Below, piece by piece: positions 1 to 64,000 of a stretch of DNA of 64,000 bases. The notes under the pieces were generated by a model. The model did no database searches and had not been told where the DNA came from. It was given only the letters and a program-made list of their open reading frames with translations. Both the position numbers and the translations under genes were made by a program. Positions within the stretch are counted from its first letter, which is position 1. Each line of letters starts with the position of its first letter. Origin of the DNA: Thermoanaerobaculia bacterium (lineage in GTDB: Bacteria > Acidobacteriota > Thermoanaerobaculia > Gp7-AA8); contig DATLFC010000074.1 of NCBI GenBank assembly GCA_035525015.1, positions 3,277-67,276 of the forward strand. The letters are read 5' to 3'.

Positions 1-15
1 ATCCTCAAAATCTCG

Positions 16-825
16 ATGGAGGGGCGGGCGTCGCCGCTGAATCTCGAGGCGGTCGTCGTCTGGACGCAGCCGGCAGAAGGAAAGTTCCTTTCCGGCGTCC
101 GCACGTACGGAGCGCCCGACGTCGTCCATGCGCTGATCGCGCAACTGCAGACCTCCAATCGATCGAATCGGATCGAGGAGCTGCGCGCCGCGGACCGGTT
201 CTTCGTGGCGCCGGCTCTCGAGGGGCGGTTCGGTGCCGACTCCGCATGGATCGAGAACCTGTCAGCGCGCGGAGCCCGCATCGAGATGCGCAAGGAGCCG
301 GCCGCCGGGACGTCGCTTCCTCTCGCCTTCCGCGTGCCCGACACGACGCACGATGTCGTGGTGAGTGCGACGGTGATGTGGACGGCCGTCAAATCGATCA
401 ACGGCCGCGGCGCCTCCTCCTGGCGCGCCGGTCTTCTGATTGCCACGAAGCCGGAGCTGATGCGCCTCTCGATCGCTCAGCTCTGTGAGGAGGGGCGGGC
501 CACGCTCGATACGACGTCGCTCGGCCTGAAGCTGAAGATCATGCGGGCGCGCGCACGGCAGTTCGCATCGAAGGACAGGCCGGCGGACACGAGCGACCTT
601 CCGCCGGATCTGCTGCTTCTGATCGAGGGTGTCCGCGAGGAGCTGCGGCTCAATCCCGACGAGGCCATGCACTGGTACCGTCGCGCGCGGCTGATCATCA
701 ACGATCCGGCCACGCGCAGCGCCGCGCCCCTCATCGCCGATCACCCCGATGCGCTGGCGGTCTGGGAGTACCTCGACCGCTCAGTCGACGCCACTCTGAT
801 CGGGCGAGCCTTCCACCTCGGCTGA
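16..825 (+). CDS. PilZ-domain protein (c-di-GMP receptor-like), possibly 5'-truncated by the window edge
   Basis: The ORF is open to the window start. RAADR plus NLSARG match the PilZ RxxxR and (D/N)xSxxG motifs, followed by a second beta-rich half. Confidence 0.45.
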   Translation: MEGRASPLNLEAVVVWTQPAEGKFLSGVRTYGAPDVVHALIAQLQTSNRSNRIEELRAADRFFVAPALEGRFGADSAWIENLSARGARIEMRKEPAAGTSLPLAFRVPDTTHDVVVSATVMWTAVKSINGRGASSWRAGLLIATKPELMRLSIAQLCEEGRATLDTTSLGLKLKIMRARARQFASKDRPADTSDLPPDLLLLIEGVREELRLNPDEAMHWYRRARLIINDPATRSAAPLIADHPDALAVWEYLDRSVDATLIGRAFHLG

Positions 826-1755
826 CCCGGTCAGCGCCGACACATTCCTGCGCATTCCCGCGAGTTTCGCGCGCTTCACCGCGCTCCTGCGGAACAGCCG
901 CGAGAACGCGGCCTGCTCGTACTTCAGCAGGTCGGTGACCGGCGTCGCGCGATACTCGTCGCGCGCGCGGAACGCCGGATGCGCCGCGGCCGGCGCATGG
1001 TTCCAGGGACAAACCTCCTGGCAGATGTCGCAGCCGAAGGCGTTTCCCTCCAGGTGCGTACTCACGTTTTCAGGCAGTGCACCGCGATGTTCGATCGTCG
1101 CGTAGCTGATGCACTCTCCCGACGCGACGGTGCGATTCGGAAGGATGGCGCTGGTCGGACATGCGTCGACGCAGCGGGTGCAGGTGCCGCAGCGATCGGC
1201 GACCAGCGCTGCATCGATATCGTTTTCGAGCGAGGTCAGCAGAGTGCCGATGAAGAGATACGATCCGTTCGTCTCGTCGATCAGCATGCCGTTTCGGCCG
1301 ATCCAGCCGAGGCCGGCCTGCGCCGCCGCGGCGCGATCCGAGAGCGGACCGGTGTCGACATAGCGCCACGTCTTCGCCTCCGGTGCCAGGCGCCCGATCT
1401 CCTCCTCGAACCGCCGCAGCATCCGGTCCAGGACCTGGTGATAGTCGTCGCCCAGCGCATAACGGGCGACATGATGACTCAGCGCTCCGGCCGGTGCCTG
1501 CGGCCGCTCGGAGGCATAGGGGACGAGCATGACCACGATCGAGCGCGCCCACGGAAAGCGGCGCCGCGGATCGAGCCTGACCTCGCGGTTCTTCGCGAGA
1601 TAGGCCATCGAGGCGTGATGGCCGCGGTCGATCCACTCCTCGAACATCTCCGCGTGCCGGTCGATCAGGTCGCTGGCCCCGAGGCGGACGACCCCCTCCT
1701 CGCGCGCGGCGCGTTCCAGCAAAGGCCAGACCTCGGAGAGTCTCGTGATCATCAT
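781..1755 (-). CDS. queG: Epoxyqueuosine reductase QueG
   Basis: DUF1730-like region and tandem 4Fe-4S ferredoxin motifs (CGTCTRCVDACP, CDICQEVCP). The start is chosen at MMITRL so that it forms an ATGA overlap with the upstream gene's stop, and the N-terminal part of the long ORF is discarded. Confidence 0.85.
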   Translation of the reverse strand: MMITRLSEVWPLLERAAREEGVVRLGASDLIDRHAEMFEEWIDRGHHASMAYLAKNREVRLDPRRRFPWARSIVVMLVPYASERPQAPAGALSHHVARYALGDDYHQVLDRMLRRFEEEIGRLAPEAKTWRYVDTGPLSDRAAAAQAGLGWIGRNGMLIDETNGSYLFIGTLLTSLENDIDAALVADRCGTCTRCVDACPTSAILPNRTVASGECISYATIEHRGALPENVSTHLEGNAFGCDICQEVCPWNHAPAAAHPAFRARDEYRATPVTDLLKYEQAAFSRLFRRSAVKRAKLAGMRRNVSALTGSAEVEGSPDQSGVD

Positions 1756-2969
1756 TTCGAGCGGCCGCTCTGCCGGAGCGTGAAGGTCGCGATTTCCGGG
1801 CGGCAGAGGATCCGCAGCGGCGGAACGGCGCCGATTCCGCGGCTGACGTACATCAACACGTTGCGCACGCGGTGAAATCCTGAAGCGTACCTGGCCTCGT
1901 ATCGCGACGGCACCACCACCGCACCGAAGAACGGAAACCGGATCTGGCCGCCATGCGTGTGTCCGCACACCAGAAGGTCGAGGCGGCAGTCGCCGAGATC
2001 GCCGATCAGATCGGGATGGTGCGTCACTCCGATCCGCGGTCCGTGAGCCAGGCCGGCGAAGGCGGCGTCGAGATCGGGCTCTCCCCGGTAGACCTCGTCG
2101 ATGCCGACCAGCGGGAGCTCCGCTCCTCCTCGCCGCAGCATCACCGAGCGATTGATGATGAACTCCACACCGCGGTCCGTCATGGCGCTCCTGACGTCAT
2201 CGCCGCCGGCCCAGTAATCGTGATTTCCGAGGACGGCATACATGCCATCGCGTGCGTGGAGCTCACCGATCAGCGCATTCGCCATGAGCGGAATGTCGCG
2301 GTGAAACGATACGAAATCGCCGCCGAGAAGGATGATGTCGGGCTCGGCGCGGTTCGTCTGCGCCACCACTTCCTCGTAGTACCTCCGGCGGACGAAGCGC
2401 GCCACGTGCGTGTCGGTGAGGAACGCGATCCGGTAGCCCTCGAACGCAGCCGGCAGCCCGTCGATGAACACCTCATGCCGCGTGATCTCGATGTCGTACA
2501 CGTCGTTGTGCGCGCCGAGCCTGCGCAGCCAGGCGAACGGGATGTGCGCACGCCGGATCCGGATCACTTCGCCGGGCCGCGTCCGGACACCCGCCGGGGC
2601 CCGCTCGTGTTTCATGCGCAGCCGGATGGTGTCGACGATCCAGTAAACGCCGACACCGGCCGCGAAGAGCAGCCACCACAGTCCGATCTGCCCGAGTGTC
2701 GCATCCCAGTCGACCCGCTCCACCGCCTCCGGCGTGATCCGGTCGAGCGCTTCCGTCCGGAGCATCCAGTCGATCCAGCGATGGAGAGGCCACAGCAGCG
2801 CCGTCATCACCAGCAGGAGTGGCGGTACGACCCACAGGAGCCATGTCCAGGGACTCTTTTCGTGTTTGTGGCTGCCGAAGACGATGCGGTTCAGAACGAA
2901 GAGGAACATGCGCGCGTCGCCGAGCAACGCCAGAAGGAGAAGAACGACGAAGAGGACTCGGAGGATCAT
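1752..2969 (-). CDS. Membrane-anchored calcineurin-like metallophosphoesterase
   Basis: N-terminal transmembrane helices followed by GDxH / GNHD / GHTH metallophosphatase motifs (LGGDFV, LGNHDYW, CGHTHGG). Confidence 0.75.
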   Translation of the reverse strand: MILRVLFVVLLLLALLGDARMFLFVLNRIVFGSHKHEKSPWTWLLWVVPPLLLVMTALLWPLHRWIDWMLRTEALDRITPEAVERVDWDATLGQIGLWWLLFAAGVGVYWIVDTIRLRMKHERAPAGVRTRPGEVIRIRRAHIPFAWLRRLGAHNDVYDIEITRHEVFIDGLPAAFEGYRIAFLTDTHVARFVRRRYYEEVVAQTNRAEPDIILLGGDFVSFHRDIPLMANALIGELHARDGMYAVLGNHDYWAGGDDVRSAMTDRGVEFIINRSVMLRRGGAELPLVGIDEVYRGEPDLDAAFAGLAHGPRIGVTHHPDLIGDLGDCRLDLLVCGHTHGGQIRFPFFGAVVVPSRYEARYASGFHRVRNVLMYVSRGIGAVPPLRILCRPEIATFTLRQSGRSK

Positions 2970-2979
2970 GAAGGCATCT

Positions 2980-3798
2980 TCATGACACCCGCTCGAGAAT
3001 CGGGCCGATCAGATTTTCCGGAACTTTGATCGTGCCGAGCGTCTCGGAAGCCTTTGCCGAACCGTGATCGTCCGACCCTCCGGTGATGAACTTGCCGCGA
3101 AACCGGGCCATGTTCTGGTACATGTCGCGATCGCCGGCCGGTACGTCGGGATGCATCGCTTCCACCGCGTCGACGCCGGAGTCGAGAACCTTCGCCACCA
3201 GGCGGGCGTGATCGGGATAGAGAGAAGGATGCGCCACCGATGTCACGCCGCCCGCGCTCCGGATCATCGACACCGCCTCGGCGATGCGGAAGCGCTCTTT
3301 TTCGACATAGGCCGGCTTTCCGGTTCCGATGAGGGTGTCGAACGCCTCGGCGACCGAGCGGGCGTGTCCACGCTCGACCAGCGCTCGCGCGACGTGCGGA
3401 CGCCCCACCGCTCCTCCTGCCGCCAGTTCATCCACGCGCTCGTGGGCGATGTCGTAGCCGAGTGTCCGGAGCTTCTCGACCATGGCTCTACTCCGCCGCT
3501 CGCGCATGCTGCGGAAGGAGCGGAGACGGGCATCGATGGCTTCATCGTGAGGATCGAAGGCGTAGGCGAGGATGTGGACGTCGACTCCTTCGAACGCGCA
3601 CGACAGCTCGATGGCCGGGATCAGCGTCACCCCGATGCCGTCAGCGTACGGCTTTGCTTCGAAGTACGCGGCCAGGTTGTCGTGATCGCTGATGGCGACG
3701 ATGTCGATTCCATGGCTCCGCGCCACGTCGACGACTTCGCGCGGAGTGCGCGTCCCATCGGAGTGGTGCGTGTGCGTGTGAAGATCTGCGTAGCGCAT
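2980..3798 (-). CDS. PHP-family metal-dependent phosphoesterase
   Basis: The N-terminal HTHTHHSDG motif is typical of the PHP (polymerase/histidinol phosphatase) domain. Confidence 0.7.
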   Translation of the reverse strand: MRYADLHTHTHHSDGTRTPREVVDVARSHGIDIVAISDHDNLAAYFEAKPYADGIGVTLIPAIELSCAFEGVDVHILAYAFDPHDEAIDARLRSFRSMRERRSRAMVEKLRTLGYDIAHERVDELAAGGAVGRPHVARALVERGHARSVAEAFDTLIGTGKPAYVEKERFRIAEAVSMIRSAGGVTSVAHPSLYPDHARLVAKVLDSGVDAVEAMHPDVPAGDRDMYQNMARFRGKFITGGSDDHGSAKASETLGTIKVPENLIGPILERVS

Positions 3799-3883
3799 GA
3801 ATCGGGGCTCGGGGCTCAGGGCTCAGGCAAGAGGGAGGGCGGTGGGGTCTGAGCCCCGAGCGCCGAGCCCCGAGCCCCGACTC
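3799..3883 (-). terminator. GC-rich imperfect palindrome built from CGGGGCTC repeat units, immediately 3' of ileS
   Basis: cggggctcggggctcagggctcagg ... ctgagccccgagcgccgagccccgagccccg forms arms of about 25-30 bp. Its position after the ileS stop suggests a terminator or attenuator hairpin. Confidence 0.45.
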
Positions 3884-6694
3884 CTAAACCGTCGCGGGCG
3901 TGACGAGCTCATCGAGGACACTTTGGCAACGCGCACAAACCGCTCCCTCCACGTGGACCTCCTCGCGGTACTGCCAGCAGCGGCCGCACTTCTTTCCGCG
4001 CGCCGGCTTCATCGAGACGGCGATCCGGCCCAGTCCTTCGATGTCGACGGCGTCGGTCGCGCTGTCGTCCGGCGGCCGGAAGTCGACGTGCGAGACGATG
4101 AGGAGCTTCGCCAGGTCGACGTTGACGCTTCCGAGCAGCGCCTCCGGCGACATCCTCGTGTGCAGGACGATGTCCGCCTCGAGCGACTGCCCGATCTGCT
4201 GCACGGCGCGCGCGCGCTCCAGCACCTTCGTGGCCGTCTCGCGGACACGGAAGATGCGCTGCCAGGCCTCGACGTCGGCGTCGGGGAGCTTCGCTCCTTC
4301 GAGTTTCTCGAAGTCGGCCAGGTGAACCGACTTCTCTTTCTGACCGGGCATGGCCTCGTAGATCTCCTCGGCCGTGAAGCTGATGATCGGAGCCAGCGTC
4401 GTCACCAGTCCCCGCAGAATCCGGTACATCACCGTCTGCCCTGACCGGCGCGCCAGCGAGGCGGGTCCCTCGCAGTACATCGTGTCCTTCGACGCGTCGA
4501 GGTAGACCGAGGAGAGGTCGACCGTGCAGAGGTCGACGATGCGGTGGTAGACGGCGTGAAACTCGTAGTCGCCGTACGCTTTCTGGCAGCGTTCGAACGC
4601 CCGTGCCGCGCGATCGAGGATCCAGCGGTCGATCGGCAGAAGCTGCTCGACCGGGAGCGCCGCGGCCGGGTCGAAGTCGTAGAGATTCGCCAGCAGATAC
4701 CGCGCTGTGTTCCTGATCTTCCGGTAGGCCTCGGCGATGCGGGCGATGATCTCCTTTCCCAGCGCCATGTCGTCGCGGTAGTCGATCATGGCCACCCAGA
4801 GGCGGAGGATGTCGGCGCCATTCTGCTTGACGATGTCCTGCGGCGAGACGACGTTGCCGAGGGACTTCGACATCTTGCGCCCCTTCTCGTCGACCACGAA
4901 GCCGTGGGTGATGACCTGCTCGTACGGCGCGCCCCCCTCGACGCCGACGCCGATGAGAAGCGAGGACTGGAACCAGCCCCGATGCTGATCGTGCCCTTCG
5001 ACGTAGACGGCCACCGGCCAGCCGAGCTCCGGGCGAGCTTTGCAGACGGCAATGTGCGACGAACCGGAGTCGAACCAGACGTCGAGGATGTCGAGGTCCT
5101 TGCGGAACGAGGTGCTGCCGCACCTGCATGCGTGGCCGGCCGGGAGGAACTCCTTCGCGTCGTGCTCGAACCAGGCGTCGGCGCCTTCGGCGCGGAACAG
5201 TTCCGTCACTCTGCCGAACAGCTCGAGGGTCGTCACCGGCTCACTGCACTGCTCGCAGTAGAGAACGGTGATCGGAACACCCCAGAGCCGCTGCCGTGAG
5301 ATGACCCAGTCCGGGCGATTCTCGAGCATGCCGGTCATCCGCTCCTGACCCCAGTGCGGCACCCATTTCACCTTGCGTACTTCAGCCAGCGCCCGTTCAC
5401 GAAGCTTCGTCTCCTCCATGCTGATGAACCACTGTTCGGTGGCGCGGAAGATGATCGGGTTCTTGCAGCGCCAGCAGTGCGGGTACTGGTGCGTGAGCGA
5501 TTCGGAAAAGACGAGCACGCCGCGCTCGCGGAGATGCTCGACGATCAGCGGATTGGCCTTGAACACGTGCATGCCGGCCCAGAGAGGCACGTCGGGTGTG
5601 AACTGACCGCGATGGTTCACCGGCGTATAGATCTCCAGACCATACCCGCGGCCGGTGTTGAAATCGTCGGCACCGTGTCCCGGCGCGGTATGAACCAGGC
5701 CGGTGCCCTGGTCGAGCGTCACGTAGTCGCCGAGGAGGAAGACTCCTTCCCGTGGCAGGAAGGCGTGGCGGTAACGGAGGTGCTCGAACGCGGAGCCGCG
5801 GAACACCTTCACCACCTTGTATTCGCCCCATCCGAACTTCTTCGTCACGCCGGCGACGAGGTCGGCGGCCACGATGTGGTTCGCACCGTCATGCTCGACG
5901 ACGGCGTACTCGAAGTCCGGCTTCACGACGATGGCAAGGTTGGCGGGAAGCGTCCACGGAGTCGTCGTCCAGATGACGGCGTAGACCGGTTTCTCGATCG
6001 GCAGATCGAGGCTCTGTACCGCCTCGTCCGTCAGGCGGAAACGGACGTACACCGATGGCGAGGTGTGCTCCTCGTATTCGACTTCCGCCTCGGCGAGCGC
6101 GCTCTGGTCGTACGTACACCAGTGCACCGGTTTGAGTCCCTTGTAGACGGCGCCCGTCTCGAAGTAGCGGCCCAGTGCGCCGGCGATGTCCGCCTCGTAG
6201 TCGAAGGCCATGGTCATGTACGGGTTGTCCCAGTCCCCCAGGACGCCGAGGCGGATGAAGTCGTCGCGCTGGATGTCGATGTACTTCGCCGCGAACTGAC
6301 GGCAGGCGCGGCGAAACTCGGCCGCGCTCATCTCTTTCTTCTTCCCGCCGAGCTCTTTTTCCACGGCGAATTCGATCGGCAGGCCATGGCAGTCCCAGCC
6401 GGGAACGTAAGGAGAGTCGAAACCCATCATGGTCCGGGACTTGACGATCATGTCCTTGAGGATCTTGTTCAGTGCATGGCCGATGTGAATTTTGCCGTTT
6501 GCGTACGGAGGACCGTCGTGCAGCACGAACTTCGGACGGCCGCCCGACTTCTCGCGAAGGAGCTTGTAGATACCGATCGTCCGCCACTGTTCGAGCCACT
6601 TCGGCTCGTTCTGCAGTAGGTTCGCCTTCATGGCGAACGACGTCTGCGGAAGATTGAGTGTTTTCTTGTAGTCGCTACTGCTCGATACGGCCAT
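3884..6694 (-). CDS. ileS: Isoleucyl-tRNA synthetase
   Basis: 936 aa. Class I aaRS KMSKS motif (KMSKSLGN), an editing-domain region, and a C-terminal zinc finger (CGRCW...CARC). Confidence 0.95.
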
Positions 6695-6736
6695 GGTGAC
6701 CGGCCAAACTAGCAGTGGCAGGTGCCTATTTCAAGG

Positions 6737-8086
6737 CTACATGCCGCCGGCGGTGAGGCCGCGCGGCGGCGTTACGCGCAGCTTCTGGCCGGGTTGGAGT
6801 ATCGCGTCCTTCCGCAGATCGTTCAGCTCGCAGAGGTCGCCGACGCTGAGCTTGTGCTTCCTGGCGATCGCGGACAGCGTGTCTCCCTTGCGCACGGTAT
6901 GGAAGACGTCCTCGTCGTCGGCGTGGCGAAGGAGCGTCCCCAGGCGGCGGGCGTTTACCGGAACGTAGATCGAGCGGCCGGCGCGCAGCGAGTCACCGGG
7001 GCGGAGATCGTTCATCTCGAGAATCGTCCCGGGCTGCGTGCCGAACCTGCGGGCCAGTCTGGTCACCGTATCGCCTTTGCGCACGACGAGCGCGGCGACG
7101 TCGATCTCCGTGTCGTCCTCTCGGAGCGTCGCGGCCACTTCCGCCAGGAGAGGGGCCGCAGCGGCGGGGACGGTCACGTTTCGCCGGCCCGGCGGCACCA
7201 GGCCGCGGTGCAGCGCCGGGTTCAACTCCTGCAGCTCGCTCTCGCTGAGGCCGGCCGACCCGGCCAGGAATCGGAGCGAGAGCGGTCCGTCGACGGTGAT
7301 GGTCCCCAGATCGGCGGGCGCGTGAGGCTCGAGGCGGAAACCATAGGCCTCGGGATCCCCGGCGATGTGCAGCGTGGCGTAGAACGTCGGAACGTATCCC
7401 CGCGTCTCCTTCGGCAGCGCGCTCCTTTCCAGAAGCTCCCAGAAGGTGGTTGCGCCGGTGCTCTCGAGCGCGCGCCGCACCCGGCCGGGGCCGCAGTTGT
7501 ATGCGGCGAGCGCCAGGGACCAGTCGCCGAACTCGCGATACAGATCGGTAAGGAAGGCGGCCGCCGCGGCGGTCGACTTCTCGGGATCGGCGCGCTCGTC
7601 GATCCACCAGTCGACACGGAGGCCGTACTCGCGCGCGGTCGCGGGCATGAACTGCCACAGCCCGTGTGCGCCGGCGCGCGAGGTGAGAGTGGGGATGTAA
7701 GCGCTCTCGATGACCGGCAGGTAGGCGAGCGCCTTCGGCAGTGCGTGCTCATCGAGAATGGCGTCGATCATGCTGCGGTAGCGCGTTGCTCGAAGGAGCG
7801 AAGTCTGAATCTTGTCCCGCAACGACGTGGAGAAGTATTGGACGGCTCCGTGGATCGAACGATGATCCGGCATCGGGATCGAGGCGGCTGCCTCGACGTC
7901 GACCTCCGGTCCTGATCCGGGGTGCTGTTCGCGGGCGACGATGCCGCCCCAGGCCAGCTCGAGGTCGCTCCGGAGCACTTCCGGATCGGCCGGCGTGGCG
8001 CGCGGCGGATCCGATGAAGGTGGGGTGGCCGTCACGCACGAGACGCACAGCAGCGCCACCGGCAACAGCCATCGTCTGTCCATCAT
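6737..8086 (-). CDS. mltD: Lytic murein transglycosylase with two C-terminal LysM domains (MltD-like)
   Basis: Signal peptide MMDRRWLLPVALLCVSCV. SLT-domain motif ESAYIP...GLWQFMPATAREYGL. Two LysM repeats (VRKGDTVTRLARRFG, VRKGDTLSAIARKHK). Start moved to the MMDRR codon. Confidence 0.8.
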   Translation of the reverse strand: MMDRRWLLPVALLCVSCVTATPPSSDPPRATPADPEVLRSDLELAWGGIVAREQHPGSGPEVDVEAAASIPMPDHRSIHGAVQYFSTSLRDKIQTSLLRATRYRSMIDAILDEHALPKALAYLPVIESAYIPTLTSRAGAHGLWQFMPATAREYGLRVDWWIDERADPEKSTAAAAAFLTDLYREFGDWSLALAAYNCGPGRVRRALESTGATTFWELLERSALPKETRGYVPTFYATLHIAGDPEAYGFRLEPHAPADLGTITVDGPLSLRFLAGSAGLSESELQELNPALHRGLVPPGRRNVTVPAAAAPLLAEVAATLREDDTEIDVAALVVRKGDTVTRLARRFGTQPGTILEMNDLRPGDSLRAGRSIYVPVNARRLGTLLRHADDEDVFHTVRKGDTLSAIARKHKLSVGDLCELNDLRKDAILQPGQKLRVTPPRGLTAGGM

Positions 8087-8126
8087 CCCCCTCCCCATCC
8101 CTCGGCTGTCGACTTCTGAAGGACCG

Positions 8127-9335
8127 CTACGACTGGTCGACCCGCAGGTTGACCGATACGGCGTGAACATCGGCCGTATCCCCGAGCTCGACGCGCTCCG
8201 ACTGCTCATGGACGACGTCGTCGCCGTTCTCGAAGGATACCGTAACGCGCATGGCACGGGCGCCCGAGAGCGTCTCCGGCGGAACGGCCAGATTGATGGC
8301 CTTCTGAATCTCCCGGCCGACGCCGCGCGGGATGTCGGGCTTCGGAGCGGCATTCTTCTTCTTCTTGAGCTTGGGAGACGAAGAGGTGGCGCGCTTTCGC
8401 AGCGCCTCCAGCTCGGCCATGACGTCGATCGTCGACCGCACTTTCACCGTTTTCACCGGCGGCTTTTCGGGCACCGGCTCCACCGCTGCATCGCCGCTCC
8501 GCTTTTCCTCCGTCCGTCCGGAGGCGACGCCCGCCCCGACCGGCTCCATCGCTTCTTCACTCTCACTGAGCTCTTCGATGAGCTCCTCCACCGCCCGCGC
8601 GCGATCGCCGCCGCCGAACGATGGTGTGACGACGTTGGCCGATGCTTCCGGTTTTCCGGCAGCCTCGGGCCGTGGTTGTTCCTTCATGCGGAACTGCGCC
8701 ACATCGCCGAGCGTCCGGGCCGTCGGCCGGGCCGGCTCATCGCCCGTCATGCGGCGGCGCAGCGTTCGCAGCGTCAGCTTCGAGATCAGCTTCAGGGTCT
8801 CGAACACGCCCGTCCCGATCGACGCCACCGACTCCACGACTTCGTATTTCCCCTCCGGATCGAGAGCCTGCACCATCGACTCGGCGGTGGCCACGTTCGG
8901 CAGATCGCGTTTATTCAACTGGAGGATCAGCGGGATCTCGTCGAGCACGAGCCCGATCTCGGCCAGGTTCTCGCGCAGATTCCTGAAACTGTCGATGTTC
9001 GCGTCGAACATCGCCTGCTGCGAATCGGCGACGAAGACGATGCCGTCGACGCCTTTCAGCACGAGCTTGCGCGTCGTGTTGTAGAACACCTGTCCCGGAA
9101 TGGTGTAGAGCTGCAGCCGGGTCTTGAAGCCGCCGATCACGCCGACGTCGATCGGAAGAAGGTCGAAAAAAAGCGTCCGGTCCGTCTCGGTCTCCAGGCT
9201 GACCATCTCCCCGCGGCTTCCGGGTGAGGTCTTGGCATAGATGTGGTGGAGATTGGTCGTTTTCCCGCAGAGACCAGGACCGTAATACACGATCTTGGCC
9301 GCCATCTGCATCGTCGCGTAATTGAAGAAGACCAT
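8127..9335 (-). CDS. MglA/SofG-like Ras-family small GTPase with ~200-aa C-terminal extension
   Basis: The N-terminal 195 aa align with motility GTPase MglA (MVFFNY..KIVYYGPGLCGKTTNL..ETDRTLFFD..QLNKRDLP). The tail is a Pro/Glu/Ala-rich linker, a KKKK patch and a ~70-aa terminal domain. Start set at MVFFNY. Confidence 0.8.
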   Translation of the reverse strand: MVFFNYATMQMAAKIVYYGPGLCGKTTNLHHIYAKTSPGSRGEMVSLETETDRTLFFDLLPIDVGVIGGFKTRLQLYTIPGQVFYNTTRKLVLKGVDGIVFVADSQQAMFDANIDSFRNLRENLAEIGLVLDEIPLILQLNKRDLPNVATAESMVQALDPEGKYEVVESVASIGTGVFETLKLISKLTLRTLRRRMTGDEPARPTARTLGDVAQFRMKEQPRPEAAGKPEASANVVTPSFGGGDRARAVEELIEELSESEEAMEPVGAGVASGRTEEKRSGDAAVEPVPEKPPVKTVKVRSTIDVMAELEALRKRATSSSPKLKKKKNAAPKPDIPRGVGREIQKAINLAVPPETLSGARAMRVTVSFENGDDVVHEQSERVELGDTADVHAVSVNLRVDQS

Positions 9336-9386
9336 CCGAACAGGCTCCGGGACCCGGTGCGAAGCAGCGATCGATGGTAGCACCCG

Positions 9387-10139
9387 CTACTTCGGGGTCG
9401 CAAGGCGGGCCGAGGTGATCCAGGCGGCGAGAAGTTTGTACAGTTCTGCAACTTGCGCGTCATCGCCGATCGCGGAGACGTGCCGCGCCATGACCTCCTC
9501 GTCCCCTCGTGCGGCCGGTCCGGTGAAGCGCCGGGCGTCGTCGTGAGCTTTCCAGTTTTGAATGGCCGATTCGGCCAGGGCGACCAGGTCCCGGCGGACA
9601 TCGCCGGCGCCCGCGCGGCGCATCAGATCGGCCGAGACGTCGAGCACCGCGGCGACATAGTTCGCACCGAAGACGGCGGCGGCGTGGTAGAGCGGCTTCT
9701 GCTCGGCCGTCACCTCGGCGAACCGCGCGCCGACCGCCGTGGTGATGAGTCTCGCCGTTTTCGGGTGTTCCCCCTGGAATACCAGCAGCGTATCGGCGAG
9801 ATCGGATGGCTCGCCGACCGGTGGCAGCGCCTTCAGCGGATGGAGCGAGAACCCCCCGGCCGGCGCCGCCAGCGCGCCGCTCGAGTGGAAGATGATCGCT
9901 TCGCCAGAGGGGATCTTCGCGACGATCCCATCGACCGCCCTGTCGCTGACCGCCACGAGCAGCAGTTCCGCCTCCGCGGCGAGCTGGTCGACGTCGCGGC
10001 GGCGAGCGCCCAGCAGCTCCGGCAGGCGGCTTTCCGACTCCGGCCGCAACCAGACGCCGGACAACGGCCATCCGATCCGCAGCCATGCCGTCCCCCAGGC
10101 CCATGCCGCGCGGCCGCCACCAAGAATGCCGAGACGCAT
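9387..10139 (-). CDS. Rossmann-like NAD(P)-binding / DUF2520-family protein
   Basis: N-terminal GxGxxA dinucleotide fold (LGILGGGRAAWAWG) and a C-terminal DUF2520-like region. Confidence 0.55.
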   Translation of the reverse strand: MRLGILGGGRAAWAWGTAWLRIGWPLSGVWLRPESESRLPELLGARRRDVDQLAAEAELLLVAVSDRAVDGIVAKIPSGEAIIFHSSGALAAPAGGFSLHPLKALPPVGEPSDLADTLLVFQGEHPKTARLITTAVGARFAEVTAEQKPLYHAAAVFGANYVAAVLDVSADLMRRAGAGDVRRDLVALAESAIQNWKAHDDARRFTGPAARGDEEVMARHVSAIGDDAQVAELYKLLAAWITSARLATPK

Positions 10140-10157
10140 CGTATCCTTAGAGTAACC

Positions 10158-10186
10158 GGTTCACGGTGAACCGTTCACCGTGAACC
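10158..10186. promoter_or_regulatory. Tandem palindromic operator-like sites GGTTCACGGTGAACC / GTTCACCGTGAAC
   Basis: Two abutting perfect inverted repeats (GTTCAC-N-GTGAAC) in the 54-bp divergent intergenic region. They lie 8 nt upstream of the ATG at 10194. Confidence 0.4.
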
Positions 10187-10193
10187 GTCTGTC

Positions 10194-10541
10194 ATGAAAC
10201 GCTTCGTCCTCGCGTTCGCACTGTTTGCGGCCCCGCTCCGGGCCGCGCCGCCGACCACCTGTGGCCTGCCGGACGACTATTCGCGCGCCCTCTGCGCTTA
10301 CCAGCAGCGTGATTTCGGGACGGCGGAACGGGTATTCGGCTCGATCGTCGATGCGGGGGAGGAAGCGCCGCAGACTTTGAAGGGGATGTACTTCCTGGCG
10401 CGGACGTACATGAAAACCGGGCGGTTTGATGAGGCTGCCGGGCTGCTGGTCAGAATCTACGAGACCGATCGGACGTTTTACGGCAGCTGGAGTTGCGACT
10501 TCCTGCTGGGAGAGTGCCGGAGGGCGCTGGGGAAGGATTAG
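10194..10541 (+). CDS. Small secreted TPR-like protein
   Basis: Signal peptide MKRFVLAFALFAAPLRA. Short helical repeat region. Its stop abuts the downstream EBP start (taGATGccg). Confidence 0.5.
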   Translation: MKRFVLAFALFAAPLRAAPPTTCGLPDDYSRALCAYQQRDFGTAERVFGSIVDAGEEAPQTLKGMYFLARTYMKTGRFDEAAGLLVRIYETDRTFYGSWSCDFLLGECRRALGKD

Positions 10542-12068
10542 ATGCCGGCATCGAACTTCGAACTTCGCCGAAAGCTGCTGCAACTCGAGGCGCTCCACGA
10601 CCTCGGCCGGGCGCTGAACACGCTGCGGCCGGAGGCTGAGCTCCTGGAGGAGCTGATGCACCGGGCCATCGCGGTGCTCGACGCCACGACCGGCTTCATC
10701 TTCTCGCTGGATGAAAAGCTCAACATCCAGCACCTCTTCACGTTTCCTACCGAGCCTCCCCGCGCCGATGCCATCCTGGCCGAGCCTCCGGTGCGGCAGG
10801 TCCTCGCCGCGCGCGAGCCGATCTCGGTCACCGTGACGCGGTTCCTGGGGGAACAGGCGAACGATCTGCTGGTCGCGCCCATGGTGTCGGGCGACGTGAT
10901 CGTCGGCGTGATCGGCGTGGGCGGCAAGGAGGCTCGCGGCGCGAAGAGCGGGAGCTTCGTGGAGGACGATCTCCGCTTTCTGGCCTCGCTGGCGTCGATC
11001 GGAGGCGCCGCCGTCGACAATACGCGGCGCTTCCACAGGCTCGATCTGGTGCGCGAGACGCTCGAAGACGAGAATCGTTCCCTCAAGCAAAGGATGCTGC
11101 GCGAGTACAGCGACCGCTTGATGGTGGGCGAATCGCCGAAGATGCAGCGAGTGATCGATCTGGTGGCACGGGTCGCCAACAGTCAAGCCAACGTTCTCAT
11201 CCGCGGCGAATCGGGAACGGGGAAAGAAATGGTGGCGCGCCTCATTCACGGCAACTCGTCGCGCAAGGATCGGCCCTTCGTGGCCATCAACTGCGCCGCG
11301 CTGCCGGAGACGCTGCTCGAATCGGAGCTGTTCGGCATCGAGCGTGGCGTGGCCACCGGCGTCGAGGCACGCCCCGGCAAGTTCGAGCTGGCGAAGGGCG
11401 GGACGGTCTTCCTCGACGAGGTGGGCGACATTCCTCTCGCTCTCCAGGCCAAACTGCTTCGCGTGCTCCAGGAACGGGAGGTCGAGAAGCTCGGCGGGCG
11501 GCGTCGGATCCCGATCGATGTCCGCATCCTGTCGGCGACGCATCGCGGCCTCGAGGAGATGATCGAGAAGGGAGACTTCCGCCAGGATCTGTATTACAGG
11601 CTGAAAGTGGTCGAGATCACACTGCCGCCCCTCCGCGAGAGGAGGGAGGACATTCCCCGGCTCGTCCGCTTCTTCCTCGAGAAGTACGGGCGCCGCGAAG
11701 GTCTCAAAGACGTGCGCATCACGCAGGAGGCCCTCCAGAAGGTGATGCGATACCCCTTTCCCGGGAACGTGCGCGAGCTGGAGAACCTCATCGAAGGGGC
11801 TCTGGCGCTGACCGTGGATCCGGTCATCGATCCGGGGGATCTGCTCCTGCCGGAGTCGGCGGCCGGCACCGACGGAGGGGAACTGACGGGCGACTTCCCC
11901 CCGCTCGAAGAGCTGCAGAACCGATACATCGCCCGGGTTCTGGCGCACACGAAGGGGAACATGTCGGCCGCGGCGAAGATCCTCGGGATCGACAGGAAGA
12001 CCCTCTACCGGAAACGGGCAGAACTGTCCCATCTAGGCACATCTGGGGAATCTTGGGACGTTCACTAG
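10542..12068 (+). CDS. Sigma-54-dependent transcriptional activator (GAF - AAA+ - Fis HTH)
   Basis: N-terminal GAF-like domain. AAA+ sigma-54 interaction motifs (GESGTGKE, GAFTGA-like ESELFG, DEVGDIPLALQAKLLRVLQE). C-terminal helix-turn-helix. Confidence 0.9.
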   Translation: MPASNFELRRKLLQLEALHDLGRALNTLRPEAELLEELMHRAIAVLDATTGFIFSLDEKLNIQHLFTFPTEPPRADAILAEPPVRQVLAAREPISVTVTRFLGEQANDLLVAPMVSGDVIVGVIGVGGKEARGAKSGSFVEDDLRFLASLASIGGAAVDNTRRFHRLDLVRETLEDENRSLKQRMLREYSDRLMVGESPKMQRVIDLVARVANSQANVLIRGESGTGKEMVARLIHGNSSRKDRPFVAINCAALPETLLESELFGIERGVATGVEARPGKFELAKGGTVFLDEVGDIPLALQAKLLRVLQEREVEKLGGRRRIPIDVRILSATHRGLEEMIEKGDFRQDLYYRLKVVEITLPPLRERREDIPRLVRFFLEKYGRREGLKDVRITQEALQKVMRYPFPGNVRELENLIEGALALTVDPVIDPGDLLLPESAAGTDGGELTGDFPPLEELQNRYIARVLAHTKGNMSAAAKILGIDRKTLYRKRAELSHLGTSGESWDVH

Positions 12069-12227
12069 TAACCGCTGTGTATTCAGCAATTACTGGTCCA
12101 AAACTCCTGTCACAGCAGATGTTGTGGCGAATTGACCCAACGGCTGTCTCAGAGGTTGCGTGAGCCAGTCTCGTGTAAACTACGCATGGTCAGAAGGTTA
12201 GGAGGGACAGGACTGATCCGGCATGGG

Positions 12228-12242
12228 TGGCAGTCGCGTTGC
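12228..12242 (+). promoter_or_regulatory. Sigma-54 (-24/-12) promoter candidate TGGCAG-N5-TTGC
   Basis: tggcagtcgcgttgct has GG and GC with exact 10-nt spacing. It lies 35 nt upstream of the GAGGGGGG Shine-Dalgarno and ATG of the small-peptide ORF, directly downstream of the EBP gene. Confidence 0.6.
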
Positions 12243-12276
12243 TCAACGGTGACCTCGACGAATGAGGGGGGAACCG

Positions 12277-12444
12277 ATGAGCAATTACGCACAAGCCCGC
12301 GCCAAAACCGAGTCGCTGCTCAGCGCCAGCTACGTTCTGCCGTCCGTGCTGGCTGTGAACACCGTGGCGCTCTTCGCGCTCGACCGGGTGGGAGGAATCC
12401 CGCACTGGATCAAGACGGCCGCTGCCCTTTTCCTCGCCTTCTGA
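12277..12444 (+). CDS. Small hydrophobic membrane peptide (55 aa), first gene of sigma-54 operon
   Basis: A strong RBS (gaggggggaaccgATG) and a hydrophobic sequence LPSVLAVNTVALFAL...AAALFLAF. There is no homology call. Confidence 0.4.
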   Translation: MSNYAQARAKTESLLSASYVLPSVLAVNTVALFALDRVGGIPHWIKTAAALFLAF

Positions 12445-12472
12445 GCTCTCCCCGCGCCCGCAGGACACTCGG

Positions 12473-12925
12473 ATGACCATGACCGCCGAGCGGCAGATGG
12501 AGCTCACCCTCCCGATGGTTCCGGACATCGAGATCGCAGCCGCGCGCGCGGCCGGCAATCTGGCCCGGGAAGTGGGGATGAGCGCCGAGAAGATCGACGA
12601 GATGGCTCACGCGATCATCGAGGCCTGCATCAACGCCCGCGAACACTCCTGTTGCGCCGATCAGCGCATCTACTTAAGATTCGTCGGCACCTACCAGGGC
12701 GACGGCAATCCGCGGATCGACGTCTGGATCACGGACCATGGTCGCGGATTCGATCTGGCCGAGGCACGCACGCGCCGGAAGAAGCTCGGCCCCGCCTACA
12801 AACGAGGTCGCGGCATCCAGCTCATGGAAGCGCACATGGACGAGGTGGAGATCATCAGCGGGGAAAGCGGCACCACCATCCACATGGTGAAGCTCGAGAA
12901 TCCCGCAGTCGAGAAAACATCATGA
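12473..12925 (+). CDS. Anti-sigma regulatory factor (Ser/Thr kinase), RsbW/SpoIIAB-like
   Basis: GHKL/HATPase N box (EACINAREH), G1 (DHGRGF) and G2 (GRGIQLM). Confidence 0.8.
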   Translation: MTMTAERQMELTLPMVPDIEIAAARAAGNLAREVGMSAEKIDEMAHAIIEACINAREHSCCADQRIYLRFVGTYQGDGNPRIDVWITDHGRGFDLAEARTRRKKLGPAYKRGRGIQLMEAHMDEVEIISGESGTTIHMVKLENPAVEKTS

Positions 12926-13278
12926 CCGAGGAATTGAGAGTCGCTGTCGAACGACGCCCTGCCGGAGCCATCCTCTACACCAAGGGGTACATCAACAACG
13001 TCGGTGGCGAGGAGATCGCCAACCGCGCCTACGAGCTGATGGATGACGGCGTCCAGACCCTGCTGCTGAACCTGAAGGAAACGAAGATCGTCAACTCGAT
13101 CGGCATCAGCATCCTCATCGAGATCATCGAGAAGATGATGGAGAAGGGAGGCCGTATCTCGTTCTGCTGCCTCACCCCCGTCATCCACAAGACCTTTCAG
13201 ATCATGGGGCTGGCCAATTACGCCGCCATTTACGACACCGAGGACGCGGCGACCAAGGACCTCGGCTTCCAGCGCTGA
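12922..13278 (+). CDS. STAS-domain anti-sigma factor antagonist (RsbV/SpoIIAA-like)
   Basis: 118 aa. Its start overlaps the upstream stop (ATGA). The fold matches SpoIIAA/STAS, with the phosphorylatable Ser region NSIGISIL. Confidence 0.8.
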   Translation: MTEELRVAVERRPAGAILYTKGYINNVGGEEIANRAYELMDDGVQTLLLNLKETKIVNSIGISILIEIIEKMMEKGGRISFCCLTPVIHKTFQIMGLANYAAIYDTEDAATKDLGFQR

Positions 13279-13313
13279 GCAGGATCCGCTCTCGGACTGA
13301 TATTCTCGTCCCC

Positions 13314-14942
13314 ATGCCTCAGGTGCACCGGTTCGCGGATTTTCTGACCGACCTGCAGCAGATCGACCGCACGTCCATCGATGCGCAGGCGTCGAAGATC
13401 GTGGAGGCTTTCGCCCGTCACACGGCCTTCGAGATCAGCGCGTTGTATCTGCGCGATGGCCGCGAACGCTCGATGCGCCTGGCGGTGAAGTCCCAGCAGC
13501 TCGTCGCCCCGGAGATTCTCGATCGCAGCGGCGGGGAGCTCCCGTTCCAGCCACGGCCGCACCTCGTTCTCCCGCTCATCAGTCATCGCGAGGAGCTGGG
13601 ACTGCTCGCGCTCACGCGCCGCGGACCGGAGGAACCGAGCGAGGATGATGTGGCGCTCGTTCGCGCGGCCGGCCACTACCTCAGCACGATCATCGCCAAC
13701 CAGCGCCTGCTGCAGGAAACGAGGGAAGGGGAGTTTCAGCTCAAGTACCGCCTCTGGGAGCTGGAGTCGCTGTACGACATCGGCCTCTCCATCGCCTCGA
13801 CGCTGAACATCGACGAGGTCGCGGACGAGATCCTCTTCCGCATGATCTCTCTGATCAACGCCCGGCGCGCCGCGCTTTTCCTTCGCCAGGGCGAACGGTT
13901 CGTGCTCTTCCGCTCGTTCGGCGCCGTGCGCGGCGACTTCCTCGATCAGGACCTCGCTTCGGCGCTGATGAAGGAAGGGCAACCCATCCGCTTCGAGGAG
14001 CACCTCGAGTGCATCTTCCCCGGCTGCTCCGCGTTCGTCGCCGTTCCCGTTCGCGGCAACAACAGCATGGTGGGGATCCTCGCAGCGGCCGATCGGGAGA
14101 GCCGCGATGGCACCATCGGCCAGTTCGAGCCGAACGAGCTTCGCCTTCTCGGTCTCTTCGCCTCCCAGGCCGCGATCGCACTCGAGAACGCCCGGCTGCA
14201 CCGGGAAGCCCTCGAGAAACAGGCCATGGACCGCGACCTCGAGCTGGCCGCGACGATCCAGCGCGACATCCTTCCCAAGGCCATCCCCGTCGTTCCGGGA
14301 CTCGAGCTCGCGGCGCTGTCACGGCCGGCGCGGCAGGTCGGCGGTGATTACCACGCCTTCGTCGAGCGCGATGGCCTCCTGACCATCGTCGTCGCCGACG
14401 TGGCCGGGAAGTCGATGCCGGCGGCGCTCCTCGTGTCGGCGCTCCATGCGGCGGTCCAGCTCCTGTTCGCCGAAGGTCGCGCTCTCGGCGACATCGCCAC
14501 GGAGCTCAACAAACATCTCCACCGCTGGTCGGCCGAGAACAAATTCATCACCATGATCATGGCCTCGATCGATCAGGAATCGGACACGATCGAATACGTC
14601 AACGCCGGCCACAATCCCGGCTACGTCGTCGTGGACGGCAAGCTGGAGATGCTCAAGTCCCAGGGCCTCCCCTTCGGTATTCTCGGGCAGAGCCGCTACA
14701 TGACCCAGACGCGTCCGCTCCCGCGAGGCTCACGCGTTCTCCTCTACAGCGACGGCATCACCGAAGCGGAGAACGTGGCCGGTGACGAGTTCGAGGACCA
14801 CCGGCTGCAGGCGCTCATCGAACGCCACTCTTCCGCCACCGCCGTCGAGCTGCGCGACCGGATCGCCGAAGCCGTCGAGGAGTTCGTCGGCGAGGCGCCG
14901 CAGAAGGACGATCAGACCCTCGTGATCGCGCGCCGCACCTGA
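13314..14942 (+). CDS. GAF-domain PP2C-type serine phosphatase (RsbU/SpoIIE-like)
   Basis: Tandem GAF-like N-terminal half. PP2C motifs GGDYHAF, VADVAGKSMPAAL and YSDGITEAEN. Confidence 0.85.
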   Translation: MPQVHRFADFLTDLQQIDRTSIDAQASKIVEAFARHTAFEISALYLRDGRERSMRLAVKSQQLVAPEILDRSGGELPFQPRPHLVLPLISHREELGLLALTRRGPEEPSEDDVALVRAAGHYLSTIIANQRLLQETREGEFQLKYRLWELESLYDIGLSIASTLNIDEVADEILFRMISLINARRAALFLRQGERFVLFRSFGAVRGDFLDQDLASALMKEGQPIRFEEHLECIFPGCSAFVAVPVRGNNSMVGILAAADRESRDGTIGQFEPNELRLLGLFASQAAIALENARLHREALEKQAMDRDLELAATIQRDILPKAIPVVPGLELAALSRPARQVGGDYHAFVERDGLLTIVVADVAGKSMPAALLVSALHAAVQLLFAEGRALGDIATELNKHLHRWSAENKFITMIMASIDQESDTIEYVNAGHNPGYVVVDGKLEMLKSQGLPFGILGQSRYMTQTRPLPRGSRVLLYSDGITEAENVAGDEFEDHRLQALIERHSSATAVELRDRIAEAVEEFVGEAPQKDDQTLVIARRT

Positions 14943-15015
14943 CCCGCTCTGTTACAAGCCGGCGCCGCGGCGTAACCGCCATCCCCCCCGTTCGTCTATC
15001 CGGAAGGAGGACACG

Positions 15016-15558
15016 ATGAAACGTACGTCGCTGGCGGTGACACTCTCCCTTCTGGTCCTGGCCACCGGAGCCCTGCTCCATGCGCAGAGCTCGAGTACGC
15101 TGACCGTCAAACCGTCGGAGATGCGCGACGGCGAGACGAAGACCATCACGGACGACGGACGGACCATCACCGTCCGGCGCGACGGCGACACCACGCGCGT
15201 TGCGATCGACGGAGCCGCAGCAACGGAGACCCTCACGATCACACGCGAAGGCGGGCGGATCCTCATCGGCCGGCTCTCGGCCGATGGCAGCCGGAGCCTG
15301 GTGATCGGCCCCGATCGCGACCGCATCGCCGTCGACGGTCTCGACCTCGACAGGTTCGAGGCGCTGCCGCGGTTCCGTTCCATTCCGGAGCGGAGCCCGC
15401 GGACGGTATTCGTCTGTCCGAAAGACCAGACCACGCTCCGTGTCCCGAAGGACAAGGCCGAGGAGAGCTACCGTTGTCCGGTCGACGGAACGCCGATGGA
15501 GAAGCGCAAAGGACACGGCGTCCAGTTCTTCTTCGACGACTCGGCGACCGAGCTCTGA
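15016..15558 (+). CDS. Secreted hypothetical protein with C-terminal Cys pair
   Basis: Signal peptide MKRTSLAVTLSLLVLATGALLHA. C-terminal VCPKD...RCPVDGTP, a possible zinc-ribbon-like motif. Confidence 0.45.
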   Translation: MKRTSLAVTLSLLVLATGALLHAQSSSTLTVKPSEMRDGETKTITDDGRTITVRRDGDTTRVAIDGAAATETLTITREGGRILIGRLSADGSRSLVIGPDRDRIAVDGLDLDRFEALPRFRSIPERSPRTVFVCPKDQTTLRVPKDKAEESYRCPVDGTPMEKRKGHGVQFFFDDSATEL

Positions 15559-16374
15559 TCAGCGCCCGCGGAACCGCGGCGCGCGTTTCTCGAAAAAGGC
15601 GGCCATGCCGGCAGCAGCGTCTTCGGAGAGAAACGCGCGCAGCTGATGCTCCCGTTCGAGCGCCAGCTGCGCACGGAGGTCGTTCCTTTCCGATTCGCGC
15701 AGCGCCTTCTTCAGATCGGCGAGCGGCAGCGGGGCGGCGTCGGCAAACGCCGCGGCAAGACGCTGCGTCTCCTCGGACAGAATCGCCGGCGGCACGACCC
15801 GATCGACCATGCCGATCTCCGCTGCCTCGGACGCGGCGACCATCCGCCCCGTGGCCATCAGCTCGAAGGCGCGACTGCGGCCGGCCAGACGCGGCAGAAG
15901 CCACGTTCCGCCCCAGTCGGGATGCAGTCCGATCCTGATGAACGTCTGACCGAGCTTCGCCTCTTCGGAAGCGATGCGGTAATCGCAGGCCAGCGCGAGG
16001 TTGCAGCCGGCCCCGGCGGCGACGCCGTTGATGCTGGCGATCACCGGTTTCGCCATTTCCACGATCGCCGTGATCACGGCGCTGCCGGCGTCGAGCAGTT
16101 TGCGGAAGGAGCCGGCGTCGCGCTCCTTCTGCAGGGCGGCCATGAAGTCGACGTCGCCGCCGGCGCAGAACGCACGGCCGGCGCCGGTGACCACGACGCT
16201 GCGGCACGAAGGGTCTTCCGCGGCGGCCTGCACCGCGGCCAGCAGATCCTCCCGCATCGTGCCGCCGAAGGCGTTCAGCTTTTCAGGACGGTTGAGCGTG
16301 ATCGTGGCGACGCCGCCGTCGCGAAGGGCGTAGTCGATGAAGGACATGCCTGCGGAGTTTAACTGTAGACTCAT
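15559..16374 (-). CDS. Enoyl-CoA hydratase/isomerase family protein
   Basis: Crotonase fold motifs (VVTGAGRAFCAGGD, INGVAAGAGCNLALACD). Confidence 0.85.
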   Translation of the reverse strand: MSLQLNSAGMSFIDYALRDGGVATITLNRPEKLNAFGGTMREDLLAAVQAAAEDPSCRSVVVTGAGRAFCAGGDVDFMAALQKERDAGSFRKLLDAGSAVITAIVEMAKPVIASINGVAAGAGCNLALACDYRIASEEAKLGQTFIRIGLHPDWGGTWLLPRLAGRSRAFELMATGRMVAASEAAEIGMVDRVVPPAILSEETQRLAAAFADAAPLPLADLKKALRESERNDLRAQLALEREHQLRAFLSEDAAAGMAAFFEKRAPRFRGR

Positions 16375-16379
16375 CGGCC

Positions 16380-17402
16380 ATGGCTGGTGCGGTCGCGCGC
16401 AACCGGCGCGTGATGCGCCGGCCTTACTTCTACGAGGTCTTCGTCCTCGTGAATCTAGCCGGCATCGTCGTGATGACGAGCCACCTGAATCCCGTCGTGC
16501 TCGGCACTCTGCCCGATACGCTCGGCGACCTGGCGCTGCAGATGGGGGCGTACACGTTGGCGGGGGTGGTGGTGCGGAGCATCGTGGCGCGATGGCGCGG
16601 AGGATGGCCTGAGTATCTCCGTATTCTCCGCAGCGGTGGATGGCTTCTGGACACGGCGCGGCTCATCCTGTTCGCGGCCCTGCTCTCGCACACTTATTTC
16701 TGGATCAAGCTCCTCGTCCCGATTCTCAACCCCCGCGACTTCGATCAGATGCTGTGGGATCTCGACCAGAGGATGTTCTTCGGGTTCGCTCCGGCCGTCC
16801 TGTTCGCGGACCTTTTCTCGCACCCTCTGGCGATGCGGGCCATCGACTGGTCGTACGCGAAGATCTTCATCGCCAGCATCGCGCTGGCGTTCGCGTTCTT
16901 TCTCTCCGCTCCCGCGCGGCGGCTGCGGGTCGCGTTCATGACCGGTACGGCGATCCTCTGGCTGGCCGGCGTGTGGCTCTATCTCCTCGTGCCGTCGCTC
17001 GGCCCGGCGTTCCGCTTTCCCGAGCTCTGGATCCCGCTGGCCGACTCGCTGCCGACCACGCATCAGCTGCAGGCGGCGCTCATGGACAACTACCGGAGAG
17101 TGCTGCAGTGGCGGGACGGCCCGTCGCCGGACGTGCAGCTGATGTTCGGGGTGGCCGCCTTTCCGAGCCTGCACGTCGGATTTCAGACGTTCGCCTTCCT
17201 CTGGATGCGGCGGCTCTGGATCTACGGAGAGATCGTCTTCGGCATCTTCCTTCTGACGATCGTCATCGGATCCGTCGTCACCGGGTGGCACTACCTCATC
17301 GACGGTGTCGCCGGTGCGCTGCTGGCGCTGGTTGCCTACGTGATCAGCGCGCGGCTCTGGCGGATCGGCGCGTGGCTGCGCCTCCGTACCGCGACGCGCT
17401 GA
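16380..17402 (+). CDS. PAP2-superfamily polytopic membrane protein
   Basis: Multiple transmembrane helices. C-terminal PSLH ... GWHYLID resemble PAP2 motifs 2 and 3. Confidence 0.6.
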   Translation: MAGAVARNRRVMRRPYFYEVFVLVNLAGIVVMTSHLNPVVLGTLPDTLGDLALQMGAYTLAGVVVRSIVARWRGGWPEYLRILRSGGWLLDTARLILFAALLSHTYFWIKLLVPILNPRDFDQMLWDLDQRMFFGFAPAVLFADLFSHPLAMRAIDWSYAKIFIASIALAFAFFLSAPARRLRVAFMTGTAILWLAGVWLYLLVPSLGPAFRFPELWIPLADSLPTTHQLQAALMDNYRRVLQWRDGPSPDVQLMFGVAAFPSLHVGFQTFAFLWMRRLWIYGEIVFGIFLLTIVIGSVVTGWHYLIDGVAGALLALVAYVISARLWRIGAWLRLRTATR

Positions 17403-17434
17403 CAGAATTTGCACTCCGGTGTGCCTGTTTTCAG

Positions 17435-18562
17435 ATGGCGATGCCCGCAACCGGAGAAACACCGCTCGGCGAGATGCTGGCCGCCCGCACTGCGGAAGGC
17501 GCACCCGAGCTCTACGATCGCCTCGAGAAACGGGCGGTGCGGTGCTACTCGTGCGGGCACCGCTGCAAGATCCTCGATGGACTGAAGGGGATCTGCAAGG
17601 TCCGGTACAACGAAGGCGGCGTGCTCCGCGTCCCTCGCGGGTACGTCGCGGCGCTGCAGGTCGATCCAATCGAGAAAAAGCCCTTCTTCCACGCCATGCC
17701 GGGCGCGCTGGCGCTCTCCTTCGGCATGCTCGGCTGCGACTACCACTGCGGCTATTGCCAGAACTGGGTCACGTCACAGGCGCTGCGCGATCCGGCCGCC
17801 GGAGCCACGCCGGCCGATGTCGAGCCGGCGGATCTGATCCGCCTGGCGCGGCGTCACGGCGCGAAAGTGATCACGTCGACCTACAACGAGCCACTCATCA
17901 CATCGGAGTGGGCGGTCGAGGTGTTCCGGGAGGCGAAGAAGGAAGGGCTGATCTGCTCGTACGTCTCGAACGGCAACGGGACGGAAAGGGTTCTCGACTA
18001 CATCGCGCCGTATGTCGATCTTTACAAAGTCGACCTCAAGGGGTTCAGCGACCGCCACTACCGCGACCTCGGCGGGACGCTGCAGCCGGTGCTCGACACG
18101 ATCCGCGGCCTGAAGCAGCGGAAGATCTGGGTCGAGATCGTCACGCTCATCGTTCCGGGATTCAACGACTCCGACGAGGAGCTGGCCGGCATCGCCGGGT
18201 TCGTCGCCTCCGTCGATCCCGACATCCCCTGGCACGTGACGGCGTATCACCAGGACTACAAGATGACGGAGGCCGCCAACACCGATGCCGGAGCGCTGCT
18301 CCGCGCGTATCACATCGGCCGGCGCGCAGGCCTCCGCTACGTCTACCCCGGAAACATCCCGGGAGCCTTCGACGATCTGGAGAGCACGCACTGCCCGTCG
18401 TGCAACGCGGTCGTCGTCGGACGCCGCGGGTTTCGCGTCACGTCGTACCGGCTCGTCAATGGCCACTGCGCCGATTGCTCGACGCCGCTGCCCGGGGTGT
18501 GGAGCGATGATCCGACCGCCATCGGCCGGAGCGGCGTGCCGCGTCCGGTGTGGCTGTCGTAG
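17435..18562 (+). CDS. AmmeMemoRadiSam-type radical SAM enzyme
   Basis: N-terminal CxxC..C zinc-ribbon-like region (RCYSCGHRCKI...GICKVR). Radical SAM CDYHCGYC (CX3CX2C). Start reset to MAMPATG at 17435, and the upstream ORF extension that overlaps the PAP2 gene is discarded. Confidence 0.7.
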   Translation: MAMPATGETPLGEMLAARTAEGAPELYDRLEKRAVRCYSCGHRCKILDGLKGICKVRYNEGGVLRVPRGYVAALQVDPIEKKPFFHAMPGALALSFGMLGCDYHCGYCQNWVTSQALRDPAAGATPADVEPADLIRLARRHGAKVITSTYNEPLITSEWAVEVFREAKKEGLICSYVSNGNGTERVLDYIAPYVDLYKVDLKGFSDRHYRDLGGTLQPVLDTIRGLKQRKIWVEIVTLIVPGFNDSDEELAGIAGFVASVDPDIPWHVTAYHQDYKMTEAANTDAGALLRAYHIGRRAGLRYVYPGNIPGAFDDLESTHCPSCNAVVVGRRGFRVTSYRLVNGHCADCSTPLPGVWSDDPTAIGRSGVPRPVWLS

Positions 18563-18583
18563 CCGTGCTATGGTGCGCCGCTC

Positions 18584-18919
18584 GTGAACGACTACATCGA
18601 TGTGGCTGCACTCGGTGAGATCCCGCAGGGGCGGCCGGTGACGCGCATGGCCGGCGATCGCAGGATCGCGCTGTGCCGCACGGCCAGCGGCGTCCACGCG
18701 CTCGACAACACTTGTCCTCACCGCGGCGGGCCGCTGGGCGAGGGCGATCTCATCGGCGAGGAGCTGGTGTGCCCCTGGCATCTCTGGTCCTTCGACGTGA
18801 AGAGCGGGAACTGTCCCGGCTCGACCTCCGTCGGCGTGGCGGCACACGACGTGAAGGTCGAGGAAGGTCGCGTGCTGGTGCGGCTGGCGCCGCCGCGGCC
18901 GCTGCCGGAGCCAATGTGA
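18584..18919 (+). CDS. Rieske [2Fe-2S] domain protein (NirD-like small subunit)
   Basis: CPHRGG...CPWHLWSF (CxH...CxxH). Confidence 0.8.
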   Translation: MNDYIDVAALGEIPQGRPVTRMAGDRRIALCRTASGVHALDNTCPHRGGPLGEGDLIGEELVCPWHLWSFDVKSGNCPGSTSVGVAAHDVKVEEGRVLVRLAPPRPLPEPM

Positions 18920-19563
18920 ATCCGAAAGCGCTGCGCCAGATCGATCTGTACGGCAAAGCCGGAAGGCTCGAAGCGCTCTATCGCGATCTCCAGGATCCGT
19001 CCGCGGTTGCGATCCTCTGCCACCCGCTCCCCACGCACGGCGGGACGCTGCACAACAAGGTGGTCTTCCGCGCGGCGCGCGGCCTGGAGAACGCCAACGT
19101 CGCAACGCTCCGCTTCAACTTCCGCGGCGTGGGAGCGAGCACCGGCACGTTCGACGGCGGGGAAGGAGAGCAGGACGATTTCCTCGCCGCGCTGGCCTGG
19201 CTGCGCAGGAGCCATCCGGACAAGAAAGTGTTTGCCGGCGGCTTCTCATTCGGAGCGTGGGTGGCGAGCCGGGCCGGTTGCGAGACGCCCGAGGTCAGCG
19301 CGCTCTTTCTGATCGGGACGCCGGTGAACAAGTACGACTTCGGCTATGTCCGCCACTGCGAAAAACCGATGCTGTTTCTGCACGGCACGCAGGACGAGCA
19401 TGGGGACGTCGCGAAACTCGAGAAGCTGGTGCAGCAGGTGCGCAACTCCGAGAGCGTCATCGTGACGGGCGCCGACCACTTCTTCACCAAACAGCTCGAA
19501 GCGGTCGAGGAAACGATGCGCAGCTGGGCTACCGGCGTCCTCGAGTCATGGGGCCTCGTGTAG
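18916..19563 (+). CDS. Alpha/beta-fold hydrolase
   Basis: GTG start overlaps the Rieske gene's stop (ATGTGA). Nucleophile elbow GFSFG and a C-terminal HGTQDEHGD...ADHFF. Confidence 0.7.
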   Translation: MNPKALRQIDLYGKAGRLEALYRDLQDPSAVAILCHPLPTHGGTLHNKVVFRAARGLENANVATLRFNFRGVGASTGTFDGGEGEQDDFLAALAWLRRSHPDKKVFAGGFSFGAWVASRAGCETPEVSALFLIGTPVNKYDFGYVRHCEKPMLFLHGTQDEHGDVAKLEKLVQQVRNSESVIVTGADHFFTKQLEAVEETMRSWATGVLESWGLV

Positions 19564-20319
19564 CTCGATTGCGCTCCGCAGGAAGGCCAGTCCCTGGATG
19601 GTCCTCGTTCCGTGCCAGGTGAAGAGATGGCCGGGGAACGGGCCGATGACGCGCGCAGCCGTCGCTTCGCGCACCTCGCCGGCGTCGGCCTGCCGGAACT
19701 CGTAGGGCTCGTCGGGCAGGAAGATGATCTCCGGCTCCAGAGATGCCATGCAATCGAGCTCCATCTGCGGATAACGATCGCGGAGGCCGAGGACGTTTTC
19801 GCCTCCCGCGCTTTCGACCAGGGAAGAGACGTACGTGTCGCCGCCGCACCACATCCACGGTTTCTTCCAGATGGCACAGGCGAACGTGAATCGCCGCCGC
19901 GGCATCAGACTGCGCTCGCGATCGAGCTCCCCGATCACCTCCCGCGCGCGGTCCGGGCGCCCGTGGATGCCGCCGAGCGTGGCGATCAGCTCCGCCACTC
20001 CCTGCACGCTTTTCGGCTCGGTGACGAAAACGGGGGCGAACTGCTCGATCTGCTCTGCGTGCCTGCGGAGGTTCTCTTCAAGATTCATGTGAACGAGATC
20101 GGGCTGGAGGGCGCGGACCGCGTCGACATCGGGATTCTTCGTCCCGCCGACGCGCGTACACGAGATGGATGACGGATGAATGCACCACTCCGTCGCGCCG
20201 ACGACAGCGGCCCCGGCGCCGAGATCGAACAGCGTCTCGGTCAGCGACGGTACCAGAGAGACGACGCGCCGCGGAACGGCGTCGAAACGAAACTCGCGGC
20301 CGCGTGCATCGGTGATCAC
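19546..20319 (-). CDS. Class III (BtuF/TroA-like) periplasmic-binding-protein fold protein, apparently without signal peptide
   Basis: Vitamin B12 / siderophore-type SBP similarity (VVSLVPSLTETLFDLGAG..VVG). No N-terminal signal sequence and no upstream room for one. Confidence 0.55.
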   Translation of the reverse strand: MITDARGREFRFDAVPRRVVSLVPSLTETLFDLGAGAAVVGATEWCIHPSSISCTRVGGTKNPDVDAVRALQPDLVHMNLEENLRRHAEQIEQFAPVFVTEPKSVQGVAELIATLGGIHGRPDRAREVIGELDRERSLMPRRRFTFACAIWKKPWMWCGGDTYVSSLVESAGGENVLGLRDRYPQMELDCMASLEPEIIFLPDEPYEFRQADAGEVREATAARVIGPFPGHLFTWHGTRTIQGLAFLRSAIELHEAP

Positions 20320-20337
20320 GTCGGGCGATTCTACCGG

Positions 20338-21177
20338 TCAGCTGATCTGTTTCCGGTACTTCGGATCGAGCGCATCGATCAGGCCGTCGCCGAGGAAGTT
20401 CAGGCCCATGACGGCCAGCATGATGGCGATGCCGGGGAAGACGGCCAGGTGATTGGCCAGACCGAGGTAGCGGCGGCCGGCCGTGAGCATCGCCCCCCAC
20501 GACGGGGTGGGAGGCTGTACGCCGAGACCGAGGAAGGAGAGGGCTGCCTCGGAGAGGATGGCGCCGGCGAGACCGAGGGTGGCCATCACGATCACCGGAT
20601 TGATCACATTCGGCAGGACGTGGCGGATGATGACGCGCGGCGAGCGTGCGCCGAGCGCCTTTGCCGCCGTGACGAACTCCATCTCCCGGACCTTGAGCAC
20701 CTGGCCTCGGACGAGGCGGGCGTATCCCACCCAACCGATTGTCGCCAGCGCCAGGATGACGTTGTTGAGACTTGGCCCCAGCACCGCCACGAGCGCGATG
20801 GCCAGAAGGATCCCCGGAAACGCCAGCAGGATGTCGCAGATTCGCATCACCAGGACGTCGATCGCGCCGCCGAAATAGCCGGAGATCGCGCCGAGCGTGA
20901 CGCCGATCAGCGAGGCGATGATCACGACGCTGAATCCGACGCGCAGCGATACGCGCGAGCCCCAGACGATGCGCGAGAACACGTCGCGGCCGAGATCATC
21001 GAGTCCGAGCAGGTGTTCATCCGACGGGGCCTCCAGACGCCGGGCCGTGTCCTGTGCGAACGGGTCGGCAGGGGCGATCAGCGGCGCGGCGAGCGCCACG
21101 ACCACCAGCGTCACCGTCAGGACCAGCCCGGAGGTGAACGCGAAGTTTCGCATCAGTTGTTTCAGCGTCTTCTTCAT
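20338..21177 (-). CDS. ABC transporter permease, DppC/OppC family
   Basis: Six transmembrane helices and the EAA-like loop region (ILSEAALSFLGLG). Confidence 0.85.
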   Translation of the reverse strand: MKKTLKQLMRNFAFTSGLVLTVTLVVVALAAPLIAPADPFAQDTARRLEAPSDEHLLGLDDLGRDVFSRIVWGSRVSLRVGFSVVIIASLIGVTLGAISGYFGGAIDVLVMRICDILLAFPGILLAIALVAVLGPSLNNVILALATIGWVGYARLVRGQVLKVREMEFVTAAKALGARSPRVIIRHVLPNVINPVIVMATLGLAGAILSEAALSFLGLGVQPPTPSWGAMLTAGRRYLGLANHLAVFPGIAIMLAVMGLNFLGDGLIDALDPKYRKQIS

Positions 21178-22097
21178 TCCAGCTTGATCCTCGGGTCCGC
21201 GACTCCGTAGAGGAGATCGCTGATGAAGTTCACCAGGATGTAGGTCAGGGCGATGACGAGAATCGAGGCCTGCACCTGCGGGTAATCGCGCGAGCTGATC
21301 GACTGGATCAGCAGACGTCCCAGCCCCGGCCAGGAAAAGATCTGCTCGGTGATGATCGCGCCGGTCAGGAGCGAGCCGAACTGCAGCGCCAGCACCGTGA
21401 TCACCGGAATGAGCGCATTCTTCAAGGCGTGGGTGAAGATCGCCTTCATCTTCCCGACGCCTTTGGCCATGGCGGTCGTCACGTAGAGCTGCCCCAGTTC
21501 CTCCGCCAGGCTCACACGGATCATGCGCGTCAGGATCGCGGCGAGCGACAGTCCCATCGTCAAGGACGGGAGAACAAGCGATCGCAGACCTTCTTCACGA
21601 CCCGATACCGGGAACCACGGCAGATTGATGGCGAAGGCGATGATCAGCAGCGGTCCGAACCAGAAGCTCGGCATGGATACGCCGATCAGAGCGAAGAACC
21701 GGGCTACGTTGTCGATCCACGAGTTGCGGTAGATCGCCGAGACGATGCCAAGGGGGAAGGCCACCAGCAGCGCGACGAACATCGATCCGAACGCCAGCTG
21801 CATCGTGGCCGGATACCGGAGCCGGATCTCCTCTGCCACGCTCTCTCCGGTGCGGAACGAAGTGCCGAGGTCGCCACGGGCCAGGTTCCTCAGGTAAGTG
21901 ACGTACTGCTGCCACAGCGGCTGATCGAGTCCGAGGGCCTTGCGCACGTTCTCGATGTCCTGCGGGCGCGCCCCCTCGCCGGCGATCTGCACGGCCGGAT
22001 CGCCGGGGATGAGATGGATGAGCGCGAAGATGAGCGTGAGGATCCCGAGCGTAATCGGGATCATCTGCAGCAGGCGCCGGATGATGTACTGCGTCAT
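21174..22097 (-). CDS. ABC transporter permease, DppB/OppB family
   Basis: The N-terminal MTQYIIRRLLQMIPITLGIL...GDPA is the DppB signature. ATGA overlap with the downstream permease. Confidence 0.85.
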   Translation of the reverse strand: MTQYIIRRLLQMIPITLGILTLIFALIHLIPGDPAVQIAGEGARPQDIENVRKALGLDQPLWQQYVTYLRNLARGDLGTSFRTGESVAEEIRLRYPATMQLAFGSMFVALLVAFPLGIVSAIYRNSWIDNVARFFALIGVSMPSFWFGPLLIIAFAINLPWFPVSGREEGLRSLVLPSLTMGLSLAAILTRMIRVSLAEELGQLYVTTAMAKGVGKMKAIFTHALKNALIPVITVLALQFGSLLTGAIITEQIFSWPGLGRLLIQSISSRDYPQVQASILVIALTYILVNFISDLLYGVADPRIKLE

Positions 22098-22135
22098 GGG
22101 GCGGAACCGAGCCGGTGCAAACTCCGTGTCACTCT

Positions 22136-23482
22136 TCAGCCGGCCGTGAAGTTCCAGCCGCGGATTCGCACCGTGGGAGCCATCGTTCCGCCGAAAGCGT
22201 TGTACCAGGTGCCGATGGCGCGCCGCTCACGAGTCAGACCATCGACCTGTGCGAACGCCTCGACGATCGACTGCGTCCAGCGGAGATTCGGGAGGCGGGC
22301 AGTCACTCTCCCGTCGCGGATGAGGAATGTCCCGTCGCGCGTCGTTCCCGTCATCAGCGCGCTTTTCGGCTCGAGGAGCCCGTTCACGTAATTGAAGCGA
22401 GTGACCCAGATGCCGCGCTCGGTCGAGCGGATGAGCTCCTCACGCGTGGCACCCCCCGGGTCGACGGTCAGATGAAACGCTGCGCCATGCTCGGGTGACC
22501 CGAGATGCCAGGCGTTGCCGGTGGCGGGGATTCCGAGTCGGTCCGACCACGCTTTGTCGACCACCGGCGTCCGGATGACGCCGCGCTCGATCAGCGGAAT
22601 GCGCCGCTTCGGAATCCCCTCGAGGTCGAACGGGAAAGGCATGAACGCCGGATCGGCGGCGTCATCGGCGATGGTCAGCGACTCCGACAGCTTGCGGATG
22701 CCGAGATTTCCGACGAAGAACGAGGAGCCGTCTTCGTAAGACTGGCCACAGAACGTGATCATGTTCATCCAGTCGAGCACTTCCGCGATCGCGGCCGGCT
22801 CGAGAATCACGTCATACCGCCCCGGCTGGAATGCCTCCTGCGAGCCTGAGAGCATCGTCGCCTTCCCGGAGGCCTCTTCCCCCAGCTCCTCGATCCGGAT
22901 GGCCGCGGCGCTGCGGGCGCAGCGGCTGGCGTATCCCGATGTGTTGCCGTGCAGGGCGATGACCGTCGCGTCGGCCAGCGTCGCGCGGCAGAAACGACGG
23001 ACACCGCTCGTGTTGCCACAGGCGACGGCGACGGCGGCGGTGCTGTACGAGCCGGCGAACCGGATCGAAGACCCGGCGCCGCGATCGAACATCGCCCGCA
23101 GCTCGCGCGCTTTGCCGGCCGGCGGCAGCGCAGCCGTGGTCTCGTCGAACGTCGGCAGATCGGGTGCGGCCTCCGTGCCGCCGTAAAGCCCCTGGAAGCG
23201 TGGAAGGGGCCGAGCGTGCCTGGCCGCCTCTCTCGCCAGTGCCGCCGTGCGGCCGATCTCGTCATCATCGAAGGACGTCGTCGACGCCACTCCCATCGCT
23301 CCGTTCACTACGACCCGCAGCGACAGCTCCGCGGCGATCTCGGACATGTTCTGATGAACGTTCGAGTCGGCGAAGCGGCTGATGTTCCGGTCGGTGGCGA
23401 TGACGGCGGCATCGGCCTCGTCGGCCTCCGCCGCGCCGAGGGCGCGCTGCAGGATCTCGAGCGCCCTCGACTCGCTCAGCAT
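22136..23482 (-). CDS. pmbA: TldE/PmbA-family protein (non-catalytic partner of TldD)
   Basis: TldD/PmbA fold without HExxxH. Start MLSESRALEILQ overlaps the tldD stop (TGATG). Confidence 0.8.
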   Translation of the reverse strand: MLSESRALEILQRALGAAEADEADAAVIATDRNISRFADSNVHQNMSEIAAELSLRVVVNGAMGVASTTSFDDDEIGRTAALAREAARHARPLPRFQGLYGGTEAAPDLPTFDETTAALPPAGKARELRAMFDRGAGSSIRFAGSYSTAAVAVACGNTSGVRRFCRATLADATVIALHGNTSGYASRCARSAAAIRIEELGEEASGKATMLSGSQEAFQPGRYDVILEPAAIAEVLDWMNMITFCGQSYEDGSSFFVGNLGIRKLSESLTIADDAADPAFMPFPFDLEGIPKRRIPLIERGVIRTPVVDKAWSDRLGIPATGNAWHLGSPEHGAAFHLTVDPGGATREELIRSTERGIWVTRFNYVNGLLEPKSALMTGTTRDGTFLIRDGRVTARLPNLRWTQSIVEAFAQVDGLTRERRAIGTWYNAFGGTMAPTVRIRGWNFTAG

Positions 23483-24945
23483 CACGCCATTTCTACTCCG
23501 CGAAACCGCGCCGCCGGTGCGCCGTGCGCCACGCGCATCGTCTGCATGGGGTCGCCCTTGCCACAGTTCGGAAGTCCCCATACCTGCCAGCTGGCGGCAT
23601 CGGCGACGGCGTCGCAGGCCCGCCAGAAGTCGGGGGTCGTGCCGGTGTAAACCGGATTCTTCAGGAGTCTGCCGATGCGGCCGTTCTCGATCTCCCAGGC
23701 GATCTCACAGCCGAACTGAAAGTTGAGCCGGACATCGTCGATCGACCACGACCTGTTCGTGTCGATGAGGATGCCGCGAGGCGTGTCGGCGATGATGTCG
23801 GCCAGCGGCGTCGCTCCAGGCTCGAGATTGATGTTCGTCATCCGGATGATCGGGATTCTGGCCGCGCTCTCGGCGCGCACCGTCCCGTTGGAGCGCCGTC
23901 CGATGACCGGCGCGGTGTCGCGGCCGGTGAGATAGGCGACGAAGATCCCGTTCTCCACCAGATGAAAGCGCTGCGCCGGGACTCCGTCGTCATCGAAGGC
24001 AAACGAGCCGATCGCTCCCGGCACGGTGGCGTCGGCGACGATGTTCACCAGGTCCGAGCCGTAGCGGAAGGTTCCGAGCATGGGCGGCTGCAGAAACGAC
24101 CCGCCGGCAAGCGAGATCTCCAGCCCCATGGCCCGGTCGAGCTCGGTTGGATGCCCGCACGATTCATGGACCTGCAGCGCCAGCTGTGACGATCCGATGA
24201 TCAGGTCGCACCGTCCCGCCGGCGCTTTCGGCGCCTCGAGCAGCGCCAGCACCTCATCGCGGATCTGCAGCCCTTTGGCGGGGAGGTCGAGGCCTTCGAT
24301 GAACTCCCACCCCGCCGCCTGGTAGTCGCCGCCGAATGGATTCGGATAGGTGCGGCGCTGGAAATCGCCGTTCGCGATCGCCACGGCGTCGATGCCCCCG
24401 CCCATCTGCGTCGTGGTCTGCTCGAGAAAGCTGCCCGCGGTCGATGCGAAAGCTTTTTCCTGCCGGTAGCAGGAGATCTCGCCCGAGACCTGGTGAATGC
24501 GGCGGTCGCCTCGCATCGGCTCGGTCGCCTCGAGCAGGCGGTCGATCTTTCTGTCGAGCGGGATCGACCAGGGGTCGATGGCAAAGGAAGACGACCATGA
24601 ACCGACGTGCGGCTCGATCTCGCTCAGCGTCACCTTCGCCGTCGAGGCGATGTTGCTGGCGGCCGCAACGTCGAGGGCGCGCCGGGCTGTCGCCCGCAGC
24701 GACTCCTCCGATGTGTCGGCGCTGGCGGCGAATCCCCAGCCATCGCCCACGAGCACGCGCACTCCGACCGCCCGGTCGACCGTCGAGGCCAGGTGATCGA
24801 TCTCGCCGTTGCGGACCTTGATGTGCTGCTGCAGCGTTCGCGTATACCGTACGTCCGCGTAGCGGAGCGAGCGCGCAGGCAGCGATGAGAGAACCTCGGC
24901 GAGCTGGTCTCGCCCCGGAGTCATGCGGTGCGGAATTATAGACAA
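23482..24945 (-). CDS. tldD: TldD metalloprotease
   Basis: TldD/PmbA family with the zinc-binding HESCGH motif. Confidence 0.85.
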   Translation of the reverse strand: MSIIPHRMTPGRDQLAEVLSSLPARSLRYADVRYTRTLQQHIKVRNGEIDHLASTVDRAVGVRVLVGDGWGFAASADTSEESLRATARRALDVAAASNIASTAKVTLSEIEPHVGSWSSSFAIDPWSIPLDRKIDRLLEATEPMRGDRRIHQVSGEISCYRQEKAFASTAGSFLEQTTTQMGGGIDAVAIANGDFQRRTYPNPFGGDYQAAGWEFIEGLDLPAKGLQIRDEVLALLEAPKAPAGRCDLIIGSSQLALQVHESCGHPTELDRAMGLEISLAGGSFLQPPMLGTFRYGSDLVNIVADATVPGAIGSFAFDDDGVPAQRFHLVENGIFVAYLTGRDTAPVIGRRSNGTVRAESAARIPIIRMTNINLEPGATPLADIIADTPRGILIDTNRSWSIDDVRLNFQFGCEIAWEIENGRIGRLLKNPVYTGTTPDFWRACDAVADAASWQVWGLPNCGKGDPMQTMRVAHGAPAARFRGVEMA

Positions 24946-24981
24946 CGCACAGACGGAACGCAGTTTGTAATGTCCGGCGGC

Positions 24982-25779
24982 ATGAAACGCTCCGTTGCCC
25001 AGCTCCTTTTCATCCTGGCCGCCGCCGTTCCCGCGTCCGCCTCATGGACCGACGTCGCCGCAGGCGTGGCCTATCGCCGCTTTGTTTCGGAAGGGCGCGA
25101 CATTCACGCGGCCCGGATCGATCTGCGGCGCGTGGACATCCTCACCACGCCGGAAGCCGATCGCGGTCTCGTCGTCAGCGAATTCGCGGAGCGCCGCGGA
25201 ACCGTCGTGGCGGTCAATGCCGATTTCTTCGATCGCGATCGGAACCCGGTCGGGTTGTCGGTCGGACCATGCGGACCGTGGGAGGGCACGGCCGACAACG
25301 AGCGGCAGGCGGTCGTTGCCTTCGGCGACGATCGCGTCGAGATCTATCCGGAAAAGGAGCTCACGCCGCCGGAACCGTGGATGCGCGGAGCCGTTTCGGG
25401 ATATCCCGTCCTCGTGCGAGGCTGCCGGGCCCGGACCTCGTCCGAGCTGCCGGGGGGTGACCTCTTCACCCGTTCTCCCCATCCGCGCACGGCGGTCGGC
25501 TTCTCGCGAGATGGAAACACGATGTACCTGGTGGTCGCGGACGGGCGGCGGACGGAGGTTCCCGGCCTCACTCTCCCGGAGCTGGCCTCATGGATGCGGC
25601 GGACGCTGAAGGTGTGCTCGGCCCTGAATCTCGACGGGGGAGGATCGAGCGCGATGTGGGTCGGCGGACGGATCGTCAATCGGCCCAGCGACGGATTGGA
25701 ACGGCCCGTGGCCAACCATCTCGGCGTCGTGACCGCCGGAAGCACTGCCGTCGATTGCGATCAGCCCGGCCCGAAGTAA
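24982..25779 (+). CDS. Secreted phosphodiester glycosidase family protein (DUF2233)
   Basis: Signal peptide MKRSVAQLLFILAAAVPASA. C-terminal LNLDGGGSSAMW is typical of DUF2233 / NAGPA-like proteins. Confidence 0.6.
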   Translation: MKRSVAQLLFILAAAVPASASWTDVAAGVAYRRFVSEGRDIHAARIDLRRVDILTTPEADRGLVVSEFAERRGTVVAVNADFFDRDRNPVGLSVGPCGPWEGTADNERQAVVAFGDDRVEIYPEKELTPPEPWMRGAVSGYPVLVRGCRARTSSELPGGDLFTRSPHPRTAVGFSRDGNTMYLVVADGRRTEVPGLTLPELASWMRRTLKVCSALNLDGGGSSAMWVGGRIVNRPSDGLERPVANHLGVVTAGSTAVDCDQPGPK

Positions 25780-26132
25780 TGGCAGCGGGACGTGCAGGTC
25801 TCCTCAATCGTGACCCTGTGCAGTCCGGGAAGCGACGGCGCGAGACGGTCCCAGATCCAGATGGCCAGGATCTCCGAGGTCGGATTCTGGAGGCCGTCGA
25901 TCTCGTTGAGGAAGTAGTGGTCGAGTCTGGCCAGGAGCGGGTCGACAACCCGTTTCAGGTCGGCGAAATCCATCACCCACCCGCTGCGCTCTCCCACCTG
26001 GCCGCGCACAGCGACCTCGCCGCGGAACGAGTGACCATGGATGCGGCGGCACTTGTGTCCTTCTGCTACATTCGGCAGGTAGTGAGCGGCTTCGAACCGG
26101 AAGTCCTTTACGAGCTCGACCGGGCCTGGCAT
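25761..26132 (-). CDS. queD: 6-carboxy-5,6,7,8-tetrahydropterin synthase QueD
   Basis: 123 aa with PTPS motifs (FEAAHYLPN, CRRIHGHSF). Start trimmed to MPGPVEL. Confidence 0.85.
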   Translation of the reverse strand: MPGPVELVKDFRFEAAHYLPNVAEGHKCRRIHGHSFRGEVAVRGQVGERSGWVMDFADLKRVVDPLLARLDHYFLNEIDGLQNPTSEILAIWIWDRLAPSLPGLHRVTIEETCTSRCHYFGPG

Positions 26133-26195
26133 GCCCGGCGATTCTATCCGCCGCCGTTTGCACTGGTAGACCTTTTGCTCTGATGAGGCTCTGTT

Positions 26196-26615
26196 ATGAG
26201 CAACTACACAGCCACCGACCCGGGCCGGTCCCTTGGAACCATCATCAAGGAGCTGACCGCAGACTTCTCGACGCTGTTCCGAAGCGAGGTCGCGCTTCTG
26301 AAGCTCGAGATCAAAGACATGTTCGCCAAACTCGGGACCGGGGGAGCCATGATGGCAGGGGCGGTGTTCCTCTCCATCTTCGGCGTGGCGTTCCTGTTCG
26401 TGACCGTCACCCTCGCGCTCGTCGCCCTCGGTGTGCCGGCATGGGTCTCGTCGCTGATCGTGACGATCGTCCTCTTCGCCGGCGCGGGTGCCCTGGCCAT
26501 GCTGGGCAAGAAGAAGATCGCGGCCGTGCAGTTCGTTCCCAGCGGCTCGGTCGAGCACATCCGGGACGACATCGAGTCCATCAAGTCCGATATCGAGCGT
26601 GTGAGGAGCCGCTGA
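26196..26615 (+). CDS. Holin-X / phage-holin-3_6 family membrane protein
   Basis: Two transmembrane helices and an N-terminal amphipathic segment. The profile is typical of holin superfamily III-like proteins (PF07332). Confidence 0.5.
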   Translation: MSNYTATDPGRSLGTIIKELTADFSTLFRSEVALLKLEIKDMFAKLGTGGAMMAGAVFLSIFGVAFLFVTVTLALVALGVPAWVSSLIVTIVLFAGAGALAMLGKKKIAAVQFVPSGSVEHIRDDIESIKSDIERVRSR

Positions 26616-26616
26616 C

Positions 26617-26913
26617 ATGGCCGACACCGAGCATCAGAAAGTTCACATCGAGCGCGCCATCGAGCGCGCGCGTGAGGGCGTGAGTGAGCGCATCGACGAG
26701 CTCGATCACAAACTCCGCTCCTCCTTCAACCTCGGCGCCACCGTCAGTGAGCACGCGCCGCAGATGATGGCCGGCGGCGCCGCCCTCGGCTTCCTGGTCG
26801 GTTTCGGCTTCCCGAAGCTCTTCAGGAAGCTGCTGAAGGTCGGCGTCCCGGTGGCGCTCGTATCGCTGGCCGTGATGAAGGCGCGGAACGGCTCCGGCGA
26901 CGATCTTTCATAA
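26617..26913 (+). CDS. DUF3618-like small membrane protein
   Basis: Frequently paired with the preceding holin-like gene. Single C-terminal transmembrane helix. Only 1 nt separates it from the upstream stop. Confidence 0.4.
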   Translation: MADTEHQKVHIERAIERAREGVSERIDELDHKLRSSFNLGATVSEHAPQMMAGGAALGFLVGFGFPKLFRKLLKVGVPVALVSLAVMKARNGSGDDLS

Positions 26914-26918
26914 CGACC

Positions 26919-27995
26919 TCACTTTTCACTGCGCACGTAACGTCCCCCCGGCAGAGCCCGCACCCATCCGCCGATCTCCAGCTGCAGGAGTGATTCGGCG
27001 ACGCCGCCCGCGCTGCGCCTGAGCTGCGCGGCGATCGCATCGATGTGGATCGCCTCGCTGCGCGTCAGCACCGACAGCACCTCGCGCAGCGGCTCTGGCG
27101 GCTCCTCCGGCTCCCGCCGCCCGGCCCGGAATTCACCCGGCAGCTCTTCCAGCACGTCGTCGATGTCGTGCACCAGCTTGGCGCCGTACTGGATCAGCCG
27201 ATGGGTACCCTCCGATCCCGGCGTGAAAATCGAGCCGGGGACGGCGAATACCTCCCGGCCCTGTTCGGCGGCCATCCGGGCGGTGATGAGCGAGCCGCTC
27301 CGCCCCGTCGCCTCCACGATGATCGTTCCGAGGCAGAGCCCGGAGATGACACGGTTCCGGATGGGAAAGTTCTCCGGCAGGGGAGGGGTCCCGGGAGCGA
27401 ACTCGGAGAGCACCAGCTGCTCGACCTCGAGGCGGCGCAGCAGCCTTGCGTTGGCACGCGGGTAGGCGCGGTCGATGCCGGTGCCGAGGACGGCGATGGT
27501 ATGGCCGCCGGCATCGAGAGCGGCGTGATGCGCCGCAGCATCGACACCGAGTGCGAGGCCGGAAACGACGGTCAAGCCGGCGTCGGCGAGCTGCCGGGCC
27601 AGCGAACGGGCGGCGTTGATGCCGTACGGCGATGCCCTTCGGGATCCGACGACGGCAATGCATGGGCTGCCCAGCAGTGCCGCGTCGCCGCGGAAATGGA
27701 GAGCCAGAGGCGGATCGATGATCTCGCGCAGCAGAGCCGGATAGGTCGCATCCTCGAGCGTGATCGTCGACCCCCGCAGCGCGAGGATCTGGTCGGGCGA
27801 GGCGATGGTTAACGGATTCTTTACCACCGTCGCCTGATCCGGCGTTACGCTCAGCAGCGCCGCGAGAAATTGCGGCGAGGACGCGGCAACGTCCTGGAGA
27901 GAGGCGAAATGTTCGCGCAGGAGTCTGCTTCGGCTCGGTGTCAGAAAAGGGACGAGCGAATAAGCGATCAAACGATCGCGATTCTCATGTTGCAT
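26919..27995 (-). CDS. dprA: DNA-processing protein DprA (Smf)
   Basis: DprA Rossmann-fold motifs (VVGSRRASPYG, VSGLALGVDAAAH, GSLITA). Confidence 0.9.
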   Translation of the reverse strand: MQHENRDRLIAYSLVPFLTPSRSRLLREHFASLQDVAASSPQFLAALLSVTPDQATVVKNPLTIASPDQILALRGSTITLEDATYPALLREIIDPPLALHFRGDAALLGSPCIAVVGSRRASPYGINAARSLARQLADAGLTVVSGLALGVDAAAHHAALDAGGHTIAVLGTGIDRAYPRANARLLRRLEVEQLVLSEFAPGTPPLPENFPIRNRVISGLCLGTIIVEATGRSGSLITARMAAEQGREVFAVPGSIFTPGSEGTHRLIQYGAKLVHDIDDVLEELPGEFRAGRREPEEPPEPLREVLSVLTRSEAIHIDAIAAQLRRSAGGVAESLLQLEIGGWVRALPGGRYVRSEK

Positions 27996-28066
27996 GGGGT
28001 TACGGAAGACGAAACGCGGCGCAACGGCGGAGGCCGGTCAGGTGGGCGCGGTCGAGTATAATCGCC

Positions 28067-28072
28067 CGGCTT
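28067..28072 (+). promoter_or_regulatory. Candidate sigma-70 -10 hexamer TATAAT upstream of the lipoprotein operon
   Basis: A perfect TATAAT lies 68 nt upstream of the ATG at 28140. The -35 element is weak. Confidence 0.3.
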
Positions 28073-28139
28073 TGCCTCGCCAAGCCGCTCGTGCCGAGGA
28101 GCGGTGGTTTCCAACTCCCGAGCCCCAGGAGACCAATCG

Positions 28140-28670
28140 ATGACTGCACGCTCTCTGGCACTGACCCTCCTGCTGGCCGTCGGAAGCGGAGGGTGCGCGA
28201 GCAGCAGCGACCCGGCCACCCTGCAGGAGAGATTCGGCGTCCGGATGGCGAAGATGAATCTCTGGCGCGAAGCGATGTTCCGTTTCCAGCGCGCCGTGGA
28301 GATGAATCCGGAAAACGCCATGGCCCACAACAATCTGGCCGTGGCGCTGGAGGCGAACGGCGATTTCGATGGGGCGGGGGAGGCATACCGCGAGGCGATG
28401 CGGCTCGACCGCTCCAACGAGTACATCCAGAAGAACTACAGCCGTTTCGTCGAGTTCACGACGCGCGAACGGCGCCGGCAGCAGGAACGCCGTCCGGCGA
28501 CCCGCACCGCGGCGTCGACGCCCGCAACGTCCAGTGTGGCGGAGCAGCCGGCGGAGCCGGCAGACGCCGAGCCGGTCGAAGTCGCGCCGGGCGATGCCGG
28601 GCCCGAACCGGCGCCGTCCGAACAACCGCCCCCTCCGGCGCCACCGAATCCCCCGGGAGGTTCCTCATGA
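28140..28670 (+). CDS. TPR-repeat lipoprotein with Pro/Ala/Glu-rich C-terminal tail
   Basis: Lipobox LLLAVGSGGC. TPR-like helices (AMAHNNLAVALEANGDFDGAGEAYREAM). A low-complexity PEPAP tail. Confidence 0.6.
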   Translation: MTARSLALTLLLAVGSGGCASSSDPATLQERFGVRMAKMNLWREAMFRFQRAVEMNPENAMAHNNLAVALEANGDFDGAGEAYREAMRLDRSNEYIQKNYSRFVEFTTRERRRQQERRPATRTAASTPATSSVAEQPAEPADAEPVEVAPGDAGPEPAPSEQPPPPAPPNPPGGSS

Positions 28671-29359
28671 AGCGTTTCGCCGTCGTCGCCGCTCTCGCTC
28701 TCGCCTCATGGCCGGCCGCTGCCGGCGTGCTGGAGGTGAAGCTGAAGCTCCCGGTCAAACCGAAGCTGCAGATCGAGGGCGACGAGCGGATCGCGATCGC
28801 GCCGTTCATCATCGCGAGCGACGGGGAGCGGCGGAACGACCGCGCCGCGCGGGTCGATCTCCAGGCCGAGTTCCACCGCTATCTCCGGAAGCAGCTCAGC
28901 AAGAGTACGAAGCTGCGCGTCGTGGATGTCCCGGCCACACGCCTTCCGGGTGTCGATCTTCAGTCGCTCGAGGCCGCTATCGACTACTGGAGGAGCCTCG
29001 GCCTCGAAACCGGCGCCGACTACATCGTGACGGGGTCCGTGGACTTCGACATCAACGACAAGTCGGGATACCGGACCGAAGAATTCGTCTCGCCGGCTGA
29101 CGGACGGACGTTCTACCGGCAGGTGCTCGTCGAGTCGACCGGCTTCATCTTCGACATCGATCTCGTCGTGTTCGACGCCGACACGGGCGAGAAGGTCGTG
29201 GAGGAGAGCTTCCGCGACTTCAAGGAGTTCGACCAGCGGCATTACGACGAGATCCTCGGGCTCTTCGAAAATCTCCGCGCCCTGGAGAGTCAGCTGGTCG
29301 GGATCTTCGTGCCGCAGGAGACGTCGGCCAGCCGTTACGTATTCAGCAAGAGTCGGTGA
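28667..29359 (+). CDS. Periplasmic LpoB/CsgG-like protein
   Basis: Signal peptide. IAIAPFI...GADYIVTGSV resembles the LpoB/CsgG-type fold signature. ATGA overlap with the upstream lipoprotein gene. Confidence 0.45.
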   Translation: MKRFAVVAALALASWPAAAGVLEVKLKLPVKPKLQIEGDERIAIAPFIIASDGERRNDRAARVDLQAEFHRYLRKQLSKSTKLRVVDVPATRLPGVDLQSLEAAIDYWRSLGLETGADYIVTGSVDFDINDKSGYRTEEFVSPADGRTFYRQVLVESTGFIFDIDLVVFDADTGEKVVEESFRDFKEFDQRHYDEILGLFENLRALESQLVGIFVPQETSASRYVFSKSR

Positions 29360-29378
29360 AGCTGCCGGTGGAGGCTCC

Positions 29379-32321
29379 GTGAAGCGTTCGATCGCGCTGT
29401 GCATTCTTTTTTTCTTCGCCGCGCCGGCGGCATTCCCGTTCGGTCAGAACAAGATCGTCTACGACAAGTTCAACTGGAGCGTCTACCAGTCGACGCACTT
29501 CGACATCTACTTCTATGACGAAGAGCGGGAGGCGTTGCAGCGCGTGGTCGACAGCGCGGAGAGCGCCTACATGGAGCTCTCGCAGAAATTCAACTACCAG
29601 ATATCGAAGAAGATCCCGCTGATCTTCTATCACACGCATTCGGCGTTCGAGCAGACGAACGTCATGCTGAACTTCATCCCCGAGGGTGTGGGGGCGTTCG
29701 CCGAGCCGGCGCGCAACCGGATGGTGCTGCCGATCGACATGAGCGACGACAAGCTGCACCAGCTCATCCTCCATGAGCTGACCCACATCTTCGAATTCGA
29801 GATCTTCTTCCAGGGCAAGCTCGGGAAGACGGTGGCCGCGAGCCCTCCCACGTGGCTCATGGAGGGGCTGGCCTCGTTCATGGCCCAGGACGAAGACTCC
29901 CGCGACCGGATGGTGCTGCGTGACGCCGTGGTCAACGACCGCGTGCCGGCGATCACGCGCAATCCACAGGGCTATTTCGCCTACCGCTTCGGCCATGCCG
30001 TCTTCCGCTACATGCAGGAGAAGTACGGTTGGGAGGGGCTCCGCGATTTCATCTACGAATACCGCAACACGCTCGGCAATACAGTCGACCGGGCCCTGCG
30101 GCGCGCGTTCGAGGTGGAGCCCGACGAATTCGACACGCAGTTCCGGACGTGGCTGCGCAAGCAATACCTCCCGGCGCTCGTCGCCAAGGGGGAGCCGCAG
30201 GAGTACGGCGAGCCGTTCAAGATCGGCGGGGACATCAATAGCAATGACATCGCGCCGGTGCCCTCGCCGTCGGGCGACCTTCTGGCGGCCTTCGTCACCT
30301 ACAAGCAGGACGTCGACGTGGCGCTGTTCAATATCCCCGAGCGGCGCCTGCTGAAGAACCTGACGTCGGGATACACCAGCCGCTACGAATATGCGATTGC
30401 GCAGTCCTTCACCACGGCCCCCGTCATGGGGCGGGACATCGCCTGGTCGCCGGACGGCGACGCGGTCGCGCTGTTCGTCCGCCGCGAGCGCGGACGCGAC
30501 CTGCTCATGATCAATCCGATCACCGGTCAGATCGCCCGCACCGTCTCGATGGACATCGAGCAGCAGCTGGCCCCGTCGTTCTCACCTGACGGAAAGAAGA
30601 TCGCATTCTCCGGCTGGGTGGGCACGCAGCCCGACATCTTCATCTACGACCTCGACACGGGCGCCGTCGTGAACATCACCGACGACCGGTTCTTCGACGG
30701 CGCACCGGTGTTCTCGCCCGACGGCAAGTGGTTGATCTATTCATCCGTGGGCGACACGTACGCGAAGCTCTTCCGGCTGAATCTGGAGAATCCGGCCGAG
30801 CGTTATCAGCTCACCACCGGCCAGTGGAACGACATCGACGCCTGGTTCTCGCCCGACGGCAAGCGCGTCTTCTTCGCTTCCGACAAACAGACCGGCCGCG
30901 CCGCGATCGCGGCCGTGCAGATGTTCGAGGCGGCCGACGCCGCCGCGCGGACGGAGGGAGACCCGCCGGCTGCCGATCCGATGAACTTCGCCGCCTACAA
31001 CATCTACTCGCTCGATCTGGAGAGCGGCGACCTGCTCCAGTACACCGACGTCATCGGAGGATGCTTCACCCCGGTCGTCTTCACCGGCGAGAACAACCGC
31101 GAGCGGCTGGTCTTCTCCTCCTACTACAAGGGGCAATGGCGGCTGTTCTCGACGCCGACCGACAAACCGCTTCGGGCGGCGGAAAAGACCGTCCTCGCCT
31201 CCGCGCCGGTCGATGCCGAGGCTCGGAGCACGTTTCGCCCGGCTTCCGAGTACTTCATCGACGAGGAGAAGATCGCCGCCGCCGGCGGATTCCGGCTTTT
31301 CCTCGACGACATCGACGTGAATGCCGGCGTCACCTCCGATCAGATCCCGGTGTCGCGCTCGACGATCTATATGAGCGACATGCTCGGGAACCGGCGCTTC
31401 ATCGCCTCGCTCGACTCGGTGTCGTCCTTCTCGAACTTCGACTTTCTCTATCTCGATCTCCGCCGGCGGATGAACTGGGGCCTGCGCATCTTCGACAATC
31501 GCTCATTCTTCACCGCCCCCGACTTCGAGCGGGGGCAGATCGAGCGTATCCGGCAGACATACCGGGAGACCGGCGCGCTCGGCCTGGTCAGCTACCCCTT
31601 CACCCGCTACCACAGGGTCGACGCCGGGGCCGGCTACATCAGCCGATCGCTGGCCTTCCCCTTCCAGGTAGAGGGAGGGATTGCGTTCTTCGAGCGCCGT
31701 GATGAATTCCCCCTCGTCAGCTCCACATTCAGCGGCGACACGACGACCTACAAGTTCTTCGGGCCGATCTCCGGCCGCCGGTACAACCTCAGCGCCTCCT
31801 ACGCTCCCGACATCGAGGCGGGAGGAACGCTCAGCAACGACTACACGCTGGATTGGCGCGAGTACTACCAGCTCAGCTCCCGCACGCTCCTGGCGGCGCG
31901 GCTGTTCGTCGGGTACTCGAGCGGCAACTTTCCGAACTTCTACTACTTCGGCGGCCTGAACACGCTGCGCGGGTATCCCTTCCGCTCCATCGTCGGCAAC
32001 GAGGCCACATTCGCCAATTTCGAGTTCCGCTTCCCCCTGATCGACATCCTCGCCACGCCGTTCATCGTTCTGCAGCAGGTTCGCGGCGTCCTCTTTTTCG
32101 ATCTCGGCGCGGCGCGTTTCGCCGGCCTCGATCTCGAGACCGGCCAGCCCTTCCAGTTCATGGAGGGCGGACGGCTCAAGCATGGACGAGCCGCTGTCGG
32201 CTACGGCTTCTCGTTCAACTTCTGGGGCATGGAACTGCACTGGGACTTCGCCAAGCGCTCCGACGGAAAGGATACGGAAGGAAAGTACCGTTCGAGCTTC
32301 TGGATCGGTCAGACGTTCTAG
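29379..32321 (+). CDS. Outer-membrane Omp85-family beta-barrel fused to N-terminal HExxH metalloprotease-like domain and TolB-like PD40 beta-propeller
   Basis: Signal peptide. HELTH zinc motif near aa 130. At least four PD40 repeats (SPDG: IAWSPDGDAV, FSPDGKKIAF, FSPDGKWLIY, FSPDGKRVFF). C-terminal barrel with the Omp85 lid-loop motif NTLRGY and a terminal aromatic (IGQTF-COOH). Confidence 0.75.
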   Translation: MKRSIALCILFFFAAPAAFPFGQNKIVYDKFNWSVYQSTHFDIYFYDEEREALQRVVDSAESAYMELSQKFNYQISKKIPLIFYHTHSAFEQTNVMLNFIPEGVGAFAEPARNRMVLPIDMSDDKLHQLILHELTHIFEFEIFFQGKLGKTVAASPPTWLMEGLASFMAQDEDSRDRMVLRDAVVNDRVPAITRNPQGYFAYRFGHAVFRYMQEKYGWEGLRDFIYEYRNTLGNTVDRALRRAFEVEPDEFDTQFRTWLRKQYLPALVAKGEPQEYGEPFKIGGDINSNDIAPVPSPSGDLLAAFVTYKQDVDVALFNIPERRLLKNLTSGYTSRYEYAIAQSFTTAPVMGRDIAWSPDGDAVALFVRRERGRDLLMINPITGQIARTVSMDIEQQLAPSFSPDGKKIAFSGWVGTQPDIFIYDLDTGAVVNITDDRFFDGAPVFSPDGKWLIYSSVGDTYAKLFRLNLENPAERYQLTTGQWNDIDAWFSPDGKRVFFASDKQTGRAAIAAVQMFEAADAAARTEGDPPAADPMNFAAYNIYSLDLESGDLLQYTDVIGGCFTPVVFTGENNRERLVFSSYYKGQWRLFSTPTDKPLRAAEKTVLASAPVDAEARSTFRPASEYFIDEEKIAAAGGFRLFLDDIDVNAGVTSDQIPVSRSTIYMSDMLGNRRFIASLDSVSSFSNFDFLYLDLRRRMNWGLRIFDNRSFFTAPDFERGQIERIRQTYRETGALGLVSYPFTRYHRVDAGAGYISRSLAFPFQVEGGIAFFERRDEFPLVSSTFSGDTTTYKFFGPISGRRYNLSASYAPDIEAGGTLSNDYTLDWREYYQLSSRTLLAARLFVGYSSGNFPNFYYFGGLNTLRGYPFRSIVGNEATFANFEFRFPLIDILATPFIVLQQVRGVLFFDLGAARFAGLDLETGQPFQFMEGGRLKHGRAAVGYGFSFNFWGMELHWDFAKRSDGKDTEGKYRSSFWIGQTF

Positions 32322-32332
32322 TGTAGTGGCTC

Positions 32333-33382
32333 TCAGGCCGCGCGTGGGTTCTTACGGCGATCGGCGATCGTCTCGCGCAGGAATCGGAGCAGCGCCTTCT
32401 CCTCCATGGAGAGGCCCAGCTTGACCACCGGGCTCCCTTTGCGTGTCTTGCGGAGCGACTCGAACGTCTTCCCTTCCATGTATTCGTCGAGCAGCCGCGG
32501 ACAGATGTAGGAAGACTTGCAGACCGCCGGTGTGTTCCCCAGCTGTTCCGCCGTGGCCGTGATGGCCTTGCGCACGTTGCGCTTTCGTGCGGTCTTCGTC
32601 TCGCCCTGCCCCAGCCGGGCCAGGCTGATCGAGCAGAGCAGCGTCCCCGCCCAGGTGCGGAAGTCCTTGGCCGTGAAATTCTCACCGACGACCGACTGGA
32701 TGTAGTCGTTCACGTGGCGGTCCTTGACGTCGACGAGGCGGTCTCCCGACTCGAACTTGAAGAGCTCGCCGCCGCCCGCATGCTTCAGCCGCGCCACGAG
32801 CCTGGCCACTTCCGCGTCGCGCACGGCCCGGCGGTGCTTTTTCTTCCACTTCCCGACATAGTCGAACAGGAGCTTGTCGCCGCTCACTTCGACATGCCTG
32901 CCGTGCACCGTGGTGAGGCCGTACGTCGACTCCGACTTCGCGCTCTTGTCGTTGCCGACGCGAAAAAACCCCTGATCGATCAGGCGCACGATCGCCGCGA
33001 GGATGGTTTCGCGGCCGAGTGTCTCGTGTTTCAGGTCTTTCCGAACACGCTGCCGGAGGCGCGGAAGCGATTCTCCGAACTCGACGACGCGCCGGAACTT
33101 CTCCTCCTCGCGCTGGCTGCGGAAGCGCCAATGATAGAGATACTGGGTGCGTCCTTTCTTGTCGACGCCCACCGCCTGCAGCGGCGAGGAGTCGCTGCGC
33201 GCAATCCGGACGTTCTTCCAGGCGGGAGGGATCCGGAGCTTCCGGATCTGGGCCAGAGTTTTCTCGCCCGATACGGCCATCCGGTCGGCGCTCCGGTAAG
33301 AAAACCCCCGTTCCTTCGATCCCTCGCGGCGGATGCCGTGAAGATCGAGGTGCCACCGCCGCTTCACCGCTCGAGCGGGCAT
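32333..33382 (-). CDS. DNA topoisomerase IB (poxvirus-type, bacterial TopIB)
   Basis: TopIB core with the catalytic S-K-x-x-Y motif (CKSSYICP) and conserved Arg/Lys/His residues. Confidence 0.85.
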   Translation of the reverse strand: MPARAVKRRWHLDLHGIRREGSKERGFSYRSADRMAVSGEKTLAQIRKLRIPPAWKNVRIARSDSSPLQAVGVDKKGRTQYLYHWRFRSQREEEKFRRVVEFGESLPRLRQRVRKDLKHETLGRETILAAIVRLIDQGFFRVGNDKSAKSESTYGLTTVHGRHVEVSGDKLLFDYVGKWKKKHRRAVRDAEVARLVARLKHAGGGELFKFESGDRLVDVKDRHVNDYIQSVVGENFTAKDFRTWAGTLLCSISLARLGQGETKTARKRNVRKAITATAEQLGNTPAVCKSSYICPRLLDEYMEGKTFESLRKTRKGSPVVKLGLSMEEKALLRFLRETIADRRKNPRAA

Positions 33383-33414
33383 GATGTTGCCGATTTTGCG
33401 AGAATGGTGCCCTT

Positions 33415-35214
33415 TTGGAAAGCAACACAGACGCGCCAGGTCCCGTAACCCGTTCGCAGCAGTTGCTCGTGCTGGCGACGGCGGCGGGCGTCGCCCTTTC
33501 CCGCCTTCCGGCGATGTCGCAGACCCTTTGGGACTGGGACGAGGTGCAGTTCGCCATGGCGGTGGAAGAGTACGACGTTCCGTCGTATCGACCCCATCCT
33601 CCCGGCTTTCCGCTGTTCATTGCTCTGGCGAACATCGCGCGGGCGTTCGCTCCGTCCGACTTTCGAGCTTTGCAGGCAGTCACGGTGTTGGCGGCGGTCT
33701 CACTCTTCCCCCTTCTCTTTTTTCTTTTTCGCGAGCTGCGGTTTCCGTTTGCCACCGCCTGGGGCGGCGCGCTGCTGACGATGTTCGTCCCGAACGTCTG
33801 GTTCTACGGCGGCACCGGATTCAGCGACGTTCCCGCCCTGGCTCTCACGGTTGCGGCGTGCGCGTATCTGTTGCGCGGAGCGCGCGACCGCACTTCCTTT
33901 CTCCTCGGCGCCTTTCTGCTCGGTCTGTCCGCGGCGATGCGCCCGCAGGCGCTCCTCGTCGGAGCCGCTCCGGCGCTGGTGGCTGCCTGGAAGCGGCGGC
34001 ACCGCTGGCGCGACATCGTGCTCGCGATCGCCCTCGGTGCGACCACGATCGCCGCCGCCTACGCCGGGGCGGTGCTCGCTTCGAGCTCCTACGAGGACTA
34101 TGTCCAGACCGCCGCGAAGCTCCGTGAATACCTCCGGAGCGTCGATTCGTTTCTCAGTCCCGAGCGTCCTCCTCTCGGCGTCCTGTTCGAGTTCTTCTTC
34201 TTCCGCACTCTGCCGGGGGAGCCCTACGGGCGTCTGCTCGTCTACGCGGCCGCGGCGGGGCTCCTCGTCACGCTTCTGCGGCGCGAGGGGCGCGTGGTGC
34301 TGTTGCTGCTGATGTTCGTTCCGCTTCAGATATTCGCCTGGCTGATGCTCGATTATCACAGCGTGACGCGCTATGGCGTGATGTTCGCGCCGATGTACGC
34401 CGTGCTGGCGGCGGCAGCCGTCATCGGAGTACTGGCCTGGATTCCGGGTCTGGGGCGTGCCGCGGGGGCGGTCGTCATCGTGCTCTTCGCCGCTTCGTGG
34501 GCGCGCTGGACGTTTCCGGCGCTGACGGAGGTGCGGCGGCATGCGTCGCCTCCCGTGCGCGCTGTGATGTGGCTGAACGAAAACGTCCCATCGTCTTCGA
34601 TGGTGTACGTCCACGCCAGCTTCACATCGTTCGCGCGGTATTTCATGGGTGGCCGCCCGCACGAGAAGGTCGAGTCTCCGGCCGACCTCGGATCGGTGCC
34701 GGCCGCGGACGATGCGCTGCTCGTGAGCGAGACTTCTTTGCCGCTCCTGAGCGCGCAGCGTTTCGTCCGCGGGCGCGGCGTCCTGTTCGAGATCGCCCGG
34801 CGGCGCTATTTCGAAGTGACGGTGATCCGCGCCGGCGCGTGGGGGGAGTTCGGCGACGGCTGGCACGCAATGGAGTGGCATGGCGAGGCTGTCTGGCTCT
34901 GGATGGGGGGGCGCTCGGAGATGTCGCTCCCTCCCGCCGCCGGATCGATGAAGCTGTCGCTGCGCCTCGAGCCGGCGCTCGAGCACGGTCCGCCCATCAT
35001 CGAGGCACAGCTGAACGGCCAACTCGTGGAGCGCTTCGCGCTGACGGAAACGATGGAGAAGAGCTGGGTCGTGCCGGCGCGCTCGGACGGCTGGAACGAG
35101 CTCGTGCTGACGAGCGATCGGTTCGTGAACCCGCTGCAGGAAGGCATCTCCGCCGACGGCCGCGACCTGTCGCTGCGGTTGCTCGGCTACGACTGGGTGC
35201 CGGCGAAGCGATGA
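33415..35214 (+). CDS. GT-C fold polytopic membrane glycosyltransferase (PMT/ArnT/DUF2723-like), paralog 1
   Basis: Loop-1 acidic motif WDWDEVQF and HPPGFPLF resemble the PMT/ArnT DE and KPPL motifs. 10-12 transmembrane helices plus a soluble C-terminal domain. Confidence 0.6.
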   Translation: MESNTDAPGPVTRSQQLLVLATAAGVALSRLPAMSQTLWDWDEVQFAMAVEEYDVPSYRPHPPGFPLFIALANIARAFAPSDFRALQAVTVLAAVSLFPLLFFLFRELRFPFATAWGGALLTMFVPNVWFYGGTGFSDVPALALTVAACAYLLRGARDRTSFLLGAFLLGLSAAMRPQALLVGAAPALVAAWKRRHRWRDIVLAIALGATTIAAAYAGAVLASSSYEDYVQTAAKLREYLRSVDSFLSPERPPLGVLFEFFFFRTLPGEPYGRLLVYAAAAGLLVTLLRREGRVVLLLLMFVPLQIFAWLMLDYHSVTRYGVMFAPMYAVLAAAAVIGVLAWIPGLGRAAGAVVIVLFAASWARWTFPALTEVRRHASPPVRAVMWLNENVPSSSMVYVHASFTSFARYFMGGRPHEKVESPADLGSVPAADDALLVSETSLPLLSAQRFVRGRGVLFEIARRRYFEVTVIRAGAWGEFGDGWHAMEWHGEAVWLWMGGRSEMSLPPAAGSMKLSLRLEPALEHGPPIIEAQLNGQLVERFALTETMEKSWVVPARSDGWNELVLTSDRFVNPLQEGISADGRDLSLRLLGYDWVPAKR

Positions 35215-36647
35215 TCGATCTGACGACTGCGCCGCCGAGCCTGAGCCGGCGGGAGATGCTTCTGGCCGGAATGGCGACCGTGGTCGTCGCGGTCACACGT
35301 GTGCTGGCCCTGGCCCGAACCCCGTGGGACTGGGACGAGATGCTGTTTCTTCTCGGGCTGCGCGACTACGACGTTGCGCTCCACCATCCCCATCCACCCG
35401 GGTTCCCGCTCTTCTTGCTCGCCGCGCGTCTCTTCATGGAGCTCGGCCTGGAGCCGTTCCGGGCGCTGCAGGCGGTGAACCTCGTCGCAGCCGTGGCCAT
35501 CGTTCCGGCCGTGCTGTTCTTCTGCCGGGAGCTCCGGCTCCCGTTTCCGGTCTCCCTGGCGGCCGCGCTGCTGTTCTCGTTCTTTCCGAACGTCTGGTTC
35601 TTCGGCGGCACCGGATTCAGCGATGTCGCGGCGATCGTGCTGACGTTGTTCGCTTGTGCGCTGCTATTGCGCGGAGGACGATCCCCCGCGGCGTTCCTCT
35701 CCGGCGCGGTGGTGATCGCCGTCGCCGCCGGCTTCCGGCCGCAGAACCTGCTGGTGGGTGCGTTACCGGCGCTCGCCGGCGCCTGGTCGCAACTGCGGCA
35801 GCGTCGCTTCGGCACCGTGGCCGGAGCGGCAGGCATCGTTCTCGTGATCACGGCTGGCAGCTACGCCGGAGCCGTGATGGCGACCGGGGAATGGTCGCGA
35901 TACCGTGACTCGCTGCTCGCGCATCAGCGGTATCTCGTGGAGGTCGACTCGTTCCTGAGCGAGATCCGCCCGTCGCTGCTCCAGGTCTCGGACGACTTCT
36001 TCGTCCGCCCGTTTCGTTTTCCCGCGGCGAACGCGGCGCTGAGCCTGCTGGCCACCCTTTCCGCGGTGACGGCGCTGGTCCGCCGGCGGATGGCGATCGT
36101 TCTGGCCATCGCGACATTCGGGCCGTTCTGGCTGCTGGCGTGGTTCACGCTCGATTTCCACAGCGCCAGCCGCTTCTCGATCGGGTACATGCCGCTGCTG
36201 GCCATCCTCGCAGCGGACGGCATCGCCACGGTGGCCGCATGGAGTAGGAGAAGCCCGCGGGTGCAGGGCGTTGCGACGATCGCCCTGGCGGGACTGCTCG
36301 CGGCCGGCATGGCCGTCTGGACGTGGAACGGGATCCGCCGCGTCCGCGAGGAGCCGTCGCCGCCGCTGCAGGCGATCGCGTTCGTCAGGCAGACGTTCGC
36401 CGCCGAGACGATCGTCTACGTTCCCAAACGGCTCCGCCCTCATGCCGAGTACTACCTCGACGATTTCCGGCTCGTGCACATCGAGGACGAGCCGACTGCA
36501 GCCGCGTTGCGCAGCAGCGGCGCGGTCTATCTCCTCGAAGGTGACGGCGGCGTCGCCGGCGGCAGGACGTTCGCGTGGCCGGAGGAGCCGCTCTGGAACA
36601 TCGCACGCCGCCGCTACTTCAAGGTCTCCGTGATTCCGATCGGGTGA
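35211..36647 (+). CDS. GT-C fold polytopic membrane glycosyltransferase, paralog 2 (tandem duplicate)
   Basis: Same motifs (WDWDEMLF, HPPGFPLF). Start overlaps the upstream stop (ATGA). C-terminal domain ends with the same RRRYFKVSVI sequence as paralog 1. Confidence 0.6.
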   Translation: MIDLTTAPPSLSRREMLLAGMATVVVAVTRVLALARTPWDWDEMLFLLGLRDYDVALHHPHPPGFPLFLLAARLFMELGLEPFRALQAVNLVAAVAIVPAVLFFCRELRLPFPVSLAAALLFSFFPNVWFFGGTGFSDVAAIVLTLFACALLLRGGRSPAAFLSGAVVIAVAAGFRPQNLLVGALPALAGAWSQLRQRRFGTVAGAAGIVLVITAGSYAGAVMATGEWSRYRDSLLAHQRYLVEVDSFLSEIRPSLLQVSDDFFVRPFRFPAANAALSLLATLSAVTALVRRRMAIVLAIATFGPFWLLAWFTLDFHSASRFSIGYMPLLAILAADGIATVAAWSRRSPRVQGVATIALAGLLAAGMAVWTWNGIRRVREEPSPPLQAIAFVRQTFAAETIVYVPKRLRPHAEYYLDDFRLVHIEDEPTAAALRSSGAVYLLEGDGGVAGGRTFAWPEEPLWNIARRRYFKVSVIPIG

Positions 36648-38582
36648 TCACGGCTTGAACTGGATCATCTGCGCGATCCAGGTCTTGACCCGTTTGCCGT
36701 CTTTCATCGGCGGCGTGTAACGGGCGGCGCGGAAGGCGCGGATGGCCGAGTCGTTGAAGCCGAAGCGCGGTTCTCCCCGGAGGATCTTCACCTCGACCAC
36801 CTCGCCGGTTTCCGAGACCAGGATGCTGGCCATGACCGTCGCTTCCATCTTCTGTCTCGCCGCAATCGGCGGATAGGACGGGCGAGGTTCCCTGATCGCC
36901 GTCGGCACCTCGTCGAGCTCACCCATGTCGACGACGTCACCCTCCCGGATCACCGGCGCGGGCGGAGGCTGCGGCGGAGGCTGCGGCGGAGGCTGGCTCT
37001 GAGGCTGCGTTTGGGTCAAAACGGGAGGAGGAGCGGCCGTGGCGGGATTCGCCAGCGGCTCCAGAGCAGCGATCTGCGTTTCCGACGTCCAGGGCCGCTG
37101 CGCCACGGTGGTCGTGATCTCTTCCTCGCGCTGCGGCATGGCGGCCGCCGGTTCCTGTTCCGCCTGGACCACGGCGGGCTGCGAAGCCACCGTCGAGGTC
37201 AGCGGTGCGTTGCGCGCCTGCTCGCGCCGGAGCTGTTGCGTGTATTCGGCCTGAAGTTTCAGCAGCTCTTCCTGAAGGCGGCGCTTCACCGCTGCGTCGA
37301 ACAGTCTCTTGCGCTCCGCTTCATCGATCTTCGGTTGCGCGGCAGGGGCGGAAGGAGCTTCCGGCTCCTCGACCGTCGGGGAAGCGACGATCGGCTCCGG
37401 GGCGACGACCGGTTGCGGCTGGGGCGCCGGCGGCGTCATCGCGCCGGCGACGTGAACCACGGGAACAGCCGGTGCCGGCCGTTTCGCGCCCAGCGTGAGC
37501 CAGGCCCCGACGCCTGCGGCAGCGAGGACCGTCGCTGCCGCGATACCCACCGCCAGTCTGCTCCTCCCTGCCGCCGGCTTCTCGGCAGCCACCGGCTGCG
37601 CTTCCGCCTGCAGATAGGGAGCGAGGCTGATCTTCGATTCCCTCTCCCGCTCGCCCGCTTCCACCTCCATCTCTTTTTTCAGGAGCGTGCTGAGATAGAA
37701 GGCGAGATTGAAACTCGTGGCGGCATAGCGGCCGCTCGAAGAGAGAGCGGCGAGCGCGGTGTGCACGTCGGATGGACTTGCGTATCGCGCCGCGGGATCG
37801 ATGTTGAGCGACTTCTCCAGAATGGAGCGGATGTCATCGGGAAGCGGATCGCCGGCCATGCTCCTGGCCGCGCGCACGGCGTGCGTAAACGCGCTCGCGC
37901 GCGTGGCGTCGGGCGGCTCATGACCCGTGACCAGAAGGTAAAGGAGTGCGCCGAGCGAGTAGACCTCGCTCGACCTGGAAGCCTGGCCTGAATGCTGCGT
38001 CTCGGGAGCGAAGTAGCGGCCGATCTCGACGGCAACCTTCTCGTCGCGCAGCGACGCGGCCAGTCCGCGCCCCAGCTGCTGCCCTGCCACGCGAATCTCC
38101 CCATCCTCTGTGATCCAGACGAACTGCGGAACGAGTCCTCCGTGCAGCAGACGCTCGGCGCCGAGTCGCAGCTCCGCCGTCGCCGCCAGCGAGAGCGCGA
38201 CACGTTCCACGACGGCGAGGGTCTGATCGAGAGGGATGGGATGCGGCGCGGACCCGGTACCGCGCGCACGGTCGACGATGTAGCGCAGGGAACGACCCGA
38301 TTCATATTCGTGCGCGATCGTGACCACGCCGTTGATGACCGTGATCTGCTGCTCTTTGACGAACGTCGGACCGGTGAGCGACTCCGCGATCTGCTCCGCC
38401 GACTGCGCGGCCGCAAGGAGTGCCTCGCTTCCGCCGCTGAACCGGCGCAGGGCCACCACGCGCCCCGGCGCGCCGTCCTCGATCCTCACCGCCCGGAAGA
38501 GATCGCCGAGTGCATCCGACTCCAGCTTTTTCAGCAGAACGTAAGGACCGAACGTCTCGTAAGGCCTTGCCTTTGCGGCCAT
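36648..38582 (-). CDS. Membrane-spanning pseudokinase (Ser/Thr kinase-like) fused to TonB C-terminal domain
   Basis: Kinase fold has the APE region retained, HRD replaced by HGG, no DFG and a degenerate Gly loop. One transmembrane helix, then a Pro-rich spacer (PPPQPPPQPPPAP). TonB_C motifs at the C-terminus (ARYTPPMKDGKRVKTWIAQMIQFK). Confidence 0.7.
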   Translation of the reverse strand: MAAKARPYETFGPYVLLKKLESDALGDLFRAVRIEDGAPGRVVALRRFSGGSEALLAAAQSAEQIAESLTGPTFVKEQQITVINGVVTIAHEYESGRSLRYIVDRARGTGSAPHPIPLDQTLAVVERVALSLAATAELRLGAERLLHGGLVPQFVWITEDGEIRVAGQQLGRGLAASLRDEKVAVEIGRYFAPETQHSGQASRSSEVYSLGALLYLLVTGHEPPDATRASAFTHAVRAARSMAGDPLPDDIRSILEKSLNIDPAARYASPSDVHTALAALSSSGRYAATSFNLAFYLSTLLKKEMEVEAGERERESKISLAPYLQAEAQPVAAEKPAAGRSRLAVGIAAATVLAAAGVGAWLTLGAKRPAPAVPVVHVAGAMTPPAPQPQPVVAPEPIVASPTVEEPEAPSAPAAQPKIDEAERKRLFDAAVKRRLQEELLKLQAEYTQQLRREQARNAPLTSTVASQPAVVQAEQEPAAAMPQREEEITTTVAQRPWTSETQIAALEPLANPATAAPPPVLTQTQPQSQPPPQPPPQPPPAPVIREGDVVDMGELDEVPTAIREPRPSYPPIAARQKMEATVMASILVSETGEVVEVKILRGEPRFGFNDSAIRAFRAARYTPPMKDGKRVKTWIAQMIQFKP

Positions 38583-38676
38583 CACTACCTCGCGATGCAG
38601 AGTTATTGTTATGGACAAAGGTAAGGATAGCACCAGACCGGCCAGGAGTCAGGCGGGCTGGGGCATGGAAGTCTGC

Positions 38677-39800
38677 CTATCGGCCGGCGTTCGCCGCCGC
38701 CTTCCTCTGGTCCCGATAAAACTGCCGCTGGTAGACCTCGACGTTGCGGTTGTGCTCGTCGAGATTCGTCGAGAAGGCGTGCGTCCCGTCCTGACGGGCG
38801 ACGAAATAGAGGAGGTTCGTCGTCGCCGGCGCGGAGGCGGCGCGAAGCGAGGCCAGACCCGGGTTGGCGATCGGACCGGGGGGGAGGCCGCGGTATCGGT
38901 AGGTGTTGTAGGGCGAGTCGATCTGCAGGTCTGGTTTCCGGATGTTGCCGTCCCACCGCCCGTCGAGTTTGAGGGCGTAAATCACGGTGGGATCGGCGCC
39001 GAGGAGCATGTTTTTCCGGATGCGGTTCACGTAGACCGACGCCACGATCGGGCGTTCGTCGGCGATGCGCGCCTCGGTTTCGACGATCGAGGCGAGGATC
39101 ACGGTGTCGTGGAGGGAGAGCCCGGTCGCGATCAGCGCCATCTCCTTGACGAAGTTCCTGCGGAAGTTGTCGACCATGGAGCGGACGATCGTCGGCACCG
39201 GCGTTCCCGGCGCGAACTTGTACGTGTCGGGGAAGAGATACCCTTCGAGTGACTCCGCCTCGGGCGCGATGTCGCGCACCGGCTCGGAATCGCTCGTGGC
39301 CGCCTCCCACTGCTCGTCGGTGCCGAACCCTGCCTCGGCAAAGAGGCGGCCGACGGCAAAGCGATCGAGTCCCTCGCGCACGGTCACCGACTCGAGGATC
39401 ACATCACCACGAATGAGCTTGTCGAGAACGTCGACGGCCGACATCGGCCGATCGAACTCGTAGAGGCCGGCCTTCACCGAATCGCGGTTGCGGAGGAGCT
39501 TCATGTAGATCAGCGGCACGTACTCGTCGCGCAGGACGCCCTCTCCCTGCAGGTGGCGGAGGATCGTTGCCGTGCGCATACCCCTGCGCACTTCGAACCG
39601 CTTCGCCGGCTCCTCGTAGCCGCGATAGGGAGACTGGAGTGCGCTCCAGAAGAACCAGACCGCGCCGGCGAGAAGGAGGATCCCGAAGACGCCGATCGTG
39701 ACGAGCGACTGGACGTACTTGCGGCAACCGCGCCGCGACCGAGGGCGGCCGGCTATGACGTCCTCCCGGCGCGGGCGTCGAGATAAGACTGGAGGATGAC
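38677..39800 (-). CDS. mltG: Endolytic murein transglycosylase MltG (YceG-like)
   Basis: N-terminal transmembrane helix and a YceG domain (YRGLPPGPIANPG). Start is approximate (non-ATG, near 39790-39800) because the ORF runs open into ruvX. Confidence 0.75.
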
Positions 39801-40160
39801 CGTGGCGGCGTACATGTCGATGTCGTCTGTCCTTTTCCGCCGTCTGCGGCCTCCGGCGCGCAGCCGCTCCGCAGCCTCGACGGTACTGAGGGTTTCGTCC
39901 CAGAGAATGACCGGTTTGCAGGTTTTTTGCCGCAAGCGCTCGGCGAGGTCGTGGAACTTCTGCTCGCCGGCCGCGCTGCGGGGGCGGCGCGGCAGACCGA
40001 GGATCAGCGTCTCCGCTCCGATCTGGCCGGCGATCTCGGCGATCCGGGCCACCACGTCCCCCTCGTTCCGAAGCACGGAATGAGGAGAGGCCAGGAGACC
40101 GGAGTCGCTGACCGCGATGCCGATCCGCTTCCCGCCGTAGTCGATGGCCATCAGGGACAT
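39753..40160 (-). CDS. ruvX: Holliday-junction resolvase-like RuvX (YqgF)
   Basis: MAIDYGGKRIGIAVSD is the RNase H-like YqgF signature. This is the conserved ruvX-mltG gene pair. Confidence 0.9.
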   Translation of the reverse strand: MSLMAIDYGGKRIGIAVSDSGLLASPHSVLRNEGDVVARIAEIAGQIGAETLILGLPRRPRSAAGEQKFHDLAERLRQKTCKPVILWDETLSTVEAAERLRAGGRRRRKRTDDIDMYAATVILQSYLDARAGRTS

Positions 40161-40230
40161 CCACCGATTCTAGGACAGTCCCTCGCGGATCGATGCCGAC
40201 CGGCTACAATGGCGCGGCCCGGAGGCTCCG

Positions 40231-41376
40231 ATGAAAAACTTCAATCTCGACGCCATCCTCGAGGCGATGCTGAAGATGTCTGACCGGGTGTCGGACCTGA
40301 ATTTCTCCGTCGGGCGGCAGCCTCAGGTCGAGGTCGACGGGCAGCTCGCGGCGGTCAACTTCCCGGGCCTTCCCCGTCTGACGCCGTACCAGACCGAGAT
40401 GATCGCCATGCACATGCTGCGCGGCGACCGCGAGGCCACCCGGACCCTGGTGCAGAACGGGTCGATCGACGTCTCCTACTCCATCCCCGGCAAGACGCGG
40501 TTCCGAGTGAACATCTTCTCGCAGCGCGGTACGTACGCCATCGTGCTCCGCGTCATCCCCGACGGCATCCCCAGCCTGGAGTCGCTGAAGTTTCCCAAAG
40601 AGCTTTACAACATTCCGAAACTGAAGAACGGAATCGTCCTCGTCACCGGACCAACGGGGTCGGGGAAGTCGACCACGCTTGCCGCCTTGATCAATCAGAT
40701 CAACCTGGATCACGCCTATCACATCCTCACCATCGAGGATCCGGTGGAGTACATGCACCGGCACATCAAGTCGACAGTGAATCAGCGCGAAGTGGGGTCC
40801 GACACGAAGACGTTCGCGCTGGCGCTCCGCGCCGCGCTCCGGCAGGCGCCGAAGGTGATCCTCATCGGCGAGATGCGCGATGTCGAGACCATCGAGATCG
40901 CCATGGAGGCGGCCGAGACGGGGCACCTGGTGCTCTCCACGCTGCACACCATCGATGCGGCGAAGACGGTCGACCGCATCATCGGCGTCTTCCCGAAGGA
41001 TCAGGAGCCGCAGATCCGGACGCGCTTTTCGCAGTCGTTCCGATACGTCATCTCGCAGCGTCTTCTTCCGAAGGTCGGAGGCGGGCGTGTGGCGGCGCTG
41101 GAGATCCTCAAATCGACGATGCGCACGCGCGACTACGTGATGAAGGGAGAGACGGAAGGCCGGTCTCTGACCGATGCCATGCACGACGGGCAGGTCGACG
41201 GCATGCAGACCTTCGACGACGAGATCGAAAAGCTCTGGAACAACGGCATGATCTCGAAGGAGACCGCCCTGGCCTATGCCACCAACCCCACCAATCTCGC
41301 GCTTCGCATGACCGACGAGCCCACCTCGGCGGGGAAGAAGTCGGACGAGAACTCGATGCTGTCGATGCTGGAGTGA
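40231..41376 (+). CDS. pilT: Type IV pilus retraction ATPase PilT
   Basis: Walker A GPTGSGKSTT, the Asp box, Walker B, and the His box GHLVLSTLHT. 381 aa with an AIRNLIRE-like C-terminus. Confidence 0.9.
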   Translation: MKNFNLDAILEAMLKMSDRVSDLNFSVGRQPQVEVDGQLAAVNFPGLPRLTPYQTEMIAMHMLRGDREATRTLVQNGSIDVSYSIPGKTRFRVNIFSQRGTYAIVLRVIPDGIPSLESLKFPKELYNIPKLKNGIVLVTGPTGSGKSTTLAALINQINLDHAYHILTIEDPVEYMHRHIKSTVNQREVGSDTKTFALALRAALRQAPKVILIGEMRDVETIEIAMEAAETGHLVLSTLHTIDAAKTVDRIIGVFPKDQEPQIRTRFSQSFRYVISQRLLPKVGGGRVAALEILKSTMRTRDYVMKGETEGRSLTDAMHDGQVDGMQTFDDEIEKLWNNGMISKETALAYATNPTNLALRMTDEPTSAGKKSDENSMLSMLE

Positions 41377-41380
41377 GCGG

Positions 41381-42016
41381 ATGATCAAGATCACCTGCAC
41401 GAGCTGCCAGAAGCCGCTCTCGCTCGACGAGACGAAGCTTCCGATGAAGGAAGTGAGCTTTCCCTGCCCGGTGTGCAAGACGAAGCTGACGGTGGACCGG
41501 CGCAATCTGACCGCCGAGGGCCCGGCGTCTCCCGCGGCATCGCGGGGCGTGCCGGCTGCGCCGGTTCAGGACAACGGCGACGACGACAACGAGAACGAGT
41601 TCGGCGCGAAGGCTTTCCTGGTCGGCACCGACAGCCCGGCGCTGCGCCAGGCGGCGAAGCTCATCGGATACCTGCCGGTCTTCTACGCCACGGCCGAGCA
41701 GGCCCGCGACCGTTTCATGCAGGACGCGCCGCAGGTTGTGTTTCTCAGCCCGCCCCAGATGACGCCGCCGCCGCTCGAGGCCATGCAGCCGATCATCGGG
41801 CTGCTGCCGGCGGACCGGAGGAAGTCGTTCTTCATCCTCATCTCCGACAATCTGCGCACGCTGGACGGCAATGCCGCGTTTCTCTACGGCGTGAATCTGA
41901 TCGTGGCTACGAAAGACCTCGGCAATTTCTCGCAGATCTTCCGTGACGCCTACGGCTACCACGAGCGGCTCTACGCGAGCATGAATTCGGTGCTGCGGGC
42001 GATGGAAGGCGGCTGA
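41381..42016 (+). CDS. MJ0042-type zinc-ribbon protein with degenerate receiver-like domain
   Basis: N-terminal CxxC...CPxC (CTSCQK...CPVCKT). The C-terminal half has a REC-like alpha/beta pattern but lacks a phospho-acceptor Asp (LSPPQM). 4 nt downstream of the pilT stop. Confidence 0.5.
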   Translation: MIKITCTSCQKPLSLDETKLPMKEVSFPCPVCKTKLTVDRRNLTAEGPASPAASRGVPAAPVQDNGDDDNENEFGAKAFLVGTDSPALRQAAKLIGYLPVFYATAEQARDRFMQDAPQVVFLSPPQMTPPPLEAMQPIIGLLPADRRKSFFILISDNLRTLDGNAAFLYGVNLIVATKDLGNFSQIFRDAYGYHERLYASMNSVLRAMEGG

Positions 42017-42025
42017 CCGCCCTAC

Positions 42026-42556
42026 TCAGTGCGCCTGGACACCTTCGGGATACTGCACGAACACGCCGCGGGTGAAGAGGATGTCATCGTTGAAGTTCGT
42101 CACCCCTCCGCCGGGGCTGGAGGCGTCGGCATCCCATCCCTCCGCGCCGTCAGGGGAGCCGTTCTTGCCGGCGGACCAGATCAGGTATTCGTCGGCCTTC
42201 GCCGGATCGCCCATCGGCTGATCGGCCCGGAAGCGAAACGGGTTGCCCCACCCGTCGAGACCGGGGACCACCTTGGAGTAGGTCGGAACGAGAGCGGTTC
42301 TAAGGTCGTCGTGGGAGACTGGTTCACTGCAGACGGTGATGATCGACAGCGCGCCGGCGGCGTTGTATCGGTGGAGGTCCGTCGAGCGCGCTTCCCACGC
42401 CGTGGCGATGGAACGGATGTCCGACATCGTTCGTTTCTGCCGCGCGCGGTGGAGCGCGTTGAGCAGGTTGGGAACGGCGATGGCGGCCAGGATCCCGATG
42501 ATCGCCACGACGATCAACAACTCGATGAGCGTAAACCCGCGGTCGTGCTTCCTCAT
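42026..42556 (-). CDS. Type IV pilin / pseudopilin (prepilin N-methylation domain), paralog 2
   Basis: Leader MRKHDRG followed by FTLIELLIVVAIIGILAAIA, the class III signal. C-terminus shared with paralog 1 (YPEGVQ). Confidence 0.8.
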   Translation of the reverse strand: MRKHDRGFTLIELLIVVAIIGILAAIAVPNLLNALHRARQKRTMSDIRSIATAWEARSTDLHRYNAAGALSIITVCSEPVSHDDLRTALVPTYSKVVPGLDGWGNPFRFRADQPMGDPAKADEYLIWSAGKNGSPDGAEGWDADASSPGGGVTNFNDDILFTRGVFVQYPEGVQAH

Positions 42557-42602
42557 AGTCTGGCTCCGTCTCTCTGCTTTCCGGAGCTCCGACCCCCCAT
42601 GT

Positions 42603-42630
42603 GGGGACGGGCGCCCGATGGCGCCCGTCC
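42603..42630 (-). terminator. Perfect 12-bp GC hairpin between the two pilin genes
   Basis: gggacgggcgcc-cgat-ggcgcccgtccc lies 28 nt downstream of the pilin-1 stop. It resembles an attenuating terminator after a major pilin gene. Confidence 0.55.
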
Positions 42631-42657
42631 CGCTGAACAACTAAAGGGTTCCGGAGG

Positions 42658-43152
42658 TTAGTTCTGCTGAACGCCCTCGGGGTACTGAATGAACGAACCG
42701 TTGGAGAAGATGATGTCGCTGTTGAAGTTCGTCGTTGCGCCGCCCAGGTACGTCCCGTCGGCTTTGGCGTCCTTGCCGGTCGAGTGGATCATGTAGTTCT
42801 GAGCCTGACCAGCAGCGCTGCCCCACGCCAGATCGGTGAGGAACGCGTAGGTGTTGCCCCAGCCGTCCTTCATCGGAAGGTTCTTGATGTACGTCGGCTG
42901 CAGCGCAGCCGGCAGCTGGGTGTGGACCTGCGCCGTCAACAGGGTGAGACCGGCCGCGTTGTAGCGGTTGAGGTCCGTCGCGCGCGCTTCCCACGCCGTC
43001 GCGATCGAACGCATGTCGGCCATCGTCCTCTTCTGCTTCGACCGCTGCATCGCGGTCAGAAGGTTCGGAATGGCGATTGCCGCGAGAATGCCGATGATCG
43101 CAACGACGATCAGCAGCTCAATGAGGGTGAAACCTTTCTGCTTCCTTGTCAT
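42658..43152 (-). CDS. Type IV major pilin candidate (prepilin), paralog 1
   Basis: ATG at 43152 preceded by AAGGAGGAAG-N5. Leader MTRKQKG then FTLIELLIVVAIIGILAAIA. The listed ORF extension begins at a TTG, not an ATG. Confidence 0.8.
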   Translation of the reverse strand: MTRKQKGFTLIELLIVVAIIGILAAIAIPNLLTAMQRSKQKRTMADMRSIATAWEARATDLNRYNAAGLTLLTAQVHTQLPAALQPTYIKNLPMKDGWGNTYAFLTDLAWGSAAGQAQNYMIHSTGKDAKADGTYLGGATTNFNSDIIFSNGSFIQYPEGVQQN

Positions 43153-43199
43153 GAACTTCCTCCTTTTCAAACCTCCCTAAGCGCAACCGGTGTACCAGT

Positions 43200-43214
43200 C
43201 GTCGTCGTTCGCGG
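43200..43214 (-). promoter_or_regulatory. Sigma-54-type -24/-12 element TGGTAC-N5-TTGC upstream of pilin 1
   Basis: The minus-strand sequence cTGGTACaccggTTGCg has GG-N10-GC spacing. It lies 48 nt upstream of the pilin ATG. Confidence 0.45.
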
Positions 43215-43306
43215 AAGCCCTTGTGTTGCAGATGTTTGTCGATTTTTGTCGATCGAGAATGGGCGCTGTTTTGACAGTAATTCTACCGCGCCGCTGACAG
43301 TTTTTG

Positions 43307-44728
43307 TCAGGCCGGGAAGGCCCACGTCCGGATGAGCCGGCGGGTGAATTCGAGCCCCCGGACGAAGTACGCCACCCGGAGGCGCTCGTCGGCGGCATGG
43401 ATGGACTCGCTCTGGAAAAAATCGACCGCGAAGGGATTGATTCCGTAGGCGTCGATTCCGCGCCGGCGCAGGAATCGTGAGTCGCTGGAGGAGCGACTCA
43501 GAAATTCCGTTCCGGCGGGCGCCTGAAACTCGGCCGATGCCTCGCGGGCCAGCAGCTCGTAGAACGGTGTGTTCGCCGAGGAGACCGGAACCGGCTCGGC
43601 GGCGTTGCGCACCCTCTCGATCCGCGCGCCGAACGGGGCGATGACTTCGGTAAGCCATTCGATCCGTCCGGCCGGCTCCTCGTCCGGCAGGCTGAGAAAC
43701 GTCACGGCCATCCTGAAGTCGCCTTCCGGCCGCGGCTCGATCTGCCAGACGAACACGTTGTTCTGCGTCAGCTCGCGGTAGCCGATCGGGAGCCGCCAGA
43801 ACTTTCCACGTGCGATCGTGCCGTCGATGTCGGCGAGCCATTCCCGAAACTGGATCCGCTGCGGCGCAATGTCGCGAAAAAAACGACGGACTTCCGGCAG
43901 CACGCGATGTGGCTCGGGGTCGGGGGTGAACCACGGTTCCAGGGCGATCCGTGCCTGCTGGAGTTGCCCGCGCGCCGGCGCGACGACCTCGACCGTGGTG
44001 TGGATCTTCGACCCGACTTCGATTCCGTAATACGTCACCCGCTCGGCCGACATCTCGGTGATGCCGCCTTCGTTCAGCGCGTAGCGGACGCCCTCCACGA
44101 CGTGCGGCCGGTGCTCGAGCAGCCACTTCATGCCCCAGGTCCCGCCGGCCTCTTCATCGGCCACGGCCAGGAAGACGAGATCGTGTTCCGGCTGACGCCC
44201 GCTCGCGGCGACGTCGAGGAATGCGCGGAGGAACACGATGCCGACGCTCTTCATGTCGAGTGCACCGCGGCCGTAGAGGTGATCGAGCCGGATGACTCCT
44301 TCGAACGGCGGATGCGACCACTCCGCCTCTCTGGCCGGTGCCACATCGATGTGATGCAGCAGGAGGAGACCCGATCCGTCGCGCTTCCCCTCGATACGCG
44401 CGTAGACGTTTCCGCGCCCGGGAGCGGACTCGATGACCTCGGCCTCCAGTCCCGCGGCGCGGATCAGTCCCGCCAGCCACTGCGCGGCCGGCATTTCGTT
44501 GCCGGGTGGATTCGAAGTGTCGAAGCGGATGTACTGCCGGACCAGTTCCACTTCCGGCGTGACGACGGTCGGCGTGGGGATGTAGGTGGCCTCGCGCTCG
44601 TGCTCCTCATCGAGGCGCTGCGAGTAGAGCCAGAGCCCGGCCGTCAGTGCCGCAGCGACGAGCACGACGATCGCGGCGACGATTCGTTCGTTGCGGTGCC
44701 GCCGTTTCCGTTCTTCAGGTGAGCGCAA
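43307..44728 (-). CDS. Membrane-anchored M20-family metallopeptidase (ArgE/DapE/CPG2-like)
   Basis: N-terminal transmembrane helix. M20 metal-binding motifs (LLLLHHIDVAPA, ALDMKS, AVADEEAGG, LNEGG). Confidence 0.8.
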   Translation of the reverse strand: MRSPEERKRRHRNERIVAAIVVLVAAALTAGLWLYSQRLDEEHEREATYIPTPTVVTPEVELVRQYIRFDTSNPPGNEMPAAQWLAGLIRAAGLEAEVIESAPGRGNVYARIEGKRDGSGLLLLHHIDVAPAREAEWSHPPFEGVIRLDHLYGRGALDMKSVGIVFLRAFLDVAASGRQPEHDLVFLAVADEEAGGTWGMKWLLEHRPHVVEGVRYALNEGGITEMSAERVTYYGIEVGSKIHTTVEVVAPARGQLQQARIALEPWFTPDPEPHRVLPEVRRFFRDIAPQRIQFREWLADIDGTIARGKFWRLPIGYRELTQNNVFVWQIEPRPEGDFRMAVTFLSLPDEEPAGRIEWLTEVIAPFGARIERVRNAAEPVPVSSANTPFYELLAREASAEFQAPAGTEFLSRSSSDSRFLRRRGIDAYGINPFAVDFFQSESIHAADERLRVAYFVRGLEFTRRLIRTWAFPA

Positions 44729-47057
44729 CGTTCCTCCGGAGGAGAGCGGTCAGCGCGAGGAGAGCCACCGCTGCCGCGCTGATCGCCGCGCCGAGCTCGA
44801 TCACTCGATTCCGGTAACGCATCGCCACCCGGTGTGTTCCACGCTCGACGACGATTCCCTGAAACCCGATGTTCGTGACGACCGGTGGGACCGGTCTGCC
44901 GTCGATCGAGACGCGCCAGTGGCGGTGCGGGGTGACGCTCATGACCAGAAACGACTTCCCGGCGGCCTCGACGTCGATCGACGCGCGGTTGGCGGTCTCG
45001 CGTACGGCGAGCACCTTCCCGTCAGCGGGTCTGAAGGGGCGGCCCTCGATGAAGGCAACGCGCGGGCCGTGGCGGCCGGCGACGAGATGGTGGACGAATT
45101 CCGCCCGGCCGCTGATGGGCACCAGCTGATCGGCGAAGTAATAGCGCGGGTGGTGTTCCCTCTCGACGAAGCGCACGGGGCGCGAGCTCTCGTAATCTGA
45201 CGCGCCGGCCGGCGTCTGGTTCTCCACGACTCCGACGTACCAGGCGTTGGCCATGGCCAGAAACGGCGTCAGCCAGTCCTGCCGGCCAGCGTTGCGCACG
45301 TCCCACATCGCTCTCGTGAATTCGGTCGACGGAGCGAGTGCCGTCTCGTCGTAGTCGCGTTCGAGCACCGTCTGCAGATCGTACGCGGCCGGCATCATCG
45401 GGAAAAGACCGTTCTTGACGATCCAGTACCTGGCGTCGCGCTGCGGGTATTCGAAACCGATCGTGTCCCCGCTTTGCCAGTCGGCGAGATGGAAGATTCG
45501 ATAGGCGTTCCGGTCGGGATGAAACCCATCCACCACGGGCGGCGTGGATGTGAAGAACCCCCCCGGCATCCGTGGATTCAGTTCCCGGACTACGAATCCG
45601 AGGTCGGCGATCACAAACAGAAGCGCTGCGCCGGCCCAGATCGTACGGCGGGACCGCACCGCGGTGGCGACGATCACGAAAAGAACGAGGCCGCGCCCCG
45701 CCGCGACGCTCCAGCCGGTCCAGGCGATGCCGGCCAACTGCACGGTGGCGGGATCCGCGCGGTCGAGACCGAAAAAGCCGGTCCACATCGTCAGAGAAGC
45801 CGGCCACAATCCCAGAAGCGACATGGCGGCGGCGGTGAGGGCCGTGGCAAGGGCGAATCCGGCCGCCGCGGATCGAATCGCCTTGTCTTCGTCGAGCAGC
45901 CGTTCGCAGACGCTGGCCGCGAAGACCGTGAGGACGAAGATCGCCATCAGAAGAAACTTTTCGGGATAGCGGATCTTCGTCGCCACGCCTGCGTCGTAGA
46001 GCAGGCGGAGGAGCGGTGTGTGGCTGCCGAGAGCCAGGAGCAGCGAAATCACCGTGACCGCGGCGACGAACGAGGTTCCGCGGGTGCGCCGGACGAATCC
46101 GGCGGCCGCCAGCGCGACGACGGCCAGGCCGGGGTAGATGCTGAAGAGGAACGGAGCACCCATGGGGGCGTACAGCCGGCCGCCCCAGTAGCGGATGTCG
46201 CCATCGCGCTGCACATGGCCGAGGAAGTTGGGGAAGACGAACTCGATCAGCTTCCCCCAGGGAGTGCTCCACGCCTCGACCAGCTGGAAGGGAAACGAAT
46301 GTGCGCGCGCGGAATCGCCGGCGTGATCGATCGCCGGAAGCAGCTGCACGGCACCGACCGCGAACGCCGCTCCGGCGATGAGCGCGATCCAGCCGATGTT
46401 GGCCGCCACCGCGAGGCCGCGCGCTTCCGATCGGAGGCCGCGGTAGATCGCATACATACCGAGGAGAAAGCCGGTCTGCAGGAGCGTGGTCGGCTCCGCC
46501 ACGAGGCACTGCAGTCCGAAAAAGAGTGCGGCGAGCGCGAAGTCGCGCGGCCGTCTGTCGATCAGGAACCGGCGGACGAAGAGACACGTCGCCGGCAGCC
46601 AGGCGGCGCAGAAGAGGATCGGCAGCAGGTTGATCCAGGAGAGAACGAGGCCGCCCATCCCCCAGGAGAGGGCGCCGAAGCAGGCCGCCGGTGCCCGGAT
46701 GCGCATCGAGCGCAGCAGCGCGTACATCGCCAGCAGCGCGACGTAGATGTGCACGAGGATGTGCAGCCGGTACCCGAGATCGAAGTCCGGGAGCATGAGC
46801 AGCCAGGTGAGTGGATAGAAGATCTCGTGTTCCGGATTGGCGGCCAGCGGCTGTCCGGCGTGGAAGTAGCGGTTCCAGAGGGGGAACTCGCCGCCTTCGA
46901 CGATCCGGCCGTAAATCTGCTTCGTGGGGTAGTAGTAGCGGGTCAGATCGCGCGCGGCGAAATTCGTGAGGCCCAGCAGCACGTCGCCGAAGAAGAGCGT
47001 CGGCAGCAGGAGAAGGAGGGCGACGGCGAGGAGATCGTGCCGCTGCGGGGCCCTCAT
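44715..47057 (-). CDS. YfhO-family GT-C membrane glycosyltransferase, tandem paralog 1 of 3
   Basis: 780 aa. N-terminus RDLTRYYYPTKQ...GEFPLWNRYFHAGQPLAANPEHEIFYP. 12-14 transmembrane helices and a C-terminal periplasmic domain. ATGA overlap with the upstream paralog. Confidence 0.75.
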   Translation of the reverse strand: MRAPQRHDLLAVALLLLLPTLFFGDVLLGLTNFAARDLTRYYYPTKQIYGRIVEGGEFPLWNRYFHAGQPLAANPEHEIFYPLTWLLMLPDFDLGYRLHILVHIYVALLAMYALLRSMRIRAPAACFGALSWGMGGLVLSWINLLPILFCAAWLPATCLFVRRFLIDRRPRDFALAALFFGLQCLVAEPTTLLQTGFLLGMYAIYRGLRSEARGLAVAANIGWIALIAGAAFAVGAVQLLPAIDHAGDSARAHSFPFQLVEAWSTPWGKLIEFVFPNFLGHVQRDGDIRYWGGRLYAPMGAPFLFSIYPGLAVVALAAAGFVRRTRGTSFVAAVTVISLLLALGSHTPLLRLLYDAGVATKIRYPEKFLLMAIFVLTVFAASVCERLLDEDKAIRSAAAGFALATALTAAAMSLLGLWPASLTMWTGFFGLDRADPATVQLAGIAWTGWSVAAGRGLVLFVIVATAVRSRRTIWAGAALLFVIADLGFVVRELNPRMPGGFFTSTPPVVDGFHPDRNAYRIFHLADWQSGDTIGFEYPQRDARYWIVKNGLFPMMPAAYDLQTVLERDYDETALAPSTEFTRAMWDVRNAGRQDWLTPFLAMANAWYVGVVENQTPAGASDYESSRPVRFVEREHHPRYYFADQLVPISGRAEFVHHLVAGRHGPRVAFIEGRPFRPADGKVLAVRETANRASIDVEAAGKSFLVMSVTPHRHWRVSIDGRPVPPVVTNIGFQGIVVERGTHRVAMRYRNRVIELGAAISAAAVALLALTALLRRNVALT

Positions 47058-49393
47058 TCGGCCTCAGCTCGCCTGGGCCGCCGGGACGGAACGGCCGCGG
47101 CGACCAGAAGCATCACCGCCGCCGCGGCACTCACCGGCCACACCGCCGCGATCACACCGTTTCGATACTGCATCGCCACGCGATGACGCCCGGCCGGCAC
47201 CACCACTCCCTGGTATCCGATGTTCGTCACGACCGGCCGGACCTTTCTGCCGTCGATTGTGACATGCCAGTACTTGTGGGGGGTGACGCTCATGACCAGA
47301 AACGCCCGGCCGCCCGCGAGGACATCGATGACGGCGGTATTCGGCGACTCCGAGACCGCGAGCACCTCGCCCGCAGCAGGGGCGAAGCCGCTGCCTGTCA
47401 CGAATGCGACCCGGCCGGCATGGGAGCCGGCGGTCACTTTGCGCACGAAGTCGTCGAGATCGGCGACGGGCACGATCTGGTCGGCGAAGTAGTAGCGCGG
47501 ATGGCGCCCGACCTCGACGAACTCCACCGGCTCCGCGCGCGTGTAGTCGCCGCCGACGCGATCCCGCTCCTCTTCGAACGGCCGGAACACGGCCCGATAC
47601 CGGACGTTCGACATCGCCACGAATGGACGCCACCAGTCCGGACGCCCTTCCGCTCGGACCTGCAGCATCGCGGCCGTCAGGTCGCGCGTCGGCAGAAGCG
47701 CGGTCTCGTCGTAGTCGCGCTCGAGCGCGGTCCGGATCCCCCATGCCGCCGGCATCGGAGGGAAAAGACCGTTGCGCACGACGAAGTAGGGAGCAACGCC
47801 TCCTGAGAAATACCGCCGCCCTTCGGGACCGCCGGCGCCCCAGTCGGCTTCGTGGAAGAGGCGGTAGTCATCACGATCCGGCAGCAGCGGATGCAGCGAC
47901 GGCGGTGCCTCGGTGAAAAACGCGGACGGCAGGCGCGGGTTGATCTGCTGCGCGATCCTGCCGACATCCCAGCAGACGAAGAGGAGTCCCGCCGCGAGCC
48001 AGAGATGCTTCCGCGCCATGCGCATGGTGACGAGGAGGATGAAGAGGAGAAAGCCATGGAGTGCGGCCATCATCCAGTCGCTCCAGGCCATCGCCCCGAG
48101 CGCCATGGTGAATTCGTTCGACGGGAGCCCGAACGTGCCGAGCCATACGTCGGGGCGCATCCGCACCAGAAGCGAGACCGCGGCGGCGAGGAGGGCGGTG
48201 GCCAGGGCGAAGGCAGCGGCGGCCGCGCGGATCCGTTCGTCGCCCTCCAGCGCGCCGGCGAGCATCCGCGCGGCGAGCACGCTGATCGCGAAGATCGCGA
48301 GGAGGATGAACTTCTCCGGATAGCGGACCGACGTGGCGATGCCCGCGTCGTACAGGAATCGCAGCAGCGGCGTGTGACCGCCGGCCGCCATCAGAACCGA
48401 AAGGGCGACGAGTCCGAGCACGAAACGCCCCCCGCGCGGGCGTGCGAAGAAGGCGGCGGCAGCCAGCGCCGCGGCGGCCAGCCCCGGGTAGATGCTGTAG
48501 ACGAATGGAGAGGTTCTCGGCTCGTACAGCCGTGCACCCCAGTAGGCCATCTCCACTCCGGCGCGGCCGAGCACGTTCGGGTAGACGAGCTCGAGGAGTT
48601 TCGCCCACGGCATGCTCCACGTCTGGACGAGCGCGAACTCGAACGGCCGTGCCCGGGCCGAGTCGCCGAGATGATCGGCGGCGGCCAGCAGTTGCACGGC
48701 GCCGACGGCGGCGCCGCAGAGACCGACCAGCGCGACGAGGCCGATGTTGCGAAGCGTCCGTCCGTCGCGCCATCCTCTGTACAAGCCGTACAGACCGATC
48801 AGGAGCGCGGTCTGGAGAAGCGTCGTCGGTTCGGCGACCAGACACTGGATCCCCAGGAAGAGCGCCGCCAGAGCGAAGTCGCGCCGGTTCGGCTGCAGGA
48901 GCAGACGCCTCGCGAACAGAGCCGTCAGCGGCAGCCACGCCGCGCAGAAGAGGATCGGCAGCAGGTTGACGTAAGAGAGGAAGAGGCCGCCCATTCCCCA
49001 GGAGCTGGCCCCGAACACGGCCGGCGCCGCGCGCAGCCGCATCGACCGCAGCAGGGCATACATCCCCAGCAGGGCGATGTAGATGTGGAGGAGGATGTGC
49101 AGCCGGTACCCGAGATCGTAGTCGGGGAGCATCAGCAGCCAGGTCGGCGGATAGAAGATCTCGTGCTCGGGATTGGCGGCCAGCGGCTGCCCGGCGTGGA
49201 AGTAGGGGTTCCAGAGCGGGAACTCCCCCTGCCGGACGATGTGCCGGTAGACCTGCTTGGTCGGGTAGTAGTAGCGGGTCAGATCGCGCGCCGCGAAGTT
49301 GCGGAATCCGAGCAGCACGTCGCCGAACAGCAGCGTCGGCAGAAAGAGAAGAAGAGCGACGGCGAGGAGGTCGTGCCGCCGCACCGCGTTCAT
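47054..49393 (-). CDS. YfhO-family GT-C membrane glycosyltransferase, tandem paralog 2 of 3
   Basis: Start reset to MNAVRRHDLL at 49393 (ATGA overlap with paralog 3). The Arg-rich 183-aa ORF extension is rejected. Same motif set as paralog 1. Confidence 0.75.
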   Translation of the reverse strand: MNAVRRHDLLAVALLLFLPTLLFGDVLLGFRNFAARDLTRYYYPTKQVYRHIVRQGEFPLWNPYFHAGQPLAANPEHEIFYPPTWLLMLPDYDLGYRLHILLHIYIALLGMYALLRSMRLRAAPAVFGASSWGMGGLFLSYVNLLPILFCAAWLPLTALFARRLLLQPNRRDFALAALFLGIQCLVAEPTTLLQTALLIGLYGLYRGWRDGRTLRNIGLVALVGLCGAAVGAVQLLAAADHLGDSARARPFEFALVQTWSMPWAKLLELVYPNVLGRAGVEMAYWGARLYEPRTSPFVYSIYPGLAAAALAAAAFFARPRGGRFVLGLVALSVLMAAGGHTPLLRFLYDAGIATSVRYPEKFILLAIFAISVLAARMLAGALEGDERIRAAAAAFALATALLAAAVSLLVRMRPDVWLGTFGLPSNEFTMALGAMAWSDWMMAALHGFLLFILLVTMRMARKHLWLAAGLLFVCWDVGRIAQQINPRLPSAFFTEAPPSLHPLLPDRDDYRLFHEADWGAGGPEGRRYFSGGVAPYFVVRNGLFPPMPAAWGIRTALERDYDETALLPTRDLTAAMLQVRAEGRPDWWRPFVAMSNVRYRAVFRPFEEERDRVGGDYTRAEPVEFVEVGRHPRYYFADQIVPVADLDDFVRKVTAGSHAGRVAFVTGSGFAPAAGEVLAVSESPNTAVIDVLAGGRAFLVMSVTPHKYWHVTIDGRKVRPVVTNIGYQGVVVPAGRHRVAMQYRNGVIAAVWPVSAAAAVMLLVAAAVPSRRPRRAEAE

Positions 49394-51756
49394 GCCGGTT
49401 CGGCCGCCGGGAGGGGGCGTCGTCGTGCAAAGACGGCCACGAGAATGAGGAGCGTGGCGGCGGTCGCGCTGACCGGCATCCCGACGGCGATCCTGTCGTT
49501 GCGGTACTGCATCGCCACACGATGCCGCCCCGGCGGTACCACCACGCCCTGATATCCGATGTTCGTCACGACCGGCTGGACCTTTCTGCCGTCGATTGTG
49601 ACACGCCAGTACTTGTGAGGCGTCACGCTCATGACCAGAAAGGCGCGCCCGTCGGTCTCGACGTCGATCACCGCGCTGTTCGACCGCTCGCGCAGACCGA
49701 CGACCTTCCCGTTCGCCGGCACGAACGGCTGCAGCTGCACGAACGCGACGCGCTCGCTGTAGTCTTCGCCGGCCAGCTTCTTCACGAAATCCTTCCGGTC
49801 GCGGATCTGCACGAGCTGATCGGCGAAGTAGTAGCGCGGGTAGTGCTTCCCTTCGATGAAGCGGACCGGAATCGACTTCGTGAAGTCGCCCTTCGTCCTC
49901 TTCTTCTCTTCCTCGAAGTCGCGATGGACGCCGCGGTACCACGCGTTCGACATCGCCATGAACGGCTGGTACCAGTCCGCTTTCCCGGCGCGCTTCACGT
50001 CCCAGACCGACTCGGTCAGGTCGATGGTCGGCAGCAGCGCCGTCTTGTCGTAGTCGCGCTCGATGACCGTCCGCACTCCGTGTCCGACCGGCGTCATCGG
50101 GAAAAGGCCGTTGCGCACGACCCAGTAGACCGCGGCGCCGGTTGAAAAGTATTTCCGCGCCATTTCATCGCCGCCGTACCAGTCCGCCTCATGAAAGACC
50201 CGATAGGCCGGCTGATCGGGATGGAGCGTCTGCACCGCCTCCGGCGTCCGGGTGAAGAAGCGGCGGGGCATGCGGGGGTTGAGCTCGTGCATCACCGGTC
50301 CAAGGTCGGCGCACAGGAAGATCAGTCCGGCCGTCAGCCAGACCGTCCGGAACCGCGTGCCGATGGTGAGCAGGAGTCCGACCAGAACACCGCCGCGGAC
50401 CGCGGCCACGATCCAGTCGACGCGCGAGAGCGCGATCATCCGGTTGGCGCCCGCTCCCTCGGCCAGCCCCCAGATCTTGCGAAACCCTTCGGCGTAGAGC
50501 GGTGTGAACGCGAGCGCCGCCAGGGCGGCCGCCACGACGGTCGTAGCCAGCGCGAATCCGGTGGCGGCCTCGCGCGCCCGTTCGTCGCCGGCGAGAAGCG
50601 TATCGAGAGTGTGCGCGGCGAAGACGATGATCGTGAAGACCGCGATGAGGATGAACTTCTCCGGATAGCGGACCGACGTGGCCACGCCGGCGTCATAGAG
50701 AAGACGGAGAAGCGGCGTGTGTCCGCCGAGGGCGATGACCGTGGAGAACAGGACGAGAGCGAGGACGAACCACCGTTCCCGCCCCCGGGTGAACACGCCG
50801 GCGACCGCGAGCGTGATCACCGCCAGGCCGCCGTAGATGCTGAAGAGGAACGGGGACCCCATGCCGGGATAGACGCCGCCGGCCCAGTACCACATGACGC
50901 GATCGACGGCGATGTGCCCGAGGAGGTTGGGGTAGACGAGCTCGGCGAACTTCGCCCACGGCATGCTCCACGCCTTGACGAGGGAGAAGTCGAAGGCGCG
51001 CGCGCGCGCGGAGTCGCCGACGTGATCGATGGCCGCCAGCATCTGCACGGCGCCGACGGCGAACGCGCAGGCGGAGATCGCCGCGATCCAGCCGGTGTTG
51101 GCGAGCATTCTGCCGATTCCGCCGTCCTTCCACCCGCGGTACAGGCCATACGTGCCGATGAGAAACCCGGTCTGCATGACCGTGGTCGGCTCGGCGACGA
51201 GGAACTGCATCCCCAGCGAGAGGGCGCCGAGCGCGAAGTCGCGCGGGAGCTTCCACAGCAGAAAACGACGGACGAACAGACAGGTCAGCGGCAGCCACGC
51301 CGCACAGAAGAGAATCGGCAGGAGGTTGATGTAGGAGAGGTATACGCCGCCGAGGCCGAAGCTCACCGCCCCGAAGAACGCGGCCGGCGGTGACAGGTCC
51401 ATCGAGCGCAGCAGCGCGTACATGCCGAGCAGGCCGATGTAGATGTGCACGAGGATGTGCAGGCGGAATCCGTAGTCGTAGCTCGGAAGCAGGATGAGCC
51501 AGGTGAACGGATAGAAGATCTCGTGCTCCGGGTTGGCCGCGAGCGGCTGGCCGGCGTGGAAGTAGCGGTTCCAGAGCGGCAGCTCGCCGCCGAGTACGAT
51601 CTCCCGGTAGATCTGCTTGGTCGGGTAGTAGTAGCGCGTCAGGTCGCGCATGTAGAAGTTGCCGAGCCCGGCAAGGACGTCGGCGAAGAAGAGAGTCGGA
51701 AGAAGGAGAAGAAGCGCGATCGCGAGCCGATCGGAACGGCGGGACGATCCGTTCAT
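49390..51756 (-). CDS. YfhO-family GT-C membrane glycosyltransferase, tandem paralog 3 of 3
   Basis: 788 aa with the same conserved N-terminal block. Start overlaps the GT2 stop (ATGA). Confidence 0.75.
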   Translation of the reverse strand: MNGSSRRSDRLAIALLLLLPTLFFADVLAGLGNFYMRDLTRYYYPTKQIYREIVLGGELPLWNRYFHAGQPLAANPEHEIFYPFTWLILLPSYDYGFRLHILVHIYIGLLGMYALLRSMDLSPPAAFFGAVSFGLGGVYLSYINLLPILFCAAWLPLTCLFVRRFLLWKLPRDFALGALSLGMQFLVAEPTTVMQTGFLIGTYGLYRGWKDGGIGRMLANTGWIAAISACAFAVGAVQMLAAIDHVGDSARARAFDFSLVKAWSMPWAKFAELVYPNLLGHIAVDRVMWYWAGGVYPGMGSPFLFSIYGGLAVITLAVAGVFTRGRERWFVLALVLFSTVIALGGHTPLLRLLYDAGVATSVRYPEKFILIAVFTIIVFAAHTLDTLLAGDERAREAATGFALATTVVAAALAALAFTPLYAEGFRKIWGLAEGAGANRMIALSRVDWIVAAVRGGVLVGLLLTIGTRFRTVWLTAGLIFLCADLGPVMHELNPRMPRRFFTRTPEAVQTLHPDQPAYRVFHEADWYGGDEMARKYFSTGAAVYWVVRNGLFPMTPVGHGVRTVIERDYDKTALLPTIDLTESVWDVKRAGKADWYQPFMAMSNAWYRGVHRDFEEEKKRTKGDFTKSIPVRFIEGKHYPRYYFADQLVQIRDRKDFVKKLAGEDYSERVAFVQLQPFVPANGKVVGLRERSNSAVIDVETDGRAFLVMSVTPHKYWRVTIDGRKVQPVVTNIGYQGVVVPPGRHRVAMQYRNDRIAVGMPVSATAATLLILVAVFARRRPLPAAEPA

Positions 51757-52562
51757 CGCGTCGTCGGCGCGACGTCCGGCGCGGCCGTCGAGACGGAGCG
51801 GGGGCGGAAGATCGGATGCGACCAGACGCCTTTCTTGTGCAGCTTGTACAGGACCATCGTCTTCAGGATGGCCAGACCATACCGGACCGAGCGCCAGAAT
51901 CCGATCTGCGACGCCTCGTCGAAGTAGCGGGTCTGGATCGGCACTTCGCGGATGAGCATCCTGGCGGCCACGCCCTGCGCGATGATCTCCGTGTCGAAGA
52001 CGAAATCATCCGAGTTCGCCTCGAAGTGAACGCTTTCCAGGTAACGGCGCGAATAGGCGCGGAACCCGGAGTGGTACTCGGACAGGAAGACGTAGAACGT
52101 CGCGTTCTCCACCATCGTCAGAAAGAGGTTGGCGAAGTACTTCCACTTCGGCATCCCCCCTTCGATCGGACGCCCGCCGAGCATGCGGGAGCCGAAGACG
52201 GCATCGCACTCGCCGCGCAGCAGCGGCTGGACGAGCTGGGGGATGATCTTCGGGTCGTACTGGTGATCGGGATGCACCATCACGACGATGTCGCCGGTCA
52301 TCTCGTCGAGGGCGGTCCGGTAGCAGGTCTTCTGGTTGCCGCCGTAACCCCGGTTCTGCGGGTGCACGATCGTGCGGATGCCGAGCTGCCGTGAGAGCTC
52401 GACGGTGCCGTCGCGCGAACGGTCATCGACCAGGAGAATCTCGTCGACCCAGTCCTTCGGGATGTCGTCGAACGTGGCCTGCAGAGTCTTCTCGGCGTTG
52501 TACGCCGGCAGCACGGCCACGACTTTCTTCTCCCGCAGGGGCACGGCGCGCGAGGATAACAC
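51753..52562 (-). CDS. GT2 polyprenol-phosphate sugar synthase (DPM1/CsbB-like)
   Basis: GT-A motifs (VAVLPAYNAE, LLVDDRSRDGT, the DAD-like DIVVMVHPD). GTG start 2 nt after the upstream stop. Confidence 0.85.
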   Translation of the reverse strand: MLSSRAVPLREKKVVAVLPAYNAEKTLQATFDDIPKDWVDEILLVDDRSRDGTVELSRQLGIRTIVHPQNRGYGGNQKTCYRTALDEMTGDIVVMVHPDHQYDPKIIPQLVQPLLRGECDAVFGSRMLGGRPIEGGMPKWKYFANLFLTMVENATFYVFLSEYHSGFRAYSRRYLESVHFEANSDDFVFDTEIIAQGVAARMLIREVPIQTRYFDEASQIGFWRSVRYGLAILKTMVLYKLHKKGVWSHPIFRPRSVSTAAPDVAPTTR

Positions 52563-52564
52563 GG

Positions 52565-54169
52565 TCAGAATGGCCAGCCCGGAGGCGGCATCCGCTTCTG
52601 CGCGGCGGCGATTTCCTCGAGGGGCCGCCGTGCCGGATGTCCCGGCGGAAAGGCGCGGGCGATCGCGCCGTCACGCTCGAAATGAACCTCTTCCGTCAAC
52701 ACCCTCAGATACGGTTCACTCGGCCGCCTCTGCTCCGCCACAAATCCGATCCCGAACCAGAGAAGAGCTCCGGCGGCGAGCAATGCGATCCGCCGCCGCG
52801 GTAACGCCAGGGCAACCGCCGCCGCCACGATCGCGAACGGGACGGCAATGGCGAGCGGGCGCCAGACGAAGTGAAGCAGGTTCGGCGCGACGCAGCCGTG
52901 CAGCAGCAGCGGAAGCGAGAAGGACACCCATGGGACGGCGTAGATCGTCGGGATGAACGGAAAGACGAGCGACATCACCGCCACCGCCGATGACGATGCA
53001 CCGAGGAGCAGCGCCTCGATGACCGTCTCCTTCGCGAAGGCGATCAGAAGTGCCAGGAACGGCAGGATCGGAATCAGGTACCGGGCTCCGACGGTCCGGC
53101 CGCCGAACCAGTAGGGATAGCCGGAGATCGTCAGGATGATGATCAACGGCACGGCCAGCAGCGCCACGAAAGCGGCCAGCGGCATGGCCCGCCGCGCGGC
53201 GGCAAGCCCCGCCATGGCCAGCAGGAGGACCGGTGAGATGACCAGCAGGCCTTTCCCGCCGTCGAGCAGGAGTTGCACGACATTCGTCATCGACGGCAGC
53301 CCGACCCCGAAGAGACCGGAGCGGGCTGCTTCGCGGATGTGCGTATCGGCCTCGTGCGCCGACGAGAGCGAAAAGAAACTGCCGAAGGCCAGACGGTTGT
53401 AGAGGCCGAGCACGACGGCGAACGGGATTCCTCCGGCGATCACCCGCAGCGTGCCGGCGATGCGGAGCCGCGGCAGGGCGCAGGCCATCAGGACCGCCGC
53501 GGGAATGGCATTCGGATATTCGGTCAGCACCGCCGCGCCGATCACGGCGCCGGCAGCGACGTCGATCCGCGGCGCGCGGCGCGCGATGAAGAGGAGTGCC
53601 CACGCGCCGAACAGCGTCAGCGCCGACAACGCGTGCGCGAAGAACAGGAGCCCGTACGCGAGCAAAGGCGTGGCAAACAGCATGACGGTGACTCCCGTTC
53701 GGAGCCGCTCGTCACGGCAATCGAGACGTCGCGCCACGGCCGCAACCGAGACGGCGAGAATGAGCAGCGGGATCGTCGCGCCGGCGATGCGGATGACCGT
53801 CAACGTGGCGCGCATCGTTTCGGCGGAGGGGGGGCCGAAGATGGCCCGGCCGGCGGCGTAAAACGGAAGGACCAGCAGCGCGGCACCGGGGGCCTTGTTC
53901 GAGTAGTACCGTCCGTCGCGGACCGCGAGATCGGTGATCGGGATCTTCGTGGCCTCGAGAACGGGGGTGACTTCTACCGTGCCGAAGTCGACGATGGCGA
54001 CGTCGACGGCCCAGCGACTGTACTCGTTCGGGGAGACGGCGTGCGGGAAGACGGGGATCACCAGGATCGCCAGCGCCGCGTAGAGTGCGATGGGGACTCT
54101 GGCCGGGCGGGGGATACGCTCGAAGAGCGCGACGACAGGCCGCATCCGCGGCGATTGTCTCATACGCAT
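52565..54169 (-). CDS. ArnT/PMT-like GT-C polytopic membrane protein, tandem paralog B
   Basis: 534 aa from MRMRQ. SPNEYSRWA and YSNKAPG motifs resemble GT39/GT83 loop-1 DExRYA and KPPL. The ~386-aa Arg-rich upstream part of the ORF is an out-of-frame artefact that overlaps paralog A. Confidence 0.6.
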   Translation of the reverse strand: MRMRQSPRMRPVVALFERIPRPARVPIALYAALAILVIPVFPHAVSPNEYSRWAVDVAIVDFGTVEVTPVLEATKIPITDLAVRDGRYYSNKAPGAALLVLPFYAAGRAIFGPPSAETMRATLTVIRIAGATIPLLILAVSVAAVARRLDCRDERLRTGVTVMLFATPLLAYGLLFFAHALSALTLFGAWALLFIARRAPRIDVAAGAVIGAAVLTEYPNAIPAAVLMACALPRLRIAGTLRVIAGGIPFAVVLGLYNRLAFGSFFSLSSAHEADTHIREAARSGLFGVGLPSMTNVVQLLLDGGKGLLVISPVLLLAMAGLAAARRAMPLAAFVALLAVPLIIILTISGYPYWFGGRTVGARYLIPILPFLALLIAFAKETVIEALLLGASSSAVAVMSLVFPFIPTIYAVPWVSFSLPLLLHGCVAPNLLHFVWRPLAIAVPFAIVAAAVALALPRRRIALLAAGALLWFGIGFVAEQRRPSEPYLRVLTEEVHFERDGAIARAFPPGHPARRPLEEIAAAQKRMPPPGWPF

Positions 54170-55722
54170 CAGAACGGCCACGACGAGGGAGGCGAAGCGC
54201 GCAGCGCACGGGCGAAGCTCTCCAGCCGTTCCCGCGCCGGTCCCGGCGGCAGCGTTCTGCGGATCGTCCCTTCGCGCTCGAAGTACACCTCCTGCGCGAT
54301 GAGGCGGACCGTTGGATTGGCGGGCGGTGCGAATCGGTGCGCGACGAACCCTGCGCCAAACCAGACGGCGAAGCCTGCGATGGCCGCGAGGGCCATCCGC
54401 CGCGACGGCACCGCGGCAACAACCGCGGCGGCTGCGAGGAGAAACGGGACGCCGACGGCGAGAGGCTGCCAGACGAGATGCAGGAGGTTCGGCGCCACCA
54501 GCCCTTCGCGCAGCAGCGGCCATGAGAACGAGATCCACGGCGCGTTCTGCCCCGGCGGCACGAAGGGAAATACCAGCGACACGATCGCCACCACGCCGGC
54601 GGACGCGCCGAGAAGGAACGCCTCCAGCGCGGTCCGTCTGGCGAAGGCGACGGCGAGCGCCAGAAACGGAAGAACGGGGACGACGTACCGGACCCCGACC
54701 GTCCAGCCGCCATGCCAGTTGGGATAGCCGGCCATGGTCAGAAAAAGCACCGCCGGCGCGGCGATCAGCGCGAGGAGCGCGGCGCGCGGCATCATCCTGC
54801 GCGCCGCGCCGATTCCGAATGCCGCGATCACGAGCACCGGCGAGAGAATCAGCAGACCTTTCGATGGATCGAGCAGCATCGCCAGGAGATTGGCGGGGGA
54901 TGGAAGGCCGATGCCGAAGAGTCCTGATCCGGCCAGCTCGCGGAATGCGGGATCGCGTTCGTGCGCCGAGGAGAGCGTGAAGACGCTGCCGAACGCAGCG
55001 TGGTTGTACCAGCCGAGGAGAATCGCGAAGGGCACGCCGCCCGCGAGAATGCGCAACAGGCCGCCGGCCCTGAGTCGCGGCAGTGCGCATGCGACGATGA
55101 CCGCCGCGGGAATCGCGCCCGGGTACTCGCAGAGGACGCCGAGGCCGATCAGCGCCCCGGCGGCGAGCTCGTGTCGCCGCGCGCGCGTCGAGGCGAACAG
55201 CAGAGCCCACGAGCCGAAGAGAGCGAGCGCGGAGAACGCATGCGAGAAAAAGAGAAGCCCATATGCGAAGAGCGGTGTCGCGAACAGCAGCAGCGTGATC
55301 GCGAGCCGGATCCTGCCGGCGTCGCAACCGGATCGCGCGGCGACGGCTGCCACCCAGATCGCGAGCAGAATCGCCGGAATGGTGGACGTGGCGATCCGCA
55401 TCACCGTCATCGTCGGCCGGATCGAGTCGGCCGTGGCCGGCCCGGTGAAGGGCCGGACCGCGGCATACGCCGGCGCGGCGAGCATCGAGAGTCCCGGCGC
55501 TTTGTTCGAGTAGATCCGCCCCTCCACCATGGCCGTGTCTTCGATCCGCGTCAGGTCGGTGCGCGCCAGAACGGCGGTCACTTCGATGGTCCTGTCGTCG
55601 ATCAGTGCCACCGCCAGCGCCCAGCGGCTCAGCTCATTCGGGGAGGTGAAGTGCGGAAAGACCGGCAGGACGAGAATGGCCACGATCAGGTACAGCGCCG
55701 CCGGCACCACGGCAGCTCTCAT
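54169..55722 (-). CDS. ArnT/PMT-like GT-C polytopic membrane protein, tandem paralog A
   Basis: 517 aa. SPNELSRWA, IYSNKAPG, and a C-terminus (ASPPSSWPF) shared with paralog B. TGATG overlap with paralog B and ATGA overlap with the upstream gene. Confidence 0.6.
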   Translation of the reverse strand: MRAAVVPAALYLIVAILVLPVFPHFTSPNELSRWALAVALIDDRTIEVTAVLARTDLTRIEDTAMVEGRIYSNKAPGLSMLAAPAYAAVRPFTGPATADSIRPTMTVMRIATSTIPAILLAIWVAAVAARSGCDAGRIRLAITLLLFATPLFAYGLLFFSHAFSALALFGSWALLFASTRARRHELAAGALIGLGVLCEYPGAIPAAVIVACALPRLRAGGLLRILAGGVPFAILLGWYNHAAFGSVFTLSSAHERDPAFRELAGSGLFGIGLPSPANLLAMLLDPSKGLLILSPVLVIAAFGIGAARRMMPRAALLALIAAPAVLFLTMAGYPNWHGGWTVGVRYVVPVLPFLALAVAFARRTALEAFLLGASAGVVAIVSLVFPFVPPGQNAPWISFSWPLLREGLVAPNLLHLVWQPLAVGVPFLLAAAAVVAAVPSRRMALAAIAGFAVWFGAGFVAHRFAPPANPTVRLIAQEVYFEREGTIRRTLPPGPARERLESFARALRASPPSSWPF

Positions 55723-57419
55723 GGCAGTCCTTTTTCGCGGAGCGCGGCGGCGCGCGCGCGCTCCAGCACGGCCAGTTCCCGGGCCGTCGCTTCCGCTTCC
55801 TCGATCCGCCCGCTCCGGCGGAGATAGTCGAGCTCATCGCGCAGCAGGCCGAAGCGGACATCGGCGCCGCCGGGGATCGTGGCGAAGATCCGGTTGCGCT
55901 CGATCAGATCGCGGTACCGGTCGATCCGCGACGCGTCGCGGGTTCCACACCAGAAAAGAAAAAGAGCGGCGCCGAGAAACCACGACGAAGCCAGCGCCGC
56001 GGCGCCGCGGATGGGCAGTCGCCGCAGCCCCGCCACCGCCACCGCCAGCACGGTGACGAACAGAACGATGAGGAGCGCGACCTTCGCCTGGAATGGTGCC
56101 GGTGTCGAGCCGAGCGGCACCAGCGCGGCGCCGGCCGAAGTCACCGCGCTCCATTGCGCCGCCATCAGGTCCGCCGGCAGGACGTACCGCGACAGGTCGA
56201 GCATCGAGCCGCGCGCAGCGAGAAACAGCGCCATCGTCCACGCCGACGGGACCGCGACGACGACCGCCCGCCACGGCGGGCTCAGAGCGCGCAGCAGCGC
56301 CGCCGCTCCGATCAGAAAGACGACGATGCAGCTGTCGAAGCGCCGCTGCCCGAACGAGAGCGCGCCCCAGAAAGAGCGCTCCAGCGTGGCGTTGATGATC
56401 CACTGCGAAGCGAACAGCACCAGCCCCGCCACGGCCAGCCTCCGGTCATGGCGCAGGAGGAGCAGAAGGCCGGCCACGCCGGCCGCGGCGAACGGCGTCC
56501 AGGTGAAGAGTCCGTGGTACCACGACAGCAGCGGCTCCCACGCCCACACTCTCTGAAACGCGGCGAACGGAGTGGCGGAGCCGCCTCCCGTCAGAAAACC
56601 GAGCGGGGAGCCGTAAAGGAACCAGCTCACCACGATCTGCGGCAGCGCGCCGGCGGCCATCCCGCCCGCGTACCACGGCAGATGACGGCGCGACACCGAC
56701 GCCACGATCAGCGGCACCGCCGCGAGCGGGGCGTTCTGGGGACGGACGGCGAATGCGAATCCGACCGCCAGGCCGGCCAGCAGCACCATGGCCGGCTCGC
56801 CACGCCGCCGCAGTGCGATCGCCGCCGCGAAGACGAGCGCCGAGCTGCACGCCGAGATCGCATGCGCCATCGTCGCGTGCGCGAGCGAATACCACATCAG
56901 TGTGGTGCCGAACCAGGTGCCGATCGCGGCGAGCGCGGCGGGACCGGCGCCGCTCACCGGCCGCGCGATGGCGTATCCGAGAAGAAGCGTGCCCAGTCCG
57001 GCGAACGCGGTCGTGACGATGACGCCGATGTTGTAGGGAAGAGAGAAGCCGTTTCGTGGAAACTCCAGGAGCGGCTGGAGCGCATCGGCGACGATGAATG
57101 CCGGGAACCACGCCAGCGCGGCGCCGACGGTCCAGTGGTTCCCGAGGTGGGCCGTGCTCGTGACGTCCTTGTGCTGGATGATGCCGCCGGCGATCATCCC
57201 CAGCTCCTGCCACTCGTCGAAAAAGAGGAGATCGCGGTCGAGCCAGGCCGAGGGGAGATAGACCAGGTACCCGGCCCCGTCCGGCAGCAGCAGACCTGGC
57301 TGGAGCCAGAGAATGGTGGTGGCGAGCCAGACTCCGGCGATCGCTAGGAACGGGACGAGGTGTCGGCGGCCAGCGCCTGTCGCAGGGCTTCGCTCACCGG
57401 GACTCCCGCTCGCTCGCAT
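55719..57419 (-). CDS. GT-C-like polytopic membrane protein with loop DE motif (FFDEWQELG)
   Basis: About 12 transmembrane helices. Acidic first-loop motif. C-terminal soluble helical tail. Start is uncertain (57353-57419) because of overlap with the upstream gene. Confidence 0.5.
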   Translation of the reverse strand: MRASGSPGERSPATGAGRRHLVPFLAIAGVWLATTILWLQPGLLLPDGAGYLVYLPSAWLDRDLLFFDEWQELGMIAGGIIQHKDVTSTAHLGNHWTVGAALAWFPAFIVADALQPLLEFPRNGFSLPYNIGVIVTTAFAGLGTLLLGYAIARPVSGAGPAALAAIGTWFGTTLMWYSLAHATMAHAISACSSALVFAAAIALRRRGEPAMVLLAGLAVGFAFAVRPQNAPLAAVPLIVASVSRRHLPWYAGGMAAGALPQIVVSWFLYGSPLGFLTGGGSATPFAAFQRVWAWEPLLSWYHGLFTWTPFAAAGVAGLLLLLRHDRRLAVAGLVLFASQWIINATLERSFWGALSFGQRRFDSCIVVFLIGAAALLRALSPPWRAVVVAVPSAWTMALFLAARGSMLDLSRYVLPADLMAAQWSAVTSAGAALVPLGSTPAPFQAKVALLIVLFVTVLAVAVAGLRRLPIRGAAALASSWFLGAALFLFWCGTRDASRIDRYRDLIERNRIFATIPGGADVRFGLLRDELDYLRRSGRIEEAEATARELAVLERARAAALREKGLP

Positions 57420-58047
57420 GCACCGGCGATGGTCTCATACGCCTCCCGGCGGCGCCCTTTCCGCAGCAGGTCGAGCACTCCTGCGGCGATGATCCCGTCG
57501 AAGAACCGCTTGCGGTCGATGTCGGTGGGGAGCGTTTTCTTCGCGCCGGCGCGCAGGGTGCCGAGGAGCTCGTTGATCTCGTCGTACTCGGGACCGACGA
57601 ACTTCTGGAGGTCTTCCTTGAGCGTGCGGGCCAGAGCGGGAGACTTGCCGCCGGTGGAGACGGCGATCTGGATCGTGCCGCGCTCCACGATGGCCGGGAC
57701 GATGAACTCGCAGAGATGCGTCACGTCGACGACGTTGACGGGGATCTTCCTGCGGCGGCAGTCGCGGGCCACGCGGCCGTTCACGCAGGCGTCGTCGGTG
57801 GAGGCGATGACGATCGAGGCTCCCTCCAGATCGCCCTCTTCGTACGCCTTGCGGCGGATCTGCAGGGCTCCGTCGCGAGCCCAGGCCTCGATCTCCGCGG
57901 TGAGCTCGGGCGAGACGATGGTCACCCGCGCGCCGTACTTCATCATCGTTTCCGCCTTGCGGGCGCAGACGTTCCCGCCGCCGATGATCACGACGTGGCG
58001 ATCCTCGATGTCGAGGTAGATGGGGTAGTAGGGATATTTCTTTTTCA
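57344..58047 (-). CDS. Precorrin-2 dehydrogenase / sirohydrochlorin ferrochelatase (siroheme synthase N-domain, SirC/Met8-like)
   Basis: NAD-binding VVIIGGGNVCARK and the CysG N-domain pattern. GTG start at 58047 is chosen because the first 39 codons of the listed ORF are a translation of the palindrome. Confidence 0.6.
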
Positions 58048-58050
58048 CGA

Positions 58051-58164
58051 CTGGGGTCAGGCCTTCCCTTTTACCTTTCTCTACCGGCTGTAGAGTATCG
58101 TGACACAGTCGGCGGCGTTGCTCTACAGCGGGTAGAGAAAGGTAAAAGGGAAGGCCTGACCCCA
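58051..58164. repeat. Large near-perfect inverted repeat (~44-bp arms, ~25-nt spacer)
   Basis: tggggtcaggccttcccttttacctttctctaccggctgtagag ... ctctacagcgggtagagaaaggtaaaagggaaggcctgacccca, with one mismatch. It fills the glyA-to-sirC intergenic space. Confidence 0.8.
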
Positions 58165-58168
58165 ATCG

Positions 58169-59452
58169 TTAGTAGATCGGGAATCGGTCGCAGAGCTCCT
58201 TCACTTCCTTCTTCACCTGCGCCGTGACGGCGGCGTCGCCTTTGGCGTCGAGGACGCGCGCGATCAGCTGGGCCATCGTCTTCATCTCCGGCTCGCGCAG
58301 CCCGCGCGTGGTCACGGCCGGCGTGCCGATCCGCAGCCCCGAAGCGACCATCGGCTTCTGCGTATCGAAGGGAATGGTGTTCTTGTTGACGGTGATGTTT
58401 GCCGCCTCGAGCATGTTCTGCCCGTCTTTCCCGGTGATCCCCTTCGAGTAGACGTCGGTCATGAAGAGATGGTTGTCGGTTCCGCCGGAAACGATGCGGA
58501 AGCCGGTCTCGGCGACCGCCTGTGCCAGCGCTTTCGCGTTGCGGACGATCTGCGTCTGATACTCCTTGAATTCAGGCGAAAGCGCTTCCTTGAAGGCGAC
58601 CGCTTTCGCGGCGACGATGTGGACGAGCGGGCCCCCCTGCACGCCCGGGAAGAGGGCGCGGTCGAGGTCCTTCGCGTACTTCTCCCTGCAGAGGATCAGC
58701 CCGGCGCGCGGACCGCGCAGCGTCTTGTGCGTCGTGGTGGTCACGAAGTCGGCGTGCGGCACCGGCGAGGGGTGATTGCCGGTGACGACGAGCCCGGCGA
58801 TGTGGGCGATGTCGGCCATCATCAGAGAACCGGAGCGGTCGCAGATCTCGCGGATCCGCTGGAAGTCGATGACGCGCGAGTAGGCCGACGCGCCGCAGAT
58901 GATCATCCGCGGCTTGTGCTCCATGGCGAGGCGCTCCATCTCGTCGTAATCGATCCGTTCATCCTCTTTGCGCACGTGGTAGGCGATCACCTGAAAATCG
59001 CGCCCGCTGTACGAGAGAGGATGGCCGTGCGTGAGATGACCGCCGTGTGAGAGATCCATCCCCATGATCGTGTCGCCCGGCTTCAGCATCGCGAAGTAGA
59101 CGGCCATGTTGGCCTGCGAGCCGGAATGCGGCTGCACGTTGGCGTGCTCGGCGCCGAAGAGCTGTCTGGCCCGGTCGATGGCGATGGTCTCGACGATGTC
59201 GGTGGGGCCGCATCCGCCGTAGTACCGTTTGCCGGGATACCCTTCCGCGTACTTGTTCGTGAAGACGGATCCCATCGCCGTGAGGACGGCCTTCGACACG
59301 TGATTCTCCGAGGCGATCAGCTCGAGGGTGTCGTTCTGCCGCACGGTCTCCATCCCGATGGCATCGCGGATCTCGGGATCGACCGACGCCAGGGTCCGGT
59401 CGAGGAAGTCGTGGCCCATCGCGGCGCGCTGCTCGTCTTTGATCATCGACAT
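58169..59452 (-). CDS. glyA: Serine hydroxymethyltransferase
   Basis: PLP motif [12 protein letters not shown] and overall SHMT collinearity. Confidence 0.95.
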
Positions 59453-59493
59453 CGGCAGGTTCTCCGGAGCGCGATGTTACTCGATAATCAGCG

Positions 59494-61371
59494 GTGAAGA
59501 TGATCAGGAAAATGGCAGGCGCCGCGGCGTTGGTTTCGGCGGCGCTCCTCGTTTCGTGGCACGGCTTCTTCTTCTTCCGCGACAACTTCACCACGCACTA
59601 TCCGATGAAGGTGATCTCCTCGGACGCGTTCCGTGGCGGGGAGATCCCGTGGTGGAACGTGCACGATTTCGGAGGTCAGCCGCTGGCCGGCAACCCGAAC
59701 GCCCTCACGTTCTATCCCGACAACCTCCTCTATCTTTTCCTGCCGGCGCACGTCGCGTTCAATCTGCACTTCCTTCTGCATCTGGCCGCCGGATTCGCCG
59801 CCATGCGCGCGCTCTGCGCGGCGCGGACCGGGGATGCGCGGACCGCGACAGTGGCCGCGACGATCTGGACGCTCAGCGGCGCGGTCGTCTCGACGACGGC
59901 GTTCTACAACCTCGTCACCGCCGTGGCGCTGCTGCCGCTCGCCCTTCTGGCCGTGGAGCGGCGTTCCTGGCGTCTGCTCGGCTGCGCCTTCGGCCTCCTC
60001 CTTCTCGGCAGCGAGCCGACTACGACCCTCGGCACGGCTCTGGCCGTCGCGGTGGCCGCGGCCGGCCGGATCCGCTGGCAGTCCATCGCCGCCGCCGTGC
60101 TGCTGGCCCTCGCCATCGCGTCGCCGCAGATCGTCGCCTACTCCGAGATCGCCGGAGAGTTGGAGCGGTCGGTGCCGATGTCGGCCGGCGCAATGCTCGC
60201 CACTTCGCTCACGCCGTCCCGCGTGGCGGAGATCTTCCTCTGGCCTCTGCAGGGGTTTCTGAACGACGCCGGCGGTCTCCGCCAGCGGCTCTTCTCGACG
60301 ATCTTCGTCGGGATCATCGCCATCCCGGCGCTCTGGACGCGGTCGCGCTACGTGATCATCGCCGCGGTCTGCCTGTTCTTCGCGCTCGGCGGGAACAATC
60401 CGCTGGTGGCGGCGGCGGTGAACACCCTGCCGGACCCGCTGCGGATCATCCGCTATCCGGAGAAGCTCGTCCTGCCGCTGACCGCCGCCCTGGTGGTATT
60501 GATCGCGCACTTCCTGGCGCGGACGCGATACCGGCGCACATGGAGCGTCATCGCCATCGCGCCGCTCGTCTGGACGACGGCGCGCGCGCTGCCGATCGAC
60601 TGGTTCGATCCCTATCGCGTGCCGGAGAAGCCGCCGCTGCGCGTTCACTGGAATCCGACGATTCCGCCGGGACGCGTGCCGGCGCGGACCGAGTACCGGA
60701 GGCGTGCCGCCGCGCACGACTGGATGTTCGGCGCCGTGGCGAACCTCCGGTATGGGATCGGCCGTTCCCCCGACAACATGCACTCGCTTCTCAGCCGCGC
60801 CGTTGCGGAGCGTTTCGCCGCCGTGCCGCCTCCGCTGAAGGAGCGCTATCTCCGGATCGCCGGCTGCAACGTCCCCGATGCACTGCCGATGGCGGCTGTC
60901 GTCCCCTCGACGCTGCCGGCCGGGGGCATCGTCGACGCGATCCGTGCCGTGGAGGCGCCCGGGTTCGATGAGCACCGCGCCGCGGTGGCACCGATGGCAC
61001 CCTTCCGCTCGGCGGCAGGAAGGGTGACGGGCTACGCCGAGGATGGGCAGACGATCCGCGTCGGCGTCGAGGCGGCGGGGCCGCTTCTCGTGCTGGTCAA
61101 TCAGACGTTCTTCGAGGGGTGGACGGCGAGGTCGGCCGGCGTGGAGCTGGAGACGCTGCCGCTCAACGTCGACCGGCTCGGCGTCGTGGTGCCGGCCGGG
61201 ACGCACGAGATCGTTCTCACGTTCGGACGGAGGCGCGCGGCGGTCGTGGTCTGCTGGGTCCTCTCGATGGTGCTGCTGCTCGGGTCAGCGTTTCCGCGCC
61301 TCGTCGAGAAACTCGATCGCCGCACCGGCGAGATAGAGCGACCCCCCCACGAAGACGGCGCGCACGTCTGA
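59494..61371 (+). CDS. YfhO-like GT-C membrane protein (4th, divergent paralog)
   Basis: N-terminal block YPMKVISSDAFRGGEIPWWNVHDFGGQPLAGNPNALTFYP parallels the YfhO paralogs. A C-terminal periplasmic beta domain is present. Confidence 0.6.
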   Translation: MKMIRKMAGAAALVSAALLVSWHGFFFFRDNFTTHYPMKVISSDAFRGGEIPWWNVHDFGGQPLAGNPNALTFYPDNLLYLFLPAHVAFNLHFLLHLAAGFAAMRALCAARTGDARTATVAATIWTLSGAVVSTTAFYNLVTAVALLPLALLAVERRSWRLLGCAFGLLLLGSEPTTTLGTALAVAVAAAGRIRWQSIAAAVLLALAIASPQIVAYSEIAGELERSVPMSAGAMLATSLTPSRVAEIFLWPLQGFLNDAGGLRQRLFSTIFVGIIAIPALWTRSRYVIIAAVCLFFALGGNNPLVAAAVNTLPDPLRIIRYPEKLVLPLTAALVVLIAHFLARTRYRRTWSVIAIAPLVWTTARALPIDWFDPYRVPEKPPLRVHWNPTIPPGRVPARTEYRRRAAAHDWMFGAVANLRYGIGRSPDNMHSLLSRAVAERFAAVPPPLKERYLRIAGCNVPDALPMAAVVPSTLPAGGIVDAIRAVEAPGFDEHRAAVAPMAPFRSAAGRVTGYAEDGQTIRVGVEAAGPLLVLVNQTFFEGWTARSAGVELETLPLNVDRLGVVVPAGTHEIVLTFGRRRAAVVVCWVLSMVLLLGSAFPRLVEKLDRRTGEIERPPHEDGAHV

Positions 61372-62586
61372 GCGGAGTGCGGCATCGAGAGCGGCTCGAG
61401 GGTCGGCGATCGGTCTCACCGGAATCCGCATCGCCTTCGCGATCGCGGCAAGCTCTCCCGCCGTCGCCGACCGCGGCGGATAGGGTTCGGTGGTGATGAT
61501 CTCGTCGAACAGAGGGAAGAGGATCGCAGCCACCTCGTCGATGTTCTTGTCGGACATGATGCCGAAGACGAGTAGACGGGGAGAGGGGACGTGCGCCTTG
61601 ATGAACGGCGCGACGGCGCGCGCGCCATGCGCGTTGTGGCAGCCGTCGACCCACACCTCCCTCCCCCGCACGTCGGCGCGCTCGAGCCGGCCGCGCCAGC
61701 GGGTCGCGGCGATCCCGCGCTCGATCACCTCCGGCGTGATGCGGGGATAGCGTCCGGCGAGCGCTTCCGCGGCGCGGATGGCGAGCGCGGTGTTGTCGCG
61801 CTGAAAATCGCCGGCCAGCGGCGGCCGCTCGCTTCCGTCGGGGCGCACCTCGAAAAACGGGCAGCCGAATTTCTCCGCGCGCCGTCGCAGGACGGAGACG
61901 ACGGCGGGATCGTGGTTGCTGGTCAGGACGATCGCACCGCGGTGGATGACGCCCGCTTTTTCGGCGGCGATCTTCCGGATCGTGTCGCCGAGGTATTCGG
62001 TGTGGTCGAGGCCGACGGGAGTGATGAGGGCGGCGACGGGGCGGACGACATTCGTGGCATCGAGGCGGCCACCCATGCCGGCCTCCAGCACCACGACCTC
62101 ACAGCGCATCCGCTCAAAGAGGATGAAGGCGAGGAGCGTCAGCGCTTCGAAGTACGTCGGGAGAATTCCGGCTTCGCCGGAGGCGTGCTGCAGCGAGGCG
62201 ATGGCTCCGAGCAGAGACTCCTCGCTGACAGGCTGGCGTCCGATCATCCATCGTTCCCTGATGTCGAGGAGATGCGGCGAGGTGTAGATGCCGGTCCGGT
62301 ATCCGGCGGCGTCGAGGATCGAGGCCAGCATCGTGGTGGTCGATCCTTTGCCGTTCGTGCCGGCGACGATGATCGAGTCGTAAGCGCGATGTGGATTGCC
62401 GAGGCCGCGGAGAATGGCCCGCATCCGCGACAGGCCGGGGCGGATGCCGCTCCCCTGAAGCGACTCGAGCCACTCCAGCGCGGTGTCATTCCGCGCGGAG
62501 CGAGGAATCCGGGTGGGTGGCGGGGCTCGACGTCTTCCCCGTCGGCGGCGCCCGCCCAGATCCCTCGCTGACGCTCGGGATGGCAT
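61285..62586 (-). CDS. folC: Bifunctional folylpolyglutamate synthase / dihydrofolate synthase
   Basis: Mur-ligase P-loop VAGTNGKGST and the FolC C-domain. Confidence 0.85.
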   Translation of the reverse strand: MPSRASARDLGGRRRRGRRRAPPPTRIPRSARNDTALEWLESLQGSGIRPGLSRMRAILRGLGNPHRAYDSIIVAGTNGKGSTTTMLASILDAAGYRTGIYTSPHLLDIRERWMIGRQPVSEESLLGAIASLQHASGEAGILPTYFEALTLLAFILFERMRCEVVVLEAGMGGRLDATNVVRPVAALITPVGLDHTEYLGDTIRKIAAEKAGVIHRGAIVLTSNHDPAVVSVLRRRAEKFGCPFFEVRPDGSERPPLAGDFQRDNTALAIRAAEALAGRYPRITPEVIERGIAATRWRGRLERADVRGREVWVDGCHNAHGARAVAPFIKAHVPSPRLLVFGIMSDKNIDEVAAILFPLFDEIITTEPYPPRSATAGELAAIAKAMRIPVRPIADPRAALDAALRSDVRAVFVGGSLYLAGAAIEFLDEARKR

Positions 62587-63432
62587 TCACTGACCTCGAA
62601 AGAAGCGGAGAAAGCGGGCGATGGTCGGCTTCAGTTCCGCGCGCGGCGTGATGATGTCGACCATTCCGTGCTCGACGAGAAACTCGGCCCGCTGGAATCC
62701 TTCCGGGAGAGTCTGGCGGATCGTCTGCTCGATCACGCGCGGGCCCGCGAAACCGATCAGCGCCTTCGGCTCGGCGAGGTTCAAATCGCCGAGCATCGCG
62801 TACGAGGCGGTGACGCCGCCGGTGGTCGGATCGGTCAGCACGGAAATGAAGGGGAGACCGGCCTCGGAGAGCCGCGCCAGCGCGGCGGAGATCTTGGCCA
62901 TCTGCATGAGGGAGAGGATCCCTTCCTGCATGCGCGCTCCGCCGGAGCAGGAAACGATGATCAGCGGCTGCTTTCTCTCGAGGCAGCGTTCGATGGCCTG
63001 CGTGATCTTCTCGCCGACGACGGATCCCATCGATCCTCCCATGAAGCTGTACTCCATGGAGCAGATGACGGTGCTGATCCCTTCGATCTTTCCCTCCGCG
63101 CAGAGGACGGCGTCGCCCGCCCCGACGCGCTGCTGGTAGACGCGCAGGCGGTCGCGGTAGCGCTTCGTGTCGCGGAACTCGAGCGGGTCTCCCGAACGGA
63201 CGTCGGTGGCGAATTCCTTGTACTTGTCGTCGTCGAACAGCGTGGCAAATCGTTCCCGGGCATTGAGCCGGAAGTGATGGCCGCATTTGGTGCAGACGTT
63301 GAGGTTGGCCTCGACTTCCTTTCGGTAGATGACCTCCTTGCACTCCTCGCACTTGACCCAGAGCCCTTCCGGGATGGCGGTCTGTTTCTCCACCGCCTCC
63401 TTCGGCTTCTTCTCCTTGCGGAACCAGGCCAT
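62587..63432 (-). CDS. accD: Acetyl-CoA carboxylase carboxyltransferase beta subunit
   Basis: N-terminal Zn ribbon (CEECK...CTKCGHH), the carboxyltransferase domain, and the conserved accD-folC order. Confidence 0.9.
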   Translation of the reverse strand: MAWFRKEKKPKEAVEKQTAIPEGLWVKCEECKEVIYRKEVEANLNVCTKCGHHFRLNARERFATLFDDDKYKEFATDVRSGDPLEFRDTKRYRDRLRVYQQRVGAGDAVLCAEGKIEGISTVICSMEYSFMGGSMGSVVGEKITQAIERCLERKQPLIIVSCSGGARMQEGILSLMQMAKISAALARLSEAGLPFISVLTDPTTGGVTASYAMLGDLNLAEPKALIGFAGPRVIEQTIRQTLPEGFQRAEFLVEHGMVDIITPRAELKPTIARFLRFFRGQ

Positions 63433-63444
63433 TGCCGCGCGACT

Positions 63445-64000
63445 CTACTCACTCGCTGCTGCGCTGGCAACCACGAGGCACATCAGCGTGGTGGCCATCA
63501 CACGTTCCGCCGAAGTCTGGATCCACCAGAGCGGTTCCGCCTCGGTCAGGTAGAAGACGATCGAGTAGCCGATCGACGCCAGACCGCAGAGAAAGGGGAG
63601 CGCCGCGCGGCGAAAATTCTTCCCGGCGGCGAGCGGCGCCAGCGCCGCGATCCACGGCAGATACCAAATGCGATAGCTGACCTGCCACGCGGTCATGTAG
63701 AGCACGTAGCCGATGCGCTGCGGATGAAAACTTCTGCGCGCTCTGGTATAGCCGTCGAGAAGAGCGTGATGCTCGGCGAAGACGATCCATGAACCGAGCA
63801 GCGCGGCGGCCGGGACGGCCACGACGAGCGCGGTGCGGAACCGCTTCACGAGCAGCAGCGACAGCACGACGGAGATGACGAACGCCGTTCCCTCGACCTT
63901 CGTGAAGATCGCCCCGGCCAGGGCGATCGACGCGATGGTCACCGCGCCGCGGCCGCGGCCGAAGGTCAGCGCCGACAGAGCCACGATCTCGAAGAGCAGG
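63445..64000 (-). CDS. Polytopic membrane protein (3'-portion only; gene runs off window end)
   Basis: Hydrophobic helices only, with no family call. Confidence 0.35.
   Translation of the reverse strand, partial: LLFEIVALSALTFGRGRGAVTIASIALAGAIFTKVEGTAFVISVVLSLLLVKRFRTALVVAVPAAALLGSWIVFAEHHALLDGYTRARRSFHPQRIGYVLYMTAWQVSYRIWYLPWIAALAPLAAGKNFRRAALPFLCGLASIGYSIVFYLTEAEPLWWIQTSAERVMATTLMCLVVASAAASE

Follow-up and report, generated by a model that had tools for sequence, protein, structure and literature searches.

MglA is the model Ras-like polarity switch of bacteria. To our knowledge, the regulation of MglAs that lack an MglB has so far been addressed only in Bdellovibrio. 'Group 1' MglA is reportedly a class that goes back to Wuichet and Sogaard-Andersen in 2014. 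Known MglAs include MXAN_1925 of Myxococcus xanthus and the MglA of Thermus thermophilus (PDB 5YMX, 6IZW and 3T12). The hallmark of the family is a TxxG sequence (Thr78) that replaces DxxG in the PM3/G3 motif (PMC3000849). R53 serves as the intrinsic arginine finger and Q82 as the catalytic glutamine (PMC3199381, PMC4316618), and G21 in the P-loop correlates with MglB-regulated, GTPase-competent MglAs (PMC3983030). Coupling to mglB within four genes was reported for 390 of 449 MglAs, and the small-GTPase census admitted only proteins of 150–240 aa (PMC4316618). In M. xanthus a pocket formed by K181/K185 and L64/I67 binds the D/E-rich C-terminal helix (Ct-helix) of MglB, which is carried on a disordered tether, and possibly also the Glu-rich C-terminal helix of RomR; a Ct-helix was defined there as a predicted helix with 2–4 D/E that terminates a disordered extension (PMC6785124).

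Longer MglAs and MglAs without MglB have been described previously. Group II MglA2 proteins comprise 313 aa in Fibrobacter, 281 aa in M. xanthus and 225/291 aa in Geobacter, and a 2010 study had already pointed out extended MglA-like proteins with no MglB next to them (Fremgen et al. 2010, PMC3000849). An extended, MglB-less architecture is therefore not new in general. Among the MglA2 proteins, SofG interacts with the bactofilin BacP and positions PilB/PilT (PMC4085708). The orphan MglAs of Bdellovibrio bacteriovorus (Milner et al. 2014) and 'Ca. Koribacter versatilis' provide a precedent for an MglA that works without a GAP (PMC3983030).

An MglA GTPase fused to a family-specific tail

The stretch of Thermoanaerobaculia DNA that we analysed (64,000 nucleotides, the window) carries an extended mglA gene on its minus strand (Table 1). 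The host lineage is large, mostly uncultured and found in soil and sediment. We confirmed that this stretch of the window is one real gene, which encodes an MglA G-domain, a long linker and a small tail module in 402 aa, from an ATG at 9335 to a TAG stop at 8127–8129. The ATG was assigned as the start because a GGAG lies upstream and the N-terminus MVFFNYATMQM is common to all orthologs in the alignment; the latter also ruled out a GTG at 9383 as an alternative start. GC3 was 0.76–0.86 across every segment, and the remaining two frames of the same strand contained 5 and 11 stops, so that extended mglA constitutes one continuous coding frame.

Table 1. Features of the extended mglA gene, its product and its surroundings (window positions; residues of the 402-aa protein).
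Feature	Residues	Position	Strand	Basis
Extended mglA CDS		8127..9335	minus	ORF listing, collinear full-length orthologs, coding periodicity
Shine-Dalgarno-like GGAG		9345..9348	minus	9 nt upstream of ATG, read from sequence
MglA G-domain	1–196	8748..9335	minus	PDB sequence matches, residue check, identities, family conservation
Disordered acidic linker	197–290	8466..8747	minus	composition, low conservation with many gaps, AF2 pLDDT <50
Strand-helix motif	294–317	8385..8456	minus	near-invariant columns in both clades, AF2 helix
Polybasic loop	320–340	8316..8378	minus	sequence, charge, AF2 pLDDT <50
C-terminal four-stranded beta domain	341–402	8130..8315	minus	AF2 pLDDT 86–96, full-length and tail-only models
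DUF2520 gene (Rossmann-like N-terminal domain, 250 aa)		9387..10139	minus	Pfam PF10728 E 8.6e-27, PF10727 E 5e-5
MltD-like lytic transglycosylase gene		6737..8098	minus	Pfam SLT E 5.7e-29, LysM E 8e-30
T2SSE (PilT-size) ATPase gene		40231–41376		window gene scan
Two pilin-like genes		42026–43170		window gene scan
PilZ-domain gene		16–825		window gene scan

Residues 1–194 were collinear with solved MglAs (Thermus 3T12, E 3.5e-73; M. xanthus 5YMX, E 1e-69), in agreement with the first-pass annotation, made from the DNA alone, of an MglA-family GTPase with a C-terminal extension of ~200 aa. The G-domain was 61% identical to Thermus MglA and 58% to M. xanthus MglA, two proteins that share 63% identity. 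It contains the P-loop GPGLCGKT (residues 19–26, with G19, G21, K25 and T26) and the guanine-specificity motif NKRD (141–144), and R53, T54, T78, G81 and Q82 are all present. G3 reads LYT78IPG81Q82, with T78 invariant in a 64-sequence alignment. The catalytic Arg/Gln pair, arginine finger R53 and glutamine Q82, was found in place on alignment and is invariant among the aligned orthologs, as is G21 of the P-loop. By sequence criteria, these features show an MglA-proper-type small GTPase with complete catalytic residues.

Conservation extends to the surfaces on which MglA is regulated. The D52/T54 surface is that of known MglAs, and the MglB-binding beta2 face DRTLFFDLLP is retained. Residues V64, I67, K182 and K186 map to L64/I67 and K181/K185 of the M. 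xanthus allosteric pocket; a basic extension of alpha5, LRTLRRRM, comes next. All 142 full-length orthologs matched FETLK.IS[KR]LTLR.L[RK].RM in alpha5, thereby keeping the basic residues K182, K/R186, R190 and R/K193–195, and LLP[IL]DVG[VI]IGGFKT in beta2-beta3; a basic alpha5 and a hydrophobic beta2-beta3 loop are thus conserved throughout. Mean pairwise identity of the G-domain within the family was 0.80, reaching 0.94 over residues 1–100.

In contrast to known MglAs of 195–197 aa, extended MglA is twice the size and lies outside the single-domain range of ~190–200 aa. Since the published census left out proteins >240 aa (PMC4316618), this class has never been classified. At least 142 full-length orthologs carry the fusion, and they fall into two divergent clades of Thermoanaerobaculia; a look-up of the exact window protein gave no identical entry in the public collection. 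Every one of 80 genome loci carried a single fused ORF, of 385–524 aa, with ortholog lengths overall ranging from 382 to 524 aa, and of 80 metagenome loci from the second clade, 66 encoded G-domain and tail within one ORF (another 5 were partial and 6 open to the contig edge). These counts show that GTPase and family-specific tail form one protein across the whole Thermoanaerobaculia lineage sampled, and together with the continuous coding frame they uphold the single gene of the first-pass annotation.

With a profile of divergent tails, 103 database proteins of at most 223 aa were also recovered, some from Mb-scale contigs, and in loci L085–L088 the G-domain and tail sit in different frames. 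Such findings would fit separate GTPase and tail genes that are truly split in relatives, or that an error of assembly or sequencing had joined in the window. However, the contigs with split versions are indel-prone: they contain many fragmented genes, and their frame shifts fall at differing linker positions. The short tail proteins have ragged N-termini, in some cases with out-of-frame stretches, and the gene caller took an internal start despite an ORF open to the contig edge. The 66 single ORFs stem from short-read metagenomes of the same clade, and coding periodicity runs continuously through the window ORF. We therefore regard the split-gene ('Rosetta stone') idea as effectively refuted and a joining artefact as exceedingly improbable. 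The apparent stand-alone tail proteins are frameshift or contig-break artefacts, and protein databases thus hold ~100 spurious entries of this kind that arose from frameshifts in the GC-rich linker.

As the first-pass annotation had stated for this locus, mglB is missing. Searches by tblastn, phmmer and HMM recovered no MglB/Roadblock protein from the 64-kb window or from 168 orthologous loci (~1.5 Mb), and the Pfam tables of called genes within ±10 kb of the orthologs contained no Robl_LC7. Extended MglA is therefore an 'orphan' under the definition of PMC4316618. The search covered loci, and the remainder of Thermoanaerobaculia genomes may still contain an MglB gene. The lack of mglB at the locus is shared with the MglAs of B. 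bacteriovorus and of 'Ca. Koribacter versatilis', the latter a member of the same phylum (Acidobacteria). In contrast to extended MglA, which retains G21, R53 and Q82 and adds a tail, the Bdellovibrio protein is a single domain of 197 aa with S21, consistent with lost GTPase control (PMC3983030).

The MglA2 proteins including SofG likewise combine an MglA-family G-domain with an extra C-terminal region and have no adjacent MglB. Fibrobacter MglA2 resembles extended MglA in its identity to M. xanthus MglA (58%), whereas the M. xanthus and Geobacter MglA2 G-domains are more divergent (39–45%; PMC3000849). Extended MglA is longer than these proteins and has no N-terminal extension.

A near-invariant strand-helix motif in the tail

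The first-pass annotation described the extension as a Pro/Glu-rich linker, a basic patch and a compact terminal domain of ~70 aa. The linker was present, although its composition is Glu/Ala/Gly/Pro-rich rather than strictly Pro/Glu-rich (17% Glu, 15% Ala, 11% Gly and 10% Pro; net charge −9), and its length varied between 84 and 218 aa among orthologs. The basic patch was recovered as KLKKKKNAAPK (residues 322–332) in a loop, SPKLKKKKNAAPKPDIPRGVG, that has a net charge of +6 and is disordered in the AF2 model; a short K/R cluster was kept in both clades, with the loop variable in length and sequence. The terminal domain is also real, but is nearer to 60 aa (residues 342–400) than 70, with four strands (342–349, 361–370, 373–383 and 393–400) and a short helix (353–356) in the AF2 model. 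Linker and beta domain are both net acidic.

Overlooked in that description was the most conserved element of the tail, VKTVKVRS-TIDVMAELEALRKRAT, in which a basic beta-strand is followed by an acidic amphipathic helix. Its consensus across the family, VKxVKVRSxxDVMAELEALRK, is near-invariant, and a strict regular expression detected it in 97 of 121 orthologs. Both the full-length and the tail-only AF2 models predicted the helix (residues 302–317), in which three acidic residues (D304, E308 and E310) are invariant or almost invariant. One face of the helix is clearly hydrophobic, and the hydrophobic moment is modest (0.18, compared with 0.38 for the MglB Ct-helix).

Mean pairwise identity was 0.77 for the motif, close to the G-domain (0.80) and alpha5 (0.83), in contrast to 0.35 for the beta domain and rest of the tail and 0.29 for the linker. 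Motif and pocket were both near-invariant, their few differences tracking the two clades. Drift of the motif as slow as that of the G-domain and alpha5, with faster drift of the beta domain and linker, is expected if the motif contacts the near-invariant G-domain. This conservation pattern points to the short strand-helix motif, rather than the KKKK patch or the terminal domain, as the probable functional element of the tail.

In line with the novelty claimed for the tail, homology searches yielded little beyond its own family. No Pfam family scored above threshold, a sequence profile of the tail found no match in the PDB (best E 0.08), and neither did the beta domain by Foldseek (best E 0.75). 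An exhaustive phmmer search of 1.84 billion representatives with the 112-aa tail detected no homolog outside Thermoanaerobaculia-type sequences; its 59 clusters were the family itself or fragments of it, except for 3 compositional or repeat matches (P0152, P0175 and P0179). These aligned to a hairpin-like stretch in proteins of unrelated architecture and were rejected as remote homologs. Because the exhaustive search found only the own family, the tails of extended MglA and MglA2 are not detectably homologous, the SofG and Fibrobacter tails being set apart by this database search rather than by direct alignment.

The tail was also considered as a fused Roadblock/MglB domain. No Robl_LC7 match appeared in Pfam even at E ≤10, the MglB HMM missed the ORF, AF2 gave a four-stranded sheet with one long helix, and neither Foldseek nor the PDB profile returned a Roadblock protein; we discarded this assignment. 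Pfam Rpp20 matched the window tail over the helix and strands with E 0.0075 and 16.6 bits, below its cut-off of 24.6. The divergent-clade tail gave no Rpp20 match, and no Alba/Rpp20 protein appeared in the PDB profile or Foldseek results. The single Rpp20 match was sub-threshold and not reproduced, and we did not adopt an Rpp20/Alba-like fold.

By analogy with MglB, we tentatively propose that the tail helix acts like a tethered Ct-helix and docks on the alpha5/beta2-beta3 pocket of its own G-domain. In this mechanism extended MglA would be a nucleotide-dependent spatial switch, as is MglA, with its regulatory element tethered in cis. The acidic disordered linker would present the strand-helix motif to the allosteric pocket (K182/K186 of alpha5 and V64/I67 of the beta2-beta3 loop), docking of the helix would bias both the 'screw' state of beta2 and the exchange of nucleotide, and the docked helix would thereby equip an orphan MglA with a regulator of its own. 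Targeting or partner binding would fall to the terminal beta domain and polybasic loop, which are less conserved.

The tail helix, with D304, E308 and E310 after a disordered linker, has the make-up by which a Ct-helix was defined (PMC6785124). As with the helices of MglB and possibly RomR, a short acidic helix ends a disordered tether and the cognate pocket is conserved (Baranwal et al. 2019, PMC6785124). In contrast to the MglB Ct-helix, the putative element here lies within the GTPase polypeptide and not in a Roadblock partner, is preceded by a basic invariant strand and followed by a beta domain, and has the pattern IDVMAELEALRK instead of ISDDDIDNLF. The extended MglA family represents a natural experiment, in which an intact, near-invariant MglA carries the same tethered motif and has no adjacent MglB in the loci searched. 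If the tail helix binds the pocket, the 'acidic helix in pocket' mechanism of MglB and RomR would be of sufficient generality for a GTPase to have acquired it in cis, and extended MglA would offer a simple one-protein system in which to study it.

Several observations speak against docking. The hydrophobic face of the helix could pack on the beta sheet of the tail itself to form one alpha/beta domain, and the weak Rpp20/Alba-like match covers both helix and strands. The MglB Ct-helix analogy leaves the invariant basic strand VKxVKVRS unexplained, and the hydrophobic pattern and moment of the helix are unlike those of the MglB Ct-helix. The G-domain has also kept its MglB-binding beta2 face, and an MglB may be encoded outside the loci searched.

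A doubtful but nearly as likely explanation is that residues 291–402 form a single alpha/beta domain that makes no contact with the G-domain and acts in trans by binding a landmark, an effector or a component of an envelope machine; the linker would then be a flexible leash and the GTPase would be regulated by partners encoded elsewhere. The confidently folded beta domain in the AF2 models, the packing and the Rpp20/Alba-like (beta-alpha-beta-alpha-beta-beta) match just described, and the analogy with RomR, in which a linker and C-terminal region serve polar targeting (PMC3441718), are all compatible with such a domain. It also corresponds to the 'localisation tail' of the first-pass annotation, which is plausible as one reading. 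However, a purely structural helix should evolve like the rest of its domain, and here the identities are 0.77 and 0.35 and the charged residues are invariant. A partner in trans would need an invariance equal to that of the motif, and the Rpp20 match is sub-threshold, missing from the divergent clade and without backing in the PDB profile and Foldseek searches. On contacts between tail and G-domain the full-length AF2 model is silent, because residues 1–94 failed (pLDDT ~30) where the alignment is invariant.

As in the hypervariable regions of eukaryotic Ras and Rho, which are used for localisation, the flexible C-terminal extension includes a polybasic cluster, and the polybasic loop and amphipathic helix might together bind anionic lipids as a membrane anchor. 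The K/R cluster is found in both clades, adjoins the helix and follows a long flexible leash. Such an anchor is improbable, since a helix with three invariant acidic residues and a low hydrophobic moment (0.18) is poorly suited to anionic membranes, the length and sequence of the basic loop are not constant, and both linker and beta domain have a net negative charge. In contrast to the Ras/Rho regions, the tail carries no CAAX or lipidation signal, is much longer, and contains a folded domain and an acidic helix.

Conserved neighbours and possible outputs

Under the proposed docking of the tail helix in cis, the biological output would probably be the placement of envelope machinery, with type IV pili and/or the cell-wall cutting sites of the co-encoded transglycosylase as candidates. 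The Rossmann protein and mltD named as neighbours by the first-pass annotation correspond to the DUF2520 gene upstream and the MltD-like gene downstream, both co-oriented with extended mglA. A gap of 51 nt separates the DUF2520 gene from the mglA ATG, and the MltD-like gene starts ~28 nt past the mglA stop. The MltD-like protein has a signal peptide, an SLT domain and two LysM domains, and matched the NCBIfam MltD model with E 6e-60, below the cut-off of that model.

These two genes are the conserved neighbours of extended mglA; mglB was found neither in the window nor within ±6–10 kb in the 168 orthologous loci. The DUF2520 gene was upstream in 79 of 80 genome loci and also in the divergent clade; for the MltD-like gene, the downstream position held in 78 of 80 genome loci and, among divergent-clade metagenome loci that could be assessed, in nearly all. 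The DUF2520–mglA–SLT/LysM core is thus kept in two clades with entirely different outer flanks. A sigma-70 promoter and terminator scan of positions 3700–10400 detected no signals on the strand of the gene, which is weak evidence consistent with a DUF2520/mglA/MltD-like operon.

The conserved gene order suggests that local remodelling of the cell wall may be linked to a polarity GTPase in the cytoplasm. Extended MglA may be a cell-wall or morphogenesis switch, instead of one for motility, that spatially controls peptidoglycan remodelling with the adjoining MltD-like transglycosylase, in one clade also with an M23 peptidase. Besides the persistence of the core, the short intergenic gaps with no terminator found between the genes, the M23 peptidase gene further downstream in the divergent clade and the connection of M. 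xanthus MglA to MreB (PMC4508894) argue for this function. However, MglA is cytoplasmic and MltD periplasmic, so that any link between them must be indirect, and adjacency within one class can reflect inherited gene order instead of shared function. On balance we consider such a switch rather unlikely. Combining it with cis-docking, we regard as similarly speculative a self-contained MglA, whose own acidic helix would regulate the beta2-screw and nucleotide state without a Roadblock protein and which would be wired to the periplasmic lytic transglycosylase through a putative operon conserved across the class. If so, MglA-type polarity control would be coupled to cell-wall opening in Acidobacteriota.

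The first-pass annotation instead suggested a SofG-like paralog, whose task would be to place the PilB/PilT ATPases of a type IV pilus. The pilT/pilin module on which this drew was indeed found ~31 kb away, as a T2SSE ATPase and two pilin-like genes, and a PilZ-domain gene also lies in the window; MglA-encoding genomes have in addition been reported to carry T4P genes (PMC3000849, PMC3441718). The label nevertheless fits poorly, because the G-domain is MglA-proper-like, with 58–61% identity to MglAs as opposed to 44% for the extended M. xanthus paralog (MglA2/SofG; PMC3000849 Table 2), and an N-terminal extension is missing. The tail has no detectable homolog outside the extended MglA family, and the scanned window genes included no bactofilin. 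Pilus genes were absent among the conserved neighbours, which are the DUF2520 and MltD-like genes, and the proposed connection rests only on a shared 64-kb window. A pilus-positioning role of this kind is therefore unlikely. In three divergent-clade loci a T2SSE gene was located closer, 9–10 kb from extended mglA, which would favour it.

Coding frame and G-domain of mglA-ext

The gene mglA-ext encodes an MglA-type G-domain followed from residue 197 by a C-terminal tail (see table). An ORF listing gives a longer alternative with a GTG start at 9383, which we rejected because every ortholog begins with MVFFNYATMQM (81 orthologs; 64-sequence alignment) and GGAG lies 9 nt 5' of the ATG. GC3 was 0.76-0.86 across all four protein segments and the remaining two same-strand frames contained 5 and 11 stops, so the frame is continuous. 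No stop or frameshift separated GTPase and tail in the window ORF, and neither GC3 nor the frame-stop check gave a sign of two fused genes in the window.

Residues 1-194 aligned with no notable gaps to Thermus MglA (3T12; E 3.5e-73) and M. xanthus MglA (5YMX/6IZW/6H17; E about 1e-69), bearing out the collinearity that the first-pass annotation had proposed for the first ~195 aa. Identity was 61% and 58%, respectively, compared with 63% between the two reference proteins. The P-loop (GPGLCGKT, including G21), the intrinsic arginine finger R53, the D52/T54 surface, G81-Q82 and NKRD are all found, and the MglA-type catalytic Arg/Gln pair is thus in place on alignment. T78 occupies the position of the canonical DxxG aspartate, a hallmark of the MglA family (PMC3000849). 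The G-domain is therefore predicted to be a catalytically complete MglA with all family-defining residues, and we infer that mglA-ext acts as a nucleotide-dependent spatial switch.

Pfam and NCBIfam returned weak generic small-GTPase matches, all under cut-offs, which explains why relatives are variously annotated as 'MglA', 'SRP receptor beta' or 'SAR1 family' and why NCBI gives mglA-ext no name. The gene had earlier been called SofG-like. However, the extended M. xanthus paralog is 44% identical to MglA (PMC3000849 Table 2), whereas mglA-ext reaches 58-61% and has no N-terminal extension, so that 'MglA ortholog with a tail' is the better label.

Distribution and novelty of the tail

Scanning one genome per species identified 317 genomes with an mglA-ext relative. 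The best 80, each with an ORF of 385-524 aa, came without exception from Thermoanaerobaculia or from unclassified Acidobacteriota MAGs. A second, divergent clade carries a tail about 30% identical to that of the window's clade (VKHVKVRSNIDILAELEKLRK ... SVDDLLASSLNHRKE ... LLLSLKFHILGK). At first its tails seemed to occur solely as short stand-alone proteins (103 clusters, <=223 aa), some on Mb-scale contigs. A true split gene would have strongly indicated that the tail is a functional MglA partner. These cases proved to be artefacts: the long contigs are full of broken genes, and the short proteins have ragged N-termini and, in some, out-of-frame sequence. At locus L085 the G-domain is itself frameshifted, at L086 and L087 a shift within the linker, at a different position in each, puts G-domain and tail out of frame with one another, and at L084 the gene caller picked an internal start in an ORF that runs open to the end of the contig. 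Among 80 divergent-clade metagenome loci, 66 encode a complete G-domain and tail in one ORF (the others: 5 with a partial G-domain, 6 open to the contig edge, 3 with an upstream stop). Fusion is thus the rule in both clades, in keeping with the single gene first proposed, and 142 full-length proteins were gathered. About 100 'hypothetical protein' clusters of 78-223 aa (P0172-P0278; loci L085-L088, ENA ERZ250395xx contigs) are accordingly not real genes; they are C-terminal mglA-ext fragments arising from indels or contig breaks in the GC-rich, low-complexity linker.

The tail had been described as novel, and we found no known relatives. Pfam, even with hits admitted at E<=10, gave no above-threshold family, with a sub-threshold Rpp20 match alone for the window tail and none for the divergent-clade tail. 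The best match of the family profile among PDB sequences (E 0.08) was a de novo designed protein, and Foldseek with the tail model against the PDB reached E 0.75. Exhaustive phmmer over 1.84 billion representatives, with the 112-aa tail as query, returned only 59 clusters. The matched region is the very C-terminal end of proteins that contain MglA, or of their fragments; three exceptions were discarded as repeat or compositional matches.

Extended MglA-like proteins with no adjacent MglB have been described before as Group II MglA2, at 225-327 aa in Fibrobacter, Myxococcus and Geobacter (PMC3000849), SofG being the characterised example (PMC4085708), and orphan MglAs are known from Bdellovibrio and the acidobacterium Koribacter (PMC3983030), so the general architecture is not new. 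The main prokaryotic small-GTPase census took only proteins of 150-240 aa (PMC4316618), leaving out those of mglA-ext size by design. Judged against the literature and family databases, what appears new is the tail (its invariant motif in particular), together with its conservation throughout the class, the invariant gene order described below and the likeness of the motif to the MglB C-terminal helix. Although not startling to a specialist, mglA-ext offers a clean, testable system for the regulation of MglB-less MglAs.

Tail anatomy and a possible regulatory helix

Conservation among 81 orthologs, the 64-sequence alignment, a two-clade alignment and two AlphaFold models agree on four tail segments. 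The linker, described earlier as Pro/Glu-rich, is indeed rich in both residues but also in Ala and Gly; its length in the orthologs ranges from 84 to 218 aa. The basic patch and compact terminal domain noted before correspond to the polybasic loop, in which only a short K/R cluster is conserved, and to a beta domain predicted with high confidence. The strongest constraint within the tail falls on the strand-helix motif, which the first-pass annotation did not mention.

Features of the window and of the mglA-ext protein (identity: mean pairwise, over 121 mglA-ext proteins)
Feature	Position	Strand	Identity	Remarks
PilZ-domain gene	16-825	+		Pfam E 2.9e-6
mglA-ext CDS	8127-9335	-		ATG 9335, TAG 8127-8129; single ORF, 402 aa
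G-domain, whole			0.80	
G-domain	residues 1-100		0.94	
G-domain, alpha5			0.83	
Linker	residues 197-290		0.29	disordered; Glu/Ala/Gly/Pro-rich; net charge -9
Strand-helix motif	residues 294-317		0.77	VKTVKVRS-TIDVMAELEALRKRAT; basic strand, then amphipathic helix
Polybasic loop	residues 320-340		0.35 (with beta domain)	disordered; contains KKKK
Beta domain	residues 341-402		0.35 (with loop)	four strands; AlphaFold pLDDT 86-96
Small TPR lipoprotein	10194-10541	+		
GAF/sigma-54 activator/HTH_8 protein	10542-12068	+		
60-aa ORF	between neighbouring genes	+		
RsbW-like HATPase_c_2 kinase	12473-12925	+		
STAS-like ORF	about 12922-13275	+		read by eye
GAF-SpoIIE phosphatase	13314-14942	+		
PmbA/TldD tandem pair	22136-24945	-		
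DprA	26919-27995	-		
Type IB topoisomerase	32333-33382	-		Topoisom_I + Top1B_N_bact
Kinase/TonB_C protein	36648-38633	-		661 aa
mltG/YceG	38677 to about 39750	opposite to T2SSE		just before T2SSE ATPase
ruvX-like	39753-40160	opposite to T2SSE		just before T2SSE ATPase
PilT-size T2SSE ATPase	40231-41376	+		
Zinc-ribbon protein	5 nt after T2SSE ATPase			Zn_ribbon_4/DUF7836; 211 aa
Two pilin-like genes	42026-43170	-		N_methyl + T2SSG; convergent with T2SSE ATPase
Large membrane proteins	44715-57419	-		
Probable glycosyltransferase	51753-52562			among the large membrane proteins

In M. xanthus, a D/E-rich C-terminal helix of MglB, held on a disordered tether, binds an MglA pocket formed by alpha5 (K181, K185), beta2 and the beta2-beta3 loop (L64, I67) and promotes nucleotide exchange; a Glu-rich RomR helix can replace it, and alpha5 is basic in MglAs whose MglB bears such a helix (PMC6785124). 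The corresponding pocket residues K182, K/R186, V64 and I67 are conserved in all 142 mglA-ext orthologs, and alpha5 is prolonged by a basic LRTLRRRM. The tail in turn carries a tethered helix with three acidic residues (D304, E308, E310) that are invariant or nearly so. The rate of change of this helix is as low as that of the G-domain, against a drifting remainder of the tail. Unlike the MglB helix, which acts in trans, it belongs to the same polypeptide as the GTPase. On these grounds we tentatively favour a model in which the strand-helix motif would dock on the allosteric pocket of the G-domain, either its own or that of another molecule, and so serve as a regulator built into the GTPase, with the beta domain and basic loop as a targeting or partner-binding end.

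Residues 291-402 might instead form one alpha/beta domain that binds another, equally conserved partner. The hydrophobic face of the helix (I303, V305, M306, L309, L312, A316) and a weak Alba-like match would fit such a domain, but the different rates at which helix and sheet evolve speak against it. We regard this main rival as only slightly less likely than the favoured model. A membrane anchor is less likely, as the motif helix is acidic and weakly amphipathic.

An acidic linear motif, [DE][IV][DST]F[AGS][EQ], occurs about 17 aa before VKxVKVRS in the linker of 82/121 orthologs (for example EPEIDFSQ, ADVSFAEA and EISFGES). It loosely resembles the SPFAEIS directly preceding the MglB C-terminal helix; the window protein has VEELIEELSESEEAMEP in its place. 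In the full-length AF2 model (m329167a54702), residues 1-94 reached a pLDDT of about 30, although they belong to a textbook GTPase fold, since the 64-sequence input alignment is invariant over this stretch; an orthologs-only alignment can serve AF2 worse than a diverse one.

Gene neighbourhood and other window genes

The placement of mglA-ext between a Rossmann protein and mltD recurs across genomes: a DUF2520/Rossmann-like gene lies directly upstream in 79/80 genome loci and an SLT + LysM (MltD-like) lytic transglycosylase directly downstream, on the same strand, in 78/80. In the window, mglA-ext is separated from these two neighbours by 51 nt and about 28 nt, respectively, and a simple scan found no terminator on this strand of the cluster. 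In the window's clade the core is flanked by ileS on one side and, on the other, by a divergently transcribed TPR lipoprotein, sigma-54 activator and RsbW-like/STAS/GAF-SpoIIE module. The divergent clade has wholly different outer flanks (hrcA-grpE-dnaK-dnaJ; a ChlI/ComM-like gene, M23 peptidase and secA) yet keeps the core, which suggests a functional unit beyond simple local synteny. Since the carriers all belong to one class, the order may also be inherited.

The genes at 10194-14942 constitute a complete partner-switching module adjoining an enhancer-binding protein, kept in the window's clade but not in the divergent one. In L086, L087, L088 and the P0203 contig, SLT/LysM is followed by the ChlI/ComM-like Mg-chelatase-family ATPase and M23 peptidase, with a T2SSE ATPase 9-10 kb upstream. 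Cell-wall hydrolases are thus grouped around mglA-ext in the divergent clade too.

The absence of mglB from the locus was confirmed. Using M. xanthus MglB (identical to PDB 6H5B chain B) and Thermus MglB as queries, tblastn, phmmer and a two-sequence HMM found nothing better than E 0.27. These searches covered every six-frame ORF in the window and in 168 orthologous loci, about 1.5 Mb altogether. Pfam tables showed no Roadblock domain in genes called within +/-10 kb of mglA-ext in near-complete genomes, nor did the window genes scanned. Operational coupling has been defined as mglB within four genes, an MglA being otherwise an orphan (PMC4316618); judged at the locus, mglA-ext is an orphan. 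As the beta2 sequence that binds MglB is conserved in it, an MglB encoded elsewhere in these genomes is possible.

The output of mglA-ext could lie in the polarity of pili or motility or, together with the co-encoded transglycosylase, in remodelling of the cell wall. MglA-bearing genomes carry T4P genes (PMC3000849, PMC3441718), which makes a pilus-related output plausible. The window does contain the pilT/pilin module reported earlier, but this lies 31 kb from mglA-ext and outside the conserved core, and the pilus-polarity role read from it gained no specific support. The PilZ gene, about 7 kb away, is likewise outside the core; it keeps its position and orientation relative to mglA-ext in two other genomes (L081/L082 19896-20867). 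PilZ-like proteins act in Myxococcus polarity control.

Elsewhere in the window, one protein unusually pairs an N-terminal Ser/Thr protein kinase (Pfam E 4e-8) with a C-terminal TonB_C domain (1.3e-17). A row of very large membrane proteins share like N-termini (MRAPQRHDLLAVALLLLLPTLFFGDVL... and MNGSSRRSDRLAIALLLLLPTLFFADVL...); a YfhO match covers the C-terminus of at least one. They resemble a tandem set of paralogous transferases for glycans or lipid-linked sugars. The type IB topoisomerase, DprA and PmbA/TldD genes are all ordinary, though a TopIB is relatively uncommon in bacteria.

What the first reader, a model, noticed from the sequence alone, without database searches (positions are those of the whole stretch)
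10542..14942. Sigma-54-driven partner-switching cassette without a cognate sigma factor
A GAF-containing enhancer-binding protein is followed by a strong -24/-12 match (TGGCAG-N5-TTGC at 12228). Downstream are a 55-aa membrane peptide with a strong RBS, an RsbW-like kinase, a STAS antagonist (ATGA overlap) and a GAF-GAF-PP2C phosphatase. Canonical RsbUVW modules control SigB, but no alternative sigma factor gene is present in the window. The module may therefore regulate a non-sigma target, or a target encoded elsewhere. Its whole expression is gated by a GAF-sensing EBP. Two layers of GAF sensing, in both the EBP and the phosphatase, point to small-molecule input such as a cyclic nucleotide or nitrogen signal.
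Basis: partly seen in the sequence, partly recalled or inferred. Interest (0 to 1): 0.65.

Follow-up and report, generated by a model that had tools for sequence, protein, structure and literature searches.

The report
Sigma-54-driven partner-switch operon in Acidobacteria
This is a real and strongly conserved four-gene signalling operon (small membrane protein, serine kinase, its substrate protein and a phosphatase), switched on by a neighbouring sigma-54 activator in soil Acidobacteria; it is an uncharacterised variant of a well-known signalling design, not a new kind of system.

Summary
These are a GAF-AAA+-HTH enhancer-binding protein (EBP), a -24/-12 promoter (TGGCAGTCGCGTTGCT, 12228-12243), a 55-aa membrane protein, an RsbW-like kinase, a STAS protein with the phosphorylatable serine, and a GAF-GAF-PP2C phosphatase. 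No sigma-70-family gene lies in the window.

The window comes from a Thermoanaerobaculia (Acidobacteriota) genome. The cassette is rigidly syntenic in at least 76 species of that class, and the GG-N10-GC promoter core is kept in 76 of 76. More distant versions (kinase about 43% identical) occur in Holophagales and in many metagenome contigs. There the promoter is seen almost only where the EBP is present.

The EBP carries GVATGV in place of the canonical sigma-54-contacting GAFTGA loop, and this variant is invariant in all 79 + 25 relatives checked.

No sigma gene lies near the cassette in about 170 loci. However, partner switches without a linked sigma factor are well documented (SypA/SypE, BtrUVW, RbaVW, Chlamydia Rsb). 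SypA/SypE are also transcribed by a sigma-54 activator.

Verdict: real, functional, uncharacterised, a new variant of a known kind. The target is unknown and the GAF ligands are unknown. Interest is moderate.

The parts
10194..10541 (+). Small secreted TPR protein (115 aa) directly upstream of the EBP and co-oriented with it; probably co-transcribed.
   Evidence: Pfam TPR_16/TPR_19. Syntenic upstream of the EBP in 70 Thermoanaerobaculia loci. A larger TPR protein holds the same position in distant relatives.
10542..12068 (+). Enhancer-binding protein: GAF sensor, sigma-54-type AAA+ ATPase with lid, Fis-type HTH. The L1 loop is GVATGV instead of GAFTGA.
   Evidence: Pfam. PDB alignment to ZraR and NifA shows canonical Walker A/B motifs, with GVATGV aligned to GAFTGA. 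GVATGV is invariant in 79/79 orthologs and 25/25 distant relatives. Median identity across species is 80.6%.
12123..12139 (.). Candidate upstream activator site. It is a degenerate dyad of the TGT-N11-ACA type (here TGTGGCGAATTGACCCA; class consensus TGTGGCAAATTGCCACA), about 105 bp upstream of the -24 element.
   Evidence: In the alignment of 77 intergenic regions the outer TG and CA are at least 95% conserved and the consensus is palindromic. Only 34 loci match the consensus within 3 mismatches. Binding by the EBP is inferred, not shown.
12171..12181 (.). Nearly invariant element TCGTGTAAACT between the dyad and the promoter; function unknown (second regulator site or part of a bending site).
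   Evidence: Conservation in the 77-sequence alignment.
12190..12202 (.). IHF-like site (TCAG-N4-TTAGG; class consensus ATCAGAGGCTTAGG) about 30 bp upstream of -24.
   Evidence: Conserved CA...TTAG columns. The resemblance to WATCAR-N4-TTR is from my own knowledge and was not tested.
12228..12243 (+). Sigma-54 promoter, TGGCAG-TCGCG-TTGCT (GG at -24, GC at -12). The predicted transcription start is near 12253-12256.
   Evidence: Unique in the window, with 0.02 expected by chance. Exact TGGCA-N6-TTGC in 68/76 species, and TGGCG or CGGCA in the other 8, so GG-N10-GC is kept in 76/76, within an otherwise variable spacer of about 70% identity. Also present in Holophagales and in 48/64 metagenome relatives.
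12277..12444 (+). 55-aa hydrophobic protein, first gene of the operon. The conserved C-terminal half reads LAVNT..AL.AL...GGIP.WIKTAAALFLAF.
   Evidence: Called in related contigs. Found in 79 loci with a codon-position entropy pattern typical of coding sequence. A positionally equivalent small hydrophobic ORF occurs in distant relatives. No Pfam or NCBIfam match.
12473..12925 (+). RsbW/SpoIIAB-like GHKL serine kinase (150 aa) with intact N box (EACINAREH), G1 box (DHGRGF) and G2 box (KRGRGIQLM).
   Evidence: Pfam HATPase_c_2. Best PDB match is B. subtilis RsbW 6m36, 1.4e-8, with the motifs aligned. Median identity 76% within the class. The orthogroup is isolated; the next relatives are at most 47% identical.
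12922..13278 (+). Single-domain STAS protein (118 aa) with the phosphorylatable serine (Ser59 in VNSIG, aligned to the DSSG serine of SpoIIAA). It is the most conserved protein of the cassette.
   Evidence: Pfam STAS. PDB alignment to SpoIIAA. Median identity 82.8% within the class, against 71.2% for IleRS. It is 63-65% identical to the Holophagales and L093 versions, where the kinase is only 42-44%.
13314..14942 (+). GAF-GAF-PP2C (SpoIIE/RsbU-type) serine phosphatase (542 aa) with the GGD, DVxGK, SDG and DD metal-site motifs present.
   Evidence: Pfam. PDB alignment to the phosphatase domains of Rv1364c, a P. aeruginosa response regulator (3es2/3eq2) and a putative serine phosphatase (6k4e). 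GAF-PP2C follows kinase and STAS in 38/45 distant loci.

Best explanation
This is a self-contained regulatory unit of Acidobacteriota. The NifA-type one-component activator (GAF-AAA+-HTH, 10542-12068) most likely binds the degenerate TGT-N11-ACA dyad about 105 bp upstream. When an unknown ligand acts on its GAF domain, it uses ATP to open the sigma-54 holoenzyme complex at the -24/-12 promoter (12228-12243).

That promoter drives one operon: small membrane protein, RsbW-like kinase, STAS protein and GAF-GAF-PP2C phosphatase. Once made, the three soluble proteins form a partner switch. The kinase phosphorylates the STAS protein on Ser59. The phosphatase removes the phosphate when its own GAF-GAF module receives a second signal. 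The phosphorylation state of STAS decides who binds whom.

The output is not encoded next to the cassette. I favour the non-canonical mode, in which the unphosphorylated STAS protein is itself the effector that binds an unlinked partner, as with SypA, BtrV, RbaV and HsbA. The small membrane protein may localise the module.

Shown here: the gene content, motif integrity, promoter conservation and EBP-promoter co-occurrence. Inferred: EBP binding to the dyad, sigma-54 dependence in vivo, the phosphotransfer, and the nature of the output.

The confidence of 0.7 applies to the sigma-54/EBP-driven functional partner-switch operon. Within it, the STAS-as-output mode is only about 50% likely.
For: Domains and motifs are documented.

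Promoter:
- It is unique in the window.
- GG-N10-GC is kept in 76/76 Thermoanaerobaculia species inside a variable spacer, at a fixed distance of about 50 nt from the small ORF.
- A dyad, an invariant box and an IHF-like footprint lie upstream.
- No sigma-70-like promoter was found in 10000-15700 by the simple scan.

Conservation of the architecture:
- The same EBP / promoter / small ORF / kinase / STAS / GAF-PP2C order is found in Holophagales CP064972.1 and in metagenome L093, with only 42-53% protein identity.
- Among 28 metagenome loci with enough upstream sequence, by my reading of the per-locus tables, 19 of the 20 with an upstream EBP have the promoter, against 2 of the 8 without a detectable EBP. 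The EBP-less GGDEF-type loci have none.

Purifying selection: median identities are EBP 80.6%, STAS 82.8% and kinase 76.2%, against 71.2% for IleRS.

STAS as the output:
- STAS is far more conserved than the kinase, both within the class and between classes.
- A sister clade pairs the same kinase-STAS couple with a GAF-GAF-GGDEF cyclase instead of the phosphatase.
- No sigma-70-family gene lies within the flanks of about 170 loci.

Literature precedents: STAS outputs that do not act on a sigma factor (PMC8256260); sigma-54/SypG-driven sypA and sypE (PMC4517449); a GVATGV EBP with predicted sigma-54 promoters in D. vulgaris (PMC4641369).
Against: - The EBP lacks the GAFTGA phenylalanine. By established PspF and NifA work (my own knowledge) this residue is important for engaging sigma-54, so direct activation by this EBP is not guaranteed.
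- The dyad is degenerate. Only 34 of about 77 loci are within 3 mismatches of the consensus, and the window's own copy is imperfect (no inverted repeat was detected).
- No rpoN gene was seen in the window, although other sigma-54-like sites exist.
- No experimental data exist for any member.
- The sigma search used single-sequence phmmer, so it could miss very divergent ECF sigmas, and it covers only 8-10 kb flanks.
- The argument that a more conserved STAS means STAS is the output rests on my recollection that in Bacillus the kinase is the better conserved partner. That was not tested here.
Confidence: 0.7

Rival explanations
1. Canonical partner switch with an unlinked sigma factor. The RsbW-like kinase is a true anti-sigma factor that sequesters a sigma-70-family protein encoded elsewhere in the genome (a group-3 or ECF sigma, or even the primary sigma as proposed for Chlamydia). 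Dephosphorylated STAS releases it.
For: The best named matches of the kinase are RsbW and SpoIIAB, and the STAS protein matches SpoIIAA/RsbV. The complete kinase/antagonist/phosphatase triad is the canonical layout. Chlamydia shows that such a module can act on an unlinked housekeeping sigma (PMC8256260; PMC4552016 listed).
Against: No sigma-70-family gene is in the window or within the flanks of about 170 related loci. The kinase scores far below the RsbW and SpoIIAB family cut-offs (50 vs 145 bits). The kinase evolves faster than the STAS protein.
Confidence: 0.3
2. Feedback circuit on the sigma-54 system itself. The kinase or the STAS protein binds the dedicated GVATGV EBP (or sigma-54), in the way PspA acts on PspF or NifL on NifA. 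The operon would then autoregulate, and the EBP may have further targets elsewhere.
For: This particular EBP clade (GVATGV in 79/79 and 25/25) is strictly co-inherited with the cassette over deep divergence. The EBP, kinase and STAS are all more conserved than a housekeeping synthetase. Partner-protein control of EBPs is established for PspA/PspF (cited in PMC4641369).
Against: A dedicated EBP next to its single target operon is common without any feedback. A kinase-STAS pair also occurs without an EBP in the GGDEF clade. There is no direct evidence of an interaction, and the dyad was not found elsewhere in the window or loci.
Confidence: 0.1
3. The adjacent protein is not the activator of this promoter. 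Because it lacks GAFTGA, it would act independently of sigma-54 (like Rhodobacter NtrC or TyrR), and another canonical EBP would fire the -24/-12 promoter.
For: The L1 loop is GVATGV, with the phenylalanine replaced by alanine. The authors of PMC4641369 themselves flagged this variant as possibly impairing sigma-54 binding.
Against: By my reading of the per-locus tables, the promoter and this EBP co-occur in 19/20 loci against 2/8 without the EBP, and they do so across lineages. The rest of the AAA+ domain is fully canonical. The D. vulgaris GVATGV EBP also sits beside predicted sigma-54 promoters.
Confidence: 0.07

Closest known systems
Bacillus subtilis RsbU-RsbV-RsbW (sigma-B) and SpoIIE-SpoIIAA-SpoIIAB (sigma-F) partner switches
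   Same: A three-protein core of GHKL serine kinase, STAS substrate with a conserved serine, and PP2C phosphatase. The kinase and STAS genes are translationally coupled. The best sequence matches in the PDB are RsbW and SpoIIAA.
   Different: No sigma gene is in the operon or nearby. Transcription comes from a sigma-54 promoter with a dedicated EBP. The phosphatase input is GAF-GAF, not an RsbT-binding or membrane domain. A small membrane protein is added. All scores are far below the family cut-offs.
Vibrio fischeri syp locus: SypG (sigma-54-dependent activator), SypA (STAS) and SypE (kinase/phosphatase)
   Same: Partner-switch genes are transcribed by a sigma-54 activator. The STAS protein is phosphorylated on a serine and acts on an unknown, apparently non-sigma target (PMC4517449; PMC8256260).
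   Different: SypG is a response regulator, not a GAF one-component EBP. SypE fuses kinase, receiver and PP2C in one protein. The genes sit inside an 18-gene polysaccharide locus, whereas here the switch is a stand-alone operon.
Other sigma-unlinked partner switches: Bordetella BtrU/V/W, Rhodobacter capsulatus RbaV/W/Y, Chlamydia RsbU/V/W, Pseudomonas HsbR/HsbA
   Same: RsbUVW-like proteins without a cognate SigB-type gene. The output runs through the STAS protein or an unlinked factor. The PP2C domain here aligns to P. aeruginosa response-regulator chains 3es2/3eq2, which I take from memory to be the HsbR/PA3346 phosphatase domain.
   Different: Different sensory domains and different transcriptional control. 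None is reported with a dedicated sigma-54 EBP, and no member from Acidobacteriota has been studied.
Desulfovibrio vulgaris DVUA0100, an EBP with a GVATGV loop
   Same: The same three substitutions in the GAFTGA motif, and co-localisation with predicted sigma-54 promoters (PMC4641369).
   Different: DVUA0100 has an unrelated N-terminal region and is predicted to control type III secretion genes on a plasmid. Whether the two are specifically related was not established (one search was uninformative).
NifA-type GAF-AAA+-HTH one-component EBPs (NifA, FhlA, NorR)
   Same: The same domain order. The best NCBIfam hit is NifA (371 bits), and the dyad is of the TGT-N(10-11)-ACA type.
   Different: The score is below the NifA equivalog cut-off (529). 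There are no nif genes, the L1 loop differs, and the ligand is unknown.

Membership tests
Sigma-54 (-24/-12) promoters | GG and GC doublets exactly 10 bp apart within TGGCAC-N5-TTGCW | tested here: met
   TGGCAGTCGCGTTGCT at 12228-12243 has 1 mismatch to the consensus and is unique in the window.
Sigma-54 (-24/-12) promoters | Conservation of the element relative to its flanks, and a position upstream of a gene | tested here: met
   76/76 species keep GG-N10-GC, about 50 nt from the small ORF, in a spacer of about 70% identity. The element is present in distant relatives.
Sigma-54 (-24/-12) promoters | Transcription depends on rpoN and an EBP | not testable with these tools
   This needs transcript mapping and mutants.
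Bacterial enhancer-binding proteins | Sigma-54 interaction AAA+ domain (PF00158) with Walker A/B motifs, plus a DNA-binding HTH | tested here: met
   PF00158 at 3.7e-68 and HTH_8 at 2.4e-12. GESGTGKE and DEVGD align to ZraR and NifA.
Bacterial enhancer-binding proteins | GAFTGA loop that contacts sigma-54 | tested here: not met
   The loop is GVATGV, aligned to the GAFTGA of ZraR and NifA. It is invariant in 79/79 and 25/25 relatives.
NifA (TIGR01817) | Score above the equivalog cut-off | tested here: not met
   370.8 bits against a cut-off of 528.85.
RsbW/SpoIIAB anti-sigma serine kinases | HATPase_c_2 fold with N, G1 and G2 ATP-binding boxes | tested here: met
   PF13581 at 1.1e-18. The boxes align to RsbW 6m36.
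RsbW/SpoIIAB anti-sigma serine kinases | Score above the RsbW or SpoIIAB equivalog cut-offs | tested here: not met
   49.6 vs 145 bits, 42.9 vs 155 and 39.5 vs 135.
RsbW/SpoIIAB anti-sigma serine kinases | A cognate sigma factor gene in the same operon or neighbourhood | tested here: not met
   None in the window (Pfam). None in 85 + 80 related loci.
RsbW/SpoIIAB anti-sigma serine kinases | Binds and inhibits a sigma factor | not testable with these tools
   This needs interaction assays.
RsbV/SpoIIAA anti-sigma antagonists (single-domain STAS) | STAS domain with a phosphorylatable serine at the start of helix 2 | tested here: met
   PF01740 at 6.2e-11. VNSIG aligns to MDSSG of SpoIIAA. The serine is invariant in A2 and A3.
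RsbV/SpoIIAA anti-sigma antagonists (single-domain STAS) | Score above the TIGR00377 superfamily cut-off | tested here: not met
   42 bits against 53.45.
RsbU/SpoIIE PP2C phosphatases | SpoIIE/PP2C domain with metal-binding aspartate motifs | tested here: met
   PF07228 at 3.2e-46. GGD, DVxG and SDG align to Rv1364c and the P. aeruginosa chains 3es2/3eq2.
   Only generic GAF/GAF_2/GAF_3 matches were found, and there is no named family. The ligand cannot be assigned from sequence.

The most novel reading that the evidence does not exclude
The cassette and its dedicated GVATGV-loop activator form a closed circuit in which the partner switch acts on the sigma-54 machinery itself. The kinase or the STAS protein would sequester the EBP or sigma-54, which would be the first partner-switching control of enhancer-dependent transcription. 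Alternatively, the cassette is the master general-stress switch of Acidobacteriota, working through a non-sigma output.
Probability: 0.12. Interest if true: 0.8.

Novelty: new variant of a known kind. Interest (0 to 1): 0.42.

Why it matters
Acidobacteriota are among the most abundant soil bacteria, and almost nothing is known about how they sense stress.

This cassette is one of their best-conserved regulatory units. Its EBP, kinase and STAS protein are more conserved than isoleucyl-tRNA synthetase across about 80 species, so it probably controls something central.

It also supplies strong comparative evidence on the EBP loop. Activators with a GVATGV loop are consistently paired with canonical -24/-12 promoters. 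That is not expected from the mutational literature on the GAFTGA phenylalanine. It would be worth testing biochemically.

The design itself, a partner switch without a linked sigma factor and under sigma-54 control, is not new.

Tried and rejected
- Exact look-up of the phosphatase in public assemblies found nothing on record.
- Contexts of the representatives P0131 and P0128 were on contigs under 1 kb and gave no information.
- tblastn of the EBP against plasmids, meant to test a specific link to D. vulgaris DVUA0100, returned only generic EBP similarity.
- A search for further copies of the dyad (up to 3 mismatches) in the window and 85 loci, to define a regulon or autoregulation, found copies only at or just upstream of the cassette's own intergenic site.
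- An inverted-repeat search in the window's own intergenic region found nothing, because the dyad is degenerate here.
- An Rfam scan of 9800-15800 gave only sub-threshold chance hits, so there is no known riboswitch or leader.
- The simple sigma-70 promoter and terminator scan found no promoter. Its two terminator-like hits lie inside genes and were disregarded.
- Clustering of neighbouring ORFs across 36 long loci, looking for a recurrent candidate target, gave two recurrent extra families, each in 15 loci. One is a protein-isoaspartate methyltransferase (PCMT) downstream, confirmed by Pfam for L091 and by the contig annotations for L091 and L093. The other is a TPR protein upstream. The remaining recurrent neighbours checked by Pfam were unrelated metabolic genes.
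- Literature searches for a described sigma-54/EBP-controlled RsbUVW module in Acidobacteria or elsewhere found none.
- I considered that the dyad might be an RNA hairpin or terminator of the EBP transcript, because some species have perfectly symmetric variants. I rejected this because many species have asymmetric half-sites and there is no T-tract.

Full report
**1. What is in the window**

ORF listing and Pfam confirm every element of the finding.
- A secreted TPR protein lies at 10194-10541.
- A GAF / sigma-54-AAA+ / lid / HTH_8 activator lies at 10542-12068.
- A 208-bp spacer follows.
- A 55-aa hydrophobic ORF lies at 12277-12444, behind GAGGGGGG.
- A 150-aa HATPase_c_2 kinase lies at 12473-12925.
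- A 118-aa STAS protein lies at 12922-13278, with an ATGA overlap onto the kinase stop.
- A 542-aa GAF-GAF-SpoIIE/PP2C phosphatase lies at 13314-14942.

The second GAF of the phosphatase is a full match. The first GAF is only a partial match, though above the cut-off.

The motif TGGCAGTCGCGTTGCT at 12228-12243 is the only exact match to TGGCAS-N5-TTGCW in 64 kb, with 0.02 expected by chance. A simple scan finds no sigma-70-type promoter anywhere in 10000-15700. Rfam finds no known RNA element there.

**2. Are the proteins intact?**

- The kinase aligns best to B. subtilis RsbW (6m36). Its N box (EACINAREH), G1 box (DHGRGF) and G2 box (KRGRGIQLM) are in place.
- The STAS protein aligns to SpoIIAA, with its VNSIG serine on the phosphorylated DSSG serine.
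- The PP2C domain aligns to the phosphatase domains of M. tuberculosis Rv1364c, a P. aeruginosa response regulator (3es2/3eq2) and a putative serine phosphatase (6k4e). The GGD, DVxG and SDG motifs are conserved.
- The AAA+ domain of the EBP is canonical, with one exception. Where ZraR and NifA have GAFTGA, it has GVATGV.
- None of the proteins reaches the curated cut-off of any named NCBIfam family. The scores are NifA 371 against 529, RsbW 50 against 145, and anti-sigma antagonist 42 against 53. Membership therefore holds at the domain or superfamily level only.

**3. No sigma factor**

Pfam scans of essentially all substantial ORFs in the window found no Sigma70 domain. phmmer with E. coli FliA, RpoS and RpoE against all six-frame ORFs of the window and 85 related loci gave no hit at E up to 10, and the spiked controls were recovered. 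The same queries gave no hit at E up to 1e-4 in 80 further metagenome loci. Single-sequence searches can miss very divergent ECF sigmas. The flanks are only 8-10 kb, so a sigma factor elsewhere in the genome is not excluded.

**4. Where it comes from and how conserved it is**

Near-identical kinases (75-93% identity) are named Thermoanaerobaculia. Three long contigs show the identical gene order, including the divergent DUF2520 / MglA-like GTPase / SLT-LysM / IleRS block.

A scan of one genome per species with a STAS alignment found 102 species. The best 80 are all Thermoanaerobaculia or Acidobacteriota MAGs. tblastn mapping shows TPR-EBP-small ORF-kinase-STAS-PP2C with rigid spacing wherever the contig is long enough.

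Median identity to the window is as follows:

| Protein | Median identity |
|---|---|
| STAS | 82.8% |
| EBP | 80.6% |
| Kinase | 76.2% |
| IleRS | 71.2% |
| PP2C | 64.3% |
| Small ORF | 62.5% |

The regulatory core is thus under stronger constraint than a housekeeping synthetase. The small ORF shows coding-type variation, with entropy by codon position of 0.74/0.44/1.19.

**5. The promoter is a phylogenetic footprint**

In 76 species the spacer between the EBP and the small ORF is variable, yet 68 carry exact TGGCA-N6-TTGC. The other 8 carry TGGCG or CGGCA with the same spacing. All 76 therefore keep GG-N10-GC, mostly 50 nt from the small ORF.

The alignment exposes three more upstream footprints:
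- A dyad with consensus TGTGGCAAATTGCCACA, whose outer TG and CA are at least 95% conserved. The window copy is TGTGGCGAATTGACCCA at 12123-12139.
- A nearly invariant TCGTGTAAACT at 12171-12181.
- An IHF-like ATCAG-N4-TTAGG at 12190-12202.

The order dyad, then bend site, then -24/-12 is the textbook layout of an enhancer-dependent promoter. However, the dyad is degenerate. Only 34 loci lie within 3 mismatches of the consensus, and the window's copy is not detectably palindromic. Binding by the EBP is inferred.

**6. The cassette is wider than one class**

An exhaustive search shows that the kinase orthogroup is isolated. Nine clusters score below 1e-30, and after that identity is at most 47%.

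Three of those distant kinases sit on long contigs:
- A complete Holophagales genome (L091) has the same order: GAF-EBP, small hydrophobic ORF, kinase, STAS, GAF-PP2C.
- A metagenome scaffold (L093) has that order too. It also carries a PDZ-GAF-PP2C and a large TPR protein further upstream.
- A third contig (L092) has kinase-STAS followed by GAF-GAF-GGDEF, with no EBP and an HD-GYP-type gene nearby.

L091 and L093 carry TGGCAGCAGAGTTGCT and TGGCGCGGAGGTTGCG upstream of the small ORF, and both EBPs again have GVATGV. Between classes the STAS protein keeps 63-65% identity. The kinase keeps only 42-44% and the EBP 50-53%.

A metagenome scan seeded with the divergent STAS proteins returned 80 more loci. 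Their content was as follows:
- Kinase-STAS is followed by GAF-PP2C in 38 of the 45 loci with enough downstream sequence, and by GAF-GGDEF in 4.
- Every EBP whose loop could be read has GVATGV (25 of 25).
- TGG[CT]N-N6-TTGC lies within 600 nt upstream of the kinase in 48 of 64 loci.
- By my count from the per-locus tables, the promoter is present in 19 of the 20 loci with an upstream EBP, and in 2 of the 8 without a detectable one.
- The EBP-less GGDEF clade has no promoter match.

This co-occurrence is the strongest argument that this EBP fires this promoter despite its unusual loop.

**7. The GVATGV loop**

The same triple substitution was noted in D. vulgaris DVUA0100. Its authors judged that it "might interfere" with sigma-54 binding, but they predicted sigma-54 promoters and a type III secretion regulon for it (PMC4641369). 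Here the variant is invariant in 79 orthologs and 25 distant relatives, each next to a conserved -24/-12 element. I could not show whether the Desulfovibrio protein is specifically related.

**8. How it most likely works**

The gene content, motif integrity, promoter conservation and EBP-promoter coupling are shown. The rest is inferred. A ligand acting on the EBP's GAF domain licenses ATP-dependent opening of the sigma-54 complex, and so the synthesis of the four proteins. The kinase phosphorylates STAS Ser59, and the GAF-GAF phosphatase reverses this in response to a second input.

For the output I favour the non-canonical mode, with STAS as the effector on an unlinked partner (about 50%). 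Four observations point that way:
- STAS is the slowest-evolving component.
- The kinase is comparatively free to drift.
- A sister clade couples the same kinase-STAS pair to a diguanylate cyclase.
- No sigma gene is ever linked.

A classical anti-sigma role for the kinase against an unlinked sigma factor remains a serious rival (about 30%). Feedback onto the EBP or sigma-54 (about 10%) and a non-cognate EBP (about 7%) are less likely.

**9. Comparison with known systems and novelty**

Partner switches with no linked sigma factor, or with a STAS output, are reviewed in PMC8256260. The examples there are Vibrio SypA/SypE, Bordetella BtrUVW, Rhodobacter RbaVW and Chlamydia RsbUVW.

In V. fischeri the sigma-54-dependent regulator SypG directly activates the syp locus. 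[quoted passage not shown] Neither the missing sigma factor nor sigma-54 control is therefore unprecedented.

Four things are new here:
- The stand-alone operon format with a dedicated one-component GAF EBP.
- The invariant GVATGV loop.
- The conserved small membrane protein.
- The breadth and depth of conservation in Acidobacteriota.

No description of such a module was found in the searchable literature. I class it as a new variant of a known kind, of moderate interest.

Noticed in passing
window 10542-12068 (L1 loop at about residues 269-274 of the EBP): The EBP has GVATGV where nearly all sigma-54 activators have GAFTGA. This is invariant in 79 orthologs and 25 distant relatives, all beside conserved -24/-12 promoters. 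The same variant was flagged for D. vulgaris DVUA0100 (PMC4641369).
   Followed up: partly
L092 8001-10386; also L094, L096, L097, L099, L130: A sister clade has the same kinase-STAS pair followed by GAF-GAF-GGDEF (a diguanylate cyclase) instead of GAF-GAF-PP2C. It has no EBP and no -24/-12 motif. L092 also has an HD-GYP-type gene nearby. This hints at a link to c-di-GMP signalling in relatives.
   Followed up: partly
L093 2069-6049 and many metagenome loci (e.g. L102, L108, L110, L119, L145, L168): In non-Thermoanaerobaculia relatives a second phosphatase (PDZ-GAF-PP2C, about 840 aa) and a large TPR protein (about 470-490 aa) precede the EBP. This recalls the two input phosphatases of B. subtilis sigma-B. 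The window keeps only a 115-aa TPR protein.
   Followed up: partly
L091 11966-12601, L093 10606-11331; one ORF cluster spanning 15 of 36 long loci: A protein-L-isoaspartate O-methyltransferase (PCMT) gene lies downstream of the cassette in L091 and L093 (Pfam and contig annotation). It belongs to an ORF cluster found in 15 of 36 long loci, and the other members were not checked individually. No such gene follows the cassette in the window.
   Followed up: partly
window 10159-10185: Two adjacent perfect palindromes, GTTCACGGTGAAC and GTTCACCGTGAAC, lie in the 54-bp divergent spacer between the DUF2520 gene and the TPR-EBP genes. The number expected by chance is 0.11. They are absent from all 93 other loci held at that point, so they are a lineage-specific operator-like site.
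   Followed up: partly
window 43182-43197 (-), upstream of pilin-like gene 42658-43170 (-): A sigma-54-like motif, TGGTACACCGGTTGCG, lies immediately upstream of a type IV pilin/pseudopilin gene. It is very close to the annotated start, so it may be spurious or the gene start may be misplaced.
   Followed up: no
window 26164-26179 (+), upstream of 26196-26615 (+): A sigma-54-like motif, TGGTAGACCTTTTGCT, lies just upstream of a holin-X-like (Phage_holin_3_6) membrane protein gene.
   Followed up: no
window 8127-9383 (-): A 418-aa small-GTPase-like protein (MglA-like N-terminus, long low-complexity C-terminal extension, no Pfam hit above threshold) is conserved in synteny next to the cassette on the opposite strand, together with a DUF2520 protein.
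   Followed up: no
window 36648-38633 (-): A Ser/Thr protein kinase domain is fused to a C-terminal TonB_C domain (661 aa), which is an unusual architecture.
   Followed up: no
window 32333-33382 (-): A bacterial type IB topoisomerase (Topoisom_I plus Top1B_N_bact domains).
   Followed up: no
window 44715-52562 (-): Three consecutive large ORFs with C-terminal YfhO-like matches (780, 962 and 788 aa; the latter two ORF calls overlap and one match is weak) plus a family-2 glycosyltransferase. This is probably a cell-surface glycan module.
   Followed up: no

What the first reader, a model, noticed from the sequence alone, without database searches (positions are those of the whole stretch)
28140..32321. 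Omp85/BamA-type barrel fused to HExxH metalloprotease and TolB-like propeller, in operon with TPR lipoprotein and LpoB/CsgG-like periplasmic protein
The 980-aa protein has a signal peptide, a zinc-protease-like HELTH motif, at least four PD40 (SPDG) blades, and a C-terminal beta-barrel. The barrel carries the Omp85 lid-loop motif (NTLRGY) and the terminal F of outer-membrane beta-barrel proteins. Omp85 barrels normally carry POTRA domains (BamA, TamA, TpsB) or, in type Vd PlpD, a patatin passenger. A protease plus propeller in the POTRA position would make it a surface-tethered or self-exported enzyme, possibly a new type-V-like arrangement. The three genes are linked by an ATGA overlap and a 19-nt gap. 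This suggests an outer-membrane complex built from a lipoprotein, a periplasmic adaptor and the barrel enzyme.
Basis: partly seen in the sequence, partly recalled or inferred. Interest (0 to 1): 0.75.

Follow-up and report, generated by a model that had tools for sequence, protein, structure and literature searches.

The report
Omp85 barrel fused to zinc peptidase
This is a real outer-membrane protein that joins a zinc peptidase and a TolB-like propeller to a BamA-type barrel, but the architecture was catalogued in 2014 as the still uncharacterised "WD40-like Omp85" family and most likely faces the periplasm rather than being exported.

Summary
Three co-directional genes (28140-32321) encode a TPR lipoprotein, a 230-aa periplasmic protein with a PelC/LpoB/CsgG/TolB-N-type fold, and a 980-aa protein. 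The 980-aa protein has a signal peptide, a gluzincin peptidase (HELTH, E162, Y202), a TolB-like propeller and a 16-strand Omp85 barrel with the L6 LRGY motif. The fusion is not an assembly artefact: it is full-length in hundreds of independent assemblies.

The novelty claim fails. Heinz & Lithgow (2014) defined a "WD40-like Omp85" subfamily with the same barrel, TolB propeller and aminopeptidase-like domain. NCBI already names this exact protein BamA/TamA family. No functional study was found.

The type-V self-export reading is not supported, and its precedent PlpD has since been shown to keep its enzyme domain in the periplasm.

Added here:
- The catalytic residues are invariant in 108/108 divergent members, and the peptidase is the best-conserved domain.
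- The TPR and PelC-like partner genes are conserved across Acidobacteriota and candidate division B38, with weaker support for the gene-2 partner in Poribacteria.
- Members from three other phyla (FCB group) carry a BamB-like lipoprotein gene instead.

Most likely it is an outer-membrane-anchored, periplasm-facing metallopeptidase complex for envelope protein processing or quality control. It is a new member of a known kind, of moderate interest.

The parts
28140..28670 (+). Gene 1: 176-aa TPR lipoprotein. It has a signal peptide and a lipobox Cys19 (nt 28194-28196), 2-3 TPR repeats at about aa 27-110, and a Pro/Ala/Glu-rich tail at about aa 115-176.
   Evidence: TPR_16, TPR_2 and TPR_11 score above their cut-offs. 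The best NCBIfam hit, NlpI at 32 bits, is far below its cut-off. The lipobox Cys is conserved in nearly all related loci. The PDB search returns only generic consensus TPR proteins.
28667..29359 (+). Gene 2: 230-aa secreted (periplasmic) protein with a PelC/LpoB/CsgG/FlgT/LptE/TolB-N-type alpha/beta fold. It has a signal peptide of about aa 1-20 with an AxA-type site, no lipobox Cys here, and an invariant mature N-terminus GV.EVKLKLP.
29379..32321 (+). Gene 3: 980-aa outer-membrane fusion protein, a member of the WD40-like Omp85 subfamily.
   Evidence: It is identical to the NCBI protein named 'BamA/TamA family outer membrane protein [Thermoanaerobaculia bacterium]'.
29379..29435 (+). Signal peptide of gene 3 (about aa 1-19), immediately followed by the family-wide FG(Q/K)NK motif.
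   Evidence: Read from the sequence. Relatives show AxA followed by (Y)FGxNK. G22 and N24 are >=95% conserved. No signal-peptide predictor was available.
29436..30188 (+). Gluzincin-type zinc metallopeptidase domain (aa 20-270). It contains HELTH 132-136 (nt 29772-29786), the third zinc-ligand candidate E162 (nt 29862-29864) and the catalytic Tyr candidate Y202 (nt 29982-29984).
   Evidence: PF13485 scores above its gathering score. H132, E133, H136, E162, G163, Y202 and R114 are present in 108/108 divergent members. The motif HExxH...W..EG is present in 118/118 further members. A family profile hits the M1 cold-active aminopeptidase 3cia and the M9 collagenase ColG, with E162 and Y202 aligned to the NEG Glu and the conserved Tyr. 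It is the best-conserved domain.
30219..31157 (+). TolB-like PD40 beta-propeller (aa 281-593, about six blades). A 32-aa insertion at about aa 505-538 is absent from the one distant (Poribacteria) homologue aligned.
31158..31298 (+). Poorly conserved, low-confidence linker (aa 594-640). It is too short for a POTRA domain.
   Evidence: pLDDT is below 50 over most of it. Mean identity is 17% with 35% gaps across the family. No PF07244 hit was found.
31299..32321 (+). 16-strand Omp85 beta-barrel (aa 641-980 plus stop). The L6 motif NTLRGY lies at aa 861-866 (nt 31959-31976), and the C-terminal beta-signal ends in F980.

Best explanation
Gene 3 encodes a member of the already catalogued 'WD40-like' Omp85 subfamily. 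It is an outer-membrane protein whose 16-strand BamA/TamA-type barrel anchors a catalytically competent gluzincin zinc peptidase and a TolB-like six-bladed propeller on the periplasmic side.

Shown:
- the three domains;
- the intact and invariant HExxH/E/Y catalytic set;
- the Omp85 L6 motif and beta-signal;
- the absence of POTRA;
- the conserved operon with a TPR lipoprotein and a PelC/LpoB-like secreted protein.

Inferred:
- The N-terminal domains stay in the periplasm, as for every Omp85 N-terminal region studied, including PlpD.
- The propeller recruits or gates unfolded polypeptide substrates for the peptidase, as in propeller-gated peptidases such as tricorn, POP and DPP-IV.
- The TPR lipoprotein and the PelC/LpoB-like protein are accessory subunits (adaptor or scaffold) of one outer-membrane complex.
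- The complex processes or degrades envelope proteins. It would be functionally comparable to BepA at BAM, or to TPR-lipoprotein/protease pairs such as NlpI-Prc. That comparison is a functional analogy from general knowledge, not homology.

The substrate is not known.
For: - Architecture and membership.
- Known subfamily.
- Active-site conservation is 108/108 and 118/118, and the peptidase is the best-conserved domain (36.7% mean identity, 1.9% gaps, 15 of the 29 positions that are >=95% conserved).
- Periplasmic orientation:
  - the PlpD enzyme domain is periplasmic;
  - gene 1 has a conserved lipobox, and gene 2 has a Sec signal and a fold shared by periplasm-facing outer-membrane accessory proteins;
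  - the best match for the propeller is periplasmic TolB;
  - in other phyla the linked genes encode a BamB-like lipoprotein or SPOR (peptidoglycan-binding) proteins.
- Operon conservation: every locus with enough upstream DNA among 80 Acidobacteriota/Holophagales/B38 loci, down to 40% identity of gene 3, plus a Poribacteria locus.
Against: - No experiment exists for any family member in the literature searched.
- The AF2 model is only moderate (pLDDT 65, pTM 0.41). Its coordinates and PAE were not available, so the position of the N-terminal domains relative to the barrel was not checked.
- The 47-aa linker is long enough in principle to thread a barrel.
- Partner genes differ between phyla, so the TPR/PelC-like partners are not universal to the family.
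- Similarity of the peptidase to secreted M9 collagenases would equally fit an extracellular role.
- The quality-control role rests on analogy only.
Confidence: 0.55

Rival explanations
1. BAM/TAM-like assembly factor. The Omp85 barrel is the working part, inserting or translocating client proteins. The propeller replaces POTRA/BamB as a docking platform (the 'BamA-BamB fusion' idea of Heinz & Lithgow), and the peptidase is accessory, for example trimming clients.
Against: There is no POTRA domain. The peptidase, not the barrel or propeller, is the most conserved domain, and its catalytic set is invariant. The L6 motif is also kept in PlpD-type proteins that are not known insertases, so it may be structural only.
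Confidence: 0.15
2. Tol-Pal-like envelope tether or peptidoglycan-linked peptidase. The TolB-like propeller binds a Pal/OmpA-type or peptidoglycan-associated partner. The peptidase cuts peptidoglycan stem peptides or OM-PG tethers during growth or division. Gene 2 stands in for the TolB N-domain and gene 1 for the TPR protein CpoB.
Against: Gene 2 is structurally closer to CT253, PelC and HpaA than to TolB-N. No tolQRA or pal genes are adjacent. TolB TIGR02800 scores 91 bits against a cut-off of 343. The peptidase resembles polypeptide-cleaving M1 and M9 enzymes rather than known peptidoglycan peptidase families.
Confidence: 0.15
3. Surface-displayed or self-exported protease (type-V-like, the first reader's idea). 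The barrel translocates the peptidase and propeller to the cell surface.
For: The layout is an N-terminal 'passenger' followed by a C-terminal barrel, with a 47-aa low-complexity linker. The peptidase resembles secreted collagenases and flagellinolysin.
Against: The N-termini of Omp85 barrels are periplasmic, and the only claimed self-exporting Omp85 (PlpD) was shown to keep its enzyme domain in the periplasm. About 590 residues in two stably folded domains would have to cross a barrel whose lumen is occupied by the conserved L6 loop. The partner proteins have periplasmic-type signals and folds.
Confidence: 0.07
4. Nutritional periplasmic oligopeptidase. A propeller-gated peptidase is simply parked at the outer membrane to trim imported peptides, and the barrel serves as an inert anchor.
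For: Precomputed Pfam hits to Tricorn_N, Tricorn_2nd and DPPIV_N propellers. Profile similarity to M1 aminopeptidases. E109, 23 residues before HExxH, is conserved in 102/108 members, which recalls the GxMEN Glu of M1 enzymes. That last point is from memory and was not tested by alignment.
Against: It does not explain the conserved Omp85-specific barrel features. It also does not explain the dedicated lipoprotein/scaffold partners or the BamB-like partners in other phyla.
Confidence: 0.08

Closest known systems
WD40-like Omp85 subfamily (Heinz & Lithgow 2014, Front Microbiol 5:370, PMC4104836)
   Same: Same three parts: PF07676 repeats plus PF01103, with Phyre hits to a BamA/TamA barrel, a TolB propeller and an M1/M9-type 'aminopeptidase' domain in about 95 listed proteins. 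There is no POTRA. It is spread over several phyla.
   Different: Nothing architectural differs. This copy comes from Thermoanaerobaculia (Acidobacteriota). The paper's main text does not mention that phylum: a word search for 'Acidobacteria' found 0 occurrences. The paper's supplementary accession lists were not checked for it. The passages read from that paper did not analyse catalytic-residue conservation or gene neighbourhood.
BamA / TamA (Omp85 insertases)
   Same: 16-strand barrel, L6 (V/I)RG(F/Y) motif and C-terminal aromatic beta-signal. These are the best structural matches of the barrel.
   Different: There are no POTRA domains. The TIGR03303 BamA model scores 22.9 bits against a cut-off of 297. 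The N-terminal region is an enzyme plus a propeller.
PlpD / patatin-like Omp85 (formerly 'type Vd')
   Same: An Omp85 barrel carrying an N-terminal hydrolase domain.
   Different: PlpD has a POTRA domain and a patatin lipase. PlpD is now shown to be a periplasm-facing homodimer. Here the enzyme is a zinc peptidase with a propeller and no POTRA.
TolB (Tol-Pal system)
   Different: The TolB N-terminal domain is absent from gene 3. There is no tol-pal gene context. The score is below the TolB equivalog cut-off.
M1 aminopeptidases and M9 collagenases (gluzincins, clan MA)
   Same: HExxH, a downstream Glu in a W..EG/NEG context, and a conserved Tyr. Peptidase_MA_2 scores above its gathering score.
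   Different: It does not reach the cut-offs for the M1 or M9 Pfam models (M9 scores 18-22 bits against 26). The domain is much smaller and lacks the flanking domains of those enzymes.
BepA-BAM, NlpI-Prc and LbcA-CtpA (functional analogues, from general knowledge)
   Same: A periplasmic protease working at the outer membrane together with TPR modules or lipoproteins to remove envelope proteins.
   Different: No homology: BepA is an M48 peptidase with its own TPR domain, and Prc and CtpA are serine proteases. Here the protease is covalently fused to an Omp85 barrel.
PelB-PelC, LptD-LptE and CsgG-type outer-membrane assemblies
   Same: The gene 2 fold matches PelC, LptE, CsgG and LpoB. Those are accessory proteins that ring or plug outer-membrane barrels, and PelB also carries TPRs.
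   Different: Similarity is at fold level only (10-16% identity). Gene 2 is not a lipoprotein in this lineage. Oligomeric state is unknown.

Membership tests
Omp85 superfamily (PF01103) | C-terminal 16-strand beta-barrel matching the Omp85 HMM | tested here: met
Omp85 superfamily (PF01103) | Conserved (V/I)RG(F/Y) motif in loop 6 between strands 11 and 12 | tested here: met
   L863-R864-G865-Y866 lie in the loop at 848-874. R864 is present in 106/108 members and G865 in 98/108.
Omp85 superfamily (PF01103) | C-terminal beta-signal ending in an aromatic residue | tested here: met
   The protein ends ...FWIGQTF. The last residue is F, Y or W in 104/108 members.
BamA / TamA / TpsB (NCBI name 'BamA/TamA family') | [quoted passage not shown] | tested here: not met
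   No PF07244 or PF08479 hit at E<=1. Neither appears in the precomputed Pfam lists of 240 homologues. The linker is only 47 aa.
BamA / TamA / TpsB (NCBI name 'BamA/TamA family') | Score above the BamA equivalog model TIGR03303 | tested here: not met
   22.9 bits against a cut-off of 297.
WD40-like Omp85 subfamily (Heinz & Lithgow 2014) | PD40/WD40-like TolB-type propeller N-terminal to PF01103, no POTRA, aminopeptidase-like N-domain | tested here: met
   compared with Tables S2 and S3 of the paper.
Gluzincin metallopeptidases (clan MA(E); Pfam Peptidase_MA_2) | HExxH plus a third zinc-ligand Glu about 18-30 residues downstream | tested here: met
   H132, E133, H136 and E162 are invariant in 108/108 members. 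E162 aligns with the NEG/EG Glu of the M1 aminopeptidase 3cia and of ColG. PF13485 scores 34.6-38.8 bits against 32.4.
Gluzincin metallopeptidases (clan MA(E); Pfam Peptidase_MA_2) | Transition-state-stabilising Tyr downstream of the zinc site | tested here: met
   Y202 is present in 108/108 members. It aligns with the conserved Tyr of 3cia and of ColG in the profile alignment. Its catalytic role is inferred from those families.
Gluzincin metallopeptidases (clan MA(E); Pfam Peptidase_MA_2) | Zinc-dependent peptidase activity | not testable with these tools
   Requires enzyme assays.
M1 aminopeptidases | GxMEN exopeptidase motif and PF01433 match | tested here: inconclusive
   PF01433 was hit by only 1 of 27 family N-domains, at E 0.007. 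A GAFAE109P segment 23 residues before HExxH (E109 in 102/108 members) recalls GxMEN, but it was not aligned to it.
TolB (TIGR02800) | N-terminal alpha/beta domain plus six-bladed propeller scoring above the equivalog cut-off, in a tol-pal operon | tested here: not met
   91 bits against 343, covering the propeller part only. There are no tol or pal neighbours.
Type V (Vd-like) secretion | Translocation of the N-terminal passenger to the cell surface by its own barrel | not testable with these tools
   Sequence and model summaries cannot show topology. The precedent PlpD was re-assigned to the periplasm.
PelC / LpoB / CsgG / LptE-type outer-membrane accessory proteins (gene 2) | Shared alpha/beta sandwich fold | tested here: met
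PelC / LpoB / CsgG / LptE-type outer-membrane accessory proteins (gene 2) | Lipoprotein anchor (lipobox Cys) and HMM membership of one of these families | tested here: not met
   Thermoanaerobaculia copies have no Cys after the signal peptide. FlgT_M scores 21.5 bits against 31.2 and LptE 18.8 against 23. The B38 and Poribacteria counterparts do have a lipobox.
Bacterial TPR lipoproteins (gene 1) | Signal peptide with lipobox Cys, plus TPR repeats | tested here: met
   The sequence reads LAVGSGGC19. The Cys is conserved in nearly all of about 70 loci. TPR models score above their cut-offs.

The most novel reading that the evidence does not exclude
The Omp85 barrel is not just an anchor. It would use its BamA-like lateral seam to capture beta-signal-bearing, mis-assembled outer-membrane proteins and feed them through the propeller to its own fused zinc peptidase. 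That would make it a self-contained 'reverse BAM' disposal machine. The TPR lipoprotein plus a PelC-like ring (Acidobacteriota, B38; probably Poribacteria) or a BamB-like lipoprotein (the Calditrichota, Bacteroidota and Ignavibacteria members examined) would act as interchangeable adaptors. This would be a new functional class for the Omp85 superfamily.
Probability: 0.15. Interest if true: 0.75.

Novelty: new member of a known kind. Interest (0 to 1): 0.38.

Why it matters
Omp85 proteins are central to outer-membrane biogenesis, and only the POTRA-bearing families and PlpD have been studied. The WD40-like/peptidase subfamily is large. There are 1,081 clusters at 50% identity with E<=1e-30. Members occur in Acidobacteriota, Poribacteria, Gemmatimonadota, Bacteroidota, Ignavibacteria, Calditrichota, Cloacimonadota and others. 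It has been flagged as an 'intriguing target', yet nobody knows what it does.

This analysis sharpens the question in three ways:
- The peptidase is the most constrained part, and its catalytic set is universally intact.
- Lineage-specific partner genes were identified: a TPR lipoprotein plus a PelC-like protein, a BamB-like lipoprotein plus a PEGA protein, or SPOR proteins.
- Together these point to a periplasmic envelope-protein protease complex that can be tested in cultivable members.

For this particular window it is an ordinary member of that family, not a new secretion type.

Tried and rejected
- The afdb50 fold library, wanted to list the same architecture with UniProt names, was not available.
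- The genome-contig scan used two very specific peptide patterns and returned only Acidobacteriota and B38 loci. Other phyla had to be reached through a profile search and contig look-ups instead.
- The promoter/terminator scan of 27800-32600 found no more sites than in shuffled sequence.
- The full-length Pfam scan did not list PF01103. Scanning the isolated barrel did.
- The PDB sequence search with the TPR part of gene 1 gave only generic consensus TPR proteins, with no specific family.
- Literature searches found no functional study of the family. The two 2025 Bacteroidota BAM structure papers do not mention it.
- Mis-assembly or frameshift fusion was considered and rejected, because the fused ORF is conserved full-length in hundreds of assemblies.
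- I considered that gene 2 plus the propeller might be a split TolB. I rejected this as a membership claim, because gene 2 is closer to PelC and CT253 than to TolB-N.
- The downstream 202-275-aa proteins of FCB-phyla loci are not homologues of gene 2.

Full report
**What is in the sequence.** Three co-directional genes fill 28140-32321 on the + strand. They lie between a divergent dprA (26919-27995, - strand) and a convergent bacterial topoisomerase IB gene (32333-33382, - strand).
- Gene 1 runs from ATG 28140 to the stop at 28668-28670.
- Gene 2 starts at ATG 28667, giving an ATGA overlap preceded by GGGAGG, and ends at 29359.
- A 19-nt spacer containing GGTGGAGG precedes the GTG start of gene 3 at 29379. 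Gene 3 ends at 32321 and encodes 980 aa.
HELTH lies at aa 132-136 and NTLRGY at aa 861-866. There are four SPDG motifs plus one PSPSGD, and the protein ends in F.

**Domain assignment of gene 3.**
- Pfam gives Peptidase_MA_2 (aa 60-260; 34.6 bits against a gathering score of 32.4) and PD40 (65 bits).
- NCBIfam gives only sub-threshold TolB, Omp85_fam and BamA hits.
- The isolated barrel (aa 636-980) hits PF01103 at 32.4 bits against a cut-off of 24, covering profile positions 34-325 of 325.
- A profile of 16 divergent barrels hits Fusobacterium BamA over the whole barrel at E 1.5e-14.
- An AF2 model built from 45 homologues has moderate quality (pLDDT 65, pTM 0.41). Its secondary structure is clear: an alpha/beta N-domain, a propeller at 281-593, a disordered 47-aa linker, and 16 strands at 641-976 with NTLRGY in the loop between strands 11 and 12.
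- Foldseek matches BamA barrels at E~1e-12 and TolB at 1e-11.
- No POTRA domain is detected, and there is no room for one.

**The peptidase looks active.** I aligned 107 full-length representatives that share at most 50% identity with each other and 27-50% with the query.
- H132, E133, H136, E162, G163, Y202 and R114 are present in 108/108 sequences.
- The pattern HExxH...W..EG is present in 118/118 further members from other phyla. This includes Gemmatimonadota proteins where Pfam did not flag a peptidase.
- A profile of the N-domain hits the M1 cold-active aminopeptidase 3cia and the M9 collagenase ColG. E162 aligns with the zinc-ligand Glu of those enzymes and Y202 with their conserved Tyr.
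- The peptidase is the best-conserved domain in the family: 36.7% mean identity to the query and 1.9% gaps. The propeller has 30.1% and the barrel 31.4%. The peptidase holds 15 of the 29 positions that are >=95% conserved.

**The partner genes.**
- Gene 1 is a small TPR lipoprotein. Its lipobox ends in C19, and this Cys is conserved in nearly all related loci. It has a low-complexity Pro/Ala/Glu tail. Beyond generic TPR similarity it cannot be assigned to a family.
- Gene 2 has a Sec-type signal peptide and no lipobox in this lineage. Its 120 listed homologues, of 1,337 found, are 75-100% identical.
- In candidate division B38 and in Poribacteria the counterpart of gene 2 does carry a lipobox Cys.

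**Conservation of the operon.**
- I examined 80 loci from Thermoanaerobaculia, Holophagales, other Acidobacteriota and candidate division B38, in which gene 3 is 40-83% identical to the query. Every locus with enough upstream DNA has the same TPR, gene 2, fusion order.
- A Poribacteria locus, with a fusion protein 28% identical over its full length, has the same arrangement. Its TPR protein scores 71 bits. Its gene 2 counterpart gives hhalign E 4.7e-5 at 68% probability.
- Other phyla differ. In Calditrichota, Bacteroidota and Ignavibacteria the fusion gene is followed directly by a PQQ-propeller lipoprotein and then a PEGA-domain protein. The best model for the propeller lipoprotein is BamB, at 110-163 bits against a cut-off of 285.
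- In Gemmatimonadota the fusion gene sits between rsfS and SPOR-domain proteins and smc.

**What is already known.**
- Heinz & Lithgow 2014 (PMC4104836) divided the Omp85/TpsB superfamily into ten subfamilies, one of which is 'WD40-like'.
- Their Table S2 lists PF07676 repeats plus PF01103 for that cluster.
- Their Table S3 lists, for about 95 members, a BamA/TamA barrel hit, a TolB propeller hit and a 'best aminopeptidase hit' (1z5h, 4kxd, 3qnf or the collagenase 4ar1).
- A 2024 paper summarises the subfamily as having 'divergent WD40 and peptidase domains'.
- Hanson et al. 2024 state that the metalloprotease and WD40-like subfamilies 'have not been well characterized'.
- NCBI already names this very protein 'BamA/TamA family outer membrane protein [Thermoanaerobaculia bacterium]'.
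- The architecture is therefore known, and its function is unknown. I found no functional study.

**Topology and mechanism.**
- The type-V-like reading rests on PlpD as a self-exporting Omp85. That has been overturned: the PlpD enzyme domain stays in the periplasm.
- All characterised Omp85 N-terminal regions are periplasmic.
- The partner proteins here have lipoprotein or Sec signals and folds typical of periplasm-facing outer-membrane accessory proteins.
- The closest relative of the propeller is periplasmic TolB.
- Linked genes in other phyla encode BamB-like lipoproteins or peptidoglycan-binding SPOR proteins.
- I therefore favour an outer-membrane-anchored, periplasm-facing zinc peptidase. 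Its propeller recruits or gates unfolded substrates. Gene 1 and gene 2 are accessory subunits.
- Its job would be processing or removal of envelope proteins, by analogy with BepA at BAM or TPR-lipoprotein/protease pairs. That last step is inference. The orientation could not be read from the model because coordinates and PAE were not available.

**Rivals kept open.**
- A BAM/TAM-like assembly role, with the propeller as a BamB-like platform.
- A Tol-Pal-like or peptidoglycan-linked role.
- A nutritional oligopeptidase.
- Surface display, which I consider least likely.

**Verdict.** This is a new member of a known but experimentally unexplored kind. What this analysis adds is the universal conservation of the catalytic set and the lineage-specific partner modules. 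Interest is moderate.

Noticed in passing
window 36648-38633 (- strand): A 661-aa protein joins an N-terminal protein-kinase-like domain (PF07714, 33 bits), a long Pro/Gln-rich linker and a C-terminal TonB_C domain (64 bits). This is an unusual kinase-TonB fusion, and a 643-aa TonB_C-containing protein sits at the same position in the related locus L001.
   Followed up: partly
window 32333-33382 (- strand): Bacterial topoisomerase IB (Top1B_N_bact plus Topoisom_I). It is convergent with gene 3, with only 11 nt between the two stop codons.
   Followed up: partly
window 33415-35214 and about 35214-36647 (+ strand): Two tandem paralogous polytopic membrane proteins share a PHPPGFPLF motif and have no Pfam hit at 1e-3. 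They look like DUF2723/TMEM260-type glycosyltransferases. A TMEM260_N protein also lies two genes upstream, on the opposite strand, of the fusion gene in an Eisenbacteria locus (L086).
   Followed up: no
window 44715-57419 (- strand): A run of five large (566-962 aa) ORFs on one strand. Two have YfhO C-terminal hits and the rest have no Pfam match. The region also shows strongly positive AT skew.
   Followed up: no
window 22136-24945 (- strand): An adjacent TldD/PmbA metallopeptidase pair.
   Followed up: no
L082 7925-9073, L084 7868-9067, L088 5342-6496: In Calditrichota, Bacteroidota and Ignavibacteria MAGs the fusion gene is immediately followed by a lipoprotein whose best model is BamB (110-163 bits, below cut-off), then a PEGA protein. 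A 2025 paper states it is unclear whether any Bacteroidota have BamB.
   Followed up: partly
L083 8464-11325, L087 7206-8681: Gemmatimonadota family members lie in a conserved rsfS, fusion, SPOR-domain protein, smc context. This hints at a link to cell division or peptidoglycan in that phylum.
   Followed up: no
L081 about 5301-5888, L085 4278-4976, versus window 28667-29359: Counterparts of gene 2 are lipoproteins (lipobox Cys) in candidate division B38 and Poribacteria. In Thermoanaerobaculia the Cys is lost and an AxA signal-peptidase-I site is present, followed by the invariant mature N-terminus GV.EVKLKLP.
   Followed up: partly
window about 30891-30992 (gene 3 aa 505-538): A 32-aa Ala/Pro-rich insertion in a propeller blade has low model confidence and is absent from the Poribacteria homologue.
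   Followed up: no
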